Of a stretch of 32,000 nucleotides of DNA, positions 1-32,000 are shown one piece after another. The notes beneath the pieces are model-generated. The model worked only from the letters and a program-made list of their open reading frames with translations, was not told where the DNA came from and did no database searches. The stretch comes from Nonomuraea sp. H19 (GTDB lineage: Bacteria > Actinomycetota > Actinomycetes > Streptosporangiales > Streptosporangiaceae), in assembly GCF_052068215.1 (NCBI RefSeq), contig NZ_JBQHCV010000011.1, positions 242,003 through 274,002 of the forward strand, written 5' to 3'. A program made the position numbers and the translations under genes. Position 1 is the first letter of the stretch, and the number at the start of each line of letters is the position of its first letter.

Positions 1-1
1 C

Positions 2-831
2 ATCATCCCGGTGCTGCGCGGCCGTGCGCTCTCGGTCATCCGGGTACGGCCCGGGCAGGAGCCCTTTGTGCAGAAGAACCTGCCCAAATACGCCCCCGAA
101 TGGATGGAGACCACCTCCCACTGGGCCGAGGCATCGCGTCGGCAGGTGACGTACGCGCGCTGTGCAATGACCGGCGAAGCCTGCTGTGGTTCGCCAACCA
201 GAGGGCGGTCGAGTACCACCCGGCGCTGTTCGTCGGCGACCACCCCACGCACATGGTGCTCGACCTCGACCCGCCCGGGGACGACTTCGAGCTCGCCGTG
301 CGGGGCGCCTTCCTGGTACGCCAGGCGCTGGACGACGCCGGGCTGGCCGGGGCGGTGAAGACCAGCGGGGCGAAGGGCGTGCACGTGTTCGTGCCCGTGG
401 CGGCCGGGACCGCCATGGACGACCTGGCCGCGGCCACCCGTGCGCTGGCCGCGCGCGCCGAGCGGGTGGATCCGGCGATCGCCACCACGGCGTTCATCCG
501 CGAGGACCGGGCGGGCAAGGTGTTCATCGACTCGACCAGGGCGGGCGGGGCCACGGTGGTGGCCGCCTACAGCCCGCGGGTGCGGCCCGGCGCGCCGGTC
601 TCCTTCCCCGTGCCATGGTCCGACCTCGACCGCGTGGCGCCGCGCGACTTCACCGTGCACACGGCGGTCGGGTTGCTCAAGGACGCCGACCCGTGGGCGG
701 AATCCATGCCCGCGCCGCAGCGGCTGCCCGCCGACCTGATCGAGGAGGGGCACACGATCCCGGTCGCGCGGGTGGCGGCGATGCACGAGGGCAAGCGCCG
801 CGCCCGCGCCCGGCGCGGGGAAGTGTCGTGA
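2..831 (+). CDS. ligD: LigD-type NHEJ primase-polymerase domain protein; 5' end outside window; apparent frameshift near 149-165 (possible pseudogene)
   Basis: Frame 1 (100-831) gives LLWFANQRAVEYHP, VKTSGAKGVHVFVP and KVFIDSTRAGGATVVAAYSPR, which are typical LigD polymerase-domain blocks. The preceding block (LRGRALSVIRVRPGQEPFVQKNLPKYAPEWM) is in frame 2 (2-~160). Confidence 0.8.
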   Translation, partial: HPGAARPCALGHPGTARAGALCAEEPAQIRPRMDGDHLPLGRGIASAGDVRALCNDRRSLLWFANQRAVEYHPALFVGDHPTHMVLDLDPPGDDFELAVRGAFLVRQALDDAGLAGAVKTSGAKGVHVFVPVAAGTAMDDLAAATRALAARAERVDPAIATTAFIREDRAGKVFIDSTRAGGATVVAAYSPRVRPGAPVSFPVPWSDLDRVAPRDFTVHTAVGLLKDADPWAESMPAPQRLPADLIEEGHTIPVARVAAMHEGKRRARARRGEVS

Positions 832-939
832 TTTTGCCGCATTAGTGGGTCTTCCCAGGCTCTCTCGCGCGGGTTACCTTCCGTTCGGCGAGGCTCGGGG
901 GAATTGCCCGCCTTCCTGTCTCACAGGGGGAAGTCCCGT

Positions 940-2421
940 ATGCGCAGAACCATCATCGTCCTGATCACCGCACTCTCCTTACCGCTCGCCATGGCCGTCC
1001 CGGCCCACGCCGGCGGCCTGGCCGACCTGTTCGCCAAGCTGCTGGTCAAGCAGGTCAAGGGCACGAACGTCAACAAGCACCTGCAAGCCCTGCAGGCCAT
1101 CGGCACCGTCAACGGCGGCAACCGGGCGGCCGGCACGGCTGGTTACGACGCCTCCCGCGACTACGTGGCGAACAAGCTGCGCAAGGCCGGCTACAAGGTC
1201 ACGCTGAATCCGATCAACTTCGTCGAGGGCTGGACGGAGAACGCGCCGCCCGTACTCGGCTCGTACGTGCCGAACCAGGACTTCTTCACCTTCCAGCCCT
1301 CCCCGGCGGGCGACGTGACCGCGCAGGTCCAGGGCGTGGACCTCACGCTGCCGCCCACCCCGGCGCCGACCTCGACCAGCGGCTGCGAGCAGTCCGACTT
1401 CGCCGGGTTCGTGGCCGGCCGCATCGCGCTCATCCAGCGCGGCACCTGTGCGTTCGCCCTGAAGATCCGCAACGCGGGCCGCGCCGGCGCCTCCGGGATC
1501 ATCGTGTTCAACGAAGGCCAGGAGGGACGCACCGAGGCGTACCCACTGGACATCGGTGAGTGGCGGGCGGGGGTGCCCATGGTCTTCGCCGACTTCGCGG
1601 TCGGCAACGCGCTGGCGAGCACGCCGGGCGCGACGATACGGCTCAAGGTCGACGCCACGCTCGTGCTCGGCACCGATGAGAACGTGATCGCCGAGTCCCG
1701 CTTCGGCGACCCCCGCAACGTCGTGATGGCCGGGGCCCACCTCGACAGCGTGCTCGAAGGGCCCGGCATCAACGACAACGGCTCCGGCACCGCGGCGATC
1801 CTGGAGGTCGCCGAGGAGATGGCGAACTACCCGGTCAAGAACAAGGTCCGCTTCGCCTTCTGGGCCGCCGAGGAGATCGGCCTGCTCGGCTCCGACCAGT
1901 ACGTCGAGTCGCTGTCCGAAGAGCAGCGGGACCGGATCCGGGTCTACCTGAACTTCGACATGGTCGCCTCGCCGAACTACGCGTACAAGCTCTACGACGG
2001 GGACAACTCCGACAACGCCGGAGCCCCGGCCGGTCCGCCCGGTTCGGCGGAGATCGAGAAGCAGTTGGAGGCCTTCTACGGGTCCCGCGACCTGCCTACG
2101 GTCGGGACCGACTTCGACGGCCGTTCCGACTACGGGCCGTTCATCGCGGTCGGGATCCCGGCGGGCGGCGTCTTCACGGGCGCGGAAGGCATCAAGACGG
2201 CCGAGGAGGCGGCGCTGTTCGGAGGGACGGCGGGGGTCGCGTACGACGTCTGCTATCACCAGGCGTGCGACACGATCACCAACGTGAACGCGACGGCGCT
2301 GGACGTGAACTCGGACGCGATCGCCGACTCCGTCGCCCGGTACGCCTTCAGCCTCCGCTCCATCCCACCGCGGGCACCGTCATCGAGGGTCGCTGCTTTG
2401 ACAGCGGAAAGCGTCGGCTGA
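940..2421 (+). CDS. Secreted M28-family aminopeptidase with PA (protease-associated) domain
   Basis: Signal peptide MRRTIIVLITALSLPLAMAVPAHA. PA-like segment GRIALIQRGTCAFALKIRNAGRAGASGIIVFNEG. M28 metal-site blocks [30 protein letters not shown] and FAFWAAEEIGLLGS. GGGGGAAG lies 6 nt before ATG 940; the tracked TTG 904 is probably too early. Confidence 0.9.
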   Translation: MRRTIIVLITALSLPLAMAVPAHAGGLADLFAKLLVKQVKGTNVNKHLQALQAIGTVNGGNRAAGTAGYDASRDYVANKLRKAGYKVTLNPINFVEGWTENAPPVLGSYVPNQDFFTFQPSPAGDVTAQVQGVDLTLPPTPAPTSTSGCEQSDFAGFVAGRIALIQRGTCAFALKIRNAGRAGASGIIVFNEGQEGRTEAYPLDIGEWRAGVPMVFADFAVGNALASTPGATIRLKVDATLVLGTDENVIAESRFGDPRNVVMAGAHLDSVLEGPGINDNGSGTAAILEVAEEMANYPVKNKVRFAFWAAEEIGLLGSDQYVESLSEEQRDRIRVYLNFDMVASPNYAYKLYDGDNSDNAGAPAGPPGSAEIEKQLEAFYGSRDLPTVGTDFDGRSDYGPFIAVGIPAGGVFTGAEGIKTAEEAALFGGTAGVAYDVCYHQACDTITNVNATALDVNSDAIADSVARYAFSLRSIPPRAPSSRVAALTAESVG

Positions 2422-2427
2422 CCCGAC

Positions 2428-2459
2428 CGGCCGGGCAGACCCATGCGCCTGCCCGGCCG
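2428..2459 (+). terminator. Candidate GC-rich hairpin terminator after the first aminopeptidase gene
   Basis: cggccgggcag (2428-2438) pairs perfectly with ctgcccggccg (2449-2459), with a 10-nt loop. It starts 7 nt after the stop codon. There is no U-tract. Confidence 0.4.
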
Positions 2460-2496
2460 ACCTGCCCGGCCGACCTGCCCGGCCGACCTGCCCGGG
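2448..2496. repeat. 13-bp tandem repeat cctgcccggccga, about 3.7 copies
   Basis: Perfect units at 2448-2460, 2461-2473 and 2474-2486, plus a partial unit at 2487-2496. An inverted partial copy lies at 2428-2438. Confidence 0.9.
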
Positions 2497-2546
2497 CGTC
2501 TGATGCGCCCGGCAGGAACGGTCTGCTCGGCCCGGCCCGCGAACGG

Positions 2547-4148
<1,602 letters not shown>

Positions 4149-4166
4149 CTAGGTGCCACTCGGACT

Positions 4167-4778
4167 CTATGAACCCACGGCGAGGCGGCCGGACCGAAGG
4201 GCGGTCACCACCTTCTCCGGACTGTCGGCGAAGAAGCGGATCGAGGTGGCCTCGGCGCGGCGGCCGAGCGGGCGGACGAGCGCGACAGGCTCGGTCAGCT
4301 CGATCGTGATATTGGTCTGCGAGGCGACCGCGACCCTCAGCTGCCCGTCCTTGATCGAGACCATGTGCTCCTCGTTGTAGTTGCGGCCCGTGTGCACGGT
4401 GGCGATCCGATCGCGGGGCACGCGCACGTCGAAGTACGCGCCGTACCTGATGCGCAGCTCATCCTCCGTGATGACGTGCGGCCGGGTCACGCACGCCCCG
4501 GCCAGCGCGACCCCGAACAGCAGCCCGTAGACGTCGGCGATCAGCACCGCGAACCGCAGCCAGGCCGGTACGTCCATCGCCACCAGCAGCAGGTCCACCA
4601 CCACCGTCTCGACCGCCATCGCGAAGAGCATTAGCCACAGCATGAACGCCTGCTCCTTGGCGTACGTGACGACGGTCGCCCCCGCAGGGACGCCGTGCCG
4701 GCGGCGTACAACCCACAGGCCGACGCTGGCCAGGCCCTTCAGCTCGAACCCCACGACCCGTAGCGCGGCTCTGACCAT
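4167..4778 (-). CDS. Membrane protein of unknown function (two or three TM helices plus a soluble C-terminal domain)
   Basis: Hydrophobic helices FMLWLMLFAMAVETVVVDLLLVAM and LRFAVLIADVYGLLFGVALAGA. GAGGAA lies 5 nt before the ATG. Actinobacterial codon bias. No family recognised with confidence. Confidence 0.6.
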   Translation of the reverse strand: MVRAALRVVGFELKGLASVGLWVVRRRHGVPAGATVVTYAKEQAFMLWLMLFAMAVETVVVDLLLVAMDVPAWLRFAVLIADVYGLLFGVALAGACVTRPHVITEDELRIRYGAYFDVRVPRDRIATVHTGRNYNEEHMVSIKDGQLRVAVASQTNITIELTEPVALVRPLGRRAEATSIRFFADSPEKVVTALRSGRLAVGS

Positions 4779-4802
4779 CGGCTTCCTCTCCCTCGGGTGC
4801 GA

Positions 4803-5335
4803 TCACCTCCATGAGACACATTGACGTCGCGTCAAGGTCAACCCGAGACATGCGTTACGAGCCCGGCGGAACCGTGTCAGTGGAGGATGCGGTGCAGGAC
4901 GTGGACCAATCGGCCCCGGCCATCGCCGTGGACCGCTACCGCTGGCCCAGGGTGCACAGGATCGCGTCCATCGGGTCGTTCTCGGGATGGGACCTATCCT
5001 GGCGGCCTGGCTGCGCACGGTCAGATCGGCCAGTTCCAGGGCGACCGGTCGGCGCTCGGCCTCGTACGTGTCGAGCAGCGCGTCGGAGGTCCGGCCCGCG
5101 AGCATGGCGGCGATCTTCCACGCCAGATTGTGCGCGTCTTGAACCGCGGAGTTGGCGCCCAGGGCGGCGGCGGGCGGCCACACACGGGCGGCATCGCCGA
5201 CGAGGAGGACCCGGCCGTCGCGGAATCCGTCGGCGGCGATCACGTAGCGGGCTCTGCACAGCACACGATCGAGGTCACCGGCACGCCCAGATCGGTGAGG
5301 GGGCGGCGGCCGGGCTCACCGGGCGATCCGGTCTA
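4803..5335 (-). pseudogene. Relic of an FAD-dependent aromatic-ring monooxygenase (PheA/TfdB-like)
   Basis: ARYVIAADG is joined directly to GRVLLVGDAARVWPPAAALGANSAVQDAHNLAWKIAAML..LLDTYEAERRPVA. In intact homologues roughly 100 or more residues separate these blocks. The N-terminal FAD-binding part is missing. The downstream sequence continues only in another frame and through a TAG. Confidence 0.7.
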
Positions 5336-5470
5336 GGGGAGCCAAAAGGGGGAGCCAACACCCTCAGAGCAGGGACGACGGCTCTCGACGGCCTGGGGTG
5401 CCCATGCAGGTGCAAGGCTCCGACCACCTCAGGCCTGGTCAGATCCGCTTCCCCTGCCGTTGCGTCAAGG

Positions 5471-5902
5471 TCAAGCGCCGACCTCGTCGGCCAGGCGTGA
5501 CAGGTAGGCCGCGAACTGCCGACGGTCGCGTTCGTCCCAGGAGGCGGTCAGCTCGTCGAAGGCGTGCCGCTGCCACTGCCGGGACCCGGCCAGCAACGCG
5601 TGCCCGCGCTCCGTGAGCCGCAGGGAGGCGCGGCGCCGGTCGCGTTCGGAGGTGGCGCGGGCGAGGTAGCCGGCCTCGACGGCGTCCTTGACCATGCGGC
5701 TGGCGCCCGAGTGGTCGAGCCCGAGCTGGTGCGCCACGGTGCCCACGGTCGGGGCGTCGCCGGTCTGGGTGTGTACGGCCTCCACGACCAGGATGTGCTG
5801 TACATGCCGCGGCTCCCCGGTCAGCTCGTGCGACGCCTGTCCGGCCCATCGGCGCGACCAGAACCGCACCAGCCGGAACAGGGCGGGCCCACCGTCGTTC
5901 AT
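5471..5902 (-). CDS. MarR-family transcriptional regulator
   Basis: Winged-helix block PTVGTVAHQLGLDHSGASRMVKDAVEAGYLARATSERDRRRASLRLTERG. Divergent from a VOC gene, with palindromes in between. Confidence 0.9.
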   Translation of the reverse strand: MNDGGPALFRLVRFWSRRWAGQASHELTGEPRHVQHILVVEAVHTQTGDAPTVGTVAHQLGLDHSGASRMVKDAVEAGYLARATSERDRRRASLRLTERGHALLAGSRQWQRHAFDELTASWDERDRRQFAAYLSRLADEVGA

Positions 5903-5903
5903 G

Positions 5904-5951
5904 ATCGCATTTTACATGCGATGCGCACATATGATTGCATGCGAATCGCAT
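5904..5951. promoter_or_regulatory. Candidate MarR operator sites in the divergent promoter region
   Basis: ATCGCAT-tttac-ATGCGAT (5904-5922) and ATGCGA-a-TCGCAT (5939-5951). The same half-site occurs four times in a locally AT-rich 73-bp intergenic region. Confidence 0.55.
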
Positions 5952-5975
5952 ATATTCGGCTCAAAAGGAGTCCTC

Positions 5976-6353
5976 GTGGCCATCGTCATGAACCATCTGA
6001 TCGTCCCCGCCGCCGACCGGAACGAGGCGGCCGGGTTCTTCGCGGACCTGCTGGGGCTGCGGGTCGGCACGCCGGCGGGACCGTTCGCGCCGGTCCGCGT
6101 CAACGACGACCTCACGCTCGACTTCGACGACCGGCACAACCCCCAGCCCGGCCACTACGCCTTCCTGGTCGACGACGCCACCTTTGACGCGGTCATGGAG
6201 CGCCTCGGCCGCAGCCCGTCCATCGACTACGGCTCCGGGCCCATGAACGGCTGGGACCGGGAGATCAACCGTCTCGGGGGCGGCCGCGGCGTGTACGTAC
6301 GCGACCCGAACGGCCACAGCTACGAGCTCTTCACCGCAGTCCCGCCCATGTGA
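5976..6353 (+). CDS. VOC (glyoxalase/bleomycin-resistance/dioxygenase) family protein
   Basis: MNHLIVPAADRNEAAGFFADLLGL ... GHYAFLVDD ... RGVYVRDPNGHSYELF. AAAGGAG lies 6 nt before GTG 5976; ATG 5988 is an alternative start. Confidence 0.85.
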   Translation: MAIVMNHLIVPAADRNEAAGFFADLLGLRVGTPAGPFAPVRVNDDLTLDFDDRHNPQPGHYAFLVDDATFDAVMERLGRSPSIDYGSGPMNGWDREINRLGGGRGVYVRDPNGHSYELFTAVPPM

Positions 6354-6473
6354 CCGGCCGCCCGAAAATTTCTCGAATTCGATTGAACCCGGCGGCGGCG
6401 AGCGGCGTACAACCTGGCGGAAAACGGCGCTCGCCGATGGCCGGAAGCATGGTTCACCTGGGCGAACATCGGC

Positions 6474-7283
6474 GTGCCCACCCTGCGCGACTCACCCGGC
6501 ACGGGGATGGCGATGGAATTTCAGGGATGGACCGGCGGCCTGGCCTTACAGCCGCGCGATTACCTGGGGAGAGGCCGGCCACTGGCCGACGTCGTCAGGA
6601 CGGCCGGACCGGTCAGGGGAGAGGCGCTCTACCTGCTGACGCTCGGCAGCGCGGCCACCATGGCCAGGCTGCACCTGGGCGGGATCGCGGGACTGCGGCT
6701 CAGCCCGGGCAACGTCATGATCGGGGCGCACGGGCAGGTGTTCTTCGCCCCAGGGCCGCGTGACAGCGAGTTCCCCTCGCGCGACGTGCGTGACTGGGCC
6801 GACGTGATCATGTTCGCGGCGACCGGGCGGCAGGCGGGGGAGGGCGAAGAGCCCGATCTCGACAGGCTGCTGCCCGCGTTGCGCGCGGTGATCGACGAGT
6901 GCCGGCAGCCCGATCCGGAGTGCCGCCCGACGGCCGTCGAGCTGGTGAGCATCCTGCTCGGCCGCTCCGAGCCGCCCCCCCGCGCCACGGTGGAGGAACT
7001 GCTGCGGGAGGCCGAGAACCGGACCAGGCCGTACGAACCCGCGCCCTACGAGGACGTGCTCGTGTCCACGCCGGTCTGGCGCGAACCGGCGTACCTGGCC
7101 GGTGTCGCGATCGGCGTGCTCATCGTCGCGTTCGCGGCGAGCGTCGTCATCGCGATCTCCAGCGGGGCGGTGCAGGCTTCGTCCGCCGACGCCTTCGAGG
7201 GGAGCGCCGTCACCTCGTACGAGATGAAGCCGACGGTTGGGAACGCTCCAGAACCCATCGAGGGAGAGGTCCGGAATGGCTGA
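6474..7283 (+). CDS. Truncated pseudokinase (kinase C-lobe-like, catalytic residues lost) with one TM helix; candidate EssB/YukC-like component
   Basis: LHLGGIAGLRLSPGNVMIGAHGQVFFAPG replaces the HRD...N...DFG region. Other kinase-like blocks are DVRDWADVIMFAATGRQ and PDPECRPTAVELVSIL. TM helix AYLAGVAIGVLIVAFAASVVIAISSGAV. The start is uncertain (GTG 6474, ATG 6507 or ATG 6513). Confidence 0.6.
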   Translation: MPTLRDSPGTGMAMEFQGWTGGLALQPRDYLGRGRPLADVVRTAGPVRGEALYLLTLGSAATMARLHLGGIAGLRLSPGNVMIGAHGQVFFAPGPRDSEFPSRDVRDWADVIMFAATGRQAGEGEEPDLDRLLPALRAVIDECRQPDPECRPTAVELVSILLGRSEPPPRATVEELLREAENRTRPYEPAPYEDVLVSTPVWREPAYLAGVAIGVLIVAFAASVVIAISSGAVQASSADAFEGSAVTSYEMKPTVGNAPEPIEGEVRNG

Positions 7284-7563
7284 GGAATTCACCGCCGACC
7301 GGCAGGAGGCGGCGAGCGTCTCGCGGGACCTCAAGTCCATTCGCGCGGCCCTGGACGGAGGCAAGATCGGCGCGCTCGACGCGCGGACCGGCTCGGCGAA
7401 GGTCGACGACGCGCTGCGGACGTTCTTCGAGGAGTCCTCGGACAACCGCGAGCGGATGAACCAGCTACTCGAGCGGGCGGCCGGGCTGCTCGACGCCCTC
7501 GTCGAGGGCACCGGGCAGCTCGACGGCTCGCTGGCGGACTCGCTGTCGACGAGGAGCGCGTGA
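7276..7563 (+). CDS. Small (95 aa) predicted all-helical protein; possible WXG100-like partner or targeting factor
   Basis: ATG 7276 follows GGAGAGG and overlaps the upstream stop (ATGGCTGA). The sequence has a heptad-like helical character (LKSIRAALDGG ... MNQLLERAAGLLDALVEG) and no WXG motif. Confidence 0.6.
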   Translation: MAEEFTADRQEAASVSRDLKSIRAALDGGKIGALDARTGSAKVDDALRTFFEESSDNRERMNQLLERAAGLLDALVEGTGQLDGSLADSLSTRSA

Positions 7564-7709
7564 TGAAGGCGCTCGGACTCGGCGTCCTCACCGGCATCCT
7601 GCTCGGGACGATCGTGGTGTCGCTGGTGTTCGCGCTGACGGACCGGAACGTGCCGGCGAACGCTCGATCATCCCAGCCCGCGTACATGGAGGAGCTCTCC
7701 GATGGCTGA
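7563..7709 (+). CDS. 48-aa single-pass membrane peptide (not in ORF track); EssA-sized candidate component
   Basis: Hand translation gives MKALGLGVLTGILLGTIVVSLVFALTDRNVPANARSSQPAYMEELSDG. Its ATG overlaps the upstream TGA (GTGATGA), and its stop overlaps the next ATG (ATGGCTGA). Confidence 0.5.
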   Translation: MKALGLGVLTGILLGTIVVSLVFALTDRNVPANARSSQPAYMEELSDG

Positions 7710-8298
7710 TCTTCCCTTCGGGTTCACGGTACGGGTGCCCGAATCCTGGTACGAGTTCGACGTGTGGCGGGCCGGCCACAGCGGTGACCTGGCGCGCCTG
7801 GTGGACGCCCGGGTGGCGGCCAACCCGGAGCTGGCGCCCCACCGGTCGCTGCTGGTGAAGGTGCTGCGCGAGGTCGCCGACCTGGCGGGCCGGCGCGGCG
7901 CGGTTTTCGGCGCGGCGATGACCGACCACGCGGAGGACGTCGGCACCGTCCTCGCCACCCTCATGGTCCTGCACACCGGGGGATCGCCGGACCCGGAAGG
8001 CAACGCCGTCGAGGCCATCGCCTCGGGCATCATCGCGATCCCGCCCAGGCACGACACACCCGCCTGGCGCGACGTCGAGATCGTGGAGATCGACGCGGGC
8101 CGCGCCGTACGAGTCACCGGCGTCGAGTCCGGCGAGATCGAAGCGGTGACCATGCAGACCCTCATTCCCGTACCCGGCGGGCACGGCGTGCTGGACCTGG
8201 TGCTGACCAGCCCGCACCTGAGCCTGACCGAGCCCATGCTCGATCTGTTCGACGCGATCAGCGCCACCCTGGCCTGGTCCGACCCCCAAGGAGAGTGA
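7702..8298 (+). CDS. Hypothetical 198-aa soluble protein; possible secretion adaptor or chaperone
   Basis: Translationally coupled on both sides. Begins FGFTVRVPESWYEFD and ends with a beta-rich segment (VTMQTLIPVPGGHGVLDLVLTSPHLS...LFDAISATLAW). No family assigned with confidence. Confidence 0.65.
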   Translation: MADLPFGFTVRVPESWYEFDVWRAGHSGDLARLVDARVAANPELAPHRSLLVKVLREVADLAGRRGAVFGAAMTDHAEDVGTVLATLMVLHTGGSPDPEGNAVEAIASGIIAIPPRHDTPAWRDVEIVEIDAGRAVRVTGVESGEIEAVTMQTLIPVPGGHGVLDLVLTSPHLSLTEPMLDLFDAISATLAWSDPQGE

Positions 8299-8304
8299 AC
8301 CGTC

Positions 8305-8607
8305 ATGGCAGGTGGGACCCATCACCTCAGCTTCCCCCAGGTGGAGAACAGCGCCACCCGGCTGAACAAGGAGAAGGAGGACATCGAGAGCCGTCTGACC
8401 CAGCTCAAGTCGATGATCGACCAGCTCGTCAGCAGCGACTTCGTCACCGAGCGCGCCTCGGGCAAGTTCCAGCAGGACTACGACCAGTGGAACAACGGCG
8501 CCAGGCAGGTCATGCAGGGCCTGGAGGGCATGAGCCAGTTCCTCAAGACCGCCATCGCCAAGCACCGCGAGCTGGACGCCTCGCTCAGCGGCGGCGCGGG
8601 AGCGTGA
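8305..8607 (+). CDS. WXG100-family (EsxA-like) small secreted protein
   Basis: 100 aa with a helix-turn-helix pattern and a central FQQDYDQWNNGARQVMQGLEGMSQFL block (W-x-x-G variant of WXG). GGAGAG lies 9 nt before the ATG. Sits immediately upstream of the Rhs toxin. Confidence 0.85.
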   Translation: MAGGTHHLSFPQVENSATRLNKEKEDIESRLTQLKSMIDQLVSSDFVTERASGKFQQDYDQWNNGARQVMQGLEGMSQFLKTAIAKHRELDASLSGGAGA

Positions 8608-8611
8608 CGTC

Positions 8612-11600
8612 ATGCCGGGCGGATGGGAGGTGCTCGGGCTGCCCGGCGACCCCGCGCCCGGGAACCCGGGCGAGGTTCGGGGACTCGCCGGCCGGCTGCT
8701 CAAGGAAGCGCAGCTCGCCGAGGACAACACGGCCAAGTTGACGGCGGTGGCGGGTGGCAGCTCGGCGTTGCGGATGCGCGGGGATTACGCGGCGCGGTAC
8801 GCCGAGGCGCTGGGCGAGCTGCCCGGCGAGCTGACCAAGCTGGGCAAGGCGTACCGGGGCGCCGGGAACGCGCTGATGGCCTATGCCGGTTCGCTGGAGC
8901 AGGCCAAGACCCAGGCCGGTACGGCGCTGCGCCAGGGCCAGACGGCCGACGTCCAGTACCGGGGCGCGTTACGGGAGGTACAGGCGCAGCTGCCGGGCGC
9001 GGGCGCGGTGGGGAGCCTGGCGGAGGCGGAGTCGGCGGTCGGCGCGGCGGATCCGGCGGTGCAGGCGGCGGTGCGGCCGGCGGTGCAGCGGGCCCGCGCC
9101 GCCGACGCCGACCGGGCGCGGGCGCGGCGGATCGCCGATGAGGCGGCCCAGTTGCGCGGTGATGCCGAGAGCCGGGCGGTGCGGGAGATCGATCAGGCGC
9201 TGGCGGGCAGCGGCATCAAGAACAAGTCGTTCCTGCAGAAGGCGTGGGACGTGATCTCGACGCCGTTCCGGTCGTGGGATGACTTCGTGTCGTTCGCGGG
9301 CAAGGTGGCGCTGGTGGCCGGGCTGGTGGTGCTGGTGATCGGCACCGGCGGGCTGGCCGGGGTGGTGCTGGCCGGGGTCGCGGTGGCGGCCGGGGCGGTG
9401 GTGCTGGCCGACGCGCTCAACAAGTACCGCCAGGGCAGGGGCTCCTTGGGGCAGGTGGCGCTGGCCGCGGTCGGGGTGATCCCGGGCGGCAAGAGCATCG
9501 GCCTGCTGGCCCAGGGGGCCAAGGCCGTGACCGGGCTGCGCGGCGCCGCCGCGGCCGTCCGCGGCGGCGGAGGCACGCTGCTGGGACTCGGCGCGGCGGG
9601 GATCCGCGGCGGCCGGGCCGCCCTGGGAGCCGGGGCGACGTCGATCCGCTCGGCGATCCAGGCGGGCGGGTCGCGGGCCGGTGCGACGGCGACCGCGGCC
9701 TGGCAGCGCGGCCGGCAGTTCTTCAGCAAGGACCCGGTGCACTTCCCCACCGGTATCGTGCTGCTCCCGCAGACGGACGTGGACCTGCCGGGGGCACTGC
9801 CGCTGCGGCTGGAGCGCACACATCTGTCCAGCTACCGTACGGGGCGCTGGTTCGGCCGATCCTGGGCCTCGACCCTGGACCAACGCGTGGAGGCGGACGC
9901 CGAAGGCGTGTGCCTGGCCACCGCCGGCGGCGCCGTACTCGCCTTCCCGCATCCCGAGCCCGGCCAGGCCGTCCACCCCGACGACGGTCCCCGCCTGGCA
10001 TTGCGCGCGGAAGGGACCGGCTACACGGTCACCGACCCGCACACCGGCCACACCACCCACTTCGCACCATTACCGCAAGAGGATTCGAAGGTGCTGCCGA
10101 TCGCGGCGATCACCGACCGCAACGGCGACCGCGTCGACTTCCACTACACCGACGGCCTGCTCACCGAGGTGACCCACTCCGGCGGCTACCACCTGGACAT
10201 CGAGACCGCGCACGGCCGCATCGTGGAGATCCGCCTGCGCGGCGCCGGCCAGAGCCTCGTCTCCTACGCCTACGACGAGGCCGGCGACCTGACCGAGGTG
10301 ACCAACTCTTCTGGCCTGCCGCTGCGTTTCACCTACGACGACGACGGCCGGATGACCCGCTGGCACGACCGCATCGGCACCTGGTACGCCTACACCTACG
10401 ACGGGGAAGGCCGCTGCGTTTACGGCACCGGCAAGGACGGCATCTTCAACACGGAGATCAGCTACGGGGACGGCGTCACCCGCGCGTACGACTCACTGGG
10501 CCACGCCACCACGTACCACTACAACGACCTCCTTCAGGTAGTCGCCGAGACCAACCCCCTCGGCCACGTAACCCGCTACCACTGGGACCACTACGACCGC
10601 TTGCTGTCGCAGACCGACCCGCTGGGCCGCACCGTGCGGTATACCTACGACGAGTTCGGCATGCCGCTTTCGATCAGCCGCCCGGACGGTGCCACTCGTC
10701 GCCACACCTACAACGACCTGCACCTGCCGGTCACTATCACCGACTACGACGGCAGCGTCCACGCGTTCGAATACGACGAGCGCGGCAACATCATCAGCGA
10801 CGGCGACAGCCGCTTCACCTACAACCAGCACGGACACCTGGCCGCGATCACCAACGCCCTGGGCCACACCTGCAGCGTGCGAACGGATGCTGCCGGGCTG
10901 CCGGTGGAGGTCACCGATGCGCTGGGCGGGACGACCCGCTATGAGCGCGATGCTTTTGGGCGAGCCACCGCCATCACCGACGCCCTCGGCAACACCACCC
11001 GCTACACCTGGACAGTGGAGGGCAAGCCGGCCAGTCGCACGCTACCTAGCGGCGTGACCGAACGCTGGCGGTATGACGGGGAGAACAACCTCATCGAACA
11101 CGTCGACGCGCTCGGCCGGGCGACCCACACCGAAGTCGGCTCCTTCGACGTGGCCACCGCACTGACCACCGCGGGCGGTGCCCGTCTGGAGCTCGCCTAC
11201 GACACCGAGTTGCGCCTCGCCCAGGTCACCAACCCCCAGGGGCTGACCTGGCACTACACCTACGACGCGGAAGGCGACCTGATCCGGGAGACCGACTTCA
11301 ACCACCGTACGCTGACCTACGTCCGGGACGCGGCCGGCAGGTTGATCGAACGCGTCAACGGGGCCGGAGAGTCCACCAGCTACACCCACGACGTTCTGGG
11401 CCAGGTCATCGAGCAGCGCTCGGAGGACCGCGTCACCACGTTCGCCTACGATGCGCTCGGCCGCCTGACCTGGGCGGTGAACCCGGATGCCGACCTGCGC
11501 ATCAGTCGAGACGCTCACGGCAGGATCACCGCCGAAACCTGCAACGGGCGCACGCTCACCTCGGCCTACGACGCACTCGGCCGACGCGTACACCGCCGCA

Positions 11601-13036
11601 CCCCCTCAGGAGCGGAAGCGGTTTGGGATTACAACCCGCGCAACCAGCCCAAGATGCTGCAGACAGCCGGCCAGACGGTCGCTTTCGCCTATGATCCAGC
11701 GGGCCACGAAATTGGTCGAAATTTCGGCACAAACGTCTCGCTGATTCATGACTGGGACCCCGACTCCCGCCTCCGCGCCCAGACCCTCCGCACCGGAAAT
11801 CGGCTCATCCAGCGGCGCACCTACGACTATCGCCCAGACGGCCATCTCATTCAGATCGACGACCTGCTGTCCGGCCGCCGCCACTACGACCTGGATCCGG
11901 TCGGCCGCGTTACCGGTGTCCAGGGCGCGAACTGGTCGGAGCGCTACACCTACAACGCCGCCGGCCAGATCACCGACGCCACATGGCCGGCGTCGTCGGA
12001 CGCCCGCGGCCCTCGCGCCTACACGGGGACAATGATCCGCCAGGCGGGCCGTACGCGATATGAGTACGACCGTCAGGGCCGGGTGACCCTCCGCCAGCAG
12101 AAGGGCCTGTCATCGAGACCCAGGACATGGCGCTACACGTGGGACGCCGACGACCGCCTGACAGGCGTCACCACGCCGGATGGCGCGACCTGGCGCTACT
12201 TGTACGACCCCCTCGGCCGCCGCGTAGCGAAAGAACGGGTGAACGGTTCCGAGCGTACGGATTTCGTCTGGGACGGCCTCACCCTGGCCGAGCAGACCAC
12301 CGAGGACCGCACGACGGTATGGGACTGGATCCCCGGCACCTTCCACCCTCTCTCCCAGACAGAGCGCCGAGCCGATTCCCAGGAGTGGATCGATGAGCAG
12401 TTCTACGCCATCGCCACTGACTTGATCGGCACCCCTGCCGAACTCGTGGATCCAGACGGCAACCTGGCCTGGCGCACGAGGCAGGACTTGTGGGGAGCCT
12501 CGACCGACCTTGTCTCGACCGGAGCCGACTGTCCCTTGCGGTTCCCTGGCCAGTACGCGGACGAGGAGTCCGGTCTTCAGTACAACTACTTCCGTCACTA
12601 CGACCCGGCCAGCGCTCATTACCTGGCAAGCGACCCCATCGGCCTCTCCGGTGGCTGGAACCCGCACGCCTACGTGGACAACCCGAAGTCATGGTGCGAC
12701 CCGCTGGGGCTGAGCCCGTACGGGACCTCGATCTGGAGTTCGACGAGCAGCAGGACGTCGGTCGAGAACGCGTATGGTCACTGGCGCAGCCACGGGCGGG
12801 AATTCCCGCACCTGAACAACGCGAAGGAATATGTGGAGGAAGCGACGGGCTTCCTGACCGGCGGCCATCCGGGCACGCTCACCAGGCACCGGCCGAACGG
12901 CGACGTCGTTCGCTACAATCCGCAGACCGATCAGTTCGGCGTGCGGAACGCGCAGGGCGTTCCGCGAACATATTTCATACCGGACCCGCAGGTCCACGGA
13001 TATCCGACCAATCTGGACTACTTCAATGCCCAATAA
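8612..13036 (+). CDS. Rhs/YD-repeat polymorphic toxin with N-terminal helical secretion-signal-like domain and a TM block
   Basis: N-terminus: WEVLGLPGDPAPGNPGEVRGLA...YAGSLEQAKTQAGTAL. Hydrophobic block: VALVAGLVVLVIGTGGLAGVVLAGVAVAAGAVVLA. DUF6531-like block: DPVHFPTGIVLLPQTDVDLPGALPLRLERTHLSSY..FGRSW. Dozens of YD repeats (YTYDxxGR). Rhs core end: RFPGQYADEESGLQYNYFRHYDP...NPKSWCDPLGL. Confidence 0.95.
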   Translation: MPGGWEVLGLPGDPAPGNPGEVRGLAGRLLKEAQLAEDNTAKLTAVAGGSSALRMRGDYAARYAEALGELPGELTKLGKAYRGAGNALMAYAGSLEQAKTQAGTALRQGQTADVQYRGALREVQAQLPGAGAVGSLAEAESAVGAADPAVQAAVRPAVQRARAADADRARARRIADEAAQLRGDAESRAVREIDQALAGSGIKNKSFLQKAWDVISTPFRSWDDFVSFAGKVALVAGLVVLVIGTGGLAGVVLAGVAVAAGAVVLADALNKYRQGRGSLGQVALAAVGVIPGGKSIGLLAQGAKAVTGLRGAAAAVRGGGGTLLGLGAAGIRGGRAALGAGATSIRSAIQAGGSRAGATATAAWQRGRQFFSKDPVHFPTGIVLLPQTDVDLPGALPLRLERTHLSSYRTGRWFGRSWASTLDQRVEADAEGVCLATAGGAVLAFPHPEPGQAVHPDDGPRLALRAEGTGYTVTDPHTGHTTHFAPLPQEDSKVLPIAAITDRNGDRVDFHYTDGLLTEVTHSGGYHLDIETAHGRIVEIRLRGAGQSLVSYAYDEAGDLTEVTNSSGLPLRFTYDDDGRMTRWHDRIGTWYAYTYDGEGRCVYGTGKDGIFNTEISYGDGVTRAYDSLGHATTYHYNDLLQVVAETNPLGHVTRYHWDHYDRLLSQTDPLGRTVRYTYDEFGMPLSISRPDGATRRHTYNDLHLPVTITDYDGSVHAFEYDERGNIISDGDSRFTYNQHGHLAAITNALGHTCSVRTDAAGLPVEVTDALGGTTRYERDAFGRATAITDALGNTTRYTWTVEGKPASRTLPSGVTERWRYDGENNLIEHVDALGRATHTEVGSFDVATALTTAGGARLELAYDTELRLAQVTNPQGLTWHYTYDAEGDLIRETDFNHRTLTYVRDAAGRLIERVNGAGESTSYTHDVLGQVIEQRSEDRVTTFAYDALGRLTWAVNPDADLRISRDAHGRITAETCNGRTLTSAYDALGRRVHRRTPSGAEAVWDYNPRNQPKMLQTAGQTVAFAYDPAGHEIGRNFGTNVSLIHDWDPDSRLRAQTLRTGNRLIQRRTYDYRPDGHLIQIDDLLSGRRHYDLDPVGRVTGVQGANWSERYTYNAAGQITDATWPASSDARGPRAYTGTMIRQAGRTRYEYDRQGRVTLRQQKGLSSRPRTWRYTWDADDRLTGVTTPDGATWRYLYDPLGRRVAKERVNGSERTDFVWDGLTLAEQTTEDRTTVWDWIPGTFHPLSQTERRADSQEWIDEQFYAIATDLIGTPAELVDPDGNLAWRTRQDLWGASTDLVSTGADCPLRFPGQYADEESGLQYNYFRHYDPASAHYLASDPIGLSGGWNPHAYVDNPKSWCDPLGLSPYGTSIWSSTSSRTSVENAYGHWRSHGREFPHLNNAKEYVEEATGFLTGGHPGTLTRHRPNGDVVRYNPQTDQFGVRNAQGVPRTYFIPDPQVHGYPTNLDYFNAQ
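12713..13036 (+). other. C-terminal variable toxin domain (107 aa) of the Rhs protein, family unassigned
   Basis: Starts right after the DPLGL cleavage motif (12698-12712). Sequence: SPYGTSIWSS...VENAYGHWRSHGREFPHLNNAKEYVEEATGF...VVRYNPQTDQFGVRNAQGVPRTYFIPD. GC is visibly lower than in the YD-repeat body. Confidence 0.65.
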
Positions 13037-13292
13037 TGGCAATCTGTACTGTCGAGTCTGCGGACTGCTTCAGAAGGGCCCGCCGTGGGGCGAGGACGGA
13101 AGAACGCCTTCGTGGGACATCTGCGCCTGCTGTGGAATTGAATTCGGCTATCAAGATGCCACGCCGGCGGGTGTCCTCCGAGCCAGGAACGCGTGGATCG
13201 CCAAAGGATGCCCTTGGTTTGACGAGCCGAAGCGACCTCCGGGTTGGCACATGGAAGAGCAGCTCGCGCACGCTCAAGACGTGGACGCGTGA
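13026..13292 (+). CDS. Small Cys-rich (CxxC...CxxC) protein; candidate cognate immunity protein
   Basis: The ATG lies 11 nt inside the toxin gene end. 88 aa, containing YCRVCG...ICACCGIEFGY. It is in the classic immunity position directly after an Rhs C-terminal domain and in the same lower-GC patch. No clear SD. Confidence 0.55.
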   Translation: MPNNGNLYCRVCGLLQKGPPWGEDGRTPSWDICACCGIEFGYQDATPAGVLRARNAWIAKGCPWFDEPKRPPGWHMEEQLAHAQDVDA

Positions 13293-13478
13293 GGGGCGCC
13301 TCGACCCGCCGGTCCAGAATGAGCCTGTCCGACCCCGTCCGGTGCGCCGCCGCTGAGGTCGAGACCCGGTGGTCTCAGGGCCTGATGGCCAGATCAGTAA
13401 TGGCCGTCGCTTTCGTGCTCGACGTTTGTGAACTTGCCGGTTCGCAGGGCCTCTCTGGCCGAGGCCATCCGGGTGTGG

Positions 13479-14384
13479 TCACGAGGACAGCGCGTCGCGG
13501 ATGACGGTGATCAACGTCTGCTGCAAAGGGGACAGGCGCTTGTCTGTGCGCCAGACGACGAAGACCGGCAGGCGCGGCTGGGTGCCGGCGATCCGGATCT
13601 CGTGAAGCGCGCCTGTGGCCAGTTCTGCGGCCACCGAGGCGCGAAAGAGCAGCGCGACGCCGAGCCCGGCGCGGACGGCGTGTTTGATCGCCTCGGGGTG
13701 GCCGAACTCGATGACCACCTCGCGGTCGGTGACGCCGAGTTCGGCGAGCGCTGTGTCCTCCAGGTCGCGCCGGATGGAGGAGCGCGGCGTGGCGACGAAG
13801 GGCAGCCGGGCCAGTTCCTCCACCGAGATGCTGTCGTTCACCGTGCCGGGCGCGCCGGCGAGCACGAGATCCTGGTGACCGGCGAACTGCCCGGTGAGGC
13901 CGCGGCTGTGGGGAATCCGCGGGGCGATCGGGACGGCCAGGTCGCACAACCCGGAGGTGACGGCCTCCCAGATCTGGTTCGGGTCGAACACGTGCGCCGC
14001 GATCCGCGCGCCCGGATGGGCCAGGGCGAAGTCGGTGAGGACGGGCGGCAGCAAGTAGCTGCCCACGGTCATGCTGGTGGCCACGGCCACGGCCCCCGCG
14101 GTGCCGCCGGCGAGGCCGGCCAGCTCGCGATCGAGCTCGTTGCCGCGGCGCAGTGTGTCGCGGGACCACCGGTAAGCGATGTGGCCCGCGTCGGTGAGCT
14201 CCAGGCGCTGGCCCACGCGGTGGAACAGCTCGACGCCCAGCCGTTCCTCAAGCGAACGGATGTGGCCGCTTACGACGGGCTGCGAGACATACAGGTGGGC
14301 GGCGGCGCGGCCCACGCCTCCCTGCTCCACGACAGCGCAGAAGACCTCGAGCTTGTGCAGGGAGATGCGGTTGTCTATAGCCAT
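13479..14384 (-). CDS. LysR-family transcriptional regulator
   Basis: N-terminal HTH LHKLEVFCAVVEQGGVGRAAAHLYVSQPVVSGHIRSLEERLGVELFHR followed by a substrate-binding domain. Start is ATG at 14384; the longer tracked ORF extension is rejected. Confidence 0.9.
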   Translation of the reverse strand: MAIDNRISLHKLEVFCAVVEQGGVGRAAAHLYVSQPVVSGHIRSLEERLGVELFHRVGQRLELTDAGHIAYRWSRDTLRRGNELDRELAGLAGGTAGAVAVATSMTVGSYLLPPVLTDFALAHPGARIAAHVFDPNQIWEAVTSGLCDLAVPIAPRIPHSRGLTGQFAGHQDLVLAGAPGTVNDSISVEELARLPFVATPRSSIRRDLEDTALAELGVTDREVVIEFGHPEAIKHAVRAGLGVALLFRASVAAELATGALHEIRIAGTQPRLPVFVVWRTDKRLSPLQQTLITVIRDALSS

Positions 14385-14495
14385 ATGACTATGAGTATCG
14401 CAAGATATTCGTCTTTGCCCCCTGTTGTAGGTGGTCCTAGCCTGATCCAGGCATCCATTCCCGCATATGGGTCGCCTGCGGAAAGGACCTTCCCG

Positions 14496-15293
14496 ATGAC
14501 CACGTTCACCTACCACGGGGCAGACGGCCACCCGTTGCACGCCACCACGATCGGCGCCGACGGACCGCCCCTCGTCCTGCTGCACGGTGGCGGCCCCGAT
14601 CATCACAGCCTGCTGCCGCTGGCCCGCCGCCTCGCCGACCTGCACACCGTGATCCTCCCCGACGTACGAGGCTACGGCCGGTCGGTCTGCGCCGATCCCG
14701 CCCGGCACACCTGGGACCAGTACACCTGCGACGTGCTCGCCCTGCAGGATCACCTGGGCATCCGGAGCGCCGTGCTGGGCGGCACGGGCCTGGGCGCTAC
14801 CGTGACCCTGCGTACCGCGCTCGCCCACCCGGACCGCGTCCGCGCCGCCATCCTGATCGGCGTTGAGGACATCGAGGACGACCAGGACAAGGAGGCCGAG
14901 ACCGCGTTCCTCGACGCGTTCGCCGCCCGAGTGCTCGCCGACGGCGTCGAGGCGGCCTGGGCGCCGATCCTGGAACGGTTCCCGCCGGTCATCGGCGCCA
15001 TGGTGCGCGACGCGATCCCGCGCTCGGATCCGGCCAGCATCGCCGCGGCGGCGGCCATCGGCCGCGACCGGGCCTTCCGGGGCCTCGACGAACTCGCCGC
15101 GATCAGCTCGCCGACTCTGGTCATCCCAGGAACCGATCCGCGCCATCCGAGGGAGCTCGGCGAGCAGGTCGCCGGGGTGCTGCGCAGGGGCCGCCTCGCG
15201 CCGGTCGCCGTCTCGGCCGACCTGCACACCGCCGACGACCTCGCGGCGGCGATCGTCCCGGCGATCCGCGCCTTCCTCAGCGACCCTCGCTGA
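14496..15293 (+). CDS. Alpha/beta-hydrolase fold protein (non-canonical nucleophile elbow)
   Basis: PPLVLLHGGGPDHHSLLPLARRLADLHTVILPDVRGYGRS ... AVLGGTGLGATV ... PTLVIPG. GGAAAGGA lies 7 nt before ATG 14496. Divergent from the LysR gene. Confidence 0.85.
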   Translation: MTTFTYHGADGHPLHATTIGADGPPLVLLHGGGPDHHSLLPLARRLADLHTVILPDVRGYGRSVCADPARHTWDQYTCDVLALQDHLGIRSAVLGGTGLGATVTLRTALAHPDRVRAAILIGVEDIEDDQDKEAETAFLDAFAARVLADGVEAAWAPILERFPPVIGAMVRDAIPRSDPASIAAAAAIGRDRAFRGLDELAAISSPTLVIPGTDPRHPRELGEQVAGVLRRGRLAPVAVSADLHTADDLAAAIVPAIRAFLSDPR

Positions 15294-15295
15294 CC

Positions 15296-15760
15296 ATGGA
15301 GAACGGCACGCTGCTGGTCCGCGATGGACACCTCTACACCGCCGACGAGAGCGCGCGCACCCACCGGGCGGGTTCGGTGCTGGCCGTGAACGGGCGGATC
15401 GTCGCGGTGGGCGAGACACCGACGGTGGACCTGGCCGCCGCCGCGCTGAGCCGGCGAGAGCGCGCCAGTCTGCGCACGATCGACGCGAGCGGGATGCTGA
15501 TCCTGCCCGGCTTCGTCAACGCGCACTGGCACGAGGTGCTCGCCAGGGGCCTGTCCCAGTTCGGGCCGCAGGATTACCTGCCCGGCCGGCCCGGCACCGC
15601 GTCCGGGGTGACACTCGGGCTCGCTGTGAGCGTCGGCGGGCTCAGCGCCCCCGCACTGGGCGCGGCGGCCGAGGCGTACGGACCTCAGGGCGTCTTCACC
15701 ATATTGTGTCTGGTCCCGGTGGCCGCCGTCATGCTGGGCCTCTTCCTCCCCCGCGAATGA
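15296..15760 (+). pseudogene. Chimeric relic: amidohydrolase N-terminus fused in frame to an MFS-transporter-like C-terminal tail
   Basis: Residues 1-~85 are VNGRIVAVGE...IDASGMLILPGFVNAHWHEV, an amidohydrolase start with the HxH metal motif. The remaining ~300 residues of such enzymes are absent. The tail GVTLGLAVSVGGLSAPALGAAAEAYGPQGVFTILCLVPVAAVMLGLFLPRE looks like the last TM helices of a transporter. Confidence 0.55.
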
Positions 15761-15914
15761 CGGCACAAGCGGACGATGCCCCCAGGTCCGGGCATCCGCG
15801 AAGGTCGGCGCGGGCGCCGGCTGGGGGAGACCAATCGTGATCAAACAGCCAGGCCGGCAAACGTCCAGCTCAGCAGGTTACTGCGGAAGAGCTACACCCA
15901 TCGCGTTCCGCTTC

Positions 15915-16508
15915 TCAGTTGCGGACCAGCGGCGCGGCGAACCACTGCTGGAGCAGGCTGCCACCCTTGCAACTGCCGACGCCCACCTCGGCGTTGCCCC
16001 GCACGTTGGGCTGAGCGCTGGTCAGGCACTTCTTGGTGGCGAAGTTCTGCATCCTGAAGGCGTCCTTGAAAGGTGCGGGCGCGTCGTTCGCCAGCTTGAA
16101 CGCCCACTTCTGGGTCTGCTTGCCACCCACGCACCGGGCGACGAACAGCCGACCTGCGCTGTCGGCCTCCAGACACACGGTCTGCCCGCGCACGAGCTTC
16201 CTGCTGACCAGCTTGCCGCCGTTGATGAAGTTCCACTGCTGCTCGACGTCGTTGCCGCCGCGGGCGAACCTGCTGAAGACCTGGCCCTTGCCGCTTGCGC
16301 CGACGTCGCCGACCTCCAATGTCAGGTTGGTCTTGCGGTTGCTGATGTTCAGGGTGCCGGCCGGCGGTGCGGCGGCCACCGACGCGGCGTCGGCGGAGGC
16401 GGCCATGGGGGCGGCGGCAGCCGCGGCGACCAGGGCCGCGCTCATGGCGCCGAGCGCCGCGCCACGCCGGAGGGTACGGGCGGCGCCAAATGACAGGGCA
16501 TGCTTCAT
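15915..16508 (-). CDS. Secreted ricin-type beta-trefoil lectin domain protein
   Basis: Signal peptide with RR (ARTLRRGAALGAMSAALVAAAAAAPMAASA). Three QxW-type repeats (EQQWNF, TQKWAF, LQQWFA) and paired Cys. AAGGAGAAAGACC precedes the ATG. Confidence 0.85.
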   Translation of the reverse strand: MKHALSFGAARTLRRGAALGAMSAALVAAAAAAPMAASADAASVAAAPPAGTLNISNRKTNLTLEVGDVGASGKGQVFSRFARGGNDVEQQWNFINGGKLVSRKLVRGQTVCLEADSAGRLFVARCVGGKQTQKWAFKLANDAPAPFKDAFRMQNFATKKCLTSAQPNVRGNAEVGVGSCKGGSLLQQWFAAPLVRN

Positions 16509-16771
16509 GGTCTTTCTCCTTGTGGATCATGACAAAGCGTCCGCCGTGCCATGGAGGTCGACTGATCTGGCCACAGCCCCGCATCACTAGTGGGAGCCGG
16601 CAGGGCACGAACCTAGGCACGGGCACTGTCCACTCTCCAAGCCGGTTTCTGACCAATCGATGCTCGACCGACCAGCCCGTCCCAACCCGGCCCTCCAGGT
16701 GCCGCGCCCCGGCCGGCATCCGCGCGCGCCGGCCATCGCTCGAGGGCTGATGAGCACTTCTCGGACGATGA

Positions 16772-24615: not shown

Positions 24616-26285
24616 CGCGTCAGCCCTCGATACAGCCAGCGCGCGGTGAGGGCGACCACGGCCACGGGCACCGCGGTCGCGATCACCGACTGGGCCGTCA
24701 GCGTGCCGGCCGCGCTCATGAAGTGGCGCGACTGCTCCAGCAGGATCAGCGGCAGGTGGTCGCCCGACGGCCAGTTGAGCAGCAGCCCGACGATCGTGTC
24801 GTTCCACACCAGCACGAACGCCAGCACGCCGGCCAGCACCACGGCCGGACGCGCCTCGCGTACCACGTGCAACAGGTCCGAGCGGTGCCGCGCGAGCATC
24901 GGGGTCGTCACCCGGGTGAAGGCGCCGTGCAGCACCAGCACCGCCAGCGGGATCACCAGCGCCGCGTGCACGATGGCCAGCGCCGGGGCGGTGCCGACGA
25001 GAGGGCTGAGCCGCTGCTGCAGCGGCACCGCGAACGCCTGCGGCGGCAGCGCGGCCAGCGCCACCGCGACCAAGAGCGCGGGCCGCCAGGCGCGACGGGG
25101 CAGCAGGTGCTCGTGGGCCAGCACGTACGCGGCCGGCACCGCGGCCACCAGCACCAGCCCGACGACCACGACGGCACGCAGGAACGTGGTGCCGAGCACG
25201 CCGGTGAAACCGGTGTCGGCCAGCACCTCCCCGTATGAGCCGAGCGTCCACGGGCCGCCACTCCACCATCCCGACAGCGCCACCGCGACCGGGTCGCGCA
25301 GCGAGGTGAGCACCAGCACCGCGAACGGCAGCAGCCACAGCACCGCGACCACCGCGCACAGCAGCCAGACGCGCCGGTCACGCCGGGGCGCGGGCGCGGC
25401 GACCGGCTCCGGCCAGTTGACCCGGCCGCGCAGCCCGCCGAGTGAGGGCACCGCCAGCACCGCCACCAGCAGGGACAGCACCACCGCGAGCGCCGCGGCC
25501 CGCGGGTGGCCGAGATCGCCGTGGTGCCGCCACCAGAACAGCCCGCCGCCCTCGACCTCGGCCTGAATCGACCCAGGCGCGCCCATCAGCACCAGGTCGA
25601 AGACGCGAGCCGCCGCCACCAGCGCGAACAGGTACGCCAGCGCCGCCGGACCGGCCAGGGCCGGCGCCACGACCGACCACAGCCTGCGCCGCCGGCCGAC
25701 GCCGAACGCCCTGGCCACCCGCAGCAGGTTGGTCGGCAGCCGGGCCAGCGCCTCGTGGAAGACCAGGAACGCGACCCCGGCCCACTGCCACACGAACGCC
25801 AGCCCCATCACCAGCCAGATCCAGATCGGGCCGAGGAACGCCACGTCCGTGCCCAGCACCGCGTTGACCAGGCCGCGCCGCGGGTTGGTGTCGAACAGCA
25901 GCCGGAAGACCGCGCCCGTGGTGAGCGGTGAGACCGCGGCCGGCAGGACCAGCAGGAAACGCAGGCCACCTCCGACCACCGGGCCCGCGTTCCGCGCCAG
26001 CCACGCCAGGCCGAGCCCCACCGCGCACACGACCACGGCCAGCGCCAGCCAGATGAGCGAGTTGCCGAGCGACTGGAGCACCTGGCCGTTGCTCAGCACG
26101 TCGTAGCCGGGGAGGCTGATGAACACGGTCACGCAGAGCGGGATCAAGATGACGCCCGCCGACAGCAGGACCGCGAGCAGCAGATAGAGGGACGCGCGCC
26201 AGCGGCCGAGCCCGTGCCTGACCACCGGGATCCGGGCGTCGTGGTACGGAGCCACCTCGAACAGGAAGGCGTTCCGCTCCCTCAT
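24612..26285 (-). CDS. Fused double permease of a carbohydrate-type (CUT1-like) ABC importer (MalF-like plus MalG-like halves in one protein)
   Basis: 557 aa with about 12 TM helices in two similar halves. The first-half EAA-like loop is LPTNLLRVARAFGVGRRRRLWSVVAPAL. The second-half loop is poorly conserved. Start overlaps the upstream stop (ATGA at 26282-26285). Confidence 0.85.
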   Translation of the reverse strand: MRERNAFLFEVAPYHDARIPVVRHGLGRWRASLYLLLAVLLSAGVILIPLCVTVFISLPGYDVLSNGQVLQSLGNSLIWLALAVVVCAVGLGLAWLARNAGPVVGGGLRFLLVLPAAVSPLTTGAVFRLLFDTNPRRGLVNAVLGTDVAFLGPIWIWLVMGLAFVWQWAGVAFLVFHEALARLPTNLLRVARAFGVGRRRRLWSVVAPALAGPAALAYLFALVAAARVFDLVLMGAPGSIQAEVEGGGLFWWRHHGDLGHPRAAALAVVLSLLVAVLAVPSLGGLRGRVNWPEPVAAPAPRRDRRVWLLCAVVAVLWLLPFAVLVLTSLRDPVAVALSGWWSGGPWTLGSYGEVLADTGFTGVLGTTFLRAVVVVGLVLVAAVPAAYVLAHEHLLPRRAWRPALLVAVALAALPPQAFAVPLQQRLSPLVGTAPALAIVHAALVIPLAVLVLHGAFTRVTTPMLARHRSDLLHVVREARPAVVLAGVLAFVLVWNDTIVGLLLNWPSGDHLPLILLEQSRHFMSAAGTLTAQSVIATAVPVAVVALTARWLYRGLTR

Positions 26286-27502
26286 AAGGCGCCCTCCTTG
26301 CTGCCCACGACGAGCTTGTCGCGGGCGTGGCCGGCGGCCGTGGCCGGGTCGACCAGGCCCACGACGACGTCAGAGAACAACTCGGTCAGCACCCGCCACA
26401 GCCCGCGCCCGTCGCCGCCCTCCAGAGCGCCGATGAGCCCGTCGGACAGGTCGTAGTGGGCGTTCCTGGGGGCGAGCAGTTCCTGCGCGGGGCCGCGCAG
26501 CATCGGGTTGGTCGGCAGCGTGAACGGCGTCAGGAAGCCGCCGTCGTCGATCCAGTCCGTCAGCGCGTCGCGCGCGCCCGCCGTGCGCCGCCTGGTCAGC
26601 CAGTTCACGAACTCGATCGCGTCGGCCCCGTCCTTCATCGCCACCGCCACGTCCCCGCCGACCACCAGCGGCGGCGCGTTCCTCCCGTAGGCGGGGAAGC
26701 GGAAGTGCTGCGCGGTGATGCCTTTCGCCGCGTAACGGTCGATGACCGGCAGGGCGAAGTCGGGTGCGGCCACCAGGTCGGCGGTGCGATGGGCGAAGAC
26801 GTCGAGGATCGAGTCGTGGAACTGCATCGTGAGCGCTCGCCTGCCCTGGTCGGGCGTGAATGCCTCGCGCCAGATCGTGGCCAGCAGGGCGAGTGCCTCC
26901 TTCACCGGCGCCGCGCCCCACGCGTCCGGATCGACCCGCCCCGCGACGGGGAAGAGCGCGTCGTACGCCCCGGGGGCGTAGGCGAGCAGGACGTTCTCGA
27001 ACCAGTCGCTGAGCACCCATCCGTCGGCGGCGCCGATCGCGAGCCTGCCGCGGGCGGGCCGCCAGGTGGCCAGGTCCGCGGGCGGCCCGGACTCGCCTGC
27101 CCGCTGCCAGACGAGCGACTTGTGCGCGATCTTGAACCAGGCGCCGAGCTGGGCCCCGCCACCGTATGGCGTCACGAGCGCGCGCCAGAACTCGGGCTGC
27201 ACATGATCGCCGGTCCACGGCTTGATGCGGCGCTGGACCTCCGGATCGAAGAGCAGACCCAGCCTGGGGATCACGGCCACGTCGGGGAGGACCTCTTTGG
27301 CCGGGCCGCGCAGCAGGGCGGCGATGTTGTCGCCCGCCGAGTAGACGCTGACCCGCCTGCCGGGGTATTGGCCGACCACGTCGTTGAAGCGCCGCAGCTC
27401 CTCGCCGCTCCAGACCACCGCCACGCGCAGCCGGTCCGCGCCGCAGCCCGCCAGGGCCAGCGCCGGGATCGCCGCCAGGAGCGCCCTACGGCTCAGGGAC
27501 AT
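26282..27502 (-). CDS. ABC transporter extracellular solute-binding lipoprotein (family 1-like)
   Basis: Lipobox MSLSRRALLAAIPALALAGCG. Size and pattern match sugar-type solute-binding proteins. Sits between the ATPase-like and permease genes. Confidence 0.85.
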   Translation of the reverse strand: MSLSRRALLAAIPALALAGCGADRLRVAVVWSGEELRRFNDVVGQYPGRRVSVYSAGDNIAALLRGPAKEVLPDVAVIPRLGLLFDPEVQRRIKPWTGDHVQPEFWRALVTPYGGGAQLGAWFKIAHKSLVWQRAGESGPPADLATWRPARGRLAIGAADGWVLSDWFENVLLAYAPGAYDALFPVAGRVDPDAWGAAPVKEALALLATIWREAFTPDQGRRALTMQFHDSILDVFAHRTADLVAAPDFALPVIDRYAAKGITAQHFRFPAYGRNAPPLVVGGDVAVAMKDGADAIEFVNWLTRRRTAGARDALTDWIDDGGFLTPFTLPTNPMLRGPAQELLAPRNAHYDLSDGLIGALEGGDGRGLWRVLTELFSDVVVGLVDPATAAGHARDKLVVGSKEGAL

Positions 27503-28253
27503 CGATGATCTCCCAGAACAGCGAAGGGGAAGCCAGGCTGGCCACCCTGGTCCTGTCGTCGGTGACGACGAGCACGGCCAGACCGGGATCGGCGCCCAGC
27601 GCCGCGCTCACCGCCGCGTGGCAGGGCCCGCAGCCGGTGCGGTCCTCGACCACCATGACCTTGACCGGCACCAGCCTGCACAGGGTGCGGGCGAGCGCGA
27701 CGCCCAGCCGCTCGTCGTGGGCCAGCTCGTGCGGCCGGGAGCGCAGGAAGCCCTGGATGTCCATCCGCCTGGCCATGAAAGCGACCCGGCCGTGCACGAA
27801 CGACGGCGCCAGGTCGTCACGCGCGGCCAGCGCGAGGTTCTGCTCGACGGTCAGGTGCGGCAGCAGCCCGGCGCCCGCGGGGACCAGCCCGATCTCGCGC
27901 TCGGCCGGCAGCCACATGGTGATCTCCTGCCCGCCGACGATGATCCGGCCGCCGACCGGCATCTCCAGGCCGAGCAGGAGATCGGTGAACGCGTCGGCCT
28001 CGGCGCAGTCGGCGGCCACCACCACGGCCGCCCCGCCGGATTCCACGGTCAGCGGGTAGCGCGACAGGCGACGGCGAGTCCCATGTGTTTCCCACGTGAG
28101 GTCAGAGAGCTCGAGAAGTGGCACGTCAGCAACCGCCGTCAACTCCGGATGTCGTCCCCGTTCCGGACTTGACGTTTTCACAAACGGTGAGTCACGGCAA
28201 CGCGATTGACCAGACCCACCAAGCGCATCCAGGCCTCCGGCCACTGGGTGCAC
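27486..28253 (-). CDS. Degenerate ABC ATPase-like protein (all catalytic motifs lost)
   Basis: Collinear with MalK-type NBDs: LLELSDLTW...LTVESGGAAVVV, LLLGLEMPVGGRIIVGGQEI, AEREIGLVP, LLPHLTVEQNL. Motif changes: Walker A is AADCAEADA, signature is LAHDE, Walker B is MVVEDR, H-loop is TDD. The start is uncertain (ATG 28253, GTG 28181 or TTG 28142). Confidence 0.7.
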   Translation of the reverse strand: MHPVAGGLDALGGSGQSRCRDSPFVKTSSPERGRHPELTAVADVPLLELSDLTWETHGTRRRLSRYPLTVESGGAAVVVAADCAEADAFTDLLLGLEMPVGGRIIVGGQEITMWLPAEREIGLVPAGAGLLPHLTVEQNLALAARDDLAPSFVHGRVAFMARRMDIQGFLRSRPHELAHDERLGVALARTLCRLVPVKVMVVEDRTGCGPCHAAVSAALGADPGLAVLVVTDDRTRVASLASPSLFWEIIDVPEP

Positions 28254-28328
28254 GGCGGATGTGAGCGACGGCGGGGCGTCACCCGGCCCCCATTCCAGGG
28301 TGACGCCCGGCCGCCGGCCGAGGGGGCG

Positions 28329-28697
28329 TCAGCCCAGCATCAGCGCCGTCACGAACTGCAGCAGGTGCCAGGCCACGTAGGCGCCCACCGAGCAGAACGC
28401 CCACTCCTTGCCCCGCCTGATCCTGGACACCCAGCGCAGTTCCTCGACCGGCTCCTTCCGTACCCTGATGGTCCCGGTCACCAGGTACGCCGACGTCAGC
28501 CAGGCGAGCCATGACCCCGTGATGAGCCCGAGCGAGAGGGCGAGCAGGATCTCGGACCCGTCCGGCATCTCCCAGGGGGAGAGCTGCCGGGTCCAGAGGG
28601 CGAGCACCCCGGCGAGCAGCGCCACGGTGATTCGCCGGTCCTTGCGTGCCTGTCGCTTGAGCCACTGTAGGTCTCGTCGTAGATGGTTCTTGAGCAT
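28329..28697 (-). CDS. Small membrane protein of unknown function (about 122 aa, 3 TM helices)
   Basis: Helices ITVALLAGVLALW, ILLALSLGLITGSWLAWLTSAYLV and AFCSVGAYVAWHLLQFVTALML. GGAGG lies 8 nt before ATG 28697. The tracked GTG 28706 sits inside the SD and is less likely. Confidence 0.5.
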   Translation of the reverse strand: MLKNHLRRDLQWLKRQARKDRRITVALLAGVLALWTRQLSPWEMPDGSEILLALSLGLITGSWLAWLTSAYLVTGTIRVRKEPVEELRWVSRIRRGKEWAFCSVGAYVAWHLLQFVTALMLG

Positions 28698-28752
28698 CCG
28701 GATCACCTCCGTGGCGATTAGCTGGTTAGCACCAGCTAACGGGAGGATCCGG
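28698..28752 (-). promoter_or_regulatory. Nested inverted repeats in the leader of the small membrane gene; outer stem covers its Shine-Dalgarno
   Basis: Inner perfect repeat TTAGCTGGT-tagc-ACCAGCTAA (28718-28739). In the - strand RNA sense, the outer arms CCGGAUCCUCC and GGAGGUGAUCCGG can pair (7+4 bp with a 2-nt bulge) immediately before the AUG. Confidence 0.5.
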
Positions 28753-28801
28753 CGAAGATCTGCGACCTCAACCCCGAGAATTCACGACTTTTGGCGGTGT
28801 T

Positions 28802-31800
28802 TCAGGCTGTTTCCCGAAGCTCTTCCGTCACCCGCTGCGCTTCGAAGACGTCCCCCACGTCTTCGAGCGTCCGCACGGCCTCGGCCAGATATCCGATGGC
28901 CGCACGCCGGTCGCCGAGCCTGGCCGAGATCAGCCCCAGCGCGCGCAGCGCACAGCCGAGATCCCGCCGGGTCCCGCATCCGAGGTGCACGTCCCTGGCC
29001 TGCGTGGCGTAGACCAGCGCCTCCTCGCACCGGTCCAGGTCGAGCAGGATCATGGCCAGCGTCGTGAGCGCCGCCGCCCACCGGTCCGTGGTCCCGGTCT
29101 CGTTCTGCAGCTCGGCGGTCTCCCTGGCGGGCTCCAGCGCCGCGGCCGGCCGGCCCGCCGTGTGCAGCGCCTGCGCGATCGACAGCAGCGCGCTGGCCCG
29201 GTTGTCGCGCAGCTCCTCCCTGATCGCCAGCGACGCCTTGGCCGCCCGCAGCGCGGGCTCGTGCAGCCCGAGCGACAGGTACGTGTACGCCAGCGTCTCC
29301 TGCACGTCCGCCTCCACCCGCCGGTTCCCCATGCCCTGCACGATGTCGAGGGCCTCCAGCGCGTACACGAACGCCACCTGCGGCAGCCCCTGCCGCCGCC
29401 GCACCCTGGCGAGCCTGTTGAGCATCCGGGCCTCGACCGGCTCGTCGCTGATCACCCGGCTGATCGTCAGCGCCTGGTTCAGGAAGTCGTCGGCCCGCAG
29501 GTAGTCCGACAGCCGCCAGTGCACCAGCCCGATGTCCCCGAGCGTCTCGGCCTTGCCCTGCTCGTGGTGGAGCTCGACCTGGATGGCCAGCGCCTGCTCG
29601 TAGTACGCCAGCGCCTCGTCGTACCGGGAGCCGTTGCGCGCGATGCGCCCGAGCGCGCACAACGCCCGCCCGCAGCCGTACTGGTCGCCGGTCGCGGTGT
29701 AGCCGGCCAGTGCCCGCTCCGCGTCGCGCCGCGCGTCGAGCGGCAGCCGCAGCAGGTCGTAGATCTCCGCCAGGCAGAGCAGGGTCTCCGCTTCGGCGTG
29801 CTCGTCGCCCAGCTCGTGGCAGATCGACAGCGCCTCCAGGCCCTCCGACAGCGCCGCGTTGGGCTCGCCCAGGTTCTGCTGCACCCTGGCCAGGATGATC
29901 AGGCTCTGCGCGGTGCCCCTGCGGTCGCCGATCTGCTCCCGTACGTCGAGCGCCTGGCCCGCGTAGTGCAGCGCCAGCTCGTACCGCTCCTGGGACAGGT
30001 GCAGCCGGGACAGGGTGTGCAGGCAGCTCGCGACGCCGGTCAGGTCGCCGATCTCCCGGTAGAGGCCGAGCGCCTCCTCGCCGCACTTGAGCGCGTCCTC
30101 GCTGTTGCCGGCGATGCCGTGCACCTCGGCCAGGTCGTTGAGCGCGCGGGCGCGCCCCACGCCGTCCTCCAGGGAGGTGTAGTCGGCCAGCGCCTCGCTG
30201 ATGAACCGGGCGGCCAGGGTCGACGGCCCTATGTCGCGGTGGATGGAGCCCAGGTTCCCCCGCATGAGCGCGATCGCCCGCCGGTTGCCGACCTGCATGG
30301 CCGACGTCAGCCCGGCCTGCTGGATCTCCAGGTTGTTCTCGTAGTAACGCAGCCGCCGGAACGGCTCGAACACGGCCTCGGCGAGCCGCCAGGCCATCCC
30401 GTACGCGCCGCTCTCCTCGGCCAGCCGCACGGCCGACACCAGCGAGCGCCGCTCGGCCTCGAACCACTCGCGCGGCGTCGCGGGGTCGGTCGCGACGGCC
30501 AGGTAATGGTCGAGCAGCCGTGCCCTGGCCTCGCGCACGCCGGCCTCCGCGTGCCTGCCCAGCTCCCTGGCCAGCCGCTTGACCAGGTCGTGCACCCGGT
30601 AGCGGGGCCCGGGCAGCGGCTCGACCAGGTACGCCCGATGCAGCCCCTCCACGGCGGCCACGGCCTCGTCCACCGGCACGCCGAGCGCGGCGGCCAGCAC
30701 CTGCGGCGTGAAGTCGCGCCCGGGCACCAGCCCGACGTGCCGGAACGCGCGCCGCTGCGCCGGGCTCAGCGACTCGTACGCCAGGTCCAGCGCCGACCGG
30801 AACGCCTCCTCCGGGTCGCCCGCCATCACCGGGTCGGGCCTGCGCAGCTCCCGCACCCGCGACTGCACGCTCATCCCGGGGTTCTCGGCCAGCTTGGCCG
30901 CCGAGATCCGCAGCGCGAACGGATGGTACGAGCACAGTCTGGCCAGTTCGGCCAGCGCGTCCCGGTCGGCGGCCCGCGGCGAGTTCTCCCCGAGCACCGC
31001 CACCAGCAGTGCCACCGCGTTGCCCGGATCGAGCACCGGCAGGTCCATGAGGTCGGCGTGCCCGGTGGCCCGCAGCGGCGCCATCCGCGTCCTGCTGGTC
31101 ACCAGCGCCACGCAGTCCTTGCTGCCCGGCAGCAGTGCCCGCACCTGGGCGGGATCGGCGGCGTTGTCGAGGACGAGCAGCAGCCTGCGCCCGGCGATCC
31201 TGCTGCGGTACAGCAGCATCAGCTCGGCCTCGTCGGCGGCGGGCATGTGCTCGCCGATGCCGAGCGAGCGCAGGATCTGGCCGAGCGCCTCGGCGGAGGT
31301 CATGGGCGGCTGGCTCGGCGACTGGCCGCGCAGGTCGATCATGATGTGCCCGTCGGGGAACCGGTCGGCGTGCAGGTGCGCCCAGTGCGTCACCAGGGCG
31401 GTCTTGCCCACGCCCGGCAGGCCCTGCACGACCATGGTGTTCGTGCGGCGGGGCCGGTCCAGCCAGTTGGTGAGCAGGTCGAGGCTCTGCTGCCGCCCGG
31501 TGAAGTCGGGCACGTCGGCGGAGAGCTGGCGCGGCTTGGGGACCTCGCCGACCGGCAGCGGCTCGGCCACGGCTCCGGGGCGGGTCAGGAACGGCACGAC
31601 GCGGCCGGTCCACGGCTCCGACAGGTGCTCCCAAGGGCCGGCGGCGTCCCGCAGCGCGGGTGGGTCGGCGATGCGCAGCCGCCGGTAGCCGGGGCGTACC
31701 AGCCAGCCGCGCTGGACCCACTGCGTGAGCTGGCGCTGCACCACGTCCGGCGAGCTGCCGACCAGGTCGGCCAGGGTCTCCATGGACAGCGGCGGGGCCG

Positions 31801-32000
31801 ACTCCGAGGCCAGCGCGTACCGCTCGTCGAGATGCAGCAGCCACACGGCCAGCCGGGCGGCGACGGGGGCGCGGGCGAGCCCCTCGTGCCTGCGGGCCGC
31901 CACGTTCCTGGCGAACAGCTCCTGCACCAGCGCGGTCGCCACGGCGGGGGTGGCGGCGGCGTGCTCGCGCAGCCGCCGCAGGTCGATGGGCCAGGCGCGG
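28802..32000 (-). CDS. Crp/Fnr-type wHTH fused to NB-ARC ATPase and TPR array (STAND regulator); 5' end outside window
   Basis: The reading frame stays open upstream of the tracked GTG 31942 to the window edge (RAWPIDLRRLREHAAATPAV...). Crp-type HTH: SMETLADLVGSSPDVVQRQLTQWVQRGWLV. Walker A: QGLPGVGKTALV. Walker B: RLLLVLDNA. About 500 aa of TPR-like repeats follow. Confidence 0.85.
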   Translation of the reverse strand, partial: RAWPIDLRRLREHAAATPAVATALVQELFARNVAARRHEGLARAPVAARLAVWLLHLDERYALASESAPPLSMETLADLVGSSPDVVQRQLTQWVQRGWLVRPGYRRLRIADPPALRDAAGPWEHLSEPWTGRVVPFLTRPGAVAEPLPVGEVPKPRQLSADVPDFTGRQQSLDLLTNWLDRPRRTNTMVVQGLPGVGKTALVTHWAHLHADRFPDGHIMIDLRGQSPSQPPMTSAEALGQILRSLGIGEHMPAADEAELMLLYRSRIAGRRLLLVLDNAADPAQVRALLPGSKDCVALVTSRTRMAPLRATGHADLMDLPVLDPGNAVALLVAVLGENSPRAADRDALAELARLCSYHPFALRISAAKLAENPGMSVQSRVRELRRPDPVMAGDPEEAFRSALDLAYESLSPAQRRAFRHVGLVPGRDFTPQVLAAALGVPVDEAVAAVEGLHRAYLVEPLPGPRYRVHDLVKRLARELGRHAEAGVREARARLLDHYLAVATDPATPREWFEAERRSLVSAVRLAEESGAYGMAWRLAEAVFEPFRRLRYYENNLEIQQAGLTSAMQVGNRRAIALMRGNLGSIHRDIGPSTLAARFISEALADYTSLEDGVGRARALNDLAEVHGIAGNSEDALKCGEEALGLYREIGDLTGVASCLHTLSRLHLSQERYELALHYAGQALDVREQIGDRRGTAQSLIILARVQQNLGEPNAALSEGLEALSICHELGDEHAEAETLLCLAEIYDLLRLPLDARRDAERALAGYTATGDQYGCGRALCALGRIARNGSRYDEALAYYEQALAIQVELHHEQGKAETLGDIGLVHWRLSDYLRADDFLNQALTISRVISDEPVEARMLNRLARVRRRQGLPQVAFVYALEALDIVQGMGNRRVEADVQETLAYTYLSLGLHEPALRAAKASLAIREELRDNRASALLSIAQALHTAGRPAAALEPARETAELQNETGTTDRWAAALTTLAMILLDLDRCEEALVYATQARDVHLGCGTRRDLGCALRALGLISARLGDRRAAIGYLAEAVRTLEDVGDVFEAQRVTEELRETA

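What the first reader, a model, noticed from the sequence alone, without database searches (positions are those of the whole stretch)
6474..7283. Kinase C-lobe remnant with all catalytic residues replaced, anchored by one TM helix
LHLGGIAGLRLSPGNVMIGAHGQVFFAPG aligns by eye with the lH..GivHRDlKPxNvll...G.v.l.DFG region of Hanks-type kinases. The HRD Asp, the catalytic-loop Lys and the DFG are all substituted. Later blocks (DVRDWADVIMFAATGRQ, PDPECRPTAVELVSIL) also fit the C-lobe. Only about 40 residues precede this region and the upstream intergenic is about 120 nt, so the ATP-binding N-lobe is absent. A TM helix and a short tail follow. It is the first gene of the translationally coupled toxin-export cluster, so it looks like a scaffold rather than an enzyme.
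Basis: partly seen in the sequence, partly recalled or inferred. Interest (0 to 1): 0.65.

Follow-up and report, generated by a model that had tools for sequence, protein, structure and literature searches.

The report
Half-kinase membrane protein heading toxin-secretion cluster
This gene encodes only the back half of a protein kinase, with its catalytic residues gone, tethered to the membrane; it leads a Nonomuraea gene cluster for type VII-like export of an Rhs toxin, so it most likely acts as a non-enzymatic adaptor, a stripped-down counterpart of the pseudokinase used by firmicute type VII systems.

Summary
The gene (most likely 6513-7283, 256 aa, not 6474) encodes a Hanks-kinase C-lobe with no N-lobe. 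HRD-Asp is Arg62 and the catalytic-loop Lys is Ser64. The DFG/activation loop (~26 aa) and helix αG (~12 aa) are deleted. One TM helix follows.

Pfam misses it, but an exhaustive profile search finds 4237 relatives at E≤1e-3. All seven Pfam-checked full-length hits are Ser/Thr kinases. The AlphaFold model's best PDB matches are PknB/PknA.

The family is essentially Nonomuraea-specific. Normal members (~420 aa) carry an extracytoplasmic LolA/LprF-like domain, shared with intact receptor kinases of related genera. The window copy lost that domain through in-frame deletions.

In 18 of 38 surveyed genomes the gene heads a conserved, tightly packed series: pseudokinase, 95 aa, 48-aa TM protein, 198 aa, WXG100, Rhs toxin, then an ATPase with an intact FHA domain. 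Distant paralogues flank the same gene set in another order. Seventeen species (16 of the 38, plus N. coxensis) lost the island but keep the C-lobe under purifying selection.

It is not an EssB/YukC family member. It is best read as an analogous, independently derived T7SS adaptor. That role is inferred, not shown. Verdict: new variant of a known kind.

The parts
6513..7283 (+). Pseudokinase gene (256 aa): kinase C-lobe only, one TM helix, remnant tail. The alternative GTG start at 6474 would give 269 aa.
   Evidence: ORF. The MEFQGW N-terminus is conserved in 30 of 35 homologues. SD-like GGGGA upstream, and an in-frame TGA at 6351-6353. Database gene call P0001.
6570..7025 (+). Cytoplasmic kinase C-lobe core (aa 20-171): alpha-D, alpha-E, degenerate catalytic loop, beta7-beta8, alpha-F, alpha-H, alpha-I, and a juxtamembrane helix.
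   Evidence: AlphaFold pLDDT ~90-96. Foldseek top hits PknB/PknA. BLASTP aa 20-160 to kinase residues 92-277.
6669..6716 (+). Degenerate catalytic loop LHLGGIAGLRLSPGNV (aa 53-68). HRD has become G60-L61-R62, the catalytic-loop Lys has become S64, and Asn67 is retained.
   Evidence: Alignments with intact kinases. G57, A59, G60, L61, R62 and L63 are invariant in the family.
6738..6782 (+). Shortened segment VFFAPGPRDSEFPSR (aa 76-90) in place of the DFG, activation loop and P+1/APE region. About 26 residues are missing.
   Evidence: Alignment A4. The two-stretch match pattern in the profile search, profile 20-75 and 88-155 against kinase ~95-150 and ~190-270.
6783..6956 (+). Alpha-F block DVRDWADVIMFAATGR (aa 91-106) through the alpha-H/alpha-I block PDPECRPTAVELVSIL (aa 133-148). 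Helix alpha-G between them is deleted (~12 aa).
   Evidence: The structural residues D91 and R138-P139 are invariant.
7089..7157 (+). Transmembrane helix core AYLAGVAIGVLIVAFAASVVIAI (aa 193-215), preceded by W-R on the cytoplasmic side.
   Evidence: AlphaFold helix 188-220. Conserved WRRPAYLAG motif.
7158..7280 (+). Remnant of the extracytoplasmic LolA/LprF-like domain. The main 405-nt in-frame deletion has its junction at about 7254/7255.
   Evidence: DNA alignment with L007 and L011. ECD fold of the full-length relative.
7276..7563 (+). 95-aa conserved cluster gene. Its start overlaps the pseudokinase stop (ATGgcTGA).
   Evidence: Conserved at 83-92% in the Nonomuraea islands and 51% in the distant L005. 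No Pfam or NCBIfam hit.
7563..7709 (+). 48-aa single-pass membrane protein gene, overlapping both neighbours (TGATG and ATGgcTGA).
   Evidence: A 47-aa homologue is called in N. fuscirosea.
7702..8298 (+). 198-aa conserved cluster gene of unknown fold.
8305..8607 (+). WXG100 (EsxA-like) protein.
   Evidence: Pfam WXG100 E = 4.7e-13. TIGR03930.
8612..13036 (+). Rhs polymorphic toxin (1474 aa), with a weak match to a T7SS signal domain at its N-terminus.
   Evidence: Pfam RHS_repeat 4.9e-87, DUF6531, RHS, and T7SS_signal at 0.0043.
16772..20974 (-). FtsK/SpoIIIE-type T7SS ATPase (1400 aa) with an N-terminal FHA domain (aa ~89-173) that keeps the phosphothreonine-binding residues.
   Evidence: Pfam FtsK_SpoIIIE 3.8e-45 and FHA 5.5e-11. 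EssC 315 bits and EccCa 293 bits, both below cutoff. Motifs GR, SxxH and SxNGT.
21091..22340 (+). ECF sigma factor and zf-HC2 anti-sigma factor at the far edge of the island. These become the pseudokinase gene's direct neighbours where the island is lost.

Best explanation
The gene encodes a membrane-anchored, N-lobe-less pseudokinase. It keeps the structural core of a Hanks-kinase C-lobe (alpha-D to alpha-I) but has no ATP-binding lobe, no catalytic Asp or Lys, no DFG/activation loop and no alpha-G. This core faces the cytoplasm and is followed by one TM helix.

The family descends from receptor Ser/Thr kinases of Streptosporangiales that carry a LolA/LprF-like ectodomain. It was recruited to a non-canonical type VII-like secretion island made of WXG100, an Rhs toxin and an FHA-bearing FtsK/SpoIIIE ATPase, with no EccB, EccD, EccE or MycP.

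It most likely works as a non-enzymatic adaptor, or membrane subunit, of that apparatus. The degenerate C-lobe would offer a protein-binding surface to the cytoplasmic N-terminus (FHA region) of the ATPase, and the TM helix (plus the ectodomain in most species) would anchor the complex in the envelope. This is functionally analogous to EssB/YukC in firmicute T7SSb.

Because the ATPase FHA keeps its phosphothreonine pocket and this protein cannot phosphorylate, any phospho-dependent docking would need a trans-acting kinase, as in the MviN-PknB-FhaA case.

Shown: the fold and homology, the loss of catalytic parts, the ancestry, the gene linkage and the purifying selection. Inferred: the physical interaction and the role in secretion.
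For: **Homology and fold:**

**Missing parts:** for the N-lobe, DFG/activation loop and alpha-G; for the in-frame upstream stop.

**Ancestry:** intact kinases from T. curvata, Microtetraspora and Actinomadura match the profile through the ECD. P0075 and P0058 look like intermediates.

**Linkage:** 18 of 38 genome loci have the same order, pseudokinase, 95 aa, (48 aa), 198 aa, WXG100, Rhs ... ATPase. In a distant lineage, two paralogues (profile E of 1.8e-34 and 3.7e-28) flank the same gene set in a different order. The intact T. curvata kinase is not T7SS-linked, so the association is specific to the degenerate form.

**Tight coupling:** overlaps of 8, 1 and 8 nt, then gaps of 6 and 4 nt.

**Selection:** dN/dS is 0.42 in island-bearing species. 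All 38 ORFs are intact over the C-lobe. The family-specific invariant residues lie in the former catalytic loop (G57-L63), in R52, and in the G81-P82-R83 stub.

**This copy's deletions:** all three are in frame and preserve the overlapping stop/start.

**Partner:** the ATPase has an N-terminal FHA domain.

**Precedent:** EssB pseudokinase contacts the EssC FHA domains, and membrane kinases or kinase-like proteins (TscD, TsdD, TseD, TshM) recur in T7SS variants (PMC11217815). The MviN pseudokinase recruits the FhaA FHA domain via phosphothreonine (PMC12599244).
Against: - No interaction or secretion data exist, so the role rests on gene neighbourhood and analogy.
- Seventeen species lost the whole island yet keep the C-lobe ORF under purifying selection (dN/dS 0.55). 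That suggests a function that does not need the secretion genes.
- The window copy and N. basaltis lack the ectodomain, so that part is dispensable or these copies are impaired.
- The FHA domain keeps a phosphothreonine pocket in Nonomuraea, which fits poorly with a purely phospho-independent EssB-style contact.
- No Thr is invariant in the cytoplasmic part.
- dS is probably compressed by the extreme GC3 bias, so the dN/dS values are only approximate.
Confidence: 0.6

Rival explanations
1. It is a signalling partner of the adjacent ECF sigma/anti-sigma pair, not a part of the secretion machine. The C-lobe would act as a cytoplasmic adaptor in an envelope-sensing pathway that regulates the island, among other targets.
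For: In 17 island-less species the C-lobe gene sits directly upstream of the sigma/anti-sigma genes and is still under purifying selection (dN/dS 0.55). Its ancestors are sensor kinases with a ligand-binding-type ectodomain.
Against: The distant paralogues P0056 and P0059 flank a T7SS gene set with no sigma/anti-sigma homologue within 10 kb. Eight remnants lack even the TM helix. In island-bearing species the gene is translationally coupled to the secretion genes and lies about 14 kb from the sigma gene.
Confidence: 0.15
2. It is a phospho-acceptor, or decoy. A housekeeping Ser/Thr kinase phosphorylates the pseudokinase, for example on the juxtamembrane linker around T171. The phosphothreonine then recruits the ATPase FHA domain, which gates assembly. 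This is the MviN-PknB-FhaA logic. It is a sub-variant of the adaptor model.
For: The FHA phosphothreonine-binding motifs (GR, SxxH, SxNGT) are conserved in all 6 Nonomuraea ATPases whose N-terminus was available. The pseudokinase cannot supply kinase activity. The MviN precedent is described in PMC12599244. Garrett et al. propose phospho-control for FHA-bearing T7SSd/e systems (PMC11217815).
Against: No Thr is invariant in the cytoplasmic domain, and T171 is replaced in several members. In the ERR3330961 lineage the FHA pocket is degenerate while two pseudokinases are retained. No kinase or phosphatase gene is in the island.
Confidence: 0.15
3. The window copy is a decaying remnant with no function: a pseudogene in the making that has lost its N-lobe, active site and ectodomain.
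For: The ectodomain is deleted here. In many species only truncated scars remain after island loss. N. salmonea (L029) has a frameshifted copy. dN/dS is only moderately below 1.
Against: The C-lobe ORF is intact in every species surveyed despite dS of about 0.3-0.5. Thirty-seven columns are invariant. All three deletions in this copy are in frame and keep the coupled stop/start. WIN-versus-relative dN/dS is 0.22-0.47. N-lobe loss is ancestral to the whole family, not recent.
Confidence: 0.08
4. It is still an enzyme: either an atypical kinase, or a repurposed catalytic pseudokinase in the manner of SidJ or SelO.
For: Asn67 of the catalytic loop is retained. Some pseudokinases have acquired new chemistries (PMC12599244).
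Against: There is no N-lobe, G-loop, beta3 Lys, alpha-C Glu, HRD Asp or DFG Asp, so no nucleotide-binding site can form from this chain alone. No neighbouring gene resembles an N-lobe.
Confidence: 0.02

Closest known systems
EssB/YukC, the membrane pseudokinase of firmicute T7SSb
   Same: Both have a cytoplasmic, catalytically dead kinase-fold domain, then a single TM helix, then an extracytoplasmic domain. Both are about 420-440 aa in full-length form. Both are encoded in a WXG100/toxin export cluster whose ATPase carries N-terminal FHA domains. EssB has an attenuated activation loop (PMC12599244) and contacts the EssC FHA domains (PMC11217815).
   Different: There is no sequence membership: Pfam YukC does not hit the query or any of 35 members. 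EssB keeps both lobes, whereas this family has no N-lobe. The EssB ectodomain is helical (PMC3694306), and here it is LolA/LprF-like. The best fold matches are PknB/PknA, with no EssB entry in the top 50. The EssC FHA domains lack the phosphothreonine site (PMC11217815), but here it is intact. The origin is independent, from actinobacterial receptor kinases.
TsdD/TscD/TseD membrane Ser/Thr kinases and TshM of the T7SSc-j variants (Garrett, Higginson & Palmer 2024, PMC11217815)
   Same: T7SSd is actinobacterial. It pairs an FHA-ATPase that has a conserved phosphothreonine site with a single-pass membrane kinase, a small single-TM protein (TsdH; compare the 48-aa gene here), WXG100 and Rhs substrates. 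It has no separate ubiquitin-like protein. TshM is a weakly kinase-like protein with a C-terminal TM helix and no ectodomain, much like the window copy.
   Different: TscD keeps a conserved active site and TsdD/TseD are predicted Ser/Thr kinases, whereas this protein has none and lacks the N-lobe. Their ectodomains are helical. No TsdI-like giant Ig-repeat protein is in the island. Nonomuraea and Streptosporangiales are not mentioned in that survey. ATPase phylogeny against TsdC was not tested.
[quoted passage not shown]
   Same: It is the only well-known module derived from a kinase C-lobe alone, and it is used as a protein-protein interaction domain (PMC2064798).
   Different: KIND is eukaryotic, soluble and of independent origin. 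There is no Pfam KIND hit.
Actinobacterial pseudokinase families ActPs1-3, including the MviN pseudokinase (PMC12599244)
   Same: All three catalytic motifs are degraded. ActPs1 often lacks alpha-G. ActPs3 has an activation-loop deletion and a C-terminal TM helix. The MviN pseudokinase acts through FHA recruitment.
   Different: Those families keep an N-lobe. ActPs3 family constraints, and the dimer interface, are concentrated there. None is described as T7SS-linked.
PknB/PknA-type Hanks receptor kinases; closest relatives are LolA-ectodomain kinases such as T. curvata WP_012855033
   Same: They share the C-lobe fold at 22-25% identity, and the same TM-plus-ectodomain architecture. The ectodomain is homologous.
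   Different: Those are full, presumably active kinases (HRD, DFG and VAIK present). The T. curvata gene is not in a secretion cluster.

Membership tests
Hanks-type (eukaryotic-like) protein kinase superfamily | Significant sequence similarity to kinase domains | tested here: met
   Pfam Pkinase itself fails (no hit at E<=10 for the query; best 0.018 among 35 members). However, the family profile hits 4237 proteins at E<=1e-3, and all seven full-length hits checked carry Pkinase at 1e-23 to 1e-43. BLASTP to the kinase P0051 gives E = 6e-11.
Hanks-type (eukaryotic-like) protein kinase superfamily | C-lobe fold (alpha-D to alpha-I around alpha-F) | tested here: met
   AlphaFold core pLDDT 90-96. 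Foldseek PknB/PknA E ~7e-6, probability 1.0, 846 chains at E<=1e-3.
Hanks-type (eukaryotic-like) protein kinase superfamily | N-lobe with G-loop, beta3 Lys and alpha-C Glu (ATP binding) | tested here: not met
   The protein starts at the beta5/hinge position. An in-frame stop lies upstream. The same N-terminus is found across the family.
Hanks-type (eukaryotic-like) protein kinase superfamily | Catalytic HRD Asp, catalytic-loop Lys and DFG Asp | tested here: not met
   HRD has become G60-L61-R62 and the Lys has become S64. The DFG/activation loop is deleted. Only Asn67 is kept.
EssB/YukC (T7SSb pseudokinase, Pfam YukC) | Sequence match to the YukC/EssB family model | tested here: not met
   No YukC hit for the query at E<=10, or for any of 35 members at E<=1.
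EssB/YukC (T7SSb pseudokinase, Pfam YukC) | Two-lobed pseudokinase domain | tested here: not met
   The N-lobe is absent.
EssB/YukC (T7SSb pseudokinase, Pfam YukC) | Single TM helix followed by a helical extracellular domain | tested here: not met
   A TM helix is present. The ectodomain of full-length members is a LolA/LprF-like beta half-barrel and is deleted in the window copy. The EssB C-terminal segment is helical (PMC3694306 abstract).
EssB/YukC (T7SSb pseudokinase, Pfam YukC) | Encoded with WXG100 and an FHA-bearing FtsK/SpoIIIE ATPase | tested here: met
EssB/YukC (T7SSb pseudokinase, Pfam YukC) | Binds the ATPase FHA domains and is required for secretion | not testable with these tools
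   This needs two-hybrid or pull-down experiments, or multimer modelling, plus genetics.
T7SSd (Garrett et al. 2024) | Actinomycetota; ATPase with N-terminal FHA that keeps the phosphothreonine-binding consensus | tested here: met
   GR, SxxH and SxNGT are present in the window and in 6 of 6 other Nonomuraea ATPases.
T7SSd (Garrett et al. 2024) | TsdD membrane kinase predicted to be an active Ser/Thr kinase | tested here: not met
   The active site and the N-lobe are both absent.
T7SSd (Garrett et al. 2024) | TsdH small single-TM protein | tested here: inconclusive
   A 48-aa single-TM gene lies at 7563-7709, but no sequence comparison with TsdH was possible.
T7SSd (Garrett et al. 2024) | TsdI giant secreted Ig-repeat protein | tested here: not met
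   The only island proteins over 1000 aa are the Rhs toxin and the ATPase.
T7SSd (Garrett et al. 2024) | ATPase clusters phylogenetically with TsdC | not tested
   No TsdC sequences were available. NCBIfam places the ATPase below the cutoff of both EssC (315 of 778 bits) and EccCa (293 of 509 bits).
T7SSa (ESX) | EccB, EccD, EccE and MycP encoded with EccC | tested here: not met
   None were found in the window or in homologous islands.
KIND domain | Kinase C-lobe-only, non-catalytic module | tested here: met
   The architecture matches. This is an analogy only.
KIND domain | Sequence membership (Pfam/SMART KIND) | tested here: not met
   No KIND hit at E<=10.

The most novel reading that the evidence does not exclude
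This family is the signature subunit of a type VII secretion subtype of Streptosporangiales that has not been described. The minimal machine would be built from a (possibly ubiquitin-like)-FHA-ATPase, a 48-aa TM protein and a membrane 'half-kinase', with no EccB/D/E/MycP and no EssA/EsaA. The adaptor would be a bacterial, KIND-like, C-lobe-only domain that evolved stepwise from a LolA-ectodomain receptor kinase: intact kinase, then HGD/alpha-G-less (P0058), then degenerate N-lobe (P0075), then N-lobe-less. It would dock the ATPase through its FHA domain. That would be an independent, convergent reinvention of the EssB solution.
Probability: 0.35. Interest if true: 0.75.

Novelty: new variant of a known kind. 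Interest (0 to 1): 0.55.

Why it matters
Kinase-fold membrane proteins keep appearing next to type VII ATPases (EssB, TscD, TsdD, TseD, TshM), but it is unclear which part of the kinase fold the machine actually needs. This family is a natural minimisation experiment. It dispenses with the entire N-lobe, the activation loop and alpha-G, while the remaining C-lobe core stays conserved and stays linked to the secretion genes. That points to the C-lobe face as the working surface.

The family also gives a rare bacterial example of a C-lobe-only module, with a traceable series of intermediates back to an active receptor kinase. The natural variants (with or without the ectodomain, with or without the island, FHA pocket intact or degenerate) could be used to test whether FHA-pseudokinase docking is phospho-dependent.

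Practically, the family has no Pfam match, its NCBI records are mostly called 'hypothetical protein', and several of its UniRef clusters are named 'serine/threonine protein kinase', a name that wrongly implies enzyme activity.

Tried and rejected
- **Single-sequence Pfam/NCBIfam scans:** no Pkinase, YukC or KIND hit, only AfsK at E = 0.016. These were too insensitive and were superseded by the profile search.
- **phmmer and family-profile hmmsearch against PDB sequences:** almost all hits are kinases and they are colinear, but E >= 0.04. Suggestive only.
- **Upstream N-lobe or a split kinase:** rejected. There is an in-frame TGA at 6351-6353, and the upstream genes encode an unrelated 221-aa ORF with no Pfam match and a MarR regulator. 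The 95-aa and 198-aa neighbours show no kinase similarity.
- **N-terminal extensions in P0002, P0004 and P0006:** at most 50 low-complexity residues from alternative upstream starts. Not an N-lobe.
not favoured. MAFFT alignment with intact relatives places APG on APE, with the DFG deleted. BLASTP agrees.
- **95-aa gene as a second WXG100:** no detectable similarity.
- **198-aa gene against PDB:** nothing.
- **Promoter/terminator scan of 5900-8700:** no consensus sites, which is uninformative at 71% GC.
- **Context of the intermediate P0075:** the contig is only 1.7 kb, so no information.
- **Direct superposition on EssB, and comparison of the ATPase with TsdC:** not possible because no sequences or coordinates were available.
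- **Ubiquitin-like reading of ATPase residues 1-75:** rests on inspection only. Pfam and NCBIfam gave no hit.
Full report
**1. The observation**

An ORF at 6474-7283 (+) exists. GC3 is 0.88 in this frame, which is typical of real genes in this 71% GC window.

The first start after the upstream stop is GTG 6474. However, 30 of 35 homologues begin at MEFQGW, and the database's own gene call (P0001, 256 aa) starts there too. ATG 6513 is also preceded by a GGGGA Shine-Dalgarno-like motif. I therefore take 6513-7283 as the gene.

An in-frame TGA at 6351-6353 ends the unrelated upstream gene, so no N-lobe can be added upstream.

**2. Is it a kinase C-lobe?**

Curated single-sequence models miss it. 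Pfam gives no Pkinase, YukC or KIND hit at E<=10, and NCBIfam gives only AfsK at E = 0.016. PDB sequence searches return almost only kinases, colinear with the query, but at E >= 0.04.

Three stronger tests settle the question:
- BLASTP to a bona fide Streptosporangium kinase (P0051, Pfam Pkinase) aligns residues 20-160 with kinase residues 92-277 at pairwise E = 6e-11. P0051 scored E = 6.9e-5 in a 5.8-billion-sequence search.
- A profile of 35 family members, scored against 1.84 billion representatives, finds 4237 proteins at E<=1e-3 and 1034 at E<=1e-10. The typical match has two stretches: profile 20-75 on residues ~95-150, and profile 88-155 on residues ~190-270. All seven full-length hits I checked carry Pfam Pkinase at 1e-23 to 1e-43.
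- The AlphaFold2 model (core pLDDT 90-96) has M. tuberculosis PknB and PknA kinase domains as its best PDB matches (E ~7e-6, probability 1.0, 22-25% identity), with 846 chains at E<=1e-3.

**3. Anatomy**

This comes from the alignment with intact relatives:
- The protein begins at the beta5/hinge position (GLALQPRDYLG aligns with PFVVTEYIDG). About 85-90 residues are therefore absent: G-loop, VAIK lysine and alpha-C.
- The catalytic loop HRDxKPxN has become G60-L61-R62-L-S64-P-G-N67.
- About 26 residues covering the DFG and the activation loop are missing. BLASTP agrees.
- Helix alpha-G (~12 residues) is missing.
- Structural residues are kept: the alpha-F Asp (D91) and the alpha-H/alpha-I Arg-Pro (R138-P139) are invariant.
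- A juxtamembrane helix follows, then a TM helix (core aa 193-215, with W-R on the inside), then a 41-residue tail.

**4. The family and its origin**

Homologues are confined to Nonomuraea, plus a few records labelled Actinomadura. Most are 413-437 aa. They share the same N-terminus and TM helix and carry an extra ~190-aa extracytoplasmic domain.

A model of the full-length N. fuscirosea protein gives this domain pLDDT 85-95. Its best PDB matches are mycobacterial LprF (E = 3e-6, TM-score 0.53 on the target) and LolA carriers. That is the LolA/LppX/LprG half-barrel fold.

The same ectodomain is found on intact Ser/Thr kinases (HRD, DFG and VAIK all present) of Thermomonospora curvata, Microtetraspora fusca and Actinomadura geliboluensis. 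Two proteins look like intermediates: A. barringtoniae P0058 (HGD, no alpha-G), and the metagenomic P0075 (degenerate N-lobe, activation loop and alpha-G deleted).

The family is therefore a degenerate offshoot of a receptor kinase lineage.

The window copy lost its ectodomain through three in-frame deletions of about 66, 9 and 405 nt. These preserve the 3' end of the gene. N. basaltis carries a different internal deletion.

**5. Context**

The stop of the gene overlaps the ATG of a 95-aa gene (ATGgcTGA).

I then found a 48-aa single-TM gene at 7563-7709 that my ORF listing, set at a 50-aa minimum, had left out. It overlaps both of its neighbours (TGATG, then ATGgcTGA again) and is conserved in N. 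fuscirosea.

After that come a 198-aa gene, WXG100 (6-nt gap) and a 1474-aa Rhs toxin (4-nt gap).

On the opposite strand lies a 1400-aa FtsK/SpoIIIE ATPase with an N-terminal FHA domain. It scores below the curated cutoffs of both EssC (315 of 778 bits) and EccCa (293 of 509 bits). An ECF sigma/anti-sigma pair closes the island. No EccB, EccD, EccE or MycP is present.

I surveyed 38 genome loci, one per species:
- 18 have the same island.
- 16 have no island and keep only the C-lobe part of the gene, directly next to sigma/anti-sigma. N. coxensis is a further example.
- 2 keep the ectodomain but have lost the island.
- 1 has remnants only.
- 1 is a kinase-like outgroup.

In an unidentified organism (ERR3330961), two distant N-lobe-less paralogues (profile E of 1.8e-34 and 3.7e-28) flank the same gene set in a different order. 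The intact T. curvata kinase is not in a secretion cluster.

The linkage between the degenerate form and the secretion genes is therefore specific, and it survives rearrangement.

**6. Selection**

Nei-Gojobori dN/dS over the C-lobe (codons 10-170) has a median of 0.42 among island-bearing species and 0.55 among island-less ones. For the window copy against its relatives it is 0.22-0.47.

All surveyed ORFs are intact over this region. dS is probably compressed by GC3 bias, so these ratios are upper-leaning estimates.

The module is maintained, and it is maintained to some degree even without the island.

**7. Mechanism**

Without an N-lobe there is no nucleotide pocket, so an enzymatic role is very unlikely.

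The family-specific invariant residues lie in the former catalytic loop (G57-L63), in R52, and in the G81-P82-R83 stub. I infer that this exposed face is a binding surface.

The obvious partner is the cytoplasmic N-terminus of the ATPase. In T7SSb, the EssB pseudokinase contacts the EssC FHA domains (PMC11217815, citing Tassinari 2022 and Bobrovskyy 2022).

Here the FHA domain keeps the phosphothreonine-binding set (GR, SxxH, SxNGT) in the window and in 6 of 6 other Nonomuraea ATPases. It is degenerate in the ERR3330961 lineage, which still keeps two pseudokinases. Docking may therefore be phospho-dependent in Nonomuraea, which would require a trans-acting kinase as in MviN-PknB-FhaA (PMC12599244). 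No Thr is invariant, though. T171 in the flexible linker is only a candidate.

The retention of C-lobe remnants next to sigma/anti-sigma in island-less species keeps a regulatory role open as a rival explanation.

**8. Comparison with what is known**

The protein works like EssB/YukC in architecture and context, but it fails EssB membership on four counts: no YukC model hit, no N-lobe, a non-helical ectodomain (against PMC3694306), and closest fold matches that are PknB/PknA.

The island resembles T7SSd of Garrett et al. 2024. That system is actinobacterial, has an FHA-ATPase with a phosphothreonine site, a membrane kinase, a small TM protein and Rhs substrates, and has no free ubiquitin-like protein. 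However, TsdD is described as a predicted Ser/Thr kinase, no TsdI is present here, and that paper does not cover Streptosporangiales.

The eukaryotic KIND domain is the conceptual precedent for a C-lobe-only interaction module (PMC2064798). The catalogued actinobacterial pseudokinase families ActPs1-3 share the alpha-G or activation-loop deletions but keep an N-lobe.

**9. Verdict**

This is a new variant of a known kind: a T7SS-linked membrane pseudokinase reduced to a C-lobe. The copy in this window has additionally lost its ectodomain. The adaptor function is inferred, not demonstrated.

Noticed in passing
window 7563-7709 (+): A 48-aa single-pass membrane protein gene (MKALGLGVLTGILLGTIVVSLVFAL...) that my 50-aa-minimum ORF listing left out. 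It overlaps both neighbours and is conserved in N. fuscirosea (47 aa). It could be a TsdH- or EssA-like small apparatus subunit.
   Followed up: partly
window 20750-20974 (-), ATPase residues 1-75: The extreme N-terminus of the ATPase (MIIRLTIRDP...DVEVTAEPETTIGSLL...GATISVGEP) looks by eye like a ubiquitin-like beta-grasp (YukD/EsaB or EccD N-terminal type) fused ahead of the FHA domain. Pfam and NCBIfam gave no hit, and no structure was predicted.
   Followed up: partly
window 20456-20710 (-), ATPase FHA domain (aa ~89-173): The FHA domain keeps the full phosphothreonine-binding set (G110-R111, S125-x-x-H128, S147-x-N149-G-T). It is conserved in 6 of 6 other Nonomuraea islands but degenerate (GG, SVV-, APGRV) in the ERR3330961 lineage, where Pfam records no FHA.
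   Followed up: yes
loci L003, L014, L015, L023, L026, L028, L030-L040: Whole-island loss is recurrent or ancient. The entire secretion island from mid-pseudokinase to the ATPase start is absent in 17 Nonomuraea species. What remains is an intact C-lobe ORF with varied C-termini (eight lack the TM helix), directly beside the ECF sigma/anti-sigma pair, at dN/dS of about 0.55.
   Followed up: partly
L029 (N. salmonea) 10001-10865: The pseudokinase ORF stops at 199 aa, although ectodomain-coding similarity continues downstream. Rhs is absent and the ATPase match is partial. This looks like an island caught in the process of decay.
   Followed up: no
window 7276-7283 and 7702-7709: The identical 8-nt overlap ATGGCTGA (stop of one gene, start of the next, both beginning M-A-[ED]) occurs at two junctions of the cluster. 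It is also present at the pseudokinase/95-aa junction in L007 and L011.
   Followed up: partly
window 13037-16771: The 3.7 kb between the Rhs toxin and the ATPase has lower GC (0.67-0.70) and no clean high-GC3 ORF until about 15.9 kb. A 621-aa ORF (13428-15293, +) has an alpha/beta-hydrolase match only in its C-terminal part. A 197-aa ORF (15915-16508, -) has a Ricin-B lectin domain. N. fuscirosea has just two small genes (126 and 102 aa) at this position. The region probably holds variable immunity or orphan-toxin cargo.
   Followed up: no
L004 (T. curvata-type contig) 10001-11695; also P0060, P0063, P0068: There is an uncharacterised class of intact actinobacterial receptor Ser/Thr kinases whose ectodomain is homologous to the LolA/LprF-like domain. 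This suggests lipid or lipoprotein sensing. In T. curvata the gene sits beside a two-component system and a sortase.
   Followed up: partly
L005/L006 (ERR3330961 contig): Two divergent N-lobe-less pseudokinase paralogues (375 and 411 aa) sit at opposite ends of one T7SS-like cluster. The cluster is inserted next to the rpsB-tsf-pyrH-frr housekeeping genes. Their ectodomains did not align well with the LolA-like domain.
   Followed up: no
window 8612-13036 (+): The N-terminal ~200 residues of the Rhs toxin match the Pfam 'putative T7SS secretion signal domain' only weakly (E = 0.0043). The C-terminal ~170 residues after the RHS core (the toxin tip) have no family match.
   Followed up: no
window 28802-31942 (-): A large HTH(Crp-like)-NB-ARC/AAA-TPR regulator (1046 aa). 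A similar 1151-aa gene lies a few kb beyond the sigma/anti-sigma pair in N. coxensis (L003), so it belongs to the conserved flank, not to the island.
   Followed up: no

Follow-up and report, generated by a model that had tools for sequence, protein, structure and literature searches.

A conserved hydrophobic hairpin and a chaperone-like fold at a putative type VII-linked Rhs toxin locus of Nonomuraea sp. H19

Why should an Rhs toxin carry membrane-type helices between a helical N-terminus of T7SS type and its cage, and do these helices tether the cage or serve entry into a target cell? The question is raised by the open reading frame at 8612–13036 of the window, i.e. the whole stretch of 32,000 nucleotides that was analysed (positions refer to its forward strand unless stated otherwise). 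It extends from ATG to TAA, encodes 1474 aa (WP_441123065.1 of the soil actinomycete Nonomuraea sp. H19) and is a genuine Rhs toxin gene, with a GC3 of 0.87 in a surrounding window of about 70% GC. All peptide strings quoted in a preliminary description were found in the translation, and profile searches, hydropathy and translation recovered every segment listed there. The order is WXG-type signal domain, hydrophobic hairpin, Gly/Ala linker, DUF6531 plug, YD shell, Rhs core and toxin tip.

The cage is well defined by family profiles. The DUF6531 plug (9731–9946, aa 374–445; PF20148, E 1.4e-19) starts with DPVHFPTGI, the motif across the toxin family being DP[IV]D..[ST]G. It is followed by the YD-repeat shell (9947–12490, aa 446–1293), in which RHS_repeat matches 13 stretches (PF05593, E 4.9e-87) and the NCBIfam models TIGR01643 (E 2e-77) and, partially, NF041261 RHS_core are found. 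The Pfam RHS family matches aa 1269–1297 (E 4.1e-9), and the Rhs-associated core occupies 12491–12712 (aa 1294–1367; TIGR03696, E 2.9e-20). Two Asp motifs, DPIGL at aa 1341 (12632–12646) and DPLGL at aa 1363 (12698–12712), preceded by P-x4-D, mark the end of the core as a predicted autoproteolysis site, and a motif pair of this type with a spacing of 22 residues is present in 17 of 20 Rhs-length representatives. Plug, shell and DPLGL core end had been described correctly from the sequence.

Directly after DPLGL the identity to Rhs orthologues falls from 58–96% to below 25%, and GC3 drops to 0.80 in the tip and to 0.66 in the following small gene. The variable tip (12713–13036, aa 1368–1474, 107 aa) is homologous to the CdiA toxin tip 8EY4_A (E 1.1e-25, 55% identity). 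The profile of its family matches colicin D tRNase domains marginally (E 0.018–0.04), with the catalytic-His motif KHAGDFG of colicin D aligned to rHGaDFG of the tip family; Pfam Colicin_D gave no match. From these alignments the tip is probably a colicin D-like RNase. The 88-aa immunity candidate (13026–13292) overlaps the Rhs stop by 11 nt and contains a Zn-ribbon-like CxxC...CxxC arrangement, with no transmembrane segment, signal or Pfam family found. A homologue of 77% identity follows the same tip type in N. fuscirosea (L012). The automatic gene caller missed the 88-aa reading frame in the identical locus L008. Sister toxins carry cytoplasm-acting domains, and taken together the tip, its relatives and the soluble immunity protein point to a cytoplasmic target.

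The N-terminal domain (8612–9256, aa 1–215) is predicted to be elongated, helical and T7SS_signal-like. AF2 places helices at aa 19–48, 60–126 and 148–199, with pLDDT values of 84–98 for most of aa 1–200 and 73 for aa 51–60. M55-R-G57 lies at the first helix–helix turn and represents the family motif [W/M]-x-G, in which G57 is invariant. T7SS_signal (PF21725), for which the cut-off is 27 bits, scored 17.4 bits with the whole protein and 23.3 bits with aa 1–210; the matched part of the profile is positions 71–235 of 241. Of 11 close homologues, 10 match this family, which is itself just a "putative" signal. Foldseek searches with the N-terminal model returned generic long-helix matches only (best E 0.12, PPE4 E 0.5), and hhalign found no relation between this domain and the WXG100 protein. 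The proposed helical N-terminus of T7SS type holds up, with a family match that stays sub-threshold in the Rhs protein itself. A Sec or Tat signal had been named as contrary evidence; by Kyte–Doolittle analysis no hydrophobic segment precedes aa 223, and therefore no signal of either type is present.

Gene context provides further indications of the export route. As noted beforehand, a WXG100 gene (8305–8607, 100 aa; PF06013, E 4.7e-13; TIGR03930, E 3e-11) directly precedes the Rhs gene with a gap of 4 nt, and its product shows at least 90% identity across about 20 Nonomuraea entries. An all-helical 95-aa protein (7276–7563) has homologues at the same position in 8 of 8 loci compared, including L013, the locus of the sole Rhs found to lack the hairpin. 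One member of its family matches EspC (PF10824) below threshold (E 2.2e-4), and a PDB profile search with the 95-aa protein gave nothing significant; it is a candidate co-secretion or targeting partner of Lap/EspC type. On the reverse strand, 16772–20974 encodes an FHA-containing, EssC/EccC-like FtsK/SpoIIIE ATPase of 1400 aa with a transmembrane hairpin at aa 224–263 (PF01580, E 3.8e-45; FHA, E 5.5e-11), the presumed secretion motor. Matches to TIGR03928 EssC (E 9e-94) and to EccCa/b (E 5.5e-87 and 9.2e-71) all lie below the equivalog cut-offs. Of the 9 distinct hairpin-bearing Rhs loci that were examined, 8 have an ATPase of this type (L014 and L015 being the exception), and L013 has one as well.

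Could this neighbourhood be coincidental, with the Rhs protein released by lysis or another route? The sub-threshold T7SS_signal score would fit, as would the fact that profile searches recognised no other canonical T7SS membrane component (EccB/D/E, EssA/B, EsaA) in the window. Against it stand the missing Sec or Tat signal and the fact that four genera of actinobacteria, as well as metagenome contigs, show the same succession of WXG100 and Rhs close to an FHA-EssC ATPase. The shared order of a ~95-aa helical protein, a ~200-aa protein, WXG100, Rhs and immunity gene, with the ATPase nearby, was found in Nonomuraea, Geodermatophilus, Actinoplanes, Frankia and a metagenome contig; the cassette, including the PsbP/Mog1-fold protein discussed below, is conserved in several actinobacterial genera. 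Moreover, Rhs toxins have been described before as genetically linked to several T7SS subtypes (PMC10327511, PMC11217815). We regard a non-substrate as very improbable. In the best explanation, an actinobacterial type VII-like locus comprising FHA-EssC-type ATPase, WXG100, ~95-aa partner and small membrane proteins would have the Rhs protein as its signature substrate.

The hydrophobic block itself (9275–9430, aa 222–273) is defined by hydropathy, AF2 and conservation. Its 19-residue Kyte–Doolittle mean peaks at 2.53 over aa 223–270, and a second, weaker hydrophobic segment follows at aa 282–300 (mean 1.70). The uncharged core of 35 residues (aa 232–266, 9305–9409) contains a central GTGG turn and is flanked by the conserved W222 and Y272. 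In the AF2 model the block is a hairpin of two short helices, 222–243 and 248–273, and not clearly two full membrane spans. Of the membrane-spanning helices postulated earlier, the hydrophobic block is real, but two complete spans are not clearly evident. In the members examined of a toxin family of 659 representative clusters the hairpin comprises about 31–36 uncharged residues (median run 31 aa) around a GGP or GTGG turn.

The arrangement of signal, helices and cage had been called unusual, which could not be maintained: the hairpin is present in 60 of the 62 family members examined, among them 19 of 20 of Rhs length, and it is common to short toxins without an Rhs cage. In these deaminase-, zeta-toxin- or REase-tipped proteins the N-terminal 300 aa including the hairpin are 47–74% identical. 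Judged from these comparisons, signal and hairpin form a conserved unit that is also used by cage-less toxins, and the cage is therefore an optional insert between this module and the toxin.

Behind the hairpin lies a Gly/Ala-rich linker (9437–9727, aa 276–372), as described before, with 25% Gly and 24% Ala. The weakly hydrophobic segment at aa 282–300 is conserved, carries GxIPGGK and precedes the Gly/Ala stretch, and AF2 gives pLDDT values below 50 over aa 293–360, i.e. predicted disorder. In a rival reading the hairpin, after export, stays in the membrane of the producer itself or re-inserts there. The linker would span the cell wall like a stalk, and the cage would be presented at the surface of the hyphae and delivered on contact, like CdiA or wall-bound WapA. 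A low-complexity, predicted disordered linker of about 100 residues, its length held at about 60–110 aa between hairpin and plug in the family, is consistent with such a stalk; Lys/Arg residues after the second helix (KYRQGR) fit cytoplasm-facing flanks, and the aromatics W222 and Y272 would put both hairpin ends at one interface. A two-helix hairpin, however, has its two ends on one side of the membrane, so that an exported signal domain would require insertion from outside and a retained one would keep the cage inside. Furthermore, the short sister toxins carry the module yet have no cage to show, one Rhs of the family manages without the hairpin, and the crossing of the target membrane by a cytoplasm-acting toxin is left unexplained. 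Display on the producer appears unlikely to us, although it deserves serious consideration.

In another reading the Gly/Ala-rich hairpin is a second weapon, pore-forming or depolarising, beside the C-terminal toxin, comparable to TspA and EsxX, T7SSb toxins with glycine-zipper C-termini. The block contains many small-xxx-small spacings, and membrane-depolarising glycine-zipper T7SS toxins are described in PMC12744356. The sole immunity candidate beside the Rhs gene is the soluble Zn-ribbon protein and no membrane-embedded one was found there. In addition, the same hairpin occurs in many toxins, each with a tip-specific immunity gene; a toxic hairpin would leave siblings unprotected. This makes a second weapon quite improbable.

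A clue to the handling of the hairpin comes from the gene at 7702–8298, located two genes upstream of the Rhs gene; the preliminary description had noted neither this conserved gene nor the immunity gene nor what the toxin tip is. It encodes a cytosolic, PsbP/Mog1-like protein of 198 aa, for which hydropathy and sequence gave no transmembrane segment or signal peptide (AF2 mean pLDDT 91, pTM 0.87). Foldseek against the PDB found 3LYD (E 1.6e-6), MTC28, PsbP and Tsi3, as well as SciW bound to the Rhs1 TMD (6XRR/9MVG) with a probability of 1.0, E ~1e-3 and modest TM-scores of 0.35–0.48. Actinobacteria commonly have PsbP/Mog1-fold proteins that serve other roles, e.g. MTC28. SciW is an Eag chaperone of the Gram-negative T6SS, and Eag (DUF1795) proteins shield the N-terminal TMDs of prePAAR Rhs effectors; the 198-aa protein is alike in predicted fold, but searches of Pfam, DUF1795 included, and of the PDB gave no sequence match. 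An HMM of its family gave a match immediately ahead of each hairpin-bearing Rhs that was examined; the gene adjoins, or sits one gene (WXG100) upstream of, 9 of 9 distinct hairpin-bearing Rhs genes. At L013, which keeps WXG100 and the 95-aa partner, the family HMM did not find it; this sole negative control consists of one metagenomic contig, on which the upstream flank is limited to 8 kb. By analogy to Eag proteins and from the fold prediction, we propose the 198-aa protein as chaperone of the hydrophobic hairpin.

Alternatively, the block could lie outside any membrane and serve as a buried core or for docking, packing on the signal domain, on the WXG100 and 95-aa partners or on the secretion machine, with the PsbP-like protein in an unrelated role in the apparatus. 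The arms of about 13–20 residues are short for full membrane spans, the link to DUF1795 is absent at sequence level, and the PsbP-like gene is still found in L003, which has no Rhs, as a core part of the apparatus would be; the genome of the L003 strain, however, contains a hairpin-bearing toxin at another place (P0004). The family-wide chargeless runs of 30–42 residues with Kyte–Doolittle means of 2.0–3.1, conserved at low sequence identity, are unlike soluble helical bundles, and a pLDDT of 57–80 in the block compared to about 73–98 in the bundle suggests that it is not packed into the latter. A non-membrane element is improbable in our view.

With moderate confidence we favour a T7SS-exported Rhs toxin with a chaperoned, membrane-inserting hairpin, a probable colicin D-like RNase tip and an 88-aa candidate immunity protein; export, cleavage, membrane insertion and chaperone binding are deduced from sequence and gene context. 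The helical domain, WXG100 and the 95-aa helical protein would form a composite signal that the EssC-like ATPase recognises, and the cytosolic PsbP/Mog1-like protein would shield the hairpin prior to export. Once exported, the hairpin may insert into a membrane, for which the target cell's is the likeliest candidate, and a role in entry would consist in helping the encaged, DPLGL-cleaved toxin to reach the cytoplasm. There the tip could act as a colicin D-like RNase, the producer being protected by the 88-aa Zn-ribbon protein.

The operon starting at 6513 is tightly packed. Its first gene (6513–7283, as called in L008) encodes a 256-aa protein, or 269 aa from an alternative GTG at 6474, with one C-terminal transmembrane helix by hydropathy (aa 191–223) and a weakly kinase-C-lobe-like region (kinase matches E 0.16–0.4); no Pfam family was found. 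Counterparts of 256–421 aa occupy the same position in L003–L008. A 48-aa reading frame (7563–7709) shows, from translation and hydropathy, one N-terminal transmembrane helix with a short polar tail behind it. Genes for 43–63 aa are called at this position in L003–L008, and judged by its published description the T7SSd protein TsdH (PMC11217815) is similar.

The open reading frame at 8612..13036 (+) encodes a protein of 1474 amino acids with the codon bias of a real gene (GC3 0.87, at a G+C content of ~70% in the window). By exact look-up the product was identified as WP_441123065.1 of Nonomuraea sp. H19, annotated as 'RHS repeat-associated core domain-containing protein' and a singleton at 90% identity. 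A start codon upstream of 8612 was rejected, as the stop-to-stop frame opens at 8534 and an extended protein would overlap the WXG100 gene ending at 8607. All peptide strings quoted in the preliminary description were found in the translation, and the Rhs architecture assigned there was recovered by profile searches. The DUF6531 plug (PF20148) covers aa 374-445 with E 1.4e-19, and the YD-repeat shell matches RHS_repeat (PF05593, E 4.9e-87) in 13 stretches as well as YD_repeat_2x (TIGR01643, E 2e-77). Towards the C-terminus the Pfam RHS match (aa 1269-1297) is followed by Rhs_assc_core (TIGR03696, aa 1294-1367, E 2.9e-20). The expected core end DPLGL is located at aa 1363 and is accompanied by DPIGL at aa 1341; these are the paired Asp motifs of the autoprotease, and autoproteolysis of H19 Rhs at DPLGL is predicted from them. 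At the other end of the cage, most family members start the plug with DPIDVATGE, compared to DPVHFPTGI in H19. The H19 plug is therefore devoid of Glu at +8, the position used in the N-terminal autocleavage of TseI (PMC8765631).

For the first ~200 residues a T7SS secretion signal domain had been proposed. In H19 Rhs itself the score for T7SS_signal (PF21725) stays below the cut-off of 27 bits, with 17.4 bits for the whole protein and 23.3 bits for aa 1-210, and the match spans profile positions 71-235 only. PF21725 is matched by 10 of 11 aligned homologues (best E 5.5e-8), and the Rhs relatives P0220 and P0302, which are similar to H19 aa 2-296 (E 3e-26 and 2e-17), give unmarked PF21725 matches. 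Hydropathy analysis revealed no hydrophobic segment near the N-terminus; a Sec or Tat signal is therefore ruled out. An AF2 model of the N-terminal module, computed from 43 aligned sequences, has long helices at 19-48, 60-126 and 148-199, with pLDDT mostly 84-98 over aa 1-200 and down to 73 at aa 51-60. The loop joining the first two of these helices harbors a [W/M]-x-G motif (M55-R-G57 in H19), in which G57 is invariant and residue 55 is mostly W (23 of the 43 sequences) or M (16 of 43). This would be the WXG position of T7SS substrates. By hhalign, no relation of the N-terminal domain to the WXG100 protein of the locus (probability 0.8%) or to the 95-aa helical family (0.2%) was detected. 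Foldseek comparison of the model with the PDB returned generic long helices of the BAR-domain type (best E 0.12) and ESX-3 PPE4 (E 0.5). LXG (PF04740) was found neither by Pfam in H19 Rhs nor as an LXG structure in the Foldseek comparison.

The hydrophobic block and the Gly/Ala-rich linker described behind this domain are both present. Hydropathy peaks at 2.53 over aa 223-270, with a weaker block at aa 282-300, and the linker (aa 276-372) consists of 25% Gly and 24% Ala. The AF2 model places two helices at 222-243 and 248-273 (pLDDT 57-80), followed by the linker with pLDDT <50. Among 62 members the longest uncharged run measures 31 residues in the median and contains a turn of GGP, SGP or GTGG at its centre. 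We regard the block as a hydrophobic helical hairpin whose arms span ~13-20 residues, with the conserved W222 and Y272 on either side. Since the Pfam model PF21725 ends before it, the hairpin lies outside the described domain. Pfam searches on aa 201-375 gave no match to LXG or any other family, nor to PT-TG (PF14449) at E<=10. PT-TG, which lies between trafficking domain and toxin in WXG/LXG toxins and bears a conserved small-residue 'TG' motif, has been proposed as a linker or envelope-interaction element (PMC13483458). The hairpin turn of H19, GTGG, resembles this motif, in contrast to the GGP or SGP of most family members.

Signal domain, hairpin and linker form a module that is shared between Rhs-caged and short toxins. 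In other Nonomuraea strains, homologues of aa 1-372 occur as proteins of 445-602 aa that include the hydrophobic block and have no Rhs cage. They are 47-68% identical to H19 over the alignment (41-74% in local BLAST) and end in divergent tips of the YwqJ-type deaminase, zeta-toxin or Tox-REase-2 type. Near homologues and more remote Rhs relatives match PF21725. For the 'WXG' N-terminal domains of actinobacterial polymorphic toxins (PMC3482391), Tox-REase-2, the tip of family member P0008, is listed with 'T7SS (WXG)' export in Actinobacteria. With aa 1-372 as query, a word-index search yielded no more than 12 proteins, none of them an Rhs orthologue, so that an exhaustive search was needed. With phmmer, aa 1-300 retrieved 659 clusters at E<=1e-3 from 1.84 billion representatives. 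Among the best 150 of these 659 clusters, 20 have a length of >=1300 aa. The hydrophobic block is found at ~aa 220-285 in 19 of these 20 Rhs-length members, and a plug start of the form DP[IV]D..[ST]G likewise in 19, ~60-110 residues past the block in members that have the two. A pair of DPxGx motifs at a distance of 22 residues (17/20) and a variable tail of 43-283 aa (18/20) complete the picture. In the one exception, P0230, the helical domain runs straight into the plug with no hydrophobic block. The arrangement of membrane-type helices between signal and cage, initially regarded as unusual, is thus actually the norm of the family; the observation as such was confirmed, and its interpretation is supported in part. 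H19 Rhs is an ordinary member of a large, experimentally unstudied family of T7SS-linked Rhs toxins. The 659 representative clusters provide many natural variants for tests, at least one of them hairpin-less.

A candidate partner of the hairpin is encoded two genes upstream of the toxin gene. The 198-aa protein (7702..8298, +) gave no sequence match in Pfam, NCBIfam or the PDB; at the family level, 0 of 40 members matched a relevant Pfam family, and a profile search of the PDB was equally negative. The family is widespread in Actinobacteria. AF2 modeling on a 40-sequence alignment yielded a confident structure (pLDDT 91, pTM 0.87), for which Foldseek returned from the PDB, in this order, 3LYD from Jonesia (E 1.6e-6), MTC28 (Rv0040c), the T6SS Eag chaperone SciW, PsbP and Tsi3. 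The SciW matches comprise the free and the Rhs1 TMD-bound forms (6XRR, 6XRB, 9MVG) with a probability of ~1.0, E 1e-3 to 7e-3 and TM-scores of 0.35-0.48. According to the model, the predicted fold is that of PsbP/Mog1. Neither a signal peptide nor a TM segment was detected in the protein.

Using a family HMM, we found a PsbP-like gene at each of the 9 distinct hairpin-bearing Rhs genes examined, either immediately upstream or with one gene in between. At the locus of the hairpin-less P0230 (L013, a single metagenome contig) the same HMM found no PsbP-like gene; the WXG100 protein, the ~95-aa helical protein and the FHA-ATPase are retained. In these loci the helical partner thus goes with the signal domain, and the PsbP-like protein with the hairpin. 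The L013 Rhs gene (8001-12416) is the only hairpin-less one found in the family, and a kinase-WD40 gene occupies the place of the PsbP-like gene. Beside the orphan short toxins of two comparison loci, L001 and L002, no adjacent PsbP-like copy was found. A further strain (L003) has no Rhs at this locus; it keeps the PsbP-like gene there and encodes a hairpin-bearing short toxin elsewhere. The lack in L001 and L002 and the retention in L003 fit a chaperone acting in trans. In the literature, export by the T6SS has been said to be diagnosed by the PsbP/MOG1 domain (PMC12419801).

Between 6513 and 13292, the genes, all on the plus strand, overlap or leave hardly any gap, as in one operon. The first gene (6513-7283) encodes a protein with one TM segment and a region that matches kinase C-lobes weakly; it belongs to no Pfam family and is not scored as Pkinase. 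It is followed by the 95-aa helical protein (7276..7563), for whose family Pfam and PDB searches gave one sub-threshold EspC match and EsxA/EsxB at E 0.36-0.7. The third gene (7563-7709) encodes 48 aa with a single TM helix and a short polar tail. The PsbP-like gene (7702-8298) and the WXG100 gene (8305..8607) come next. The latter had been noted directly before the Rhs gene, in agreement with a PF06013-type match (E 4.7e-13) and a gap of 4 nt. The Rhs toxin gene (8612-13036) and a gene for 88 aa (13026-13292) conclude the series. A scan of 6200-13600 for promoters and terminators revealed none above shuffled background. As side observations, the 48-aa reading frame is kept (43-63 aa) in all Nonomuraea loci, and the WXG100 proteins of these loci carry W-x-x-G (QWNNG, QWDTG), not W-x-G. 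Their C-termini share an H-x-x-L-D motif reminiscent of the HxxxD/E pattern in WXG100 C-terminal signals.

On the minus strand, 16772..20974 encodes an ATPase with FHA domain, TM hairpin and FtsK/SpoIIIE domains, whose best matches are EssC (E 9e-94) and EccCa/b. Its first ~80 residues, before the FHA domain (MIIRLTIRDP...ELDVEVTAEPETTIGSLL), resemble a small beta-grasp/YukD-like domain, and a pattern search returned only one strict Walker A motif, at aa 628. The Geodermatophilus locus and L013 have true Pkinase genes at their flanks, which suggests phospho-regulation of the FHA-ATPase. In some Nonomuraea the kinase-like protein that opens the operon has a length of 416-421 aa, and at L002 a 151-aa fragment homologue (7541-7996) stands directly before the orphan zeta-toxin paralogue.

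The gene order is kept in other Nonomuraea species. Over module and shell, most windows of 50 residues show 66-98% identity between these Rhs proteins and H19; right past DPLGL the value drops below 25%, leaving a polymorphic tip on a conserved scaffold. Outside the genus, the core cassette of ~95-aa helical protein, ~200-aa protein, WXG100 protein, hairpin-bearing Rhs and immunity gene, with an FHA-ATPase nearby, was also observed in Geodermatophilus, Actinoplanes, Frankia and one metagenome contig. Two of the comparison loci contain altered Rhs genes. At L004 (10303-13505) an in-frame deletion fuses MPGGWE... to the linker, with signal domain and hairpin gone; this degenerate Rhs ends just past DPLG without a toxin tip, and the locus is rearranged. 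The orthologous Frankia gene (L011, 10082-14921) is frameshifted within a proline-rich insert, which may reflect a pseudogene or a sequencing error; its downstream part carries an ADPRT (Tse2-like) tip.

The 107-aa tip of H19 Rhs belongs to no Pfam family, and Colicin_D was matched by 0 of 14 members of the tip family. The tip is 55% identical over 78 residues to PDB entry 8EY4, a CdiA 'PT-VENN domain-containing protein', and further homologues are located on filamentous-haemagglutinin-type, 'pyocin large subunit-like' and PT-HINT proteins. No activity of the 8EY4 toxin is documented in the literature searched, and neither for 8EY4 nor for PF21725 was a paper found there. Next, the tip-family profile matches the tRNase domain of colicin D in four sequences (E 0.018-0.23), with the whole domain covered. 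Hereby the KHAGDFG motif of colicin D, whose His is the catalytic one, aligns with the family motif rHGaDFG; the H19 sequence at this place is SHGREFP, and its His is residue 1394. Against the PDB, the family profile aligns end to end with the catalytic domain of colicin D (1TFO, 1V74) at E 0.018-0.04, including the motif K/R-H-G/A-x-D/E-F-G. The delivery scaffold of H19, T7SS-Rhs, is a different one, and the relation to colicin D is marginal (E 0.018). With moderate confidence, the tip is taken to be a putative colicin D-like RNase.

The 88-aa reading frame (13026..13292) overlaps the Rhs stop codon; its product has CxxC twice and lacks TM segments. In N. fuscirosea, an Rhs with the same tip is followed by a copy of 77% identity. 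The 88-aa protein is likely the immunity protein, and its soluble nature indicates a cytoplasmic target. H19 Rhs carries a variable C-terminal toxin with a cognate immunity candidate downstream. Along 8612-13292 the GC3 declines stepwise after the module, from 0.93 (signal domain) and 0.97 (hairpin and linker) through 0.86 (shell), 0.83 (core) and 0.80 (tip) to 0.66 (immunity gene), a course that would fit a recent acquisition of the tip-immunity cassette.

We propose that the toxin would be exported via the FHA-EssC system, using its helical domain together with the WXG100 protein and the 95-aa partner. The PsbP-like protein would shield the hairpin before export, and the hairpin would insert into a membrane thereafter. 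With C-terminal autoproteolysis at DPLGL, the RNase could then be delivered to the target cytoplasm, the compartment to which the soluble immunity candidate points. The main rival explanation leaves the cage at the producer: the hairpin would anchor it to the cell's own surface, and the Gly/Ala linker, disordered in the AF2 model, would serve as a stalk through the wall. Hairpin and candidate chaperone offer a concrete and easily tested hypothesis for the entry of T7SS toxins with cytoplasmic targets.

T7SS-linked Rhs toxins are already known. Published work has connected them genetically with the T7SS subtypes a to d (PMC10327511, PMC11217815), and RHS repeats are among the T7SS toxin architectures listed by Zhang et al. 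2012 (PMC3482391). After Listeria LrhA, the loci of T7SSc/d and the survey of 2012, H19 Rhs as such does not come as a surprise. A conserved hairpin in a T7SS delivery module with a PsbP/Mog1-fold companion is not described in the literature searched; this pairing, mirroring that of TMD and Eag in the T6SS, is the part worth pursuit.

The T6SS effectors concerned are of the prePAAR type, with Rhs proteins as class I and ~450-aa toxins as class II. In both classes, Eag chaperones bind the N-terminal TMDs, which are implicated in the passage through target membranes (PMC7773334). Class I systems such as RhsA/EagR1 and Rhs1/SciW (PMC7773334, PMC8765631, PMC12881460) share with H19 the series of delivery domain, TMD region, DUF6531-type plug, cage and toxin. 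A PsbP/Mog1-fold protein just upstream, with the fold predicted in H19, and parallel short toxins (~450-600 aa) with the same N-terminal module are also common to both. In contrast, the Gram-positive H19 shows no prePAAR, PAAR or T6SS (no PAAR family was matched by H19 Rhs in Pfam or NCBIfam), and its delivery domain is a helical bundle of putative WXG type. The hairpin lies past this domain, whereas the TMD of prePAAR effectors lies ahead of PAAR. With regard to the Eag side, DUF1795 was not found among 40 members of the 198-aa family, 0/40 of which match any relevant Pfam family; the place of the gene and its occurrence together with the hairpin agree with an Eag-like arrangement. By analogy, the T6SS parallel appears close. 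Two unrelated secretion systems would then have reached one solution for Rhs effectors.

Taken jointly, these findings could mean that Actinobacteria possess a T7SS counterpart of the prePAAR-TMD/Eag pair. A so far unrecognised family of cytosolic proteins with PsbP/Mog1 fold would chaperone the conserved hairpin in the N-terminal delivery module of Rhs-caged and short toxins, and this hairpin would be the long-sought means of carrying T7SS toxins across the target membrane. The cassette of helical partner, PsbP-like protein, WXG100 protein, Rhs, immunity gene and FHA-EssC ATPase would represent a distinct T7SS subtype with Rhs as its hallmark substrate. We put this joint reading forward tentatively, as possible and, in its entirety, somewhat improbable.

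Among the published subtypes, T7SSd of Actinomycetota (Olsenella uli; Garrett, Higginson and Palmer 2024, PMC11217815) is closest to the H19 locus. In both, the EssC-like ATPase bears an FHA domain, there is one WXG100 protein, and an Rhs toxin whose immunity protein is cytoplasmic adjoins the system. By their description, the membrane Ser/Thr kinase TsdD and the tiny single-TM protein TsdH can be likened to the kinase-like membrane protein and the 48-aa protein of H19. No TsdI-like large Ig-domain envelope protein is recognisable within the 32-kb window, though one could be encoded elsewhere in the genome, and the PsbP-like component of the H19 locus is missing from the published T7SSd list (PMC11217815).

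LrhA of Listeria monocytogenes (EssC8, LxpABC partners; PMC10327511) resembles H19 Rhs as a large Rhs protein with an unannotated helical N-terminus, DUF6531, repeats and variable tip. Both loci contain a WXG100 neighbour and other small proteins of helical type, together with an immunity gene and an EssC that bears FHA. It belongs to a T7SSb of the Bacillota, for which hairpin and PsbP/Mog1-like neighbour are not reported (PMC10327511), and no sequence relation between the N-terminal domains of LrhA and H19 was detected. The candidate immunity protein of LrhA is membrane-anchored with an extracellular domain, implying an envelope target, in contrast to the soluble cytosolic one of H19.

Between immunity gene and ATPase, H19 contains an inserted block (13479-16508) with a LysR regulator (-), an alpha/beta hydrolase (+), a 154-aa reading frame (+) and a ricin-type lectin (-), whereas in N. 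solani and N. basaltis the ATPase gene directly follows the immunity gene. Genes for an ECF sigma factor and an anti-sigma factor of the zf-HC2 type (21091-22340, +) adjoin the ATPase gene and are kept there in the other Nonomuraea loci; their products are possible regulators of the system. The flanks at 100-4064 and 28802-31942 are unrelated to the toxin and encode a protein with a LigD primase-polymerase domain, two peptidases of the M28 family and a large HTH/NB-ARC/TPR regulator, which is truncated by the end of the window.

Follow-up and report, generated by a model that had tools for sequence, protein, structure and literature searches.

Locus organisation

The window (the whole stretch of DNA that was analysed, 32,000 nt in length) contains a gene for a Rhs polymorphic toxin, which follows directly on a WXG100 gene and ends in a short toxin tip whose last codons overlap a small gene on the same strand. 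The main features are as follows.

8305..8607, + strand: WXG100 (ESAT-6-like) gene (Pfam PF06013, E=4.7e-13; NCBIfam TIGR03930, E=3e-11, with a score slightly under its cut-off)
8612..13036, + strand: Rhs polymorphic toxin, 1474 aa (RHS_repeat, E=4.9e-87; DUF6531, E=1.4e-19; T7SS_signal, E=0.0043)
12698..12712, + strand: DPLGL (Rhs residues 1363-1367), which closes the Rhs-associated core and is the presumed site of autoproteolytic tip release
12713..13036, + strand: C-terminal toxin domain, 107 aa, of predicted colicin-D-like BECR RNase fold (phmmer, AF2, Foldseek)
13026..13292, + strand: 88-aa predicted cognate immunity protein of an uncatalogued family, with an N-terminal Cys4 zinc ribbon and a Trp-rich C-terminal helical part
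13026..13036, + strand: end of the toxin gene and beginning of the immunity gene, which overlap by 11 nt, read from the sequence as aAT Gcc caa TAA
16772..20974, - strand: EccC/EssC-like FHA-FtsK/SpoIIIE ATPase (FtsK_SpoIIIE, E=3.8e-45; FHA, E=5.5e-11)

The Rhs protein runs from a helical/TM N-terminus through DUF6531 and the YD/RHS repeats to the Rhs-associated core and the toxin tip. The YD/RHS repeat shell was recognised by PF05593 (E=4.9e-87, 17 stretches) and TIGR01643 (E=2e-77), and the Rhs_assc_core model TIGR03696 covers residues 1294-1367 (E=2.9e-20), its end coinciding with the end of DPLGL. The original prediction had placed DPLGL and a 107-aa tip beyond it at these same positions. 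Rhs proteins cleave themselves at the motif that ends the core, which releases the tip for delivery into a rival cell.

The WXG100 gene is a marker of type VII secretion system (T7SS) context. The same order of WXG100 and Rhs genes occurs in two other Nonomuraea loci (L001 and L004), in both of which an EccC/EssC-like ATPase gene adjoins the immunity gene, and the ATPase in the window is likely to be the secretion motor of the locus. The T7SS_signal match on the Rhs N-terminus is weak (17.4 bits against a cut-off of 27); on this sub-threshold match and the neighbouring genes we take the Rhs protein to be a candidate effector of a T7SS (WXG100/EccC) locus. No second copy of either the toxin or the immunity gene, and no orphan module, was found in the 32,000-nt window, and scans for terminators, promoters and Rfam elements around the cassette gave nothing.

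Toxin domain

The 107-aa tip has no Pfam or NCBIfam match at E<=1, Pfam Colicin_D (PF11429) included. A phmmer search of the PDB matched tip residues 17-94 to 8ey4_A (E=9.7e-26), and a profile search strengthened the match (E=1.8e-33). Entry 8EY4 is titled 'Contact-dependent growth inhibition toxin-immunity protein complex from E. coli O32:H37', and its chain A is the CdiA-CT toxin. The AF2 model of the tip is of high confidence (pLDDT 92.3) and consists of a pre-alpha helix, an alpha helix, four beta strands and a two-helix tail (H16-30, H37-49, E56-59, E65-69, E74-78, E84-88, H92-95, H100-106). The 'Colicin-like' topology of the BECR fold is defined as pre-alpha + alpha + beta1-4 (bioRxiv 10.64898/2026.08.28.747851), and the topology of the model equals it. 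BECR relatives cut rRNA or mRNA as well.

The Foldseek comparison proposed in the original prediction superimposed the model on 8ey4_A with an rmsd of 0.9 A (E=2.3e-10; TM 0.76 by query, 0.92 by target) and retrieved the colicin D structures 1tfo, 1v74 and 5znm with prob 1.00 and TM 0.53-0.59, at an identity of 13-15%. Alone, the tip-family profile was marginal against the colicin D chains (E=0.047-0.41). The likeness to small RNase-type polymorphic toxin domains that had been noticed earlier is thus supported by homology to 8EY4 and by the BECR fold, and a tip to which no family could then be assigned is now placed, via 8EY4, in the colicin D branch of that fold.

Homologues of the tip form at least 424 protein clusters, and 430 loci were confirmed among species-representative genomes; the domain is carried on Rhs, PT-HINT, PT-VENN (CdiA), PAAR and haemagglutinin scaffolds. 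The family of the 88-aa protein comprises at least 2,292 homologous 50%-identity clusters at E<=1e-3. Because homologous clusters and loci are so numerous, both the tip and the 88-aa reading frame can be taken as real genes. The tip is predicted to be an RNA-cutting toxin related to colicin D: homology and fold were computed, RNase activity would follow from them, and we hold the toxin-immunity explanation as a whole to be highly probable.

Predicted active site

Conservation among homologues and alignment with colicin D point to the following residues.

12779..12805, + strand: predicted active-site helix H1390-W-R-S-H1394-G-R-E1397-F1398 (tip H23...F31)
12968..12970, + strand: T1453 (tip T86) in strand beta4, predicted to correspond to S677 of colicin D; the alignment sets it against the S in 'FLSG'

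Of the 83 sequences aligned, H23, H27 and F31 each occur in 78, the other five being gapped or truncated there, and 77 have an acidic residue (D or E) at position 30. At position 86, all homologues but one have T (82 of 83), and the exception has S. The H-x3-H-x2-EF motif picked out in the original prediction therefore corresponds, by homologue alignment, to a conserved and probably catalytic helix, H-x3-H-x2-[ED]F; its two histidines, which had been numbered 1389 and 1393 within GHWRSHG, are H1390 and H1394 of the Rhs protein, an offset of one.

The residues essential in colicin D are K607, K608, H611, D614 and S677 (PMC3482391). The profile-to-PDB alignment pairs H23, H27, [DE]30 and F31 with K608, H611, D614 and F615, and T86 with S677. 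The Hxx[ED] and [ST] elements of the colicin D signature are thus present in the tip (H27..E30 and T86); the Lys pair of the signature is absent, with the conserved H23 standing at K608 and K or R occupying position 26 in 55 of 83 sequences.

These correspondences bear on the probable substrate. By analogy with colicin D the tip would cleave tRNA, and the characterised colicin-like BECR members do mostly cut tRNAs (bioRxiv 10.64898/2026.08.28.747851), while the K/H...Hxx[DE]...[ST] constellation is a specific match to the colicin D clade (PMC3482391). An alternative, to which we give a minor but real share of the probability, is that the pair is indeed a toxin with its immunity protein but acts on rRNA or mRNA, or requires a host cofactor. 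The link to colicin D consists of the fold and four active-site positions at the low identity given above, the additional two-helix tail, absent from colicin D, could reshape substrate binding, and other BECR toxins target rRNA or require EF-Tu or CysK. The constellation and the record of the colicin-like members lead us to retain tRNA as the most likely substrate.

Immunity gene

As the original prediction had it, the next reading frame encodes 88 aa, begins with an ATG 11 nt inside the toxin gene and carries two CxxC pairs, CRVC at residues 9-12 and CACC at residues 33-36. The ATG is formed from the Asn-Ala codons of the toxin, and the toxin TAA lies at 13034-13036. This 11-nt overlap is the commonest arrangement of toxin and immunity genes (39 of 74 loci). 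C9, C12, C33 and C36 are invariant across 79 sequences; C35 is conserved in only 87%. They define one further feature.

13050..13133, + strand: predicted zinc-ribbon core C9-x2-C12 ... C33-x2-C36 with a PPWGEDG insert (Cys conservation, hhalign)

Zinc binding at this predicted ribbon is suggested by the sequence. The protein has no Pfam or NCBIfam match at E<=1, and neither it nor its family profile has a meaningful sequence match in the PDB; the family, large as it is, is without a Pfam model and without a solved structure. An AF2 model built from a nine-sequence alignment reached a pLDDT of 67.7, and a Foldseek search with it gave only noise (E>3). A relationship was found by hhalign, in which residues 1-39 of the window family align with residues 1-32 of the CPCC family (prob 96.2%, E=2.7e-9); the score of 46.7 compares with at most 12.9 for reversed and shuffled controls.

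Members of the family also occur in tandem arrays (four copies in P0024), fused to Barstar (P0028) and to DMP19 (P0052), and as orphans (L005 and L064). Our search of the literature found no description of the activity of the 8EY4 toxin, or of either the CPCC or the window-type immunity family.

Toxin-immunity pairing

In 74 of 80 species-representative loci the toxin is followed at once by a window-type Cys4 gene, and in the remaining six a PF14206 Cys_rich_CPCC gene takes its place downstream; the immunity protein of 8EY4 (chain I) is itself a Cys_rich_CPCC protein. The pairing is on the same strand and extends across T7SS-Rhs, T6SS, CdiA and PT-HINT systems (also in L001, L004, L008, L009, L010 and L012), and it is kept where the toxin belongs to a T6SS locus with VgrG, PAAR and DUF4123 (L012) and where it is small and free-standing (L008). 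By genomic association the 88-aa protein is assigned as the cognate immunity protein, and the overlapping Cys4 frame, earlier put forward as a candidate for that role, is supported by the 74 of 80 pairings. The accompanying remark that a zinc ribbon would be atypical for an immunity protein does not hold in this clade: since the two families share a zinc-ribbon core and between them cover 80/80 loci, zinc-ribbon immunity appears to be the rule.

Zinc ribbons commonly bind nucleic acids, and with a low-confidence model of the 88-aa structure one might see the protein as a nucleic-acid-binding regulator, a chaperone or a secretion adaptor in place of an inhibitor. We regard this as very improbable: the family keeps its place just 3' of the toxin domain however the toxin is delivered, its orphans, tandem arrays and fusions to Barstar and DMP19 are typical of immunity proteins and not of adaptors, and the related CPCC protein was deposited as the immunity chain of 8EY4. 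An inhibitor of the toxin remains our assignment.

The family of immunity protein follows the C-terminal end of the toxin.

12980..13033, + strand: C-terminal tail PDPQVHGYPTNLDYFNAQ, tip residues 90-107, the type of which tracks the immunity family

Every long-tail toxin locus (74/74) is followed by a window-type Cys4 protein, and every toxin locus with a short ...PDxGLxYWxRQ tail (6/6) by a CPCC protein. Such an exact coincidence between a change of tail and a change of immunity family makes it probable that the tail contributes to the binding surface. A more speculative reading, which we advance tentatively and think rather less likely to be right than wrong, is that two related zinc-ribbon immunity families co-diversified with two alternative tails of one colicin-D-like RNase domain, so that specificity would be read mainly from a swappable tail clamped by the Zn-ribbon protein, whereas in colicin D-ImmD a tRNA mimic blocks the active site; on that view the window-type family would be a new, widespread class of metal-dependent immunity proteins. 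As an empirical rule, tail type predicted the immunity family in 80/80 loci; the rule could help with the annotation of hundreds of loci and with work on the evolution of toxin-immunity specificity.

Base composition and history of the cassette

The 580-nt toxin-tip/immunity region (12713-13292) is the least GC-rich part of the window, with a GC of 0.621 (mean of the window 0.712, sd 0.032), which puts it in the lowest 0.1% of 580-nt windows. The lower-GC cassette that had been suspected from AT-richer stretches is therefore real, and its GC does differ from that of the flanks. GC3 is 0.80 in the tip and 0.66 in the immunity gene, compared with 0.86 in the Rhs core and 0.94 at the Rhs N-terminus.

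The original prediction took the dip as a sign of a horizontally swapped tip. That the tip is a swappable polymorphic-toxin domain was upheld; a recent swap of the cassette was rejected, as tip, immunity gene and GC dip all recur in orthologous Nonomuraea loci. Any transfer was not recent, because the low GC is shared by these orthologous loci. In N. fuscirosea and N. thailandensis the tip has a GC of 0.61-0.63 against 0.74 for the core; the Rhs-tip-immunity unit is syntenic in the orthologous loci, and among them the tip is more conserved (79-92%) than the Rhs core (64-77%).

The repetition of the dip in these two species, the synteny of the whole unit and the conservation of the tip above that of the core would also suit a dip that is no mark of horizontal transfer and comes instead from the amino-acid make-up of two overlapping genes, both small and strongly conserved, and from the constraints on their codons. 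We put this at somewhat short of an even chance. GC3 depends little on the encoded protein and is low as well (0.66-0.80 against 0.86-0.94), and the toxin-immunity pair is spread over many phyla and scaffolds, which argues that the module moves. The compositional and transfer views are compatible if the acquisition was old.

Proposed mechanism and significance

Taken together, the results make it very probable that this Nonomuraea-like actinomycete has a toxin-immunity module at the end of a Rhs effector, within a locus of the WXG100/EccC (type VII secretion) kind. In the scheme that we propose, the tip would be severed behind DPLGL and enter a rival cell. There it would act as an RNase that needs no metal and belongs to the colicin D branch of the BECR fold, and its most likely target would be tRNA, an expectation drawn from colicin D only. 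H1394, the equivalent of colicin D H611, would act as the catalytic histidine, aided by H1390, E1397 and T1453. The 88-aa protein would be made by translational coupling from the ATG within the last codons of the toxin, would fold around one Zn ion held by C9, C12, C33 and C36, and would bind the toxin 1:1 in the producer cell, blocking it.

A toxin tip left blank by the domain databases now has a fold, a probable catalytic centre and a solved homologue, and a predicted RNase payload is added to the actinomycete Rhs effectors linked to T7SS. A very common family of small Cys4 'hypothetical proteins' also gains an assignment as immunity proteins. The finding does not reveal a new kind of system: the toxin-immunity pair is common in bacteria, and it is the antidote family that had not been catalogued before.

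Comparison with known systems

The BECR toxin BECR-Tox2 carries a KH motif at its N-terminus and another conserved His close to beta4, and in polymorphic-toxin loci it is followed by a small domain-less immunity gene, BECR-Imm2 (bioRxiv 10.64898/2026.08.28.747851). The HW[KR]xH...H95 of the tip and its small unannotated neighbour recall this pair superficially. BECR-Tox2 lies outside the colicin-like group and occurs mostly as PIN fusions in Menshen defence systems, and the paper on it makes no mention of zinc (bioRxiv 10.64898/2026.08.28.747851); PIN domains were found in none of the 120 best toxin homologues. Compared by description only, and with no PIN fusions among the tip homologues, identity with BECR-Tox2/BECR-Imm2 is unlikely.

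The Tox-ColD family, reportedly that of Zhang et al. 2012, includes the colicin D tRNase domain, known with ImmD from 1V74, 1TFO and 5ZNM. The window tip has the same order of BECR elements, aligns its conserved H/H/[DE]/T with the essential K608/H611/D614/S677 and has a similar RxxG..V.FNP.T strand region. It differs in its low identity (13-15%), in the lack of a PF11429 match and in its extra C-terminal two-helix tail. The immunity families listed for Tox-ColD are ImmD and Imm64, and its table entry lists no actinobacteria or T7SS (PMC3482391). Both immunity families are unrelated to the window 88-aa protein, which has no Pfam match.

Cys_rich_CPCC (PF14206) proteins resemble the 88-aa protein in being short and in their N-terminal CxxCG...[FY]EICxxCGxE ribbon, which aligns with it by hhalign, and they serve as immunity proteins for a sister subfamily of the same toxin. 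The window family differs by the seven-residue ribbon insert PPWGEDG and by its C-terminal half, which reads FGYxD...R..W...G..W......P..W....Q as against WEDDP.Q..DP...GGAN..SL.EA in CPCC. The PF14206 HMM matched neither the window protein nor a Serratia homologue at E<=1, whereas CPCC proteins score E=1e-20 to 1e-30, and a search of the 32,000-nt window with the CPCC HMM gave nothing.

Also among the closest known systems is the CdiA-CT/CdiI complex 8EY4 of E. coli O32:H37, of which the immunity protein alone is 8EY3. Its delivery is by CdiA/T5SS in a gamma-proteobacterium, as against Rhs and, from gene context, T7SS in an actinomycete. Its type of toxin ends ...RTMFKP[DE]xG(L/I)xYWxxQ and is without the long HGYPTNLDYFNAQ tail of the window tip, and its immunity protein belongs to PF14206. 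The window protein gives no match to that family at E<=1 and can be aligned with it over the zinc ribbon only, a stretch of ~35 residues at the N-terminus. The homology of the toxins is nevertheless clear (E=9.7e-26), with 49% identity when their structures are aligned; they have the helix H-W-x-[KR]-H-G-x-E-F and the core NGD...YNP...RT[MY]F in common, and in both systems a small protein with a Cys4 zinc ribbon, predicted in that of the window, is encoded directly 3' of the toxin.

Organisation of the Rhs toxin cassette

The Rhs gene and the features at its 3' end are as follows.

8612-13036, +, Rhs protein gene, 1474 aa, with RHS/YD repeats, DUF6531 and an Rhs-associated core at residues 1294-1367 (Pfam, NCBIfam)
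12698-12712, DPLGL, Rhs residues 1363-1367, with 107 residues (the tip) beyond it
13026-13292, 88-aa ORF with its ATG 11 nt within the toxin gene, CRVC at residues 9-12 and CACC at 33-36

These coordinates bear out the original prediction as to the position of DPLGL, the 107-aa tip, the overlapping 88-aa ORF and its two CxxC pairs. Its sole error of observation was one of numbering, as the GHWRSHG histidines are H1390 and H1394 rather than His1389 and His1393.

Identity of the toxin tip

The tip has no match in Pfam or NCBIfam, and at the HMM level lies outside Pfam Colicin_D. A PDB sequence search matched tip residues 17-94 to chain A of 8EY4 (E=9.7e-26), which is annotated 'PT-VENN domain-containing protein' in an entry released in 2023 as 'Contact-dependent growth inhibition toxin-immunity protein complex from E. 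coli O32:H37'. The AlphaFold2 model of the tip, built from an alignment of 13 homologues (pLDDT 92.3), has helices at 16-30 and 37-49, strands at 56-59, 65-69, 74-78 and 84-88, and then two short helices. Foldseek placed 8ey4_A first (TM 0.92 on target, rmsd 0.9 A) and the colicin D tRNase domain second (1tfo, 1v74, 5znm; prob 1.00, TM 0.53-0.59), with no other credible match. The topology of the model is that of the 'Colicin-like' BECR group, described as pre-alpha, alpha and beta1-4, in which the pre-alpha helix and beta4 carry the active-site residues (bioRxiv 10.64898/2026.08.28.747851).

By sequence alone, the match of the toxin-family profile to colicin D is marginal (E=0.047-0.05), aligning KKY-KHAGDF with dHfkkHgadF and, on the strand, ...FLSG with ...irTy. 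With H611 as anchor, colicin D K608, H611, D614 and S677 correspond to tip H23, H27, E30 and T86 (Rhs H1390, H1394, E1397 and T1453). For colicin D, K607, K608, H611, D614 and S677 are reported to be essential, and the clade signature is given as [KH]K, Hxx[ED], [ST] (Zhang et al. 2012, PMC3482391). Of 83 homologues, 78 have H23 and 78 have H27, in each case every sequence without a truncation or gap there; 77 have D or E at position 30 and 82 have T86. Together, the fold matches, the residue alignment and this conservation place the tip among the BECR RNases, in the colicin D branch, and make H1394 the probable catalytic histidine. The tip had been likened to small RNase-type toxins of no assignable family; the RNase type holds in its colicin-D-like fold, while the match to 8EY4 makes the family assignable. 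We infer that the substrate would be tRNA, because of the likeness to colicin D and because characterised colicin-like BECR toxins are mostly tRNA cutters (bioRxiv 10.64898/2026.08.28.747851).

A profile search gave at least 424 protein clusters of the toxin domain, and a scan of one genome per species gave 430 confirmed loci. The nearest of these loci are in Nonomuraea maheshkhaliensis (93%) and N. fuscirosea (92%). The domain is carried on Rhs, PT-HINT, PT-VENN (CdiA), PAAR and haemagglutinin-repeat scaffolds, as T6SS cargo near VgrG, PAAR and DUF4123 genes, and as a small free-standing protein, as expected of a polymorphic-toxin domain. One toxin-immunity pair of the window's type lies on an uncultured Candidatus Bathyarchaeia MAG contig (L090, binned as archaeal), and could be a binning artefact or a between-domain transfer.

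The 88-aa protein

Neither the 88-aa protein as a single sequence nor its family profile matches anything in Pfam, NCBIfam or the PDB, and a structural search with the model of the protein, which is poor (pLDDT 67.7), found no match. Its homologues are clear, with at least 2,292 50%-identity clusters at E<=1e-3 in a full HMMER scan, 612 of these at E<=1e-10. Our own HMMs of the toxin and 88-aa families were run over all fetched loci, and in 74 of the 80 species-level loci with the toxin the Cys4 family is directly downstream on the same strand. The 11-nt overlap of the window is the most frequent arrangement (39/74), the immunity ATG arising from the toxin's conserved Asn-Ala codons. The pairing is kept in Nonomuraea Rhs/WXG100 loci, in an acidobacterial Rhs array of orphan cassettes, in a myxobacterial PT-HINT fragment and in a T6SS locus. 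Within the family there are also four tandem copies in a single protein, fusions with Barstar (E=6.5e-14) or DMP19 (E=3.6e-26) domains, and orphans without a toxin. An adaptor or regulator in place of an immunity protein is very improbable, since downstream pairing, tandem copies, such fusions and orphans are instead typical of immunity proteins. Genomic association thus identifies the 88-aa protein as the predicted cognate immunity protein of the tip.

Downstream of toxin P0001 (L014 1003-1260), the gene annotated in public records is read in the wrong frame and merged with an HTH/transposase ORF, and the HMM recovers a complete immunity ORF of the window type that overlaps the toxin gene by the usual 11 nt; such miscalls may hide many members of the family. 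A lone window-type Cys4 gene in a Gemmataceae MAG (L005 2543-2821; likewise L006 and L007) is flanked by a gene for a 772-aa planctomycete protein without a Pfam match and a DUF1501 gene, and no toxin domain was detected in the L005 locus.

At the other six of the 80 loci (L062, L064, L071, L079, L084, L093), the toxin ends in ...RTMFKPDxGLxYWxRQ, where the others end in ...PDPxxHGYPTNLDYFNAQ, and the next gene encodes another kind of small Cys4 protein, Pfam Cys_rich_CPCC (E=1e-20 to 1e-30). This is chain I of 8EY4, also solved on its own as 8EY3. The tail type therefore predicts the immunity family at 80/80 loci. Serratia plymuthica NBRC 102599 (L064 1310-2050) encodes an 8EY4-like toxin, then a CPCC gene and then a window-type orphan Cys4 gene, which may protect against the sister toxin subfamily.

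Profile-profile comparison aligned residues 1-39 of the window family with CPCC 1-32 (probability 96%, E=2.7e-9, score 46.7); no control, whether reversed or one of 20 with shuffled columns, scored above 12.9. The window family differs from CPCC by an extra 7-residue insert, PPWGEDG, and the C-terminal halves are unlike. The likely metal ligands are the classical CxxC...CxxC set, because C9, C12, C33 and C36 occur in all 79 sequences of the family and C35 does not. A zinc-ribbon-like protein had been thought atypical for an immunity protein; instead, it is the rule in this toxin clade (74/80 window-type and 6/80 CPCC) and no anomaly.

Base composition and age of the cassette

The lower GC suspected for 12713-13292 was confirmed: the region has GC 0.621, where the window averages 0.712 (sd 0.032), and ranks within the lowest 0.1% of 580-nt segments. 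The tip has a GC3 of 0.80 and the 88-aa ORF one of 0.66, compared with 0.86-0.94 in the remaining Rhs gene. N. fuscirosea and N. thailandensis have orthologous loci in which gene order, tip and immunity gene are all as in the window, with the same dip (tip GC 0.61-0.63 against 0.74 in the core; GC3 0.78-0.85 against 0.97). As to the proposed horizontal swap, the module clearly moves over long timescales, because it is found in many phyla and on many scaffolds, but these orthologues argue against a recent swap in this Nonomuraea lineage, where the module is long-resident. The most fitting reading of the lower GC is an insert that has ameliorated incompletely or is constrained in its composition.

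Between the window and these two species, the tip (91.6% and 78.5%) is better conserved than either the Rhs core (64-77%) or the immunity protein (75-77%), the reverse of the usual 'conserved core, variable tip' among paralogous Rhs genes.

Locus context

The surrounding features are as follows.

904-2421, +, and 2547-4064, -, two convergent M28 peptidase genes, 505 aa each, one with a PA domain
7237-7563, +, 108-aa ORF, no significant Pfam family match
7702-8298, +, 198-aa ORF just upstream of the WXG100 gene, no Pfam/NCBIfam match
8305-8607, WXG100 gene directly upstream of the Rhs gene
13479-14450, -, LysR regulator
14481-15293, +, alpha/beta hydrolase
15915-16508, -, ricin-B lectin
16772-20974, -, FHA-FtsK/SpoIIIE ATPase, EccC/EssC type

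Type VII export of the Rhs protein is plausible from the WXG100 and ATPase genes nearby; its N-terminus gives only a sub-threshold match to T7SS_signal. The ATPase carries an N-terminal FHA / Yop-YscD_cpl domain, an architecture that recurs in N. fuscirosea and N. thailandensis (L001, L004) and which we take to be more like firmicute EssC than mycobacterial EccC. The 198-aa ORF may be an uncharacterised T7SS accessory gene, because a counterpart sits at the equal position in N. thailandensis (198 aa) and N. fuscirosea (196 aa). The M28 peptidase pair appears unrelated to the toxin locus.

From the immunity gene to the body of the eccC-like gene, ~4.3 kb (13293-17546) holding the LysR, hydrolase and lectin genes is unmatched at the DNA level in the syntenic Nonomuraea loci; there the immunity gene and the convergent ATPase gene lie side by side. 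The segment looks like a window-specific insertion.

Comparison with known systems

A literature search, with many subscription papers outside its reach, turned up no paper that describes 8EY4 or either of the two Zn-ribbon immunity families. It seems unlikely that the system overlaps with BECR-Tox2/BECR-Imm2, which were named recently, because no PIN domain occurs in any of the 120 best toxin homologues. On sequence and homology, the system is real and of a fairly ordinary kind, an Rhs polymorphic toxin whose tip is a predicted colicin-D-like RNase, together with its predicted cognate immunity protein. What is new is the assignment itself, together with the large uncatalogued Zn-ribbon family of the immunity protein, which is linked to a distinct toxin tail and is a remote relation of the CPCC immunity protein in the solved E. 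coli complex.

What the first reader, a model, noticed from the sequence alone, without database searches (positions are those of the whole stretch)
27486..28253. ABC nucleotide-binding domain homologue with every catalytic motif substituted
The protein is collinear with MalK/UgpC-type NBDs (LTVESGGAAVVV, LLLGLEMPVGGRIIVGGQEI, AEREIGLVP, LLPHLTVEQNL, RMDIQGFLRSRPHEL). The motifs are changed as follows. Walker A GPSGCGKST becomes AADCAEADA. The Q-loop Gln becomes Ala. Signature LSGGQ becomes LAHDE. Walker B hhhhDE becomes MVVEDR. H-loop THD becomes TDD. The reading frame is intact and codon usage looks normal, so it appears to be maintained as a pseudo-enzyme rather than a pseudogene. It also lacks the C-terminal regulatory domain of MalK-type proteins.
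Basis: seen in the sequence. Interest (0 to 1): 0.65.

Follow-up and report, generated by a model that had tools for sequence, protein, structure and literature searches.

The report
Dead ABC ATPase subunit kept by selection
This gene encodes an ABC-transporter ATPase subunit that has lost every residue needed to bind or split ATP, yet it has been conserved across many actinobacteria inside a fixed four-gene set together with a second, similarly disabled NTPase, which suggests a sugar importer that was converted into a membrane sensor.

Summary
Window 27486-28124(-) (longest ORF runs to 28253) encodes a 212-aa protein with a confident ABC nucleotide-binding-domain fold. Walker A, Q-loop, signature, Walker B, D-loop and H-loop are all replaced, and the TOBE regulatory domain is missing.

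It is not a pseudogene:
- All 80 related loci carry an intact ORF. They come from Nonomuraea, Streptosporangium, Actinoallomurus, Micromonosporaceae and Acidimicrobiales MAGs.
- dN/dS against close relatives is 0.22-0.28.

New findings:
1. The gene always heads a translationally coupled cassette: pseudo-NBD, CUT1-like sugar-binding lipoprotein, fused MalF/MalG-like permease, then a membrane-anchored NB-ARC/TPR STAND protein.
2. That STAND protein is also disabled (P-loop GxxGxGTS, sensor-1 Arg lost) in every orthologue examined.
3. The only clade-wide charge reversal in the pseudo-NBD lies at the MalK-Arg47 position. It is matched by a complementary reversal at the first residue of permease EAA loop 1, with 0 exceptions in 78 loci. 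Docking on the permease is therefore retained.
4. Longer relatives (P-loop GFGGTT, TOBE domain kept) sit in the same cassette.

Best reading: a non-hydrolysing adaptor in an importer-derived receptor that signals to the STAND/TPR partner, as MalK does to MalT. The docking is supported by sequence; the signalling is inferred. No published description was found.

The parts
27486..28124 (-). Pseudo-NBD gene, 212 aa. It has the ABC nucleotide-binding-domain fold with all catalytic motifs replaced and no TOBE domain. The longest ORF extends to 28253; an alternative TTG start lies at 28142.
   Evidence: Orthologue lengths.
27990..28016 (-). Former Walker A, now AADCAEADA. It is acidic, with no Lys and no Ser/Thr.
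27981..27983 (-). Asp48, at the position of MalK Arg47 (Walker A Lys + 5). It is the only clade-wide charge-reversal column in the protein.
27867..27884 (-). Former Q-loop, VPAGAG (Gln->Ala). It begins the most conserved block of the whole family (R.IG.VPAG..LLPHLTV..N), which is the region that contacts the permease in canonical NBDs.
27711..27725 (-). Former signature motif: LSGGQ is now LAHDE.
27642..27659 (-). Former Walker B, VMVVED (Asp->Glu, catalytic Glu->Asp). It is followed by the clade-specific conserved motif RTGxGPCHAAVSAA, which replaces the D-loop.
27555..27563 (-). Former H-loop, TDD (His->Asp).
26282..27502 (-). Solute-binding lipoprotein, 406 aa, with a Tat-like RR signal and an LAGC lipobox. 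It is a divergent CUT1-type sugar-binding protein. Its start overlaps the pseudo-NBD stop by 17 nt.
   Evidence: No Pfam hit on its own.
24612..26285 (-). Fused two-domain permease, 557 aa (2 x BPD_transp_1, MalF/MalG-like). ATGA overlap with the SBP stop. EAA loop 1 is conserved. EAA loop 2 carries a deletion of about 17 residues in this clade.
25719..25721 (-). Permease Arg189, the first residue of EAA loop 1 (canonical Glu). It is charge-complementary to pseudo-NBD Asp48.
22291..24615 (-). Membrane-anchored STAND protein, 774 aa: two N-terminal hydrophobic helices, an NB-ARC-like NOD and TPR repeats. ATGA overlap with the permease stop.
24220..24243 (-). Disabled P-loop of the STAND protein, GPVGMGTS (Lys->Thr). 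GTS is invariant in the orthologues aligned in A5.
28329..28706 (-). Small 125-aa membrane protein upstream. It is linked to the cassette only within Nonomuraea and is not part of the conserved core.
28802..31942 (-). HTH_Crp + NB-ARC (normal GVGKT P-loop) + TPR regulator. It is linked to the cassette only within Nonomuraea and could be a downstream partner there.

Best explanation
The gene encodes a pseudo-NBD. It is derived from a MalK/CysA/PotA-type ABC ATPase and can most probably neither bind nor hydrolyse ATP. Selection keeps it as the cytoplasmic subunit of an importer-derived membrane complex.

Shown by sequence:
- It keeps the NBD fold.
- It keeps and co-evolves its docking contact with coupling helix 1 of the co-encoded fused permease.
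- It is always co-transcribed, with overlapping stop and start codons, with a CUT1-like sugar-binding lipoprotein and a membrane-anchored NB-ARC/TPR STAND protein whose own P-loop lysine and sensor-1 arginine are lost.

Inferred:
- The complex no longer pumps. It works as a receptor.
- Binding of the ligand-loaded lipoprotein shifts the permease conformation.
- The pseudo-NBD, sitting on the coupling helix, passes that change to the adjacent STAND/TPR scaffold. This is comparable to idle MalFGK2 holding MalT through MalK and releasing it during transport.
- Because neither NTPase is active, the switch would be an equilibrium allosteric one, not nucleotide-driven.
- The output is unknown. In Nonomuraea it could be recruitment of the neighbouring HTH-NB-ARC-TPR regulator.
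For: Fold and dead motifs.

Selection: all 80 loci have an intact ORF. dN/dS is 0.22-0.28 against close relatives. Across Nonomuraea the median is 0.42, similar to the permease (0.44) and lower than the STAND (0.51) and the SBP (0.55).

Cassette: pseudo-NBD -> SBP -> fused permease -> STAND is found in nearly all loci and in metagenome contigs. The flanks are not conserved between genera. The junctions overlap.

Docking retained:
- The family-wide most conserved block is the Q-loop / helical-subdomain region.
- The pseudo-NBD residue at the MalK-R47 position and the first residue of EAA loop 1 are D/R in 38 loci and R/D in 41, with no mismatch.
- These are the only charge-reversal column of 212 in the pseudo-NBD, and one of only two of 557 in the permease.
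- The EAA-Glu : MalK-Arg salt bridge is documented in PMC6906923.

STAND partner disabled everywhere. Its fold is confirmed.

No canonical NBD nearby.

Precedents: MalK holds and releases the STAND protein MalT (PMC10427625). An actinobacterial SBP signals through a membrane protein to a TPR protein in GlnH-GlnX-PknG (PMC6069109).
Against: - No direct evidence of a pseudo-NBD/STAND contact. Operon linkage alone does not show it.
- The STAND protein has no recognisable output domain.
- The charge swap is a single evolutionary event on one branch. It is a strong coincidence with prior structural knowledge, not repeated independent covariation.
- That MalK Arg47 is the salt-bridge partner rests on my memory of the 2007 MalFGK2 structure. 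The review only says 'a conserved arginine in MalK'.
- The cassette evolves faster (dN/dS 0.42-0.55) than neighbouring genes (0.15-0.24).
- Two loci show frameshifts in the SBP and/or permease, so constraint is moderate.
- A distant shared ATPase (MsiK type) could still power transport. This was not tested.
- Loss of ATP binding is inferred from sequence, not measured.
Confidence: 0.5

Rival explanations
1. Hybrid transporter. The pseudo-NBD occupies coupling helix 1 while a shared canonical ATPase encoded elsewhere (MsiK/SugC type) occupies coupling helix 2. The complex still imports a sugar with one partly competent ATP site, like heterodimeric ABC proteins with a degenerate site.
For: - Actinomycete CUT1 importers commonly borrow MsiK (PMC4890002, PMC6167110). 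Multitask NBDs are established (PMC7658222).
- The permease is a fusion with two different coupling loops.
- In the Micromonosporaceae clade the signature keeps Ser and Gln (LSEAQR) and Walker B keeps Asp.
- The SBP family is still sugar-binding-like.
Against: - In any heterodimer both composite sites would contain a dead half: the pseudo-NBD Walker A in one and its signature in the other. In the window's clade the signature is LAHDE.
- Known degenerate sites always keep Walker A and still bind ATP (PMC7756269 title and abstract).
- EAA loop 2 is the more degenerate loop and carries a deletion of about 17 residues in Nonomuraea and Streptosporangium.
- This model does not explain why a disabled STAND protein is always co-encoded.
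Confidence: 0.2
2. ATP-independent facilitator. The SBP and permease act as a passive or gated channel or uniporter. The pseudo-NBD is only a structural cap that stabilises the coupling helices, and the STAND/TPR protein acts as a regulator or assembly factor.
For: - Docking contact is retained.
- All energy-coupling motifs are lost.
- The permease is under purifying selection.
Against: - I know of no precedent for a type I ABC importer working without ATP. This rests on my own knowledge, not on a test here.
- Binding-protein-dependent passive uptake would not concentrate substrate.
- The model does not account for the strong family-specific conservation beyond the docking surface (EDRTGxGPCHAAVSAA, VVTDDRTRVASLASPS).
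Confidence: 0.1
3. The domain still binds a nucleotide or another small ligand in a non-canonical way and acts as a metabolic sensor.
For: - New, strongly conserved motifs with a near-invariant Cys-His (PCH) next to the former Walker B, and a conserved Trp11 near the A-loop position.
- The pocket-forming fold is retained.
Against: - The P-loop carries three acidic residues in this clade and is one residue shorter in the other clade.
- The PCH motif is absent from the Micromonosporaceae clade, so any such ligand site would not be family-wide.
Confidence: 0.08
4. Plain decay: a dying ATPase gene left over after the permease switched to a shared ATPase.
For: - All catalytic motifs are gone.
- The cassette evolves faster than its neighbours.
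- SBP and/or permease are frameshifted in 2 of 80 loci.
Against: - All 80 loci keep an intact ORF, down to 34% identity and across orders.
- dN/dS is significantly below 1.
- New motifs are conserved.
- There is a compensatory charge swap with the permease.
- The AF2 fold is confident.
Confidence: 0.02
5. Conflict or anti-phage defence module built around a STAND NTPase.
For: - STAND/TPR proteins are frequent in defence systems. Foldseek lists Avs3 among the weaker hits.
- The window also holds an Rhs-type toxin and an FtsK/EccC-like ATPase.
Against: - No PADLOC hit for any cassette gene.
- The STAND P-loop is dead and there is no effector domain.
- The cassette appears vertically inherited within genera, with stable order.
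Confidence: 0.05

Closest known systems
MalK / CysA / PotA / SugC / MsiK-type NBDs of type I ABC importers (with a TOBE regulatory domain)
   Same: - Same fold (Foldseek E 1e-17 to 1e-14) and collinear sequence.
- Same operon partners: CUT1-like SBP and MalF/MalG-like permease.
- The contact position for the EAA loop is retained.
- Long-form relatives still carry TOBE_2.
   Different: - Walker A, Q-loop, signature, Walker B Glu, D-loop and H-loop are all lost.
- About 14 residues are deleted before the H-loop.
- The TOBE domain is lost in this clade.
- NCBIfam scores are 5-10 times below the family cut-offs.
Degenerate (non-canonical) ATP sites of heterodimeric ABC proteins (TM287/288, TAP1/2, CFTR NBD1, Pdr5)
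   Same: Catalytic residues of an NBD are substituted, yet the domain is retained and functionally important (PMC7756269, PMC3691448; listed).
   Different: Those sites keep Walker A and bind ATP tightly, and the second site is fully active. Here the phosphate-binding loop itself is destroyed, and no active partner is encoded with it.
MalFGK2-MalT regulation in E. coli
   Same: An ABC importer NBD is paired with a STAND protein that has a helical-repeat sensor domain. The idle transporter holds the STAND protein at the membrane through the NBD, and transport-linked conformational change releases it (PMC10427625).
   Different: - MalK is an active ATPase and MalT an active ATP-dependent transcription factor encoded elsewhere.
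- Here both are disabled and co-encoded.
- The STAND protein is itself membrane-anchored and has no DNA-binding domain.
AfsR/SARP-type and XRE-type NB-ARC-TPR regulators of actinomycetes; archaeal STAND with TPR sensor (PDB 6mfv)
   Same: These are the nearest relatives of the fourth gene by sequence (33% identity to the window's own HTH-NB-ARC-TPR protein) and by fold (PMC6468293).
   Different: - The N-terminal DNA-binding domain is replaced by two membrane helices.
- P-loop Lys->Thr and sensor-1 Arg->Gly/Ser.
- There is a large score gap to these relatives (1e-206 against 1e-85).
GlnH-GlnX-PknG sensing in Actinobacteria
   Same: A solute-binding lipoprotein reports an extracellular ligand through a membrane protein to a cytoplasmic TPR-containing protein, without transport (PMC6069109).
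   Different: Different membrane component (GlnX, not an ABC permease), no NBD-like subunit, and the output is a kinase.

Membership tests
ABC ATPase / nucleotide-binding domain (Pfam ABC_tran PF00005) | RecA-like plus helical-subdomain NBD fold | tested here: met
   AF2 pLDDT 93.7. Foldseek best hits are ABC NBDs, TM about 0.75. Pfam 27.1 bits against a cut-off of 25, partial coverage.
ABC ATPase / nucleotide-binding domain (Pfam ABC_tran PF00005) | Walker A GxxGxGK[ST] | tested here: not met
   AADCAEADA in the window. No Lys in any of the 80 loci.
ABC ATPase / nucleotide-binding domain (Pfam ABC_tran PF00005) | Q-loop glutamine | tested here: not met
   The family-wide consensus is VPAG (Gln->Ala) in the motif table of 80 loci.
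ABC ATPase / nucleotide-binding domain (Pfam ABC_tran PF00005) | Signature LSGGQ | tested here: not met
   LAHDE in the window. LSEAQ or LSPGQ in the other clades.
ABC ATPase / nucleotide-binding domain (Pfam ABC_tran PF00005) | Walker B hhhhD followed by the catalytic Glu | tested here: not met
   VMVVED in the window (Asp->Glu, Glu->Asp). VVDL or VVDA in the other clades.
ABC ATPase / nucleotide-binding domain (Pfam ABC_tran PF00005) | H-loop histidine and D-loop SALD | tested here: not met
   TDD in place of THD. The D-loop is replaced by GCGPCHA, with a deletion of about 14 residues.
ABC ATPase / nucleotide-binding domain (Pfam ABC_tran PF00005) | ATP binding and hydrolysis | not testable with these tools
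   Needs biochemistry. The sequence predicts loss.
MalK/UgpC/MsiK-type CUT1 NBD | C-terminal TOBE-type regulatory domain | tested here: not met
   The protein ends about 20 residues after the H-loop. The domain is present (TOBE_2) in the long-form relatives P0069, P0072 and P0082.
MalK/UgpC/MsiK-type CUT1 NBD | Score above the NCBIfam equivalog cut-off | tested here: not met
   UgpC 52.8 against 432; MalK 37.9 against 568; PotG 68.6 against 613.
Type I (binding-protein-dependent) ABC importer, as a system | Extracytoplasmic solute-binding protein | tested here: met
   Lipoprotein signal. The profile hits CUT1 sugar SBPs (RafE 5e-12, BlAXBP, NagB, LpqY). Orthologues in L082 and L083 hit SBP_bac_1/8.
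Type I (binding-protein-dependent) ABC importer, as a system | Two BPD_transp_1 membrane domains, each with an EAA coupling loop | tested here: inconclusive
   Two domains are fused in one protein. EAA loop 1 is recognisable, with Arg in place of Glu. EAA loop 2 is degenerate and shortened by about 17 residues in this clade.
Type I (binding-protein-dependent) ABC importer, as a system | A functional ATPase subunit | tested here: not met
   The only NBD encoded with the system is the dead one. There is none in the window, and only 5 of 80 loci have one within 10 kb. A shared distant ATPase was not tested.
ABC proteins with one degenerate ATP site | Degenerate site still binds ATP (Walker A intact) and is paired with a consensus site | tested here: not met
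   Walker A is destroyed and no consensus partner is encoded with it.
STAND / NB-ARC NTPase (fourth gene of the cassette) | NOD fold with helical-repeat sensor | tested here: met
   Pfam NB-ARC 39.9 bits in the L056 orthologue. BLASTP 2e-31 to the window's canonical NB-ARC protein. Foldseek 6mfv and Apaf-1.
STAND / NB-ARC NTPase (fourth gene of the cassette) | P-loop GxxxxGK[ST] and sensor-1 Arg | tested here: not met
   GTS is invariant and 'AG' stands in place of 'SR/TR' in the 18 orthologues aligned in A5. The wider table of about 65 orthologues has three G[AV]S exceptions but never a Lys.
MalK-MalT-type NBD/STAND regulatory pair | Direct, conformation-dependent binding of the STAND protein to the NBD | not testable with these tools
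   Only obligate co-occurrence and translational coupling are shown.

The most novel reading that the evidence does not exclude
An entire binding-protein-dependent ABC importer has been converted into a nucleotide-independent transmembrane receptor. Its dead NBD serves as the cytoplasmic transducer to a membrane-anchored, equally dead NB-ARC/TPR STAND protein. To my knowledge this would be the first ABC system with a fully non-nucleotide-binding NBD as an obligate subunit, and the first bacterial 'pseudo-STAND' partner. It is conserved across Streptosporangiales, Micromonosporales and Acidimicrobiia-like lineages.
Probability: 0.4. Interest if true: 0.85.

Novelty: new variant of a known kind. 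Interest (0 to 1): 0.72.

Why it matters
ABC NBDs are textbook obligate ATPases. Known 'degenerate' sites still bind ATP and rely on an active partner site. A family in which the phosphate-binding loop itself is gone, yet the domain is conserved, still docks on its permease and is always paired with a similarly disabled STAND protein, raises three points.

1. It would show that the ABC importer architecture can be reused purely as a conformational relay.
2. It offers a natural system for separating the mechanical (docking and allosteric) role of an NBD from its catalytic role.
3. It suggests the MalK-MalT type of transporter-to-STAND signalling is older and more widespread than the E. coli case.

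It also flags an annotation problem. Public records call these proteins 'ATP-binding cassette domain-containing protein' or 'thiamine transport ATPase subunit'.

Tried and rejected
- Thioredoxin-like CxxC site. The CGPC in 'GCGPCHA' looked like one. Rejected: the first Cys is not conserved (G[CSYF]GPCH across orthologues). Only the second Cys and the His are conserved, and only in one clade.
- Defence system. No PADLOC hit for any cassette gene.
- Conserved fifth gene. Flanking ORFs of four representative loci were compared with all loci. Nothing outside the four genes is shared between genera. TM125, the HTH-NB-ARC-TPR gene and the FtsK-like gene are linked only within Nonomuraea.
- Promoter, terminator and Rfam scans of the region found nothing.
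- SBP identification. The single sequence gave no Pfam, NCBIfam or PDB hit. Only a profile of 21 orthologues reached CUT1 SBPs.
- Cassettes with an active ancestor state (Lys-containing NBD or STAND). None was found among the hits. The nearest Lys-containing relatives are ordinary importer NBDs and AfsR-like regulators outside the cassette.
- Published statement that MalK Arg47 is the salt-bridge partner. Not found in the papers I could read. The review says only 'a conserved arginine in MalK'.
- dN/dS for distant pairs. Unreliable because GC3 is 0.92 and dS is compressed, so only close pairs were used for the claim.
- Interpretation of EAA loop 2. I could not align it confidently to the EAA consensus and drew no conclusion from it.
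Full report
**1. The observation**

The window is high-GC actinomycete DNA (GC 0.66-0.77). Close orthologues of its proteins are almost all from Nonomuraea.

The ORF 27486..28253(-) exists. Orthologues called by NCBI start at the equivalent of GTG 28124 (MPLLEL..., 212 aa) and JGI calls start 6 codons earlier. The gene is therefore best placed at 27486-28124.

- Pfam ABC_tran matches only residues 91-193, at 27.1 bits against a cut-off of 25.
- NCBIfam models for PotG, ThiQ, UgpC, PotA, CysA-type and MalK match at 1e-19 to 1e-9, but 5-10 times below their cut-offs.
- phmmer against the PDB gives CysA (1z47), ModC (2onk) and SugC (7cad) at about 1e-11.
- An AlphaFold2 model built on 32 orthologues is confident (pLDDT 93.7, pTM 0.91). 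Its best structural matches are importer NBDs (CysA, PotA, FbpC, MalK, ModC; E 1e-17 to 1e-14, TM about 0.75).

| Motif | Canonical | Window | nt |
|---|---|---|---|
| Walker A | GPSGCGKTT | AADCAEADA | 27990-28016 |
| Q-loop | Gln | Ala (VPAGAG) | 27867-27884 |
| Signature | LSGGQ | LAHDE | 27711-27725 |
| Walker B | hhhhDE | VMVVED | 27642-27659 |
| H-loop | THD | TDD | 27555-27563 |

The D-loop is also replaced, about 14 residues are deleted before the H-loop, and there is no C-terminal domain. Coordinates were verified by translation.

**2. Pseudogene or maintained?**

A scan of one genome per species returned 94 relatives, of which 80 loci were kept. They come from Nonomuraea (28), Streptosporangium (6), Actinoallomurus (2), Micromonospora and other Micromonosporaceae (about 35), and Actinomycetota/Acidimicrobiales MAGs.

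Every locus has an intact ORF of about 195-225 aa (one, L056, has a 361-aa long form). None has a Walker A lysine, and Q-loop Gln->Ala is the family-wide consensus.

Pairwise Nei-Gojobori dN/dS of the window gene against its closest relatives is 0.22-0.28, with bootstrap upper bounds of 0.35-0.42. GC3 is 0.92, so dS is compressed and these values are, if anything, overestimates.

Median dN/dS across Nonomuraea:

| Gene | dN/dS |
|---|---|
| pseudo-NBD | 0.42 |
| permease | 0.44 |
| STAND | 0.51 |
| SBP | 0.55 |
| neighbouring HTH-NB-ARC-TPR gene | 0.24 |
| neighbouring FtsK-like gene | 0.15 |

The cassette is therefore under purifying selection but evolves about twice as fast as its neighbours. 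New motifs are strongly conserved within the window's clade (HELAHDERL, EDRTGxGPCHAAVSAA, VVTDDRTRVASLASPS). Plain decay is excluded.

**3. What surrounds it**

On the minus strand four genes are translationally coupled:
- pseudo-NBD (stop 27486);
- a 406-aa lipoprotein whose ATG at 27502 overlaps that stop by 17 nt;
- a 557-aa fused permease starting in an ATGA overlap;
- a 774-aa protein, again starting in an ATGA overlap.

*Lipoprotein.* It has a Tat-like RR signal and an LAGC lipobox. On its own it matches nothing. A profile of 21 orthologues hits CUT1 sugar-binding proteins: RafE 5e-12, an arabinoxylo-oligosaccharide binder, chitin-oligosaccharide NagB and trehalose LpqY.

*Permease.* It has two BPD_transp_1 halves (UgpA/GlcT/GlcU-like).

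*Fourth protein.* It has two N-terminal hydrophobic helices, an NB-ARC-like NOD and TPR repeats. Its AF2 model (pLDDT 82.7) best matches the archaeal STAND-with-TPR structure 6mfv, Apaf-1 and plant NLRs.

tblastn with the window proteins shows the order pseudo-NBD -> SBP -> fused permease -> STAND in nearly all 80 loci. Nothing else is shared between genera. Only 5 of 80 loci have any canonical Walker A...LSGGQ ORF within 10 kb, and the window has none.

**4. The partner STAND protein is disabled too**

In all orthologues examined the P-loop has no lysine at the Walker A position: it reads GxxGxGTS (Lys->Thr), with three G[AV]S exceptions in the about 65-orthologue table. GTS is invariant in the 18 sequences aligned in A5 and is also found in a metagenomic long-form cassette.

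Aligned with the window's own canonical NB-ARC protein (GLPGVGKT), the cassette STAND (the L083 orthologue was used) also lacks the sensor-1 arginine (VTSR becomes VAGS). It keeps Walker B LDN and the GxP motif (33% identity over 292 aa, E 2e-31).

Its nearest relatives outside the family are AfsR/SARP- and XRE-type NB-ARC-TPR regulators, separated by a large score gap (1e-206 against 1e-85). The DNA-binding head has in effect been replaced by a membrane anchor.

**5. Family structure and origin**

A full HMMER search of 1.8 billion representatives finds only 41 cluster representatives at E <= 1e-30. Below that the family grades into ordinary 350-390-aa NBDs.

Among the hits is a long subgroup of 355-390 aa. 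Its P-loop is G.PGFGGTTLAR (Lys->Gly), with VPAGGGLLPH, LSPGQR, Walker B VVDAT and a C-terminal TOBE_2 domain. Their contigs show the same four-gene cassette, with an SBP still recognised by SBP_bac_1/8.

A neighbour-joining tree places all Lys-less proteins together against canonical NBDs. There are two clades:
- an 'R-clade': long forms, Micromonosporaceae and Acidimicrobiales MAGs;
- a 'D-clade': Streptosporangiales, Actinoallomurus and some MAGs, including the window.

The likely path is: MalK/CysA-type ATPase with TOBE; then loss of Lys, Gln, Glu and His; then loss of TOBE; then an acidic P-loop in the window's clade.

**6. Does it still dock on the permease?**

The block conserved across both clades is R.IG.VPAG..LLPHLTV..N. 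This is the Q-loop and the start of the helical subdomain. In MalK this region forms the cleft for the EAA coupling helix (PMC6906923).

[quoted passage not shown] From my memory of the 2007 structure that arginine is Arg47, five residues after the Walker A lysine.

At exactly that column the pseudo-NBD has Asp in the D-clade and Arg in the R-clade. The first residue of permease EAA loop 1 has Arg in the D-clade (LLRVARAFG) and Asp in the R-clade (LADAVRAxG). The counts are 38 D/R and 41 R/D, with no mismatch (one of these, L027, has a frameshifted permease and should be discounted).

A census of all columns shows this is the only clade-wide charge reversal among 212 pseudo-NBD columns. It pairs with one of only two such reversals among 557 permease columns. 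The other is 11 residues further along the same EAA loop, and both run in the complementary direction. A rough chance estimate is 1e-5.

The swap is a single event on the tree. It is not repeated covariation, but its coincidence with a known contact pair is strong evidence that the docking interface is retained. Natural variation of the first EAA residue (E/N/R/K), and its predicted NBD contact, are also reported for mycobacterial sugar importers (PMC8603345).

EAA loop 2 is more degenerate, and in the window's clade it is shortened by about 17 residues. Whether a second copy docks there is open.

**7. Mechanism**

*Shown.* The protein is a folded, selected, catalytically stripped NBD that still fits its permease. 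It is obligately co-encoded with an SBP and a disabled, membrane-anchored STAND/TPR protein.

*Inferred.* The complex acts as a receptor rather than a pump. The pseudo-NBD converts SBP-dependent permease conformations into a change in its interaction with the STAND/TPR scaffold.

*Precedents.* The closest is MalFGK2-MalT, where the idle transporter holds the STAND protein MalT at the membrane through MalK and releases it during transport (PMC10427625). A second actinobacterial precedent for SBP -> membrane protein -> TPR protein signalling is GlnH-GlnX-PknG (PMC6069109).

*Output.* Unknown. In Nonomuraea the linked HTH_Crp-NB-ARC-TPR regulator (28802-31942) is a candidate.

I give the whole model 0.5. 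The pseudo-enzyme and docking part alone I would put near 0.85.

**8. Rivals**

- Hybrid transporter using a shared MsiK-type ATPase on the second coupling loop (0.2). It has precedent in actinomycetes (PMC4890002, PMC6167110, PMC7658222). However, both composite sites would contain a dead half, and loop 2 is the more degraded one.
- ATP-independent facilitator with a structural cap (0.1).
- Non-canonical ligand sensor (0.08).
- Defence module (0.05; no PADLOC hits).
- Decay (0.02).

**9. Novelty**

Four full-text searches found no description of this cassette or of a Lys-less importer NBD family. Databases label the proteins 'ATP-binding cassette domain-containing protein', 'thiamine transport ATPase subunit', 'hypothetical' or 'tetratricopeptide repeat protein'.

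Known degenerate ABC sites keep Walker A and an active partner site. I file this as a new variant of a known kind: an ABC importer system with a pseudo-NBD coupled to a pseudo-STAND.

**10. Caveats**

- Loss of nucleotide binding, the pseudo-NBD/STAND contact and the signalling role are all untested.
- The dN/dS method is simple.
- Two loci (L003; L027 from a single-contig assembly) show frameshifts in the SBP and/or permease. These may be sequencing errors or real decay.
- A shared ATPase elsewhere in the genome could not be searched for.

Noticed in passing
window 21591-22289 (-) and overlapping 21645-22340 (+): The 232-aa ORF just downstream of the cassette is conserved in position in Nonomuraea. 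In the minus-strand frame it gives pairwise dN/dS of about 1.4. Either that frame is not the coding one (a 231-aa ORF lies on the opposite strand) or the gene evolves neutrally or adaptively. It has no Pfam hit.
   Followed up: partly
window 16772-20974 (-): A 1400-aa protein with an FHA domain and FtsK/SpoIIIE ATPase domains (EccC/EssC-like). It is highly conserved in Nonomuraea (85-95% identity, dN/dS 0.15) and is linked to the cassette only in that genus.
   Followed up: partly
window 8612-13036 (+): A 1474-aa ORF that by eye looks like an Rhs/YD-repeat polymorphic toxin: an N-terminal helical region, a hydrophobic stretch, many YD-type repeats, a PxxxxDPxGL-like core end and a distinct C-terminal tail. 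Together with the FtsK/EccC-like ATPase it may mark a type VII-like toxin export locus. Not checked with any domain search.
   Followed up: no
window 904-2421 (+) and 2547-4064 (-): Two convergent 505-aa secreted paralogues sharing motifs such as [15 protein letters not shown] and [12 protein letters not shown]. By eye they resemble M28-family aminopeptidases. Not tested.
   Followed up: no
L027 10648-13590 (Nonomuraea salmonea) and L003 10623-11836: In L027 the SBP shows two frameshifts and the permease two. In L003 the SBP shows one. The pseudo-NBD and STAND genes are intact in both loci. This is either real decay of the extracytoplasmic and membrane parts or indel errors (L027 is from a single 10.6-Mb contig).
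   Followed up: partly
protein P0052 (462 aa, metagenome): A family member in which the pseudo-NBD is fused to an extra N-terminal region of about 240 residues with no Pfam hit. Its start (ILAVDVQGFG...RGDGALV...LHAGEV) looks cyclase-like by eye. Its context was not examined.
   Followed up: no
window pseudo-NBD residues 164-172 (about nt 27609-27635): A 'G.GPCHAAVS' motif with a near-invariant Cys168-His169 replaces the D-loop in the Streptosporangiales-type clade only. Its role is unexplained; it could be a metal or redox site, or an interface.
   Followed up: partly
JGI contig with P0072 (sample 3300067032), genes at 3-5482 (-): Upstream of a long-form cassette lie a 677-aa CHAT + AAA_16 protein and an 1149-aa protein on the opposite strand. 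This is a caspase-like/STAND conflict-type pair next to the cassette in that one metagenome contig.
   Followed up: no
window 28802-31942 (-): This 1046-aa regulator combines a Crp-type HTH (not the usual SARP/BTAD head) with NB-ARC and long TPR arrays. It is 86-91% identical across Nonomuraea, much more conserved than the adjacent cassette.
   Followed up: partly
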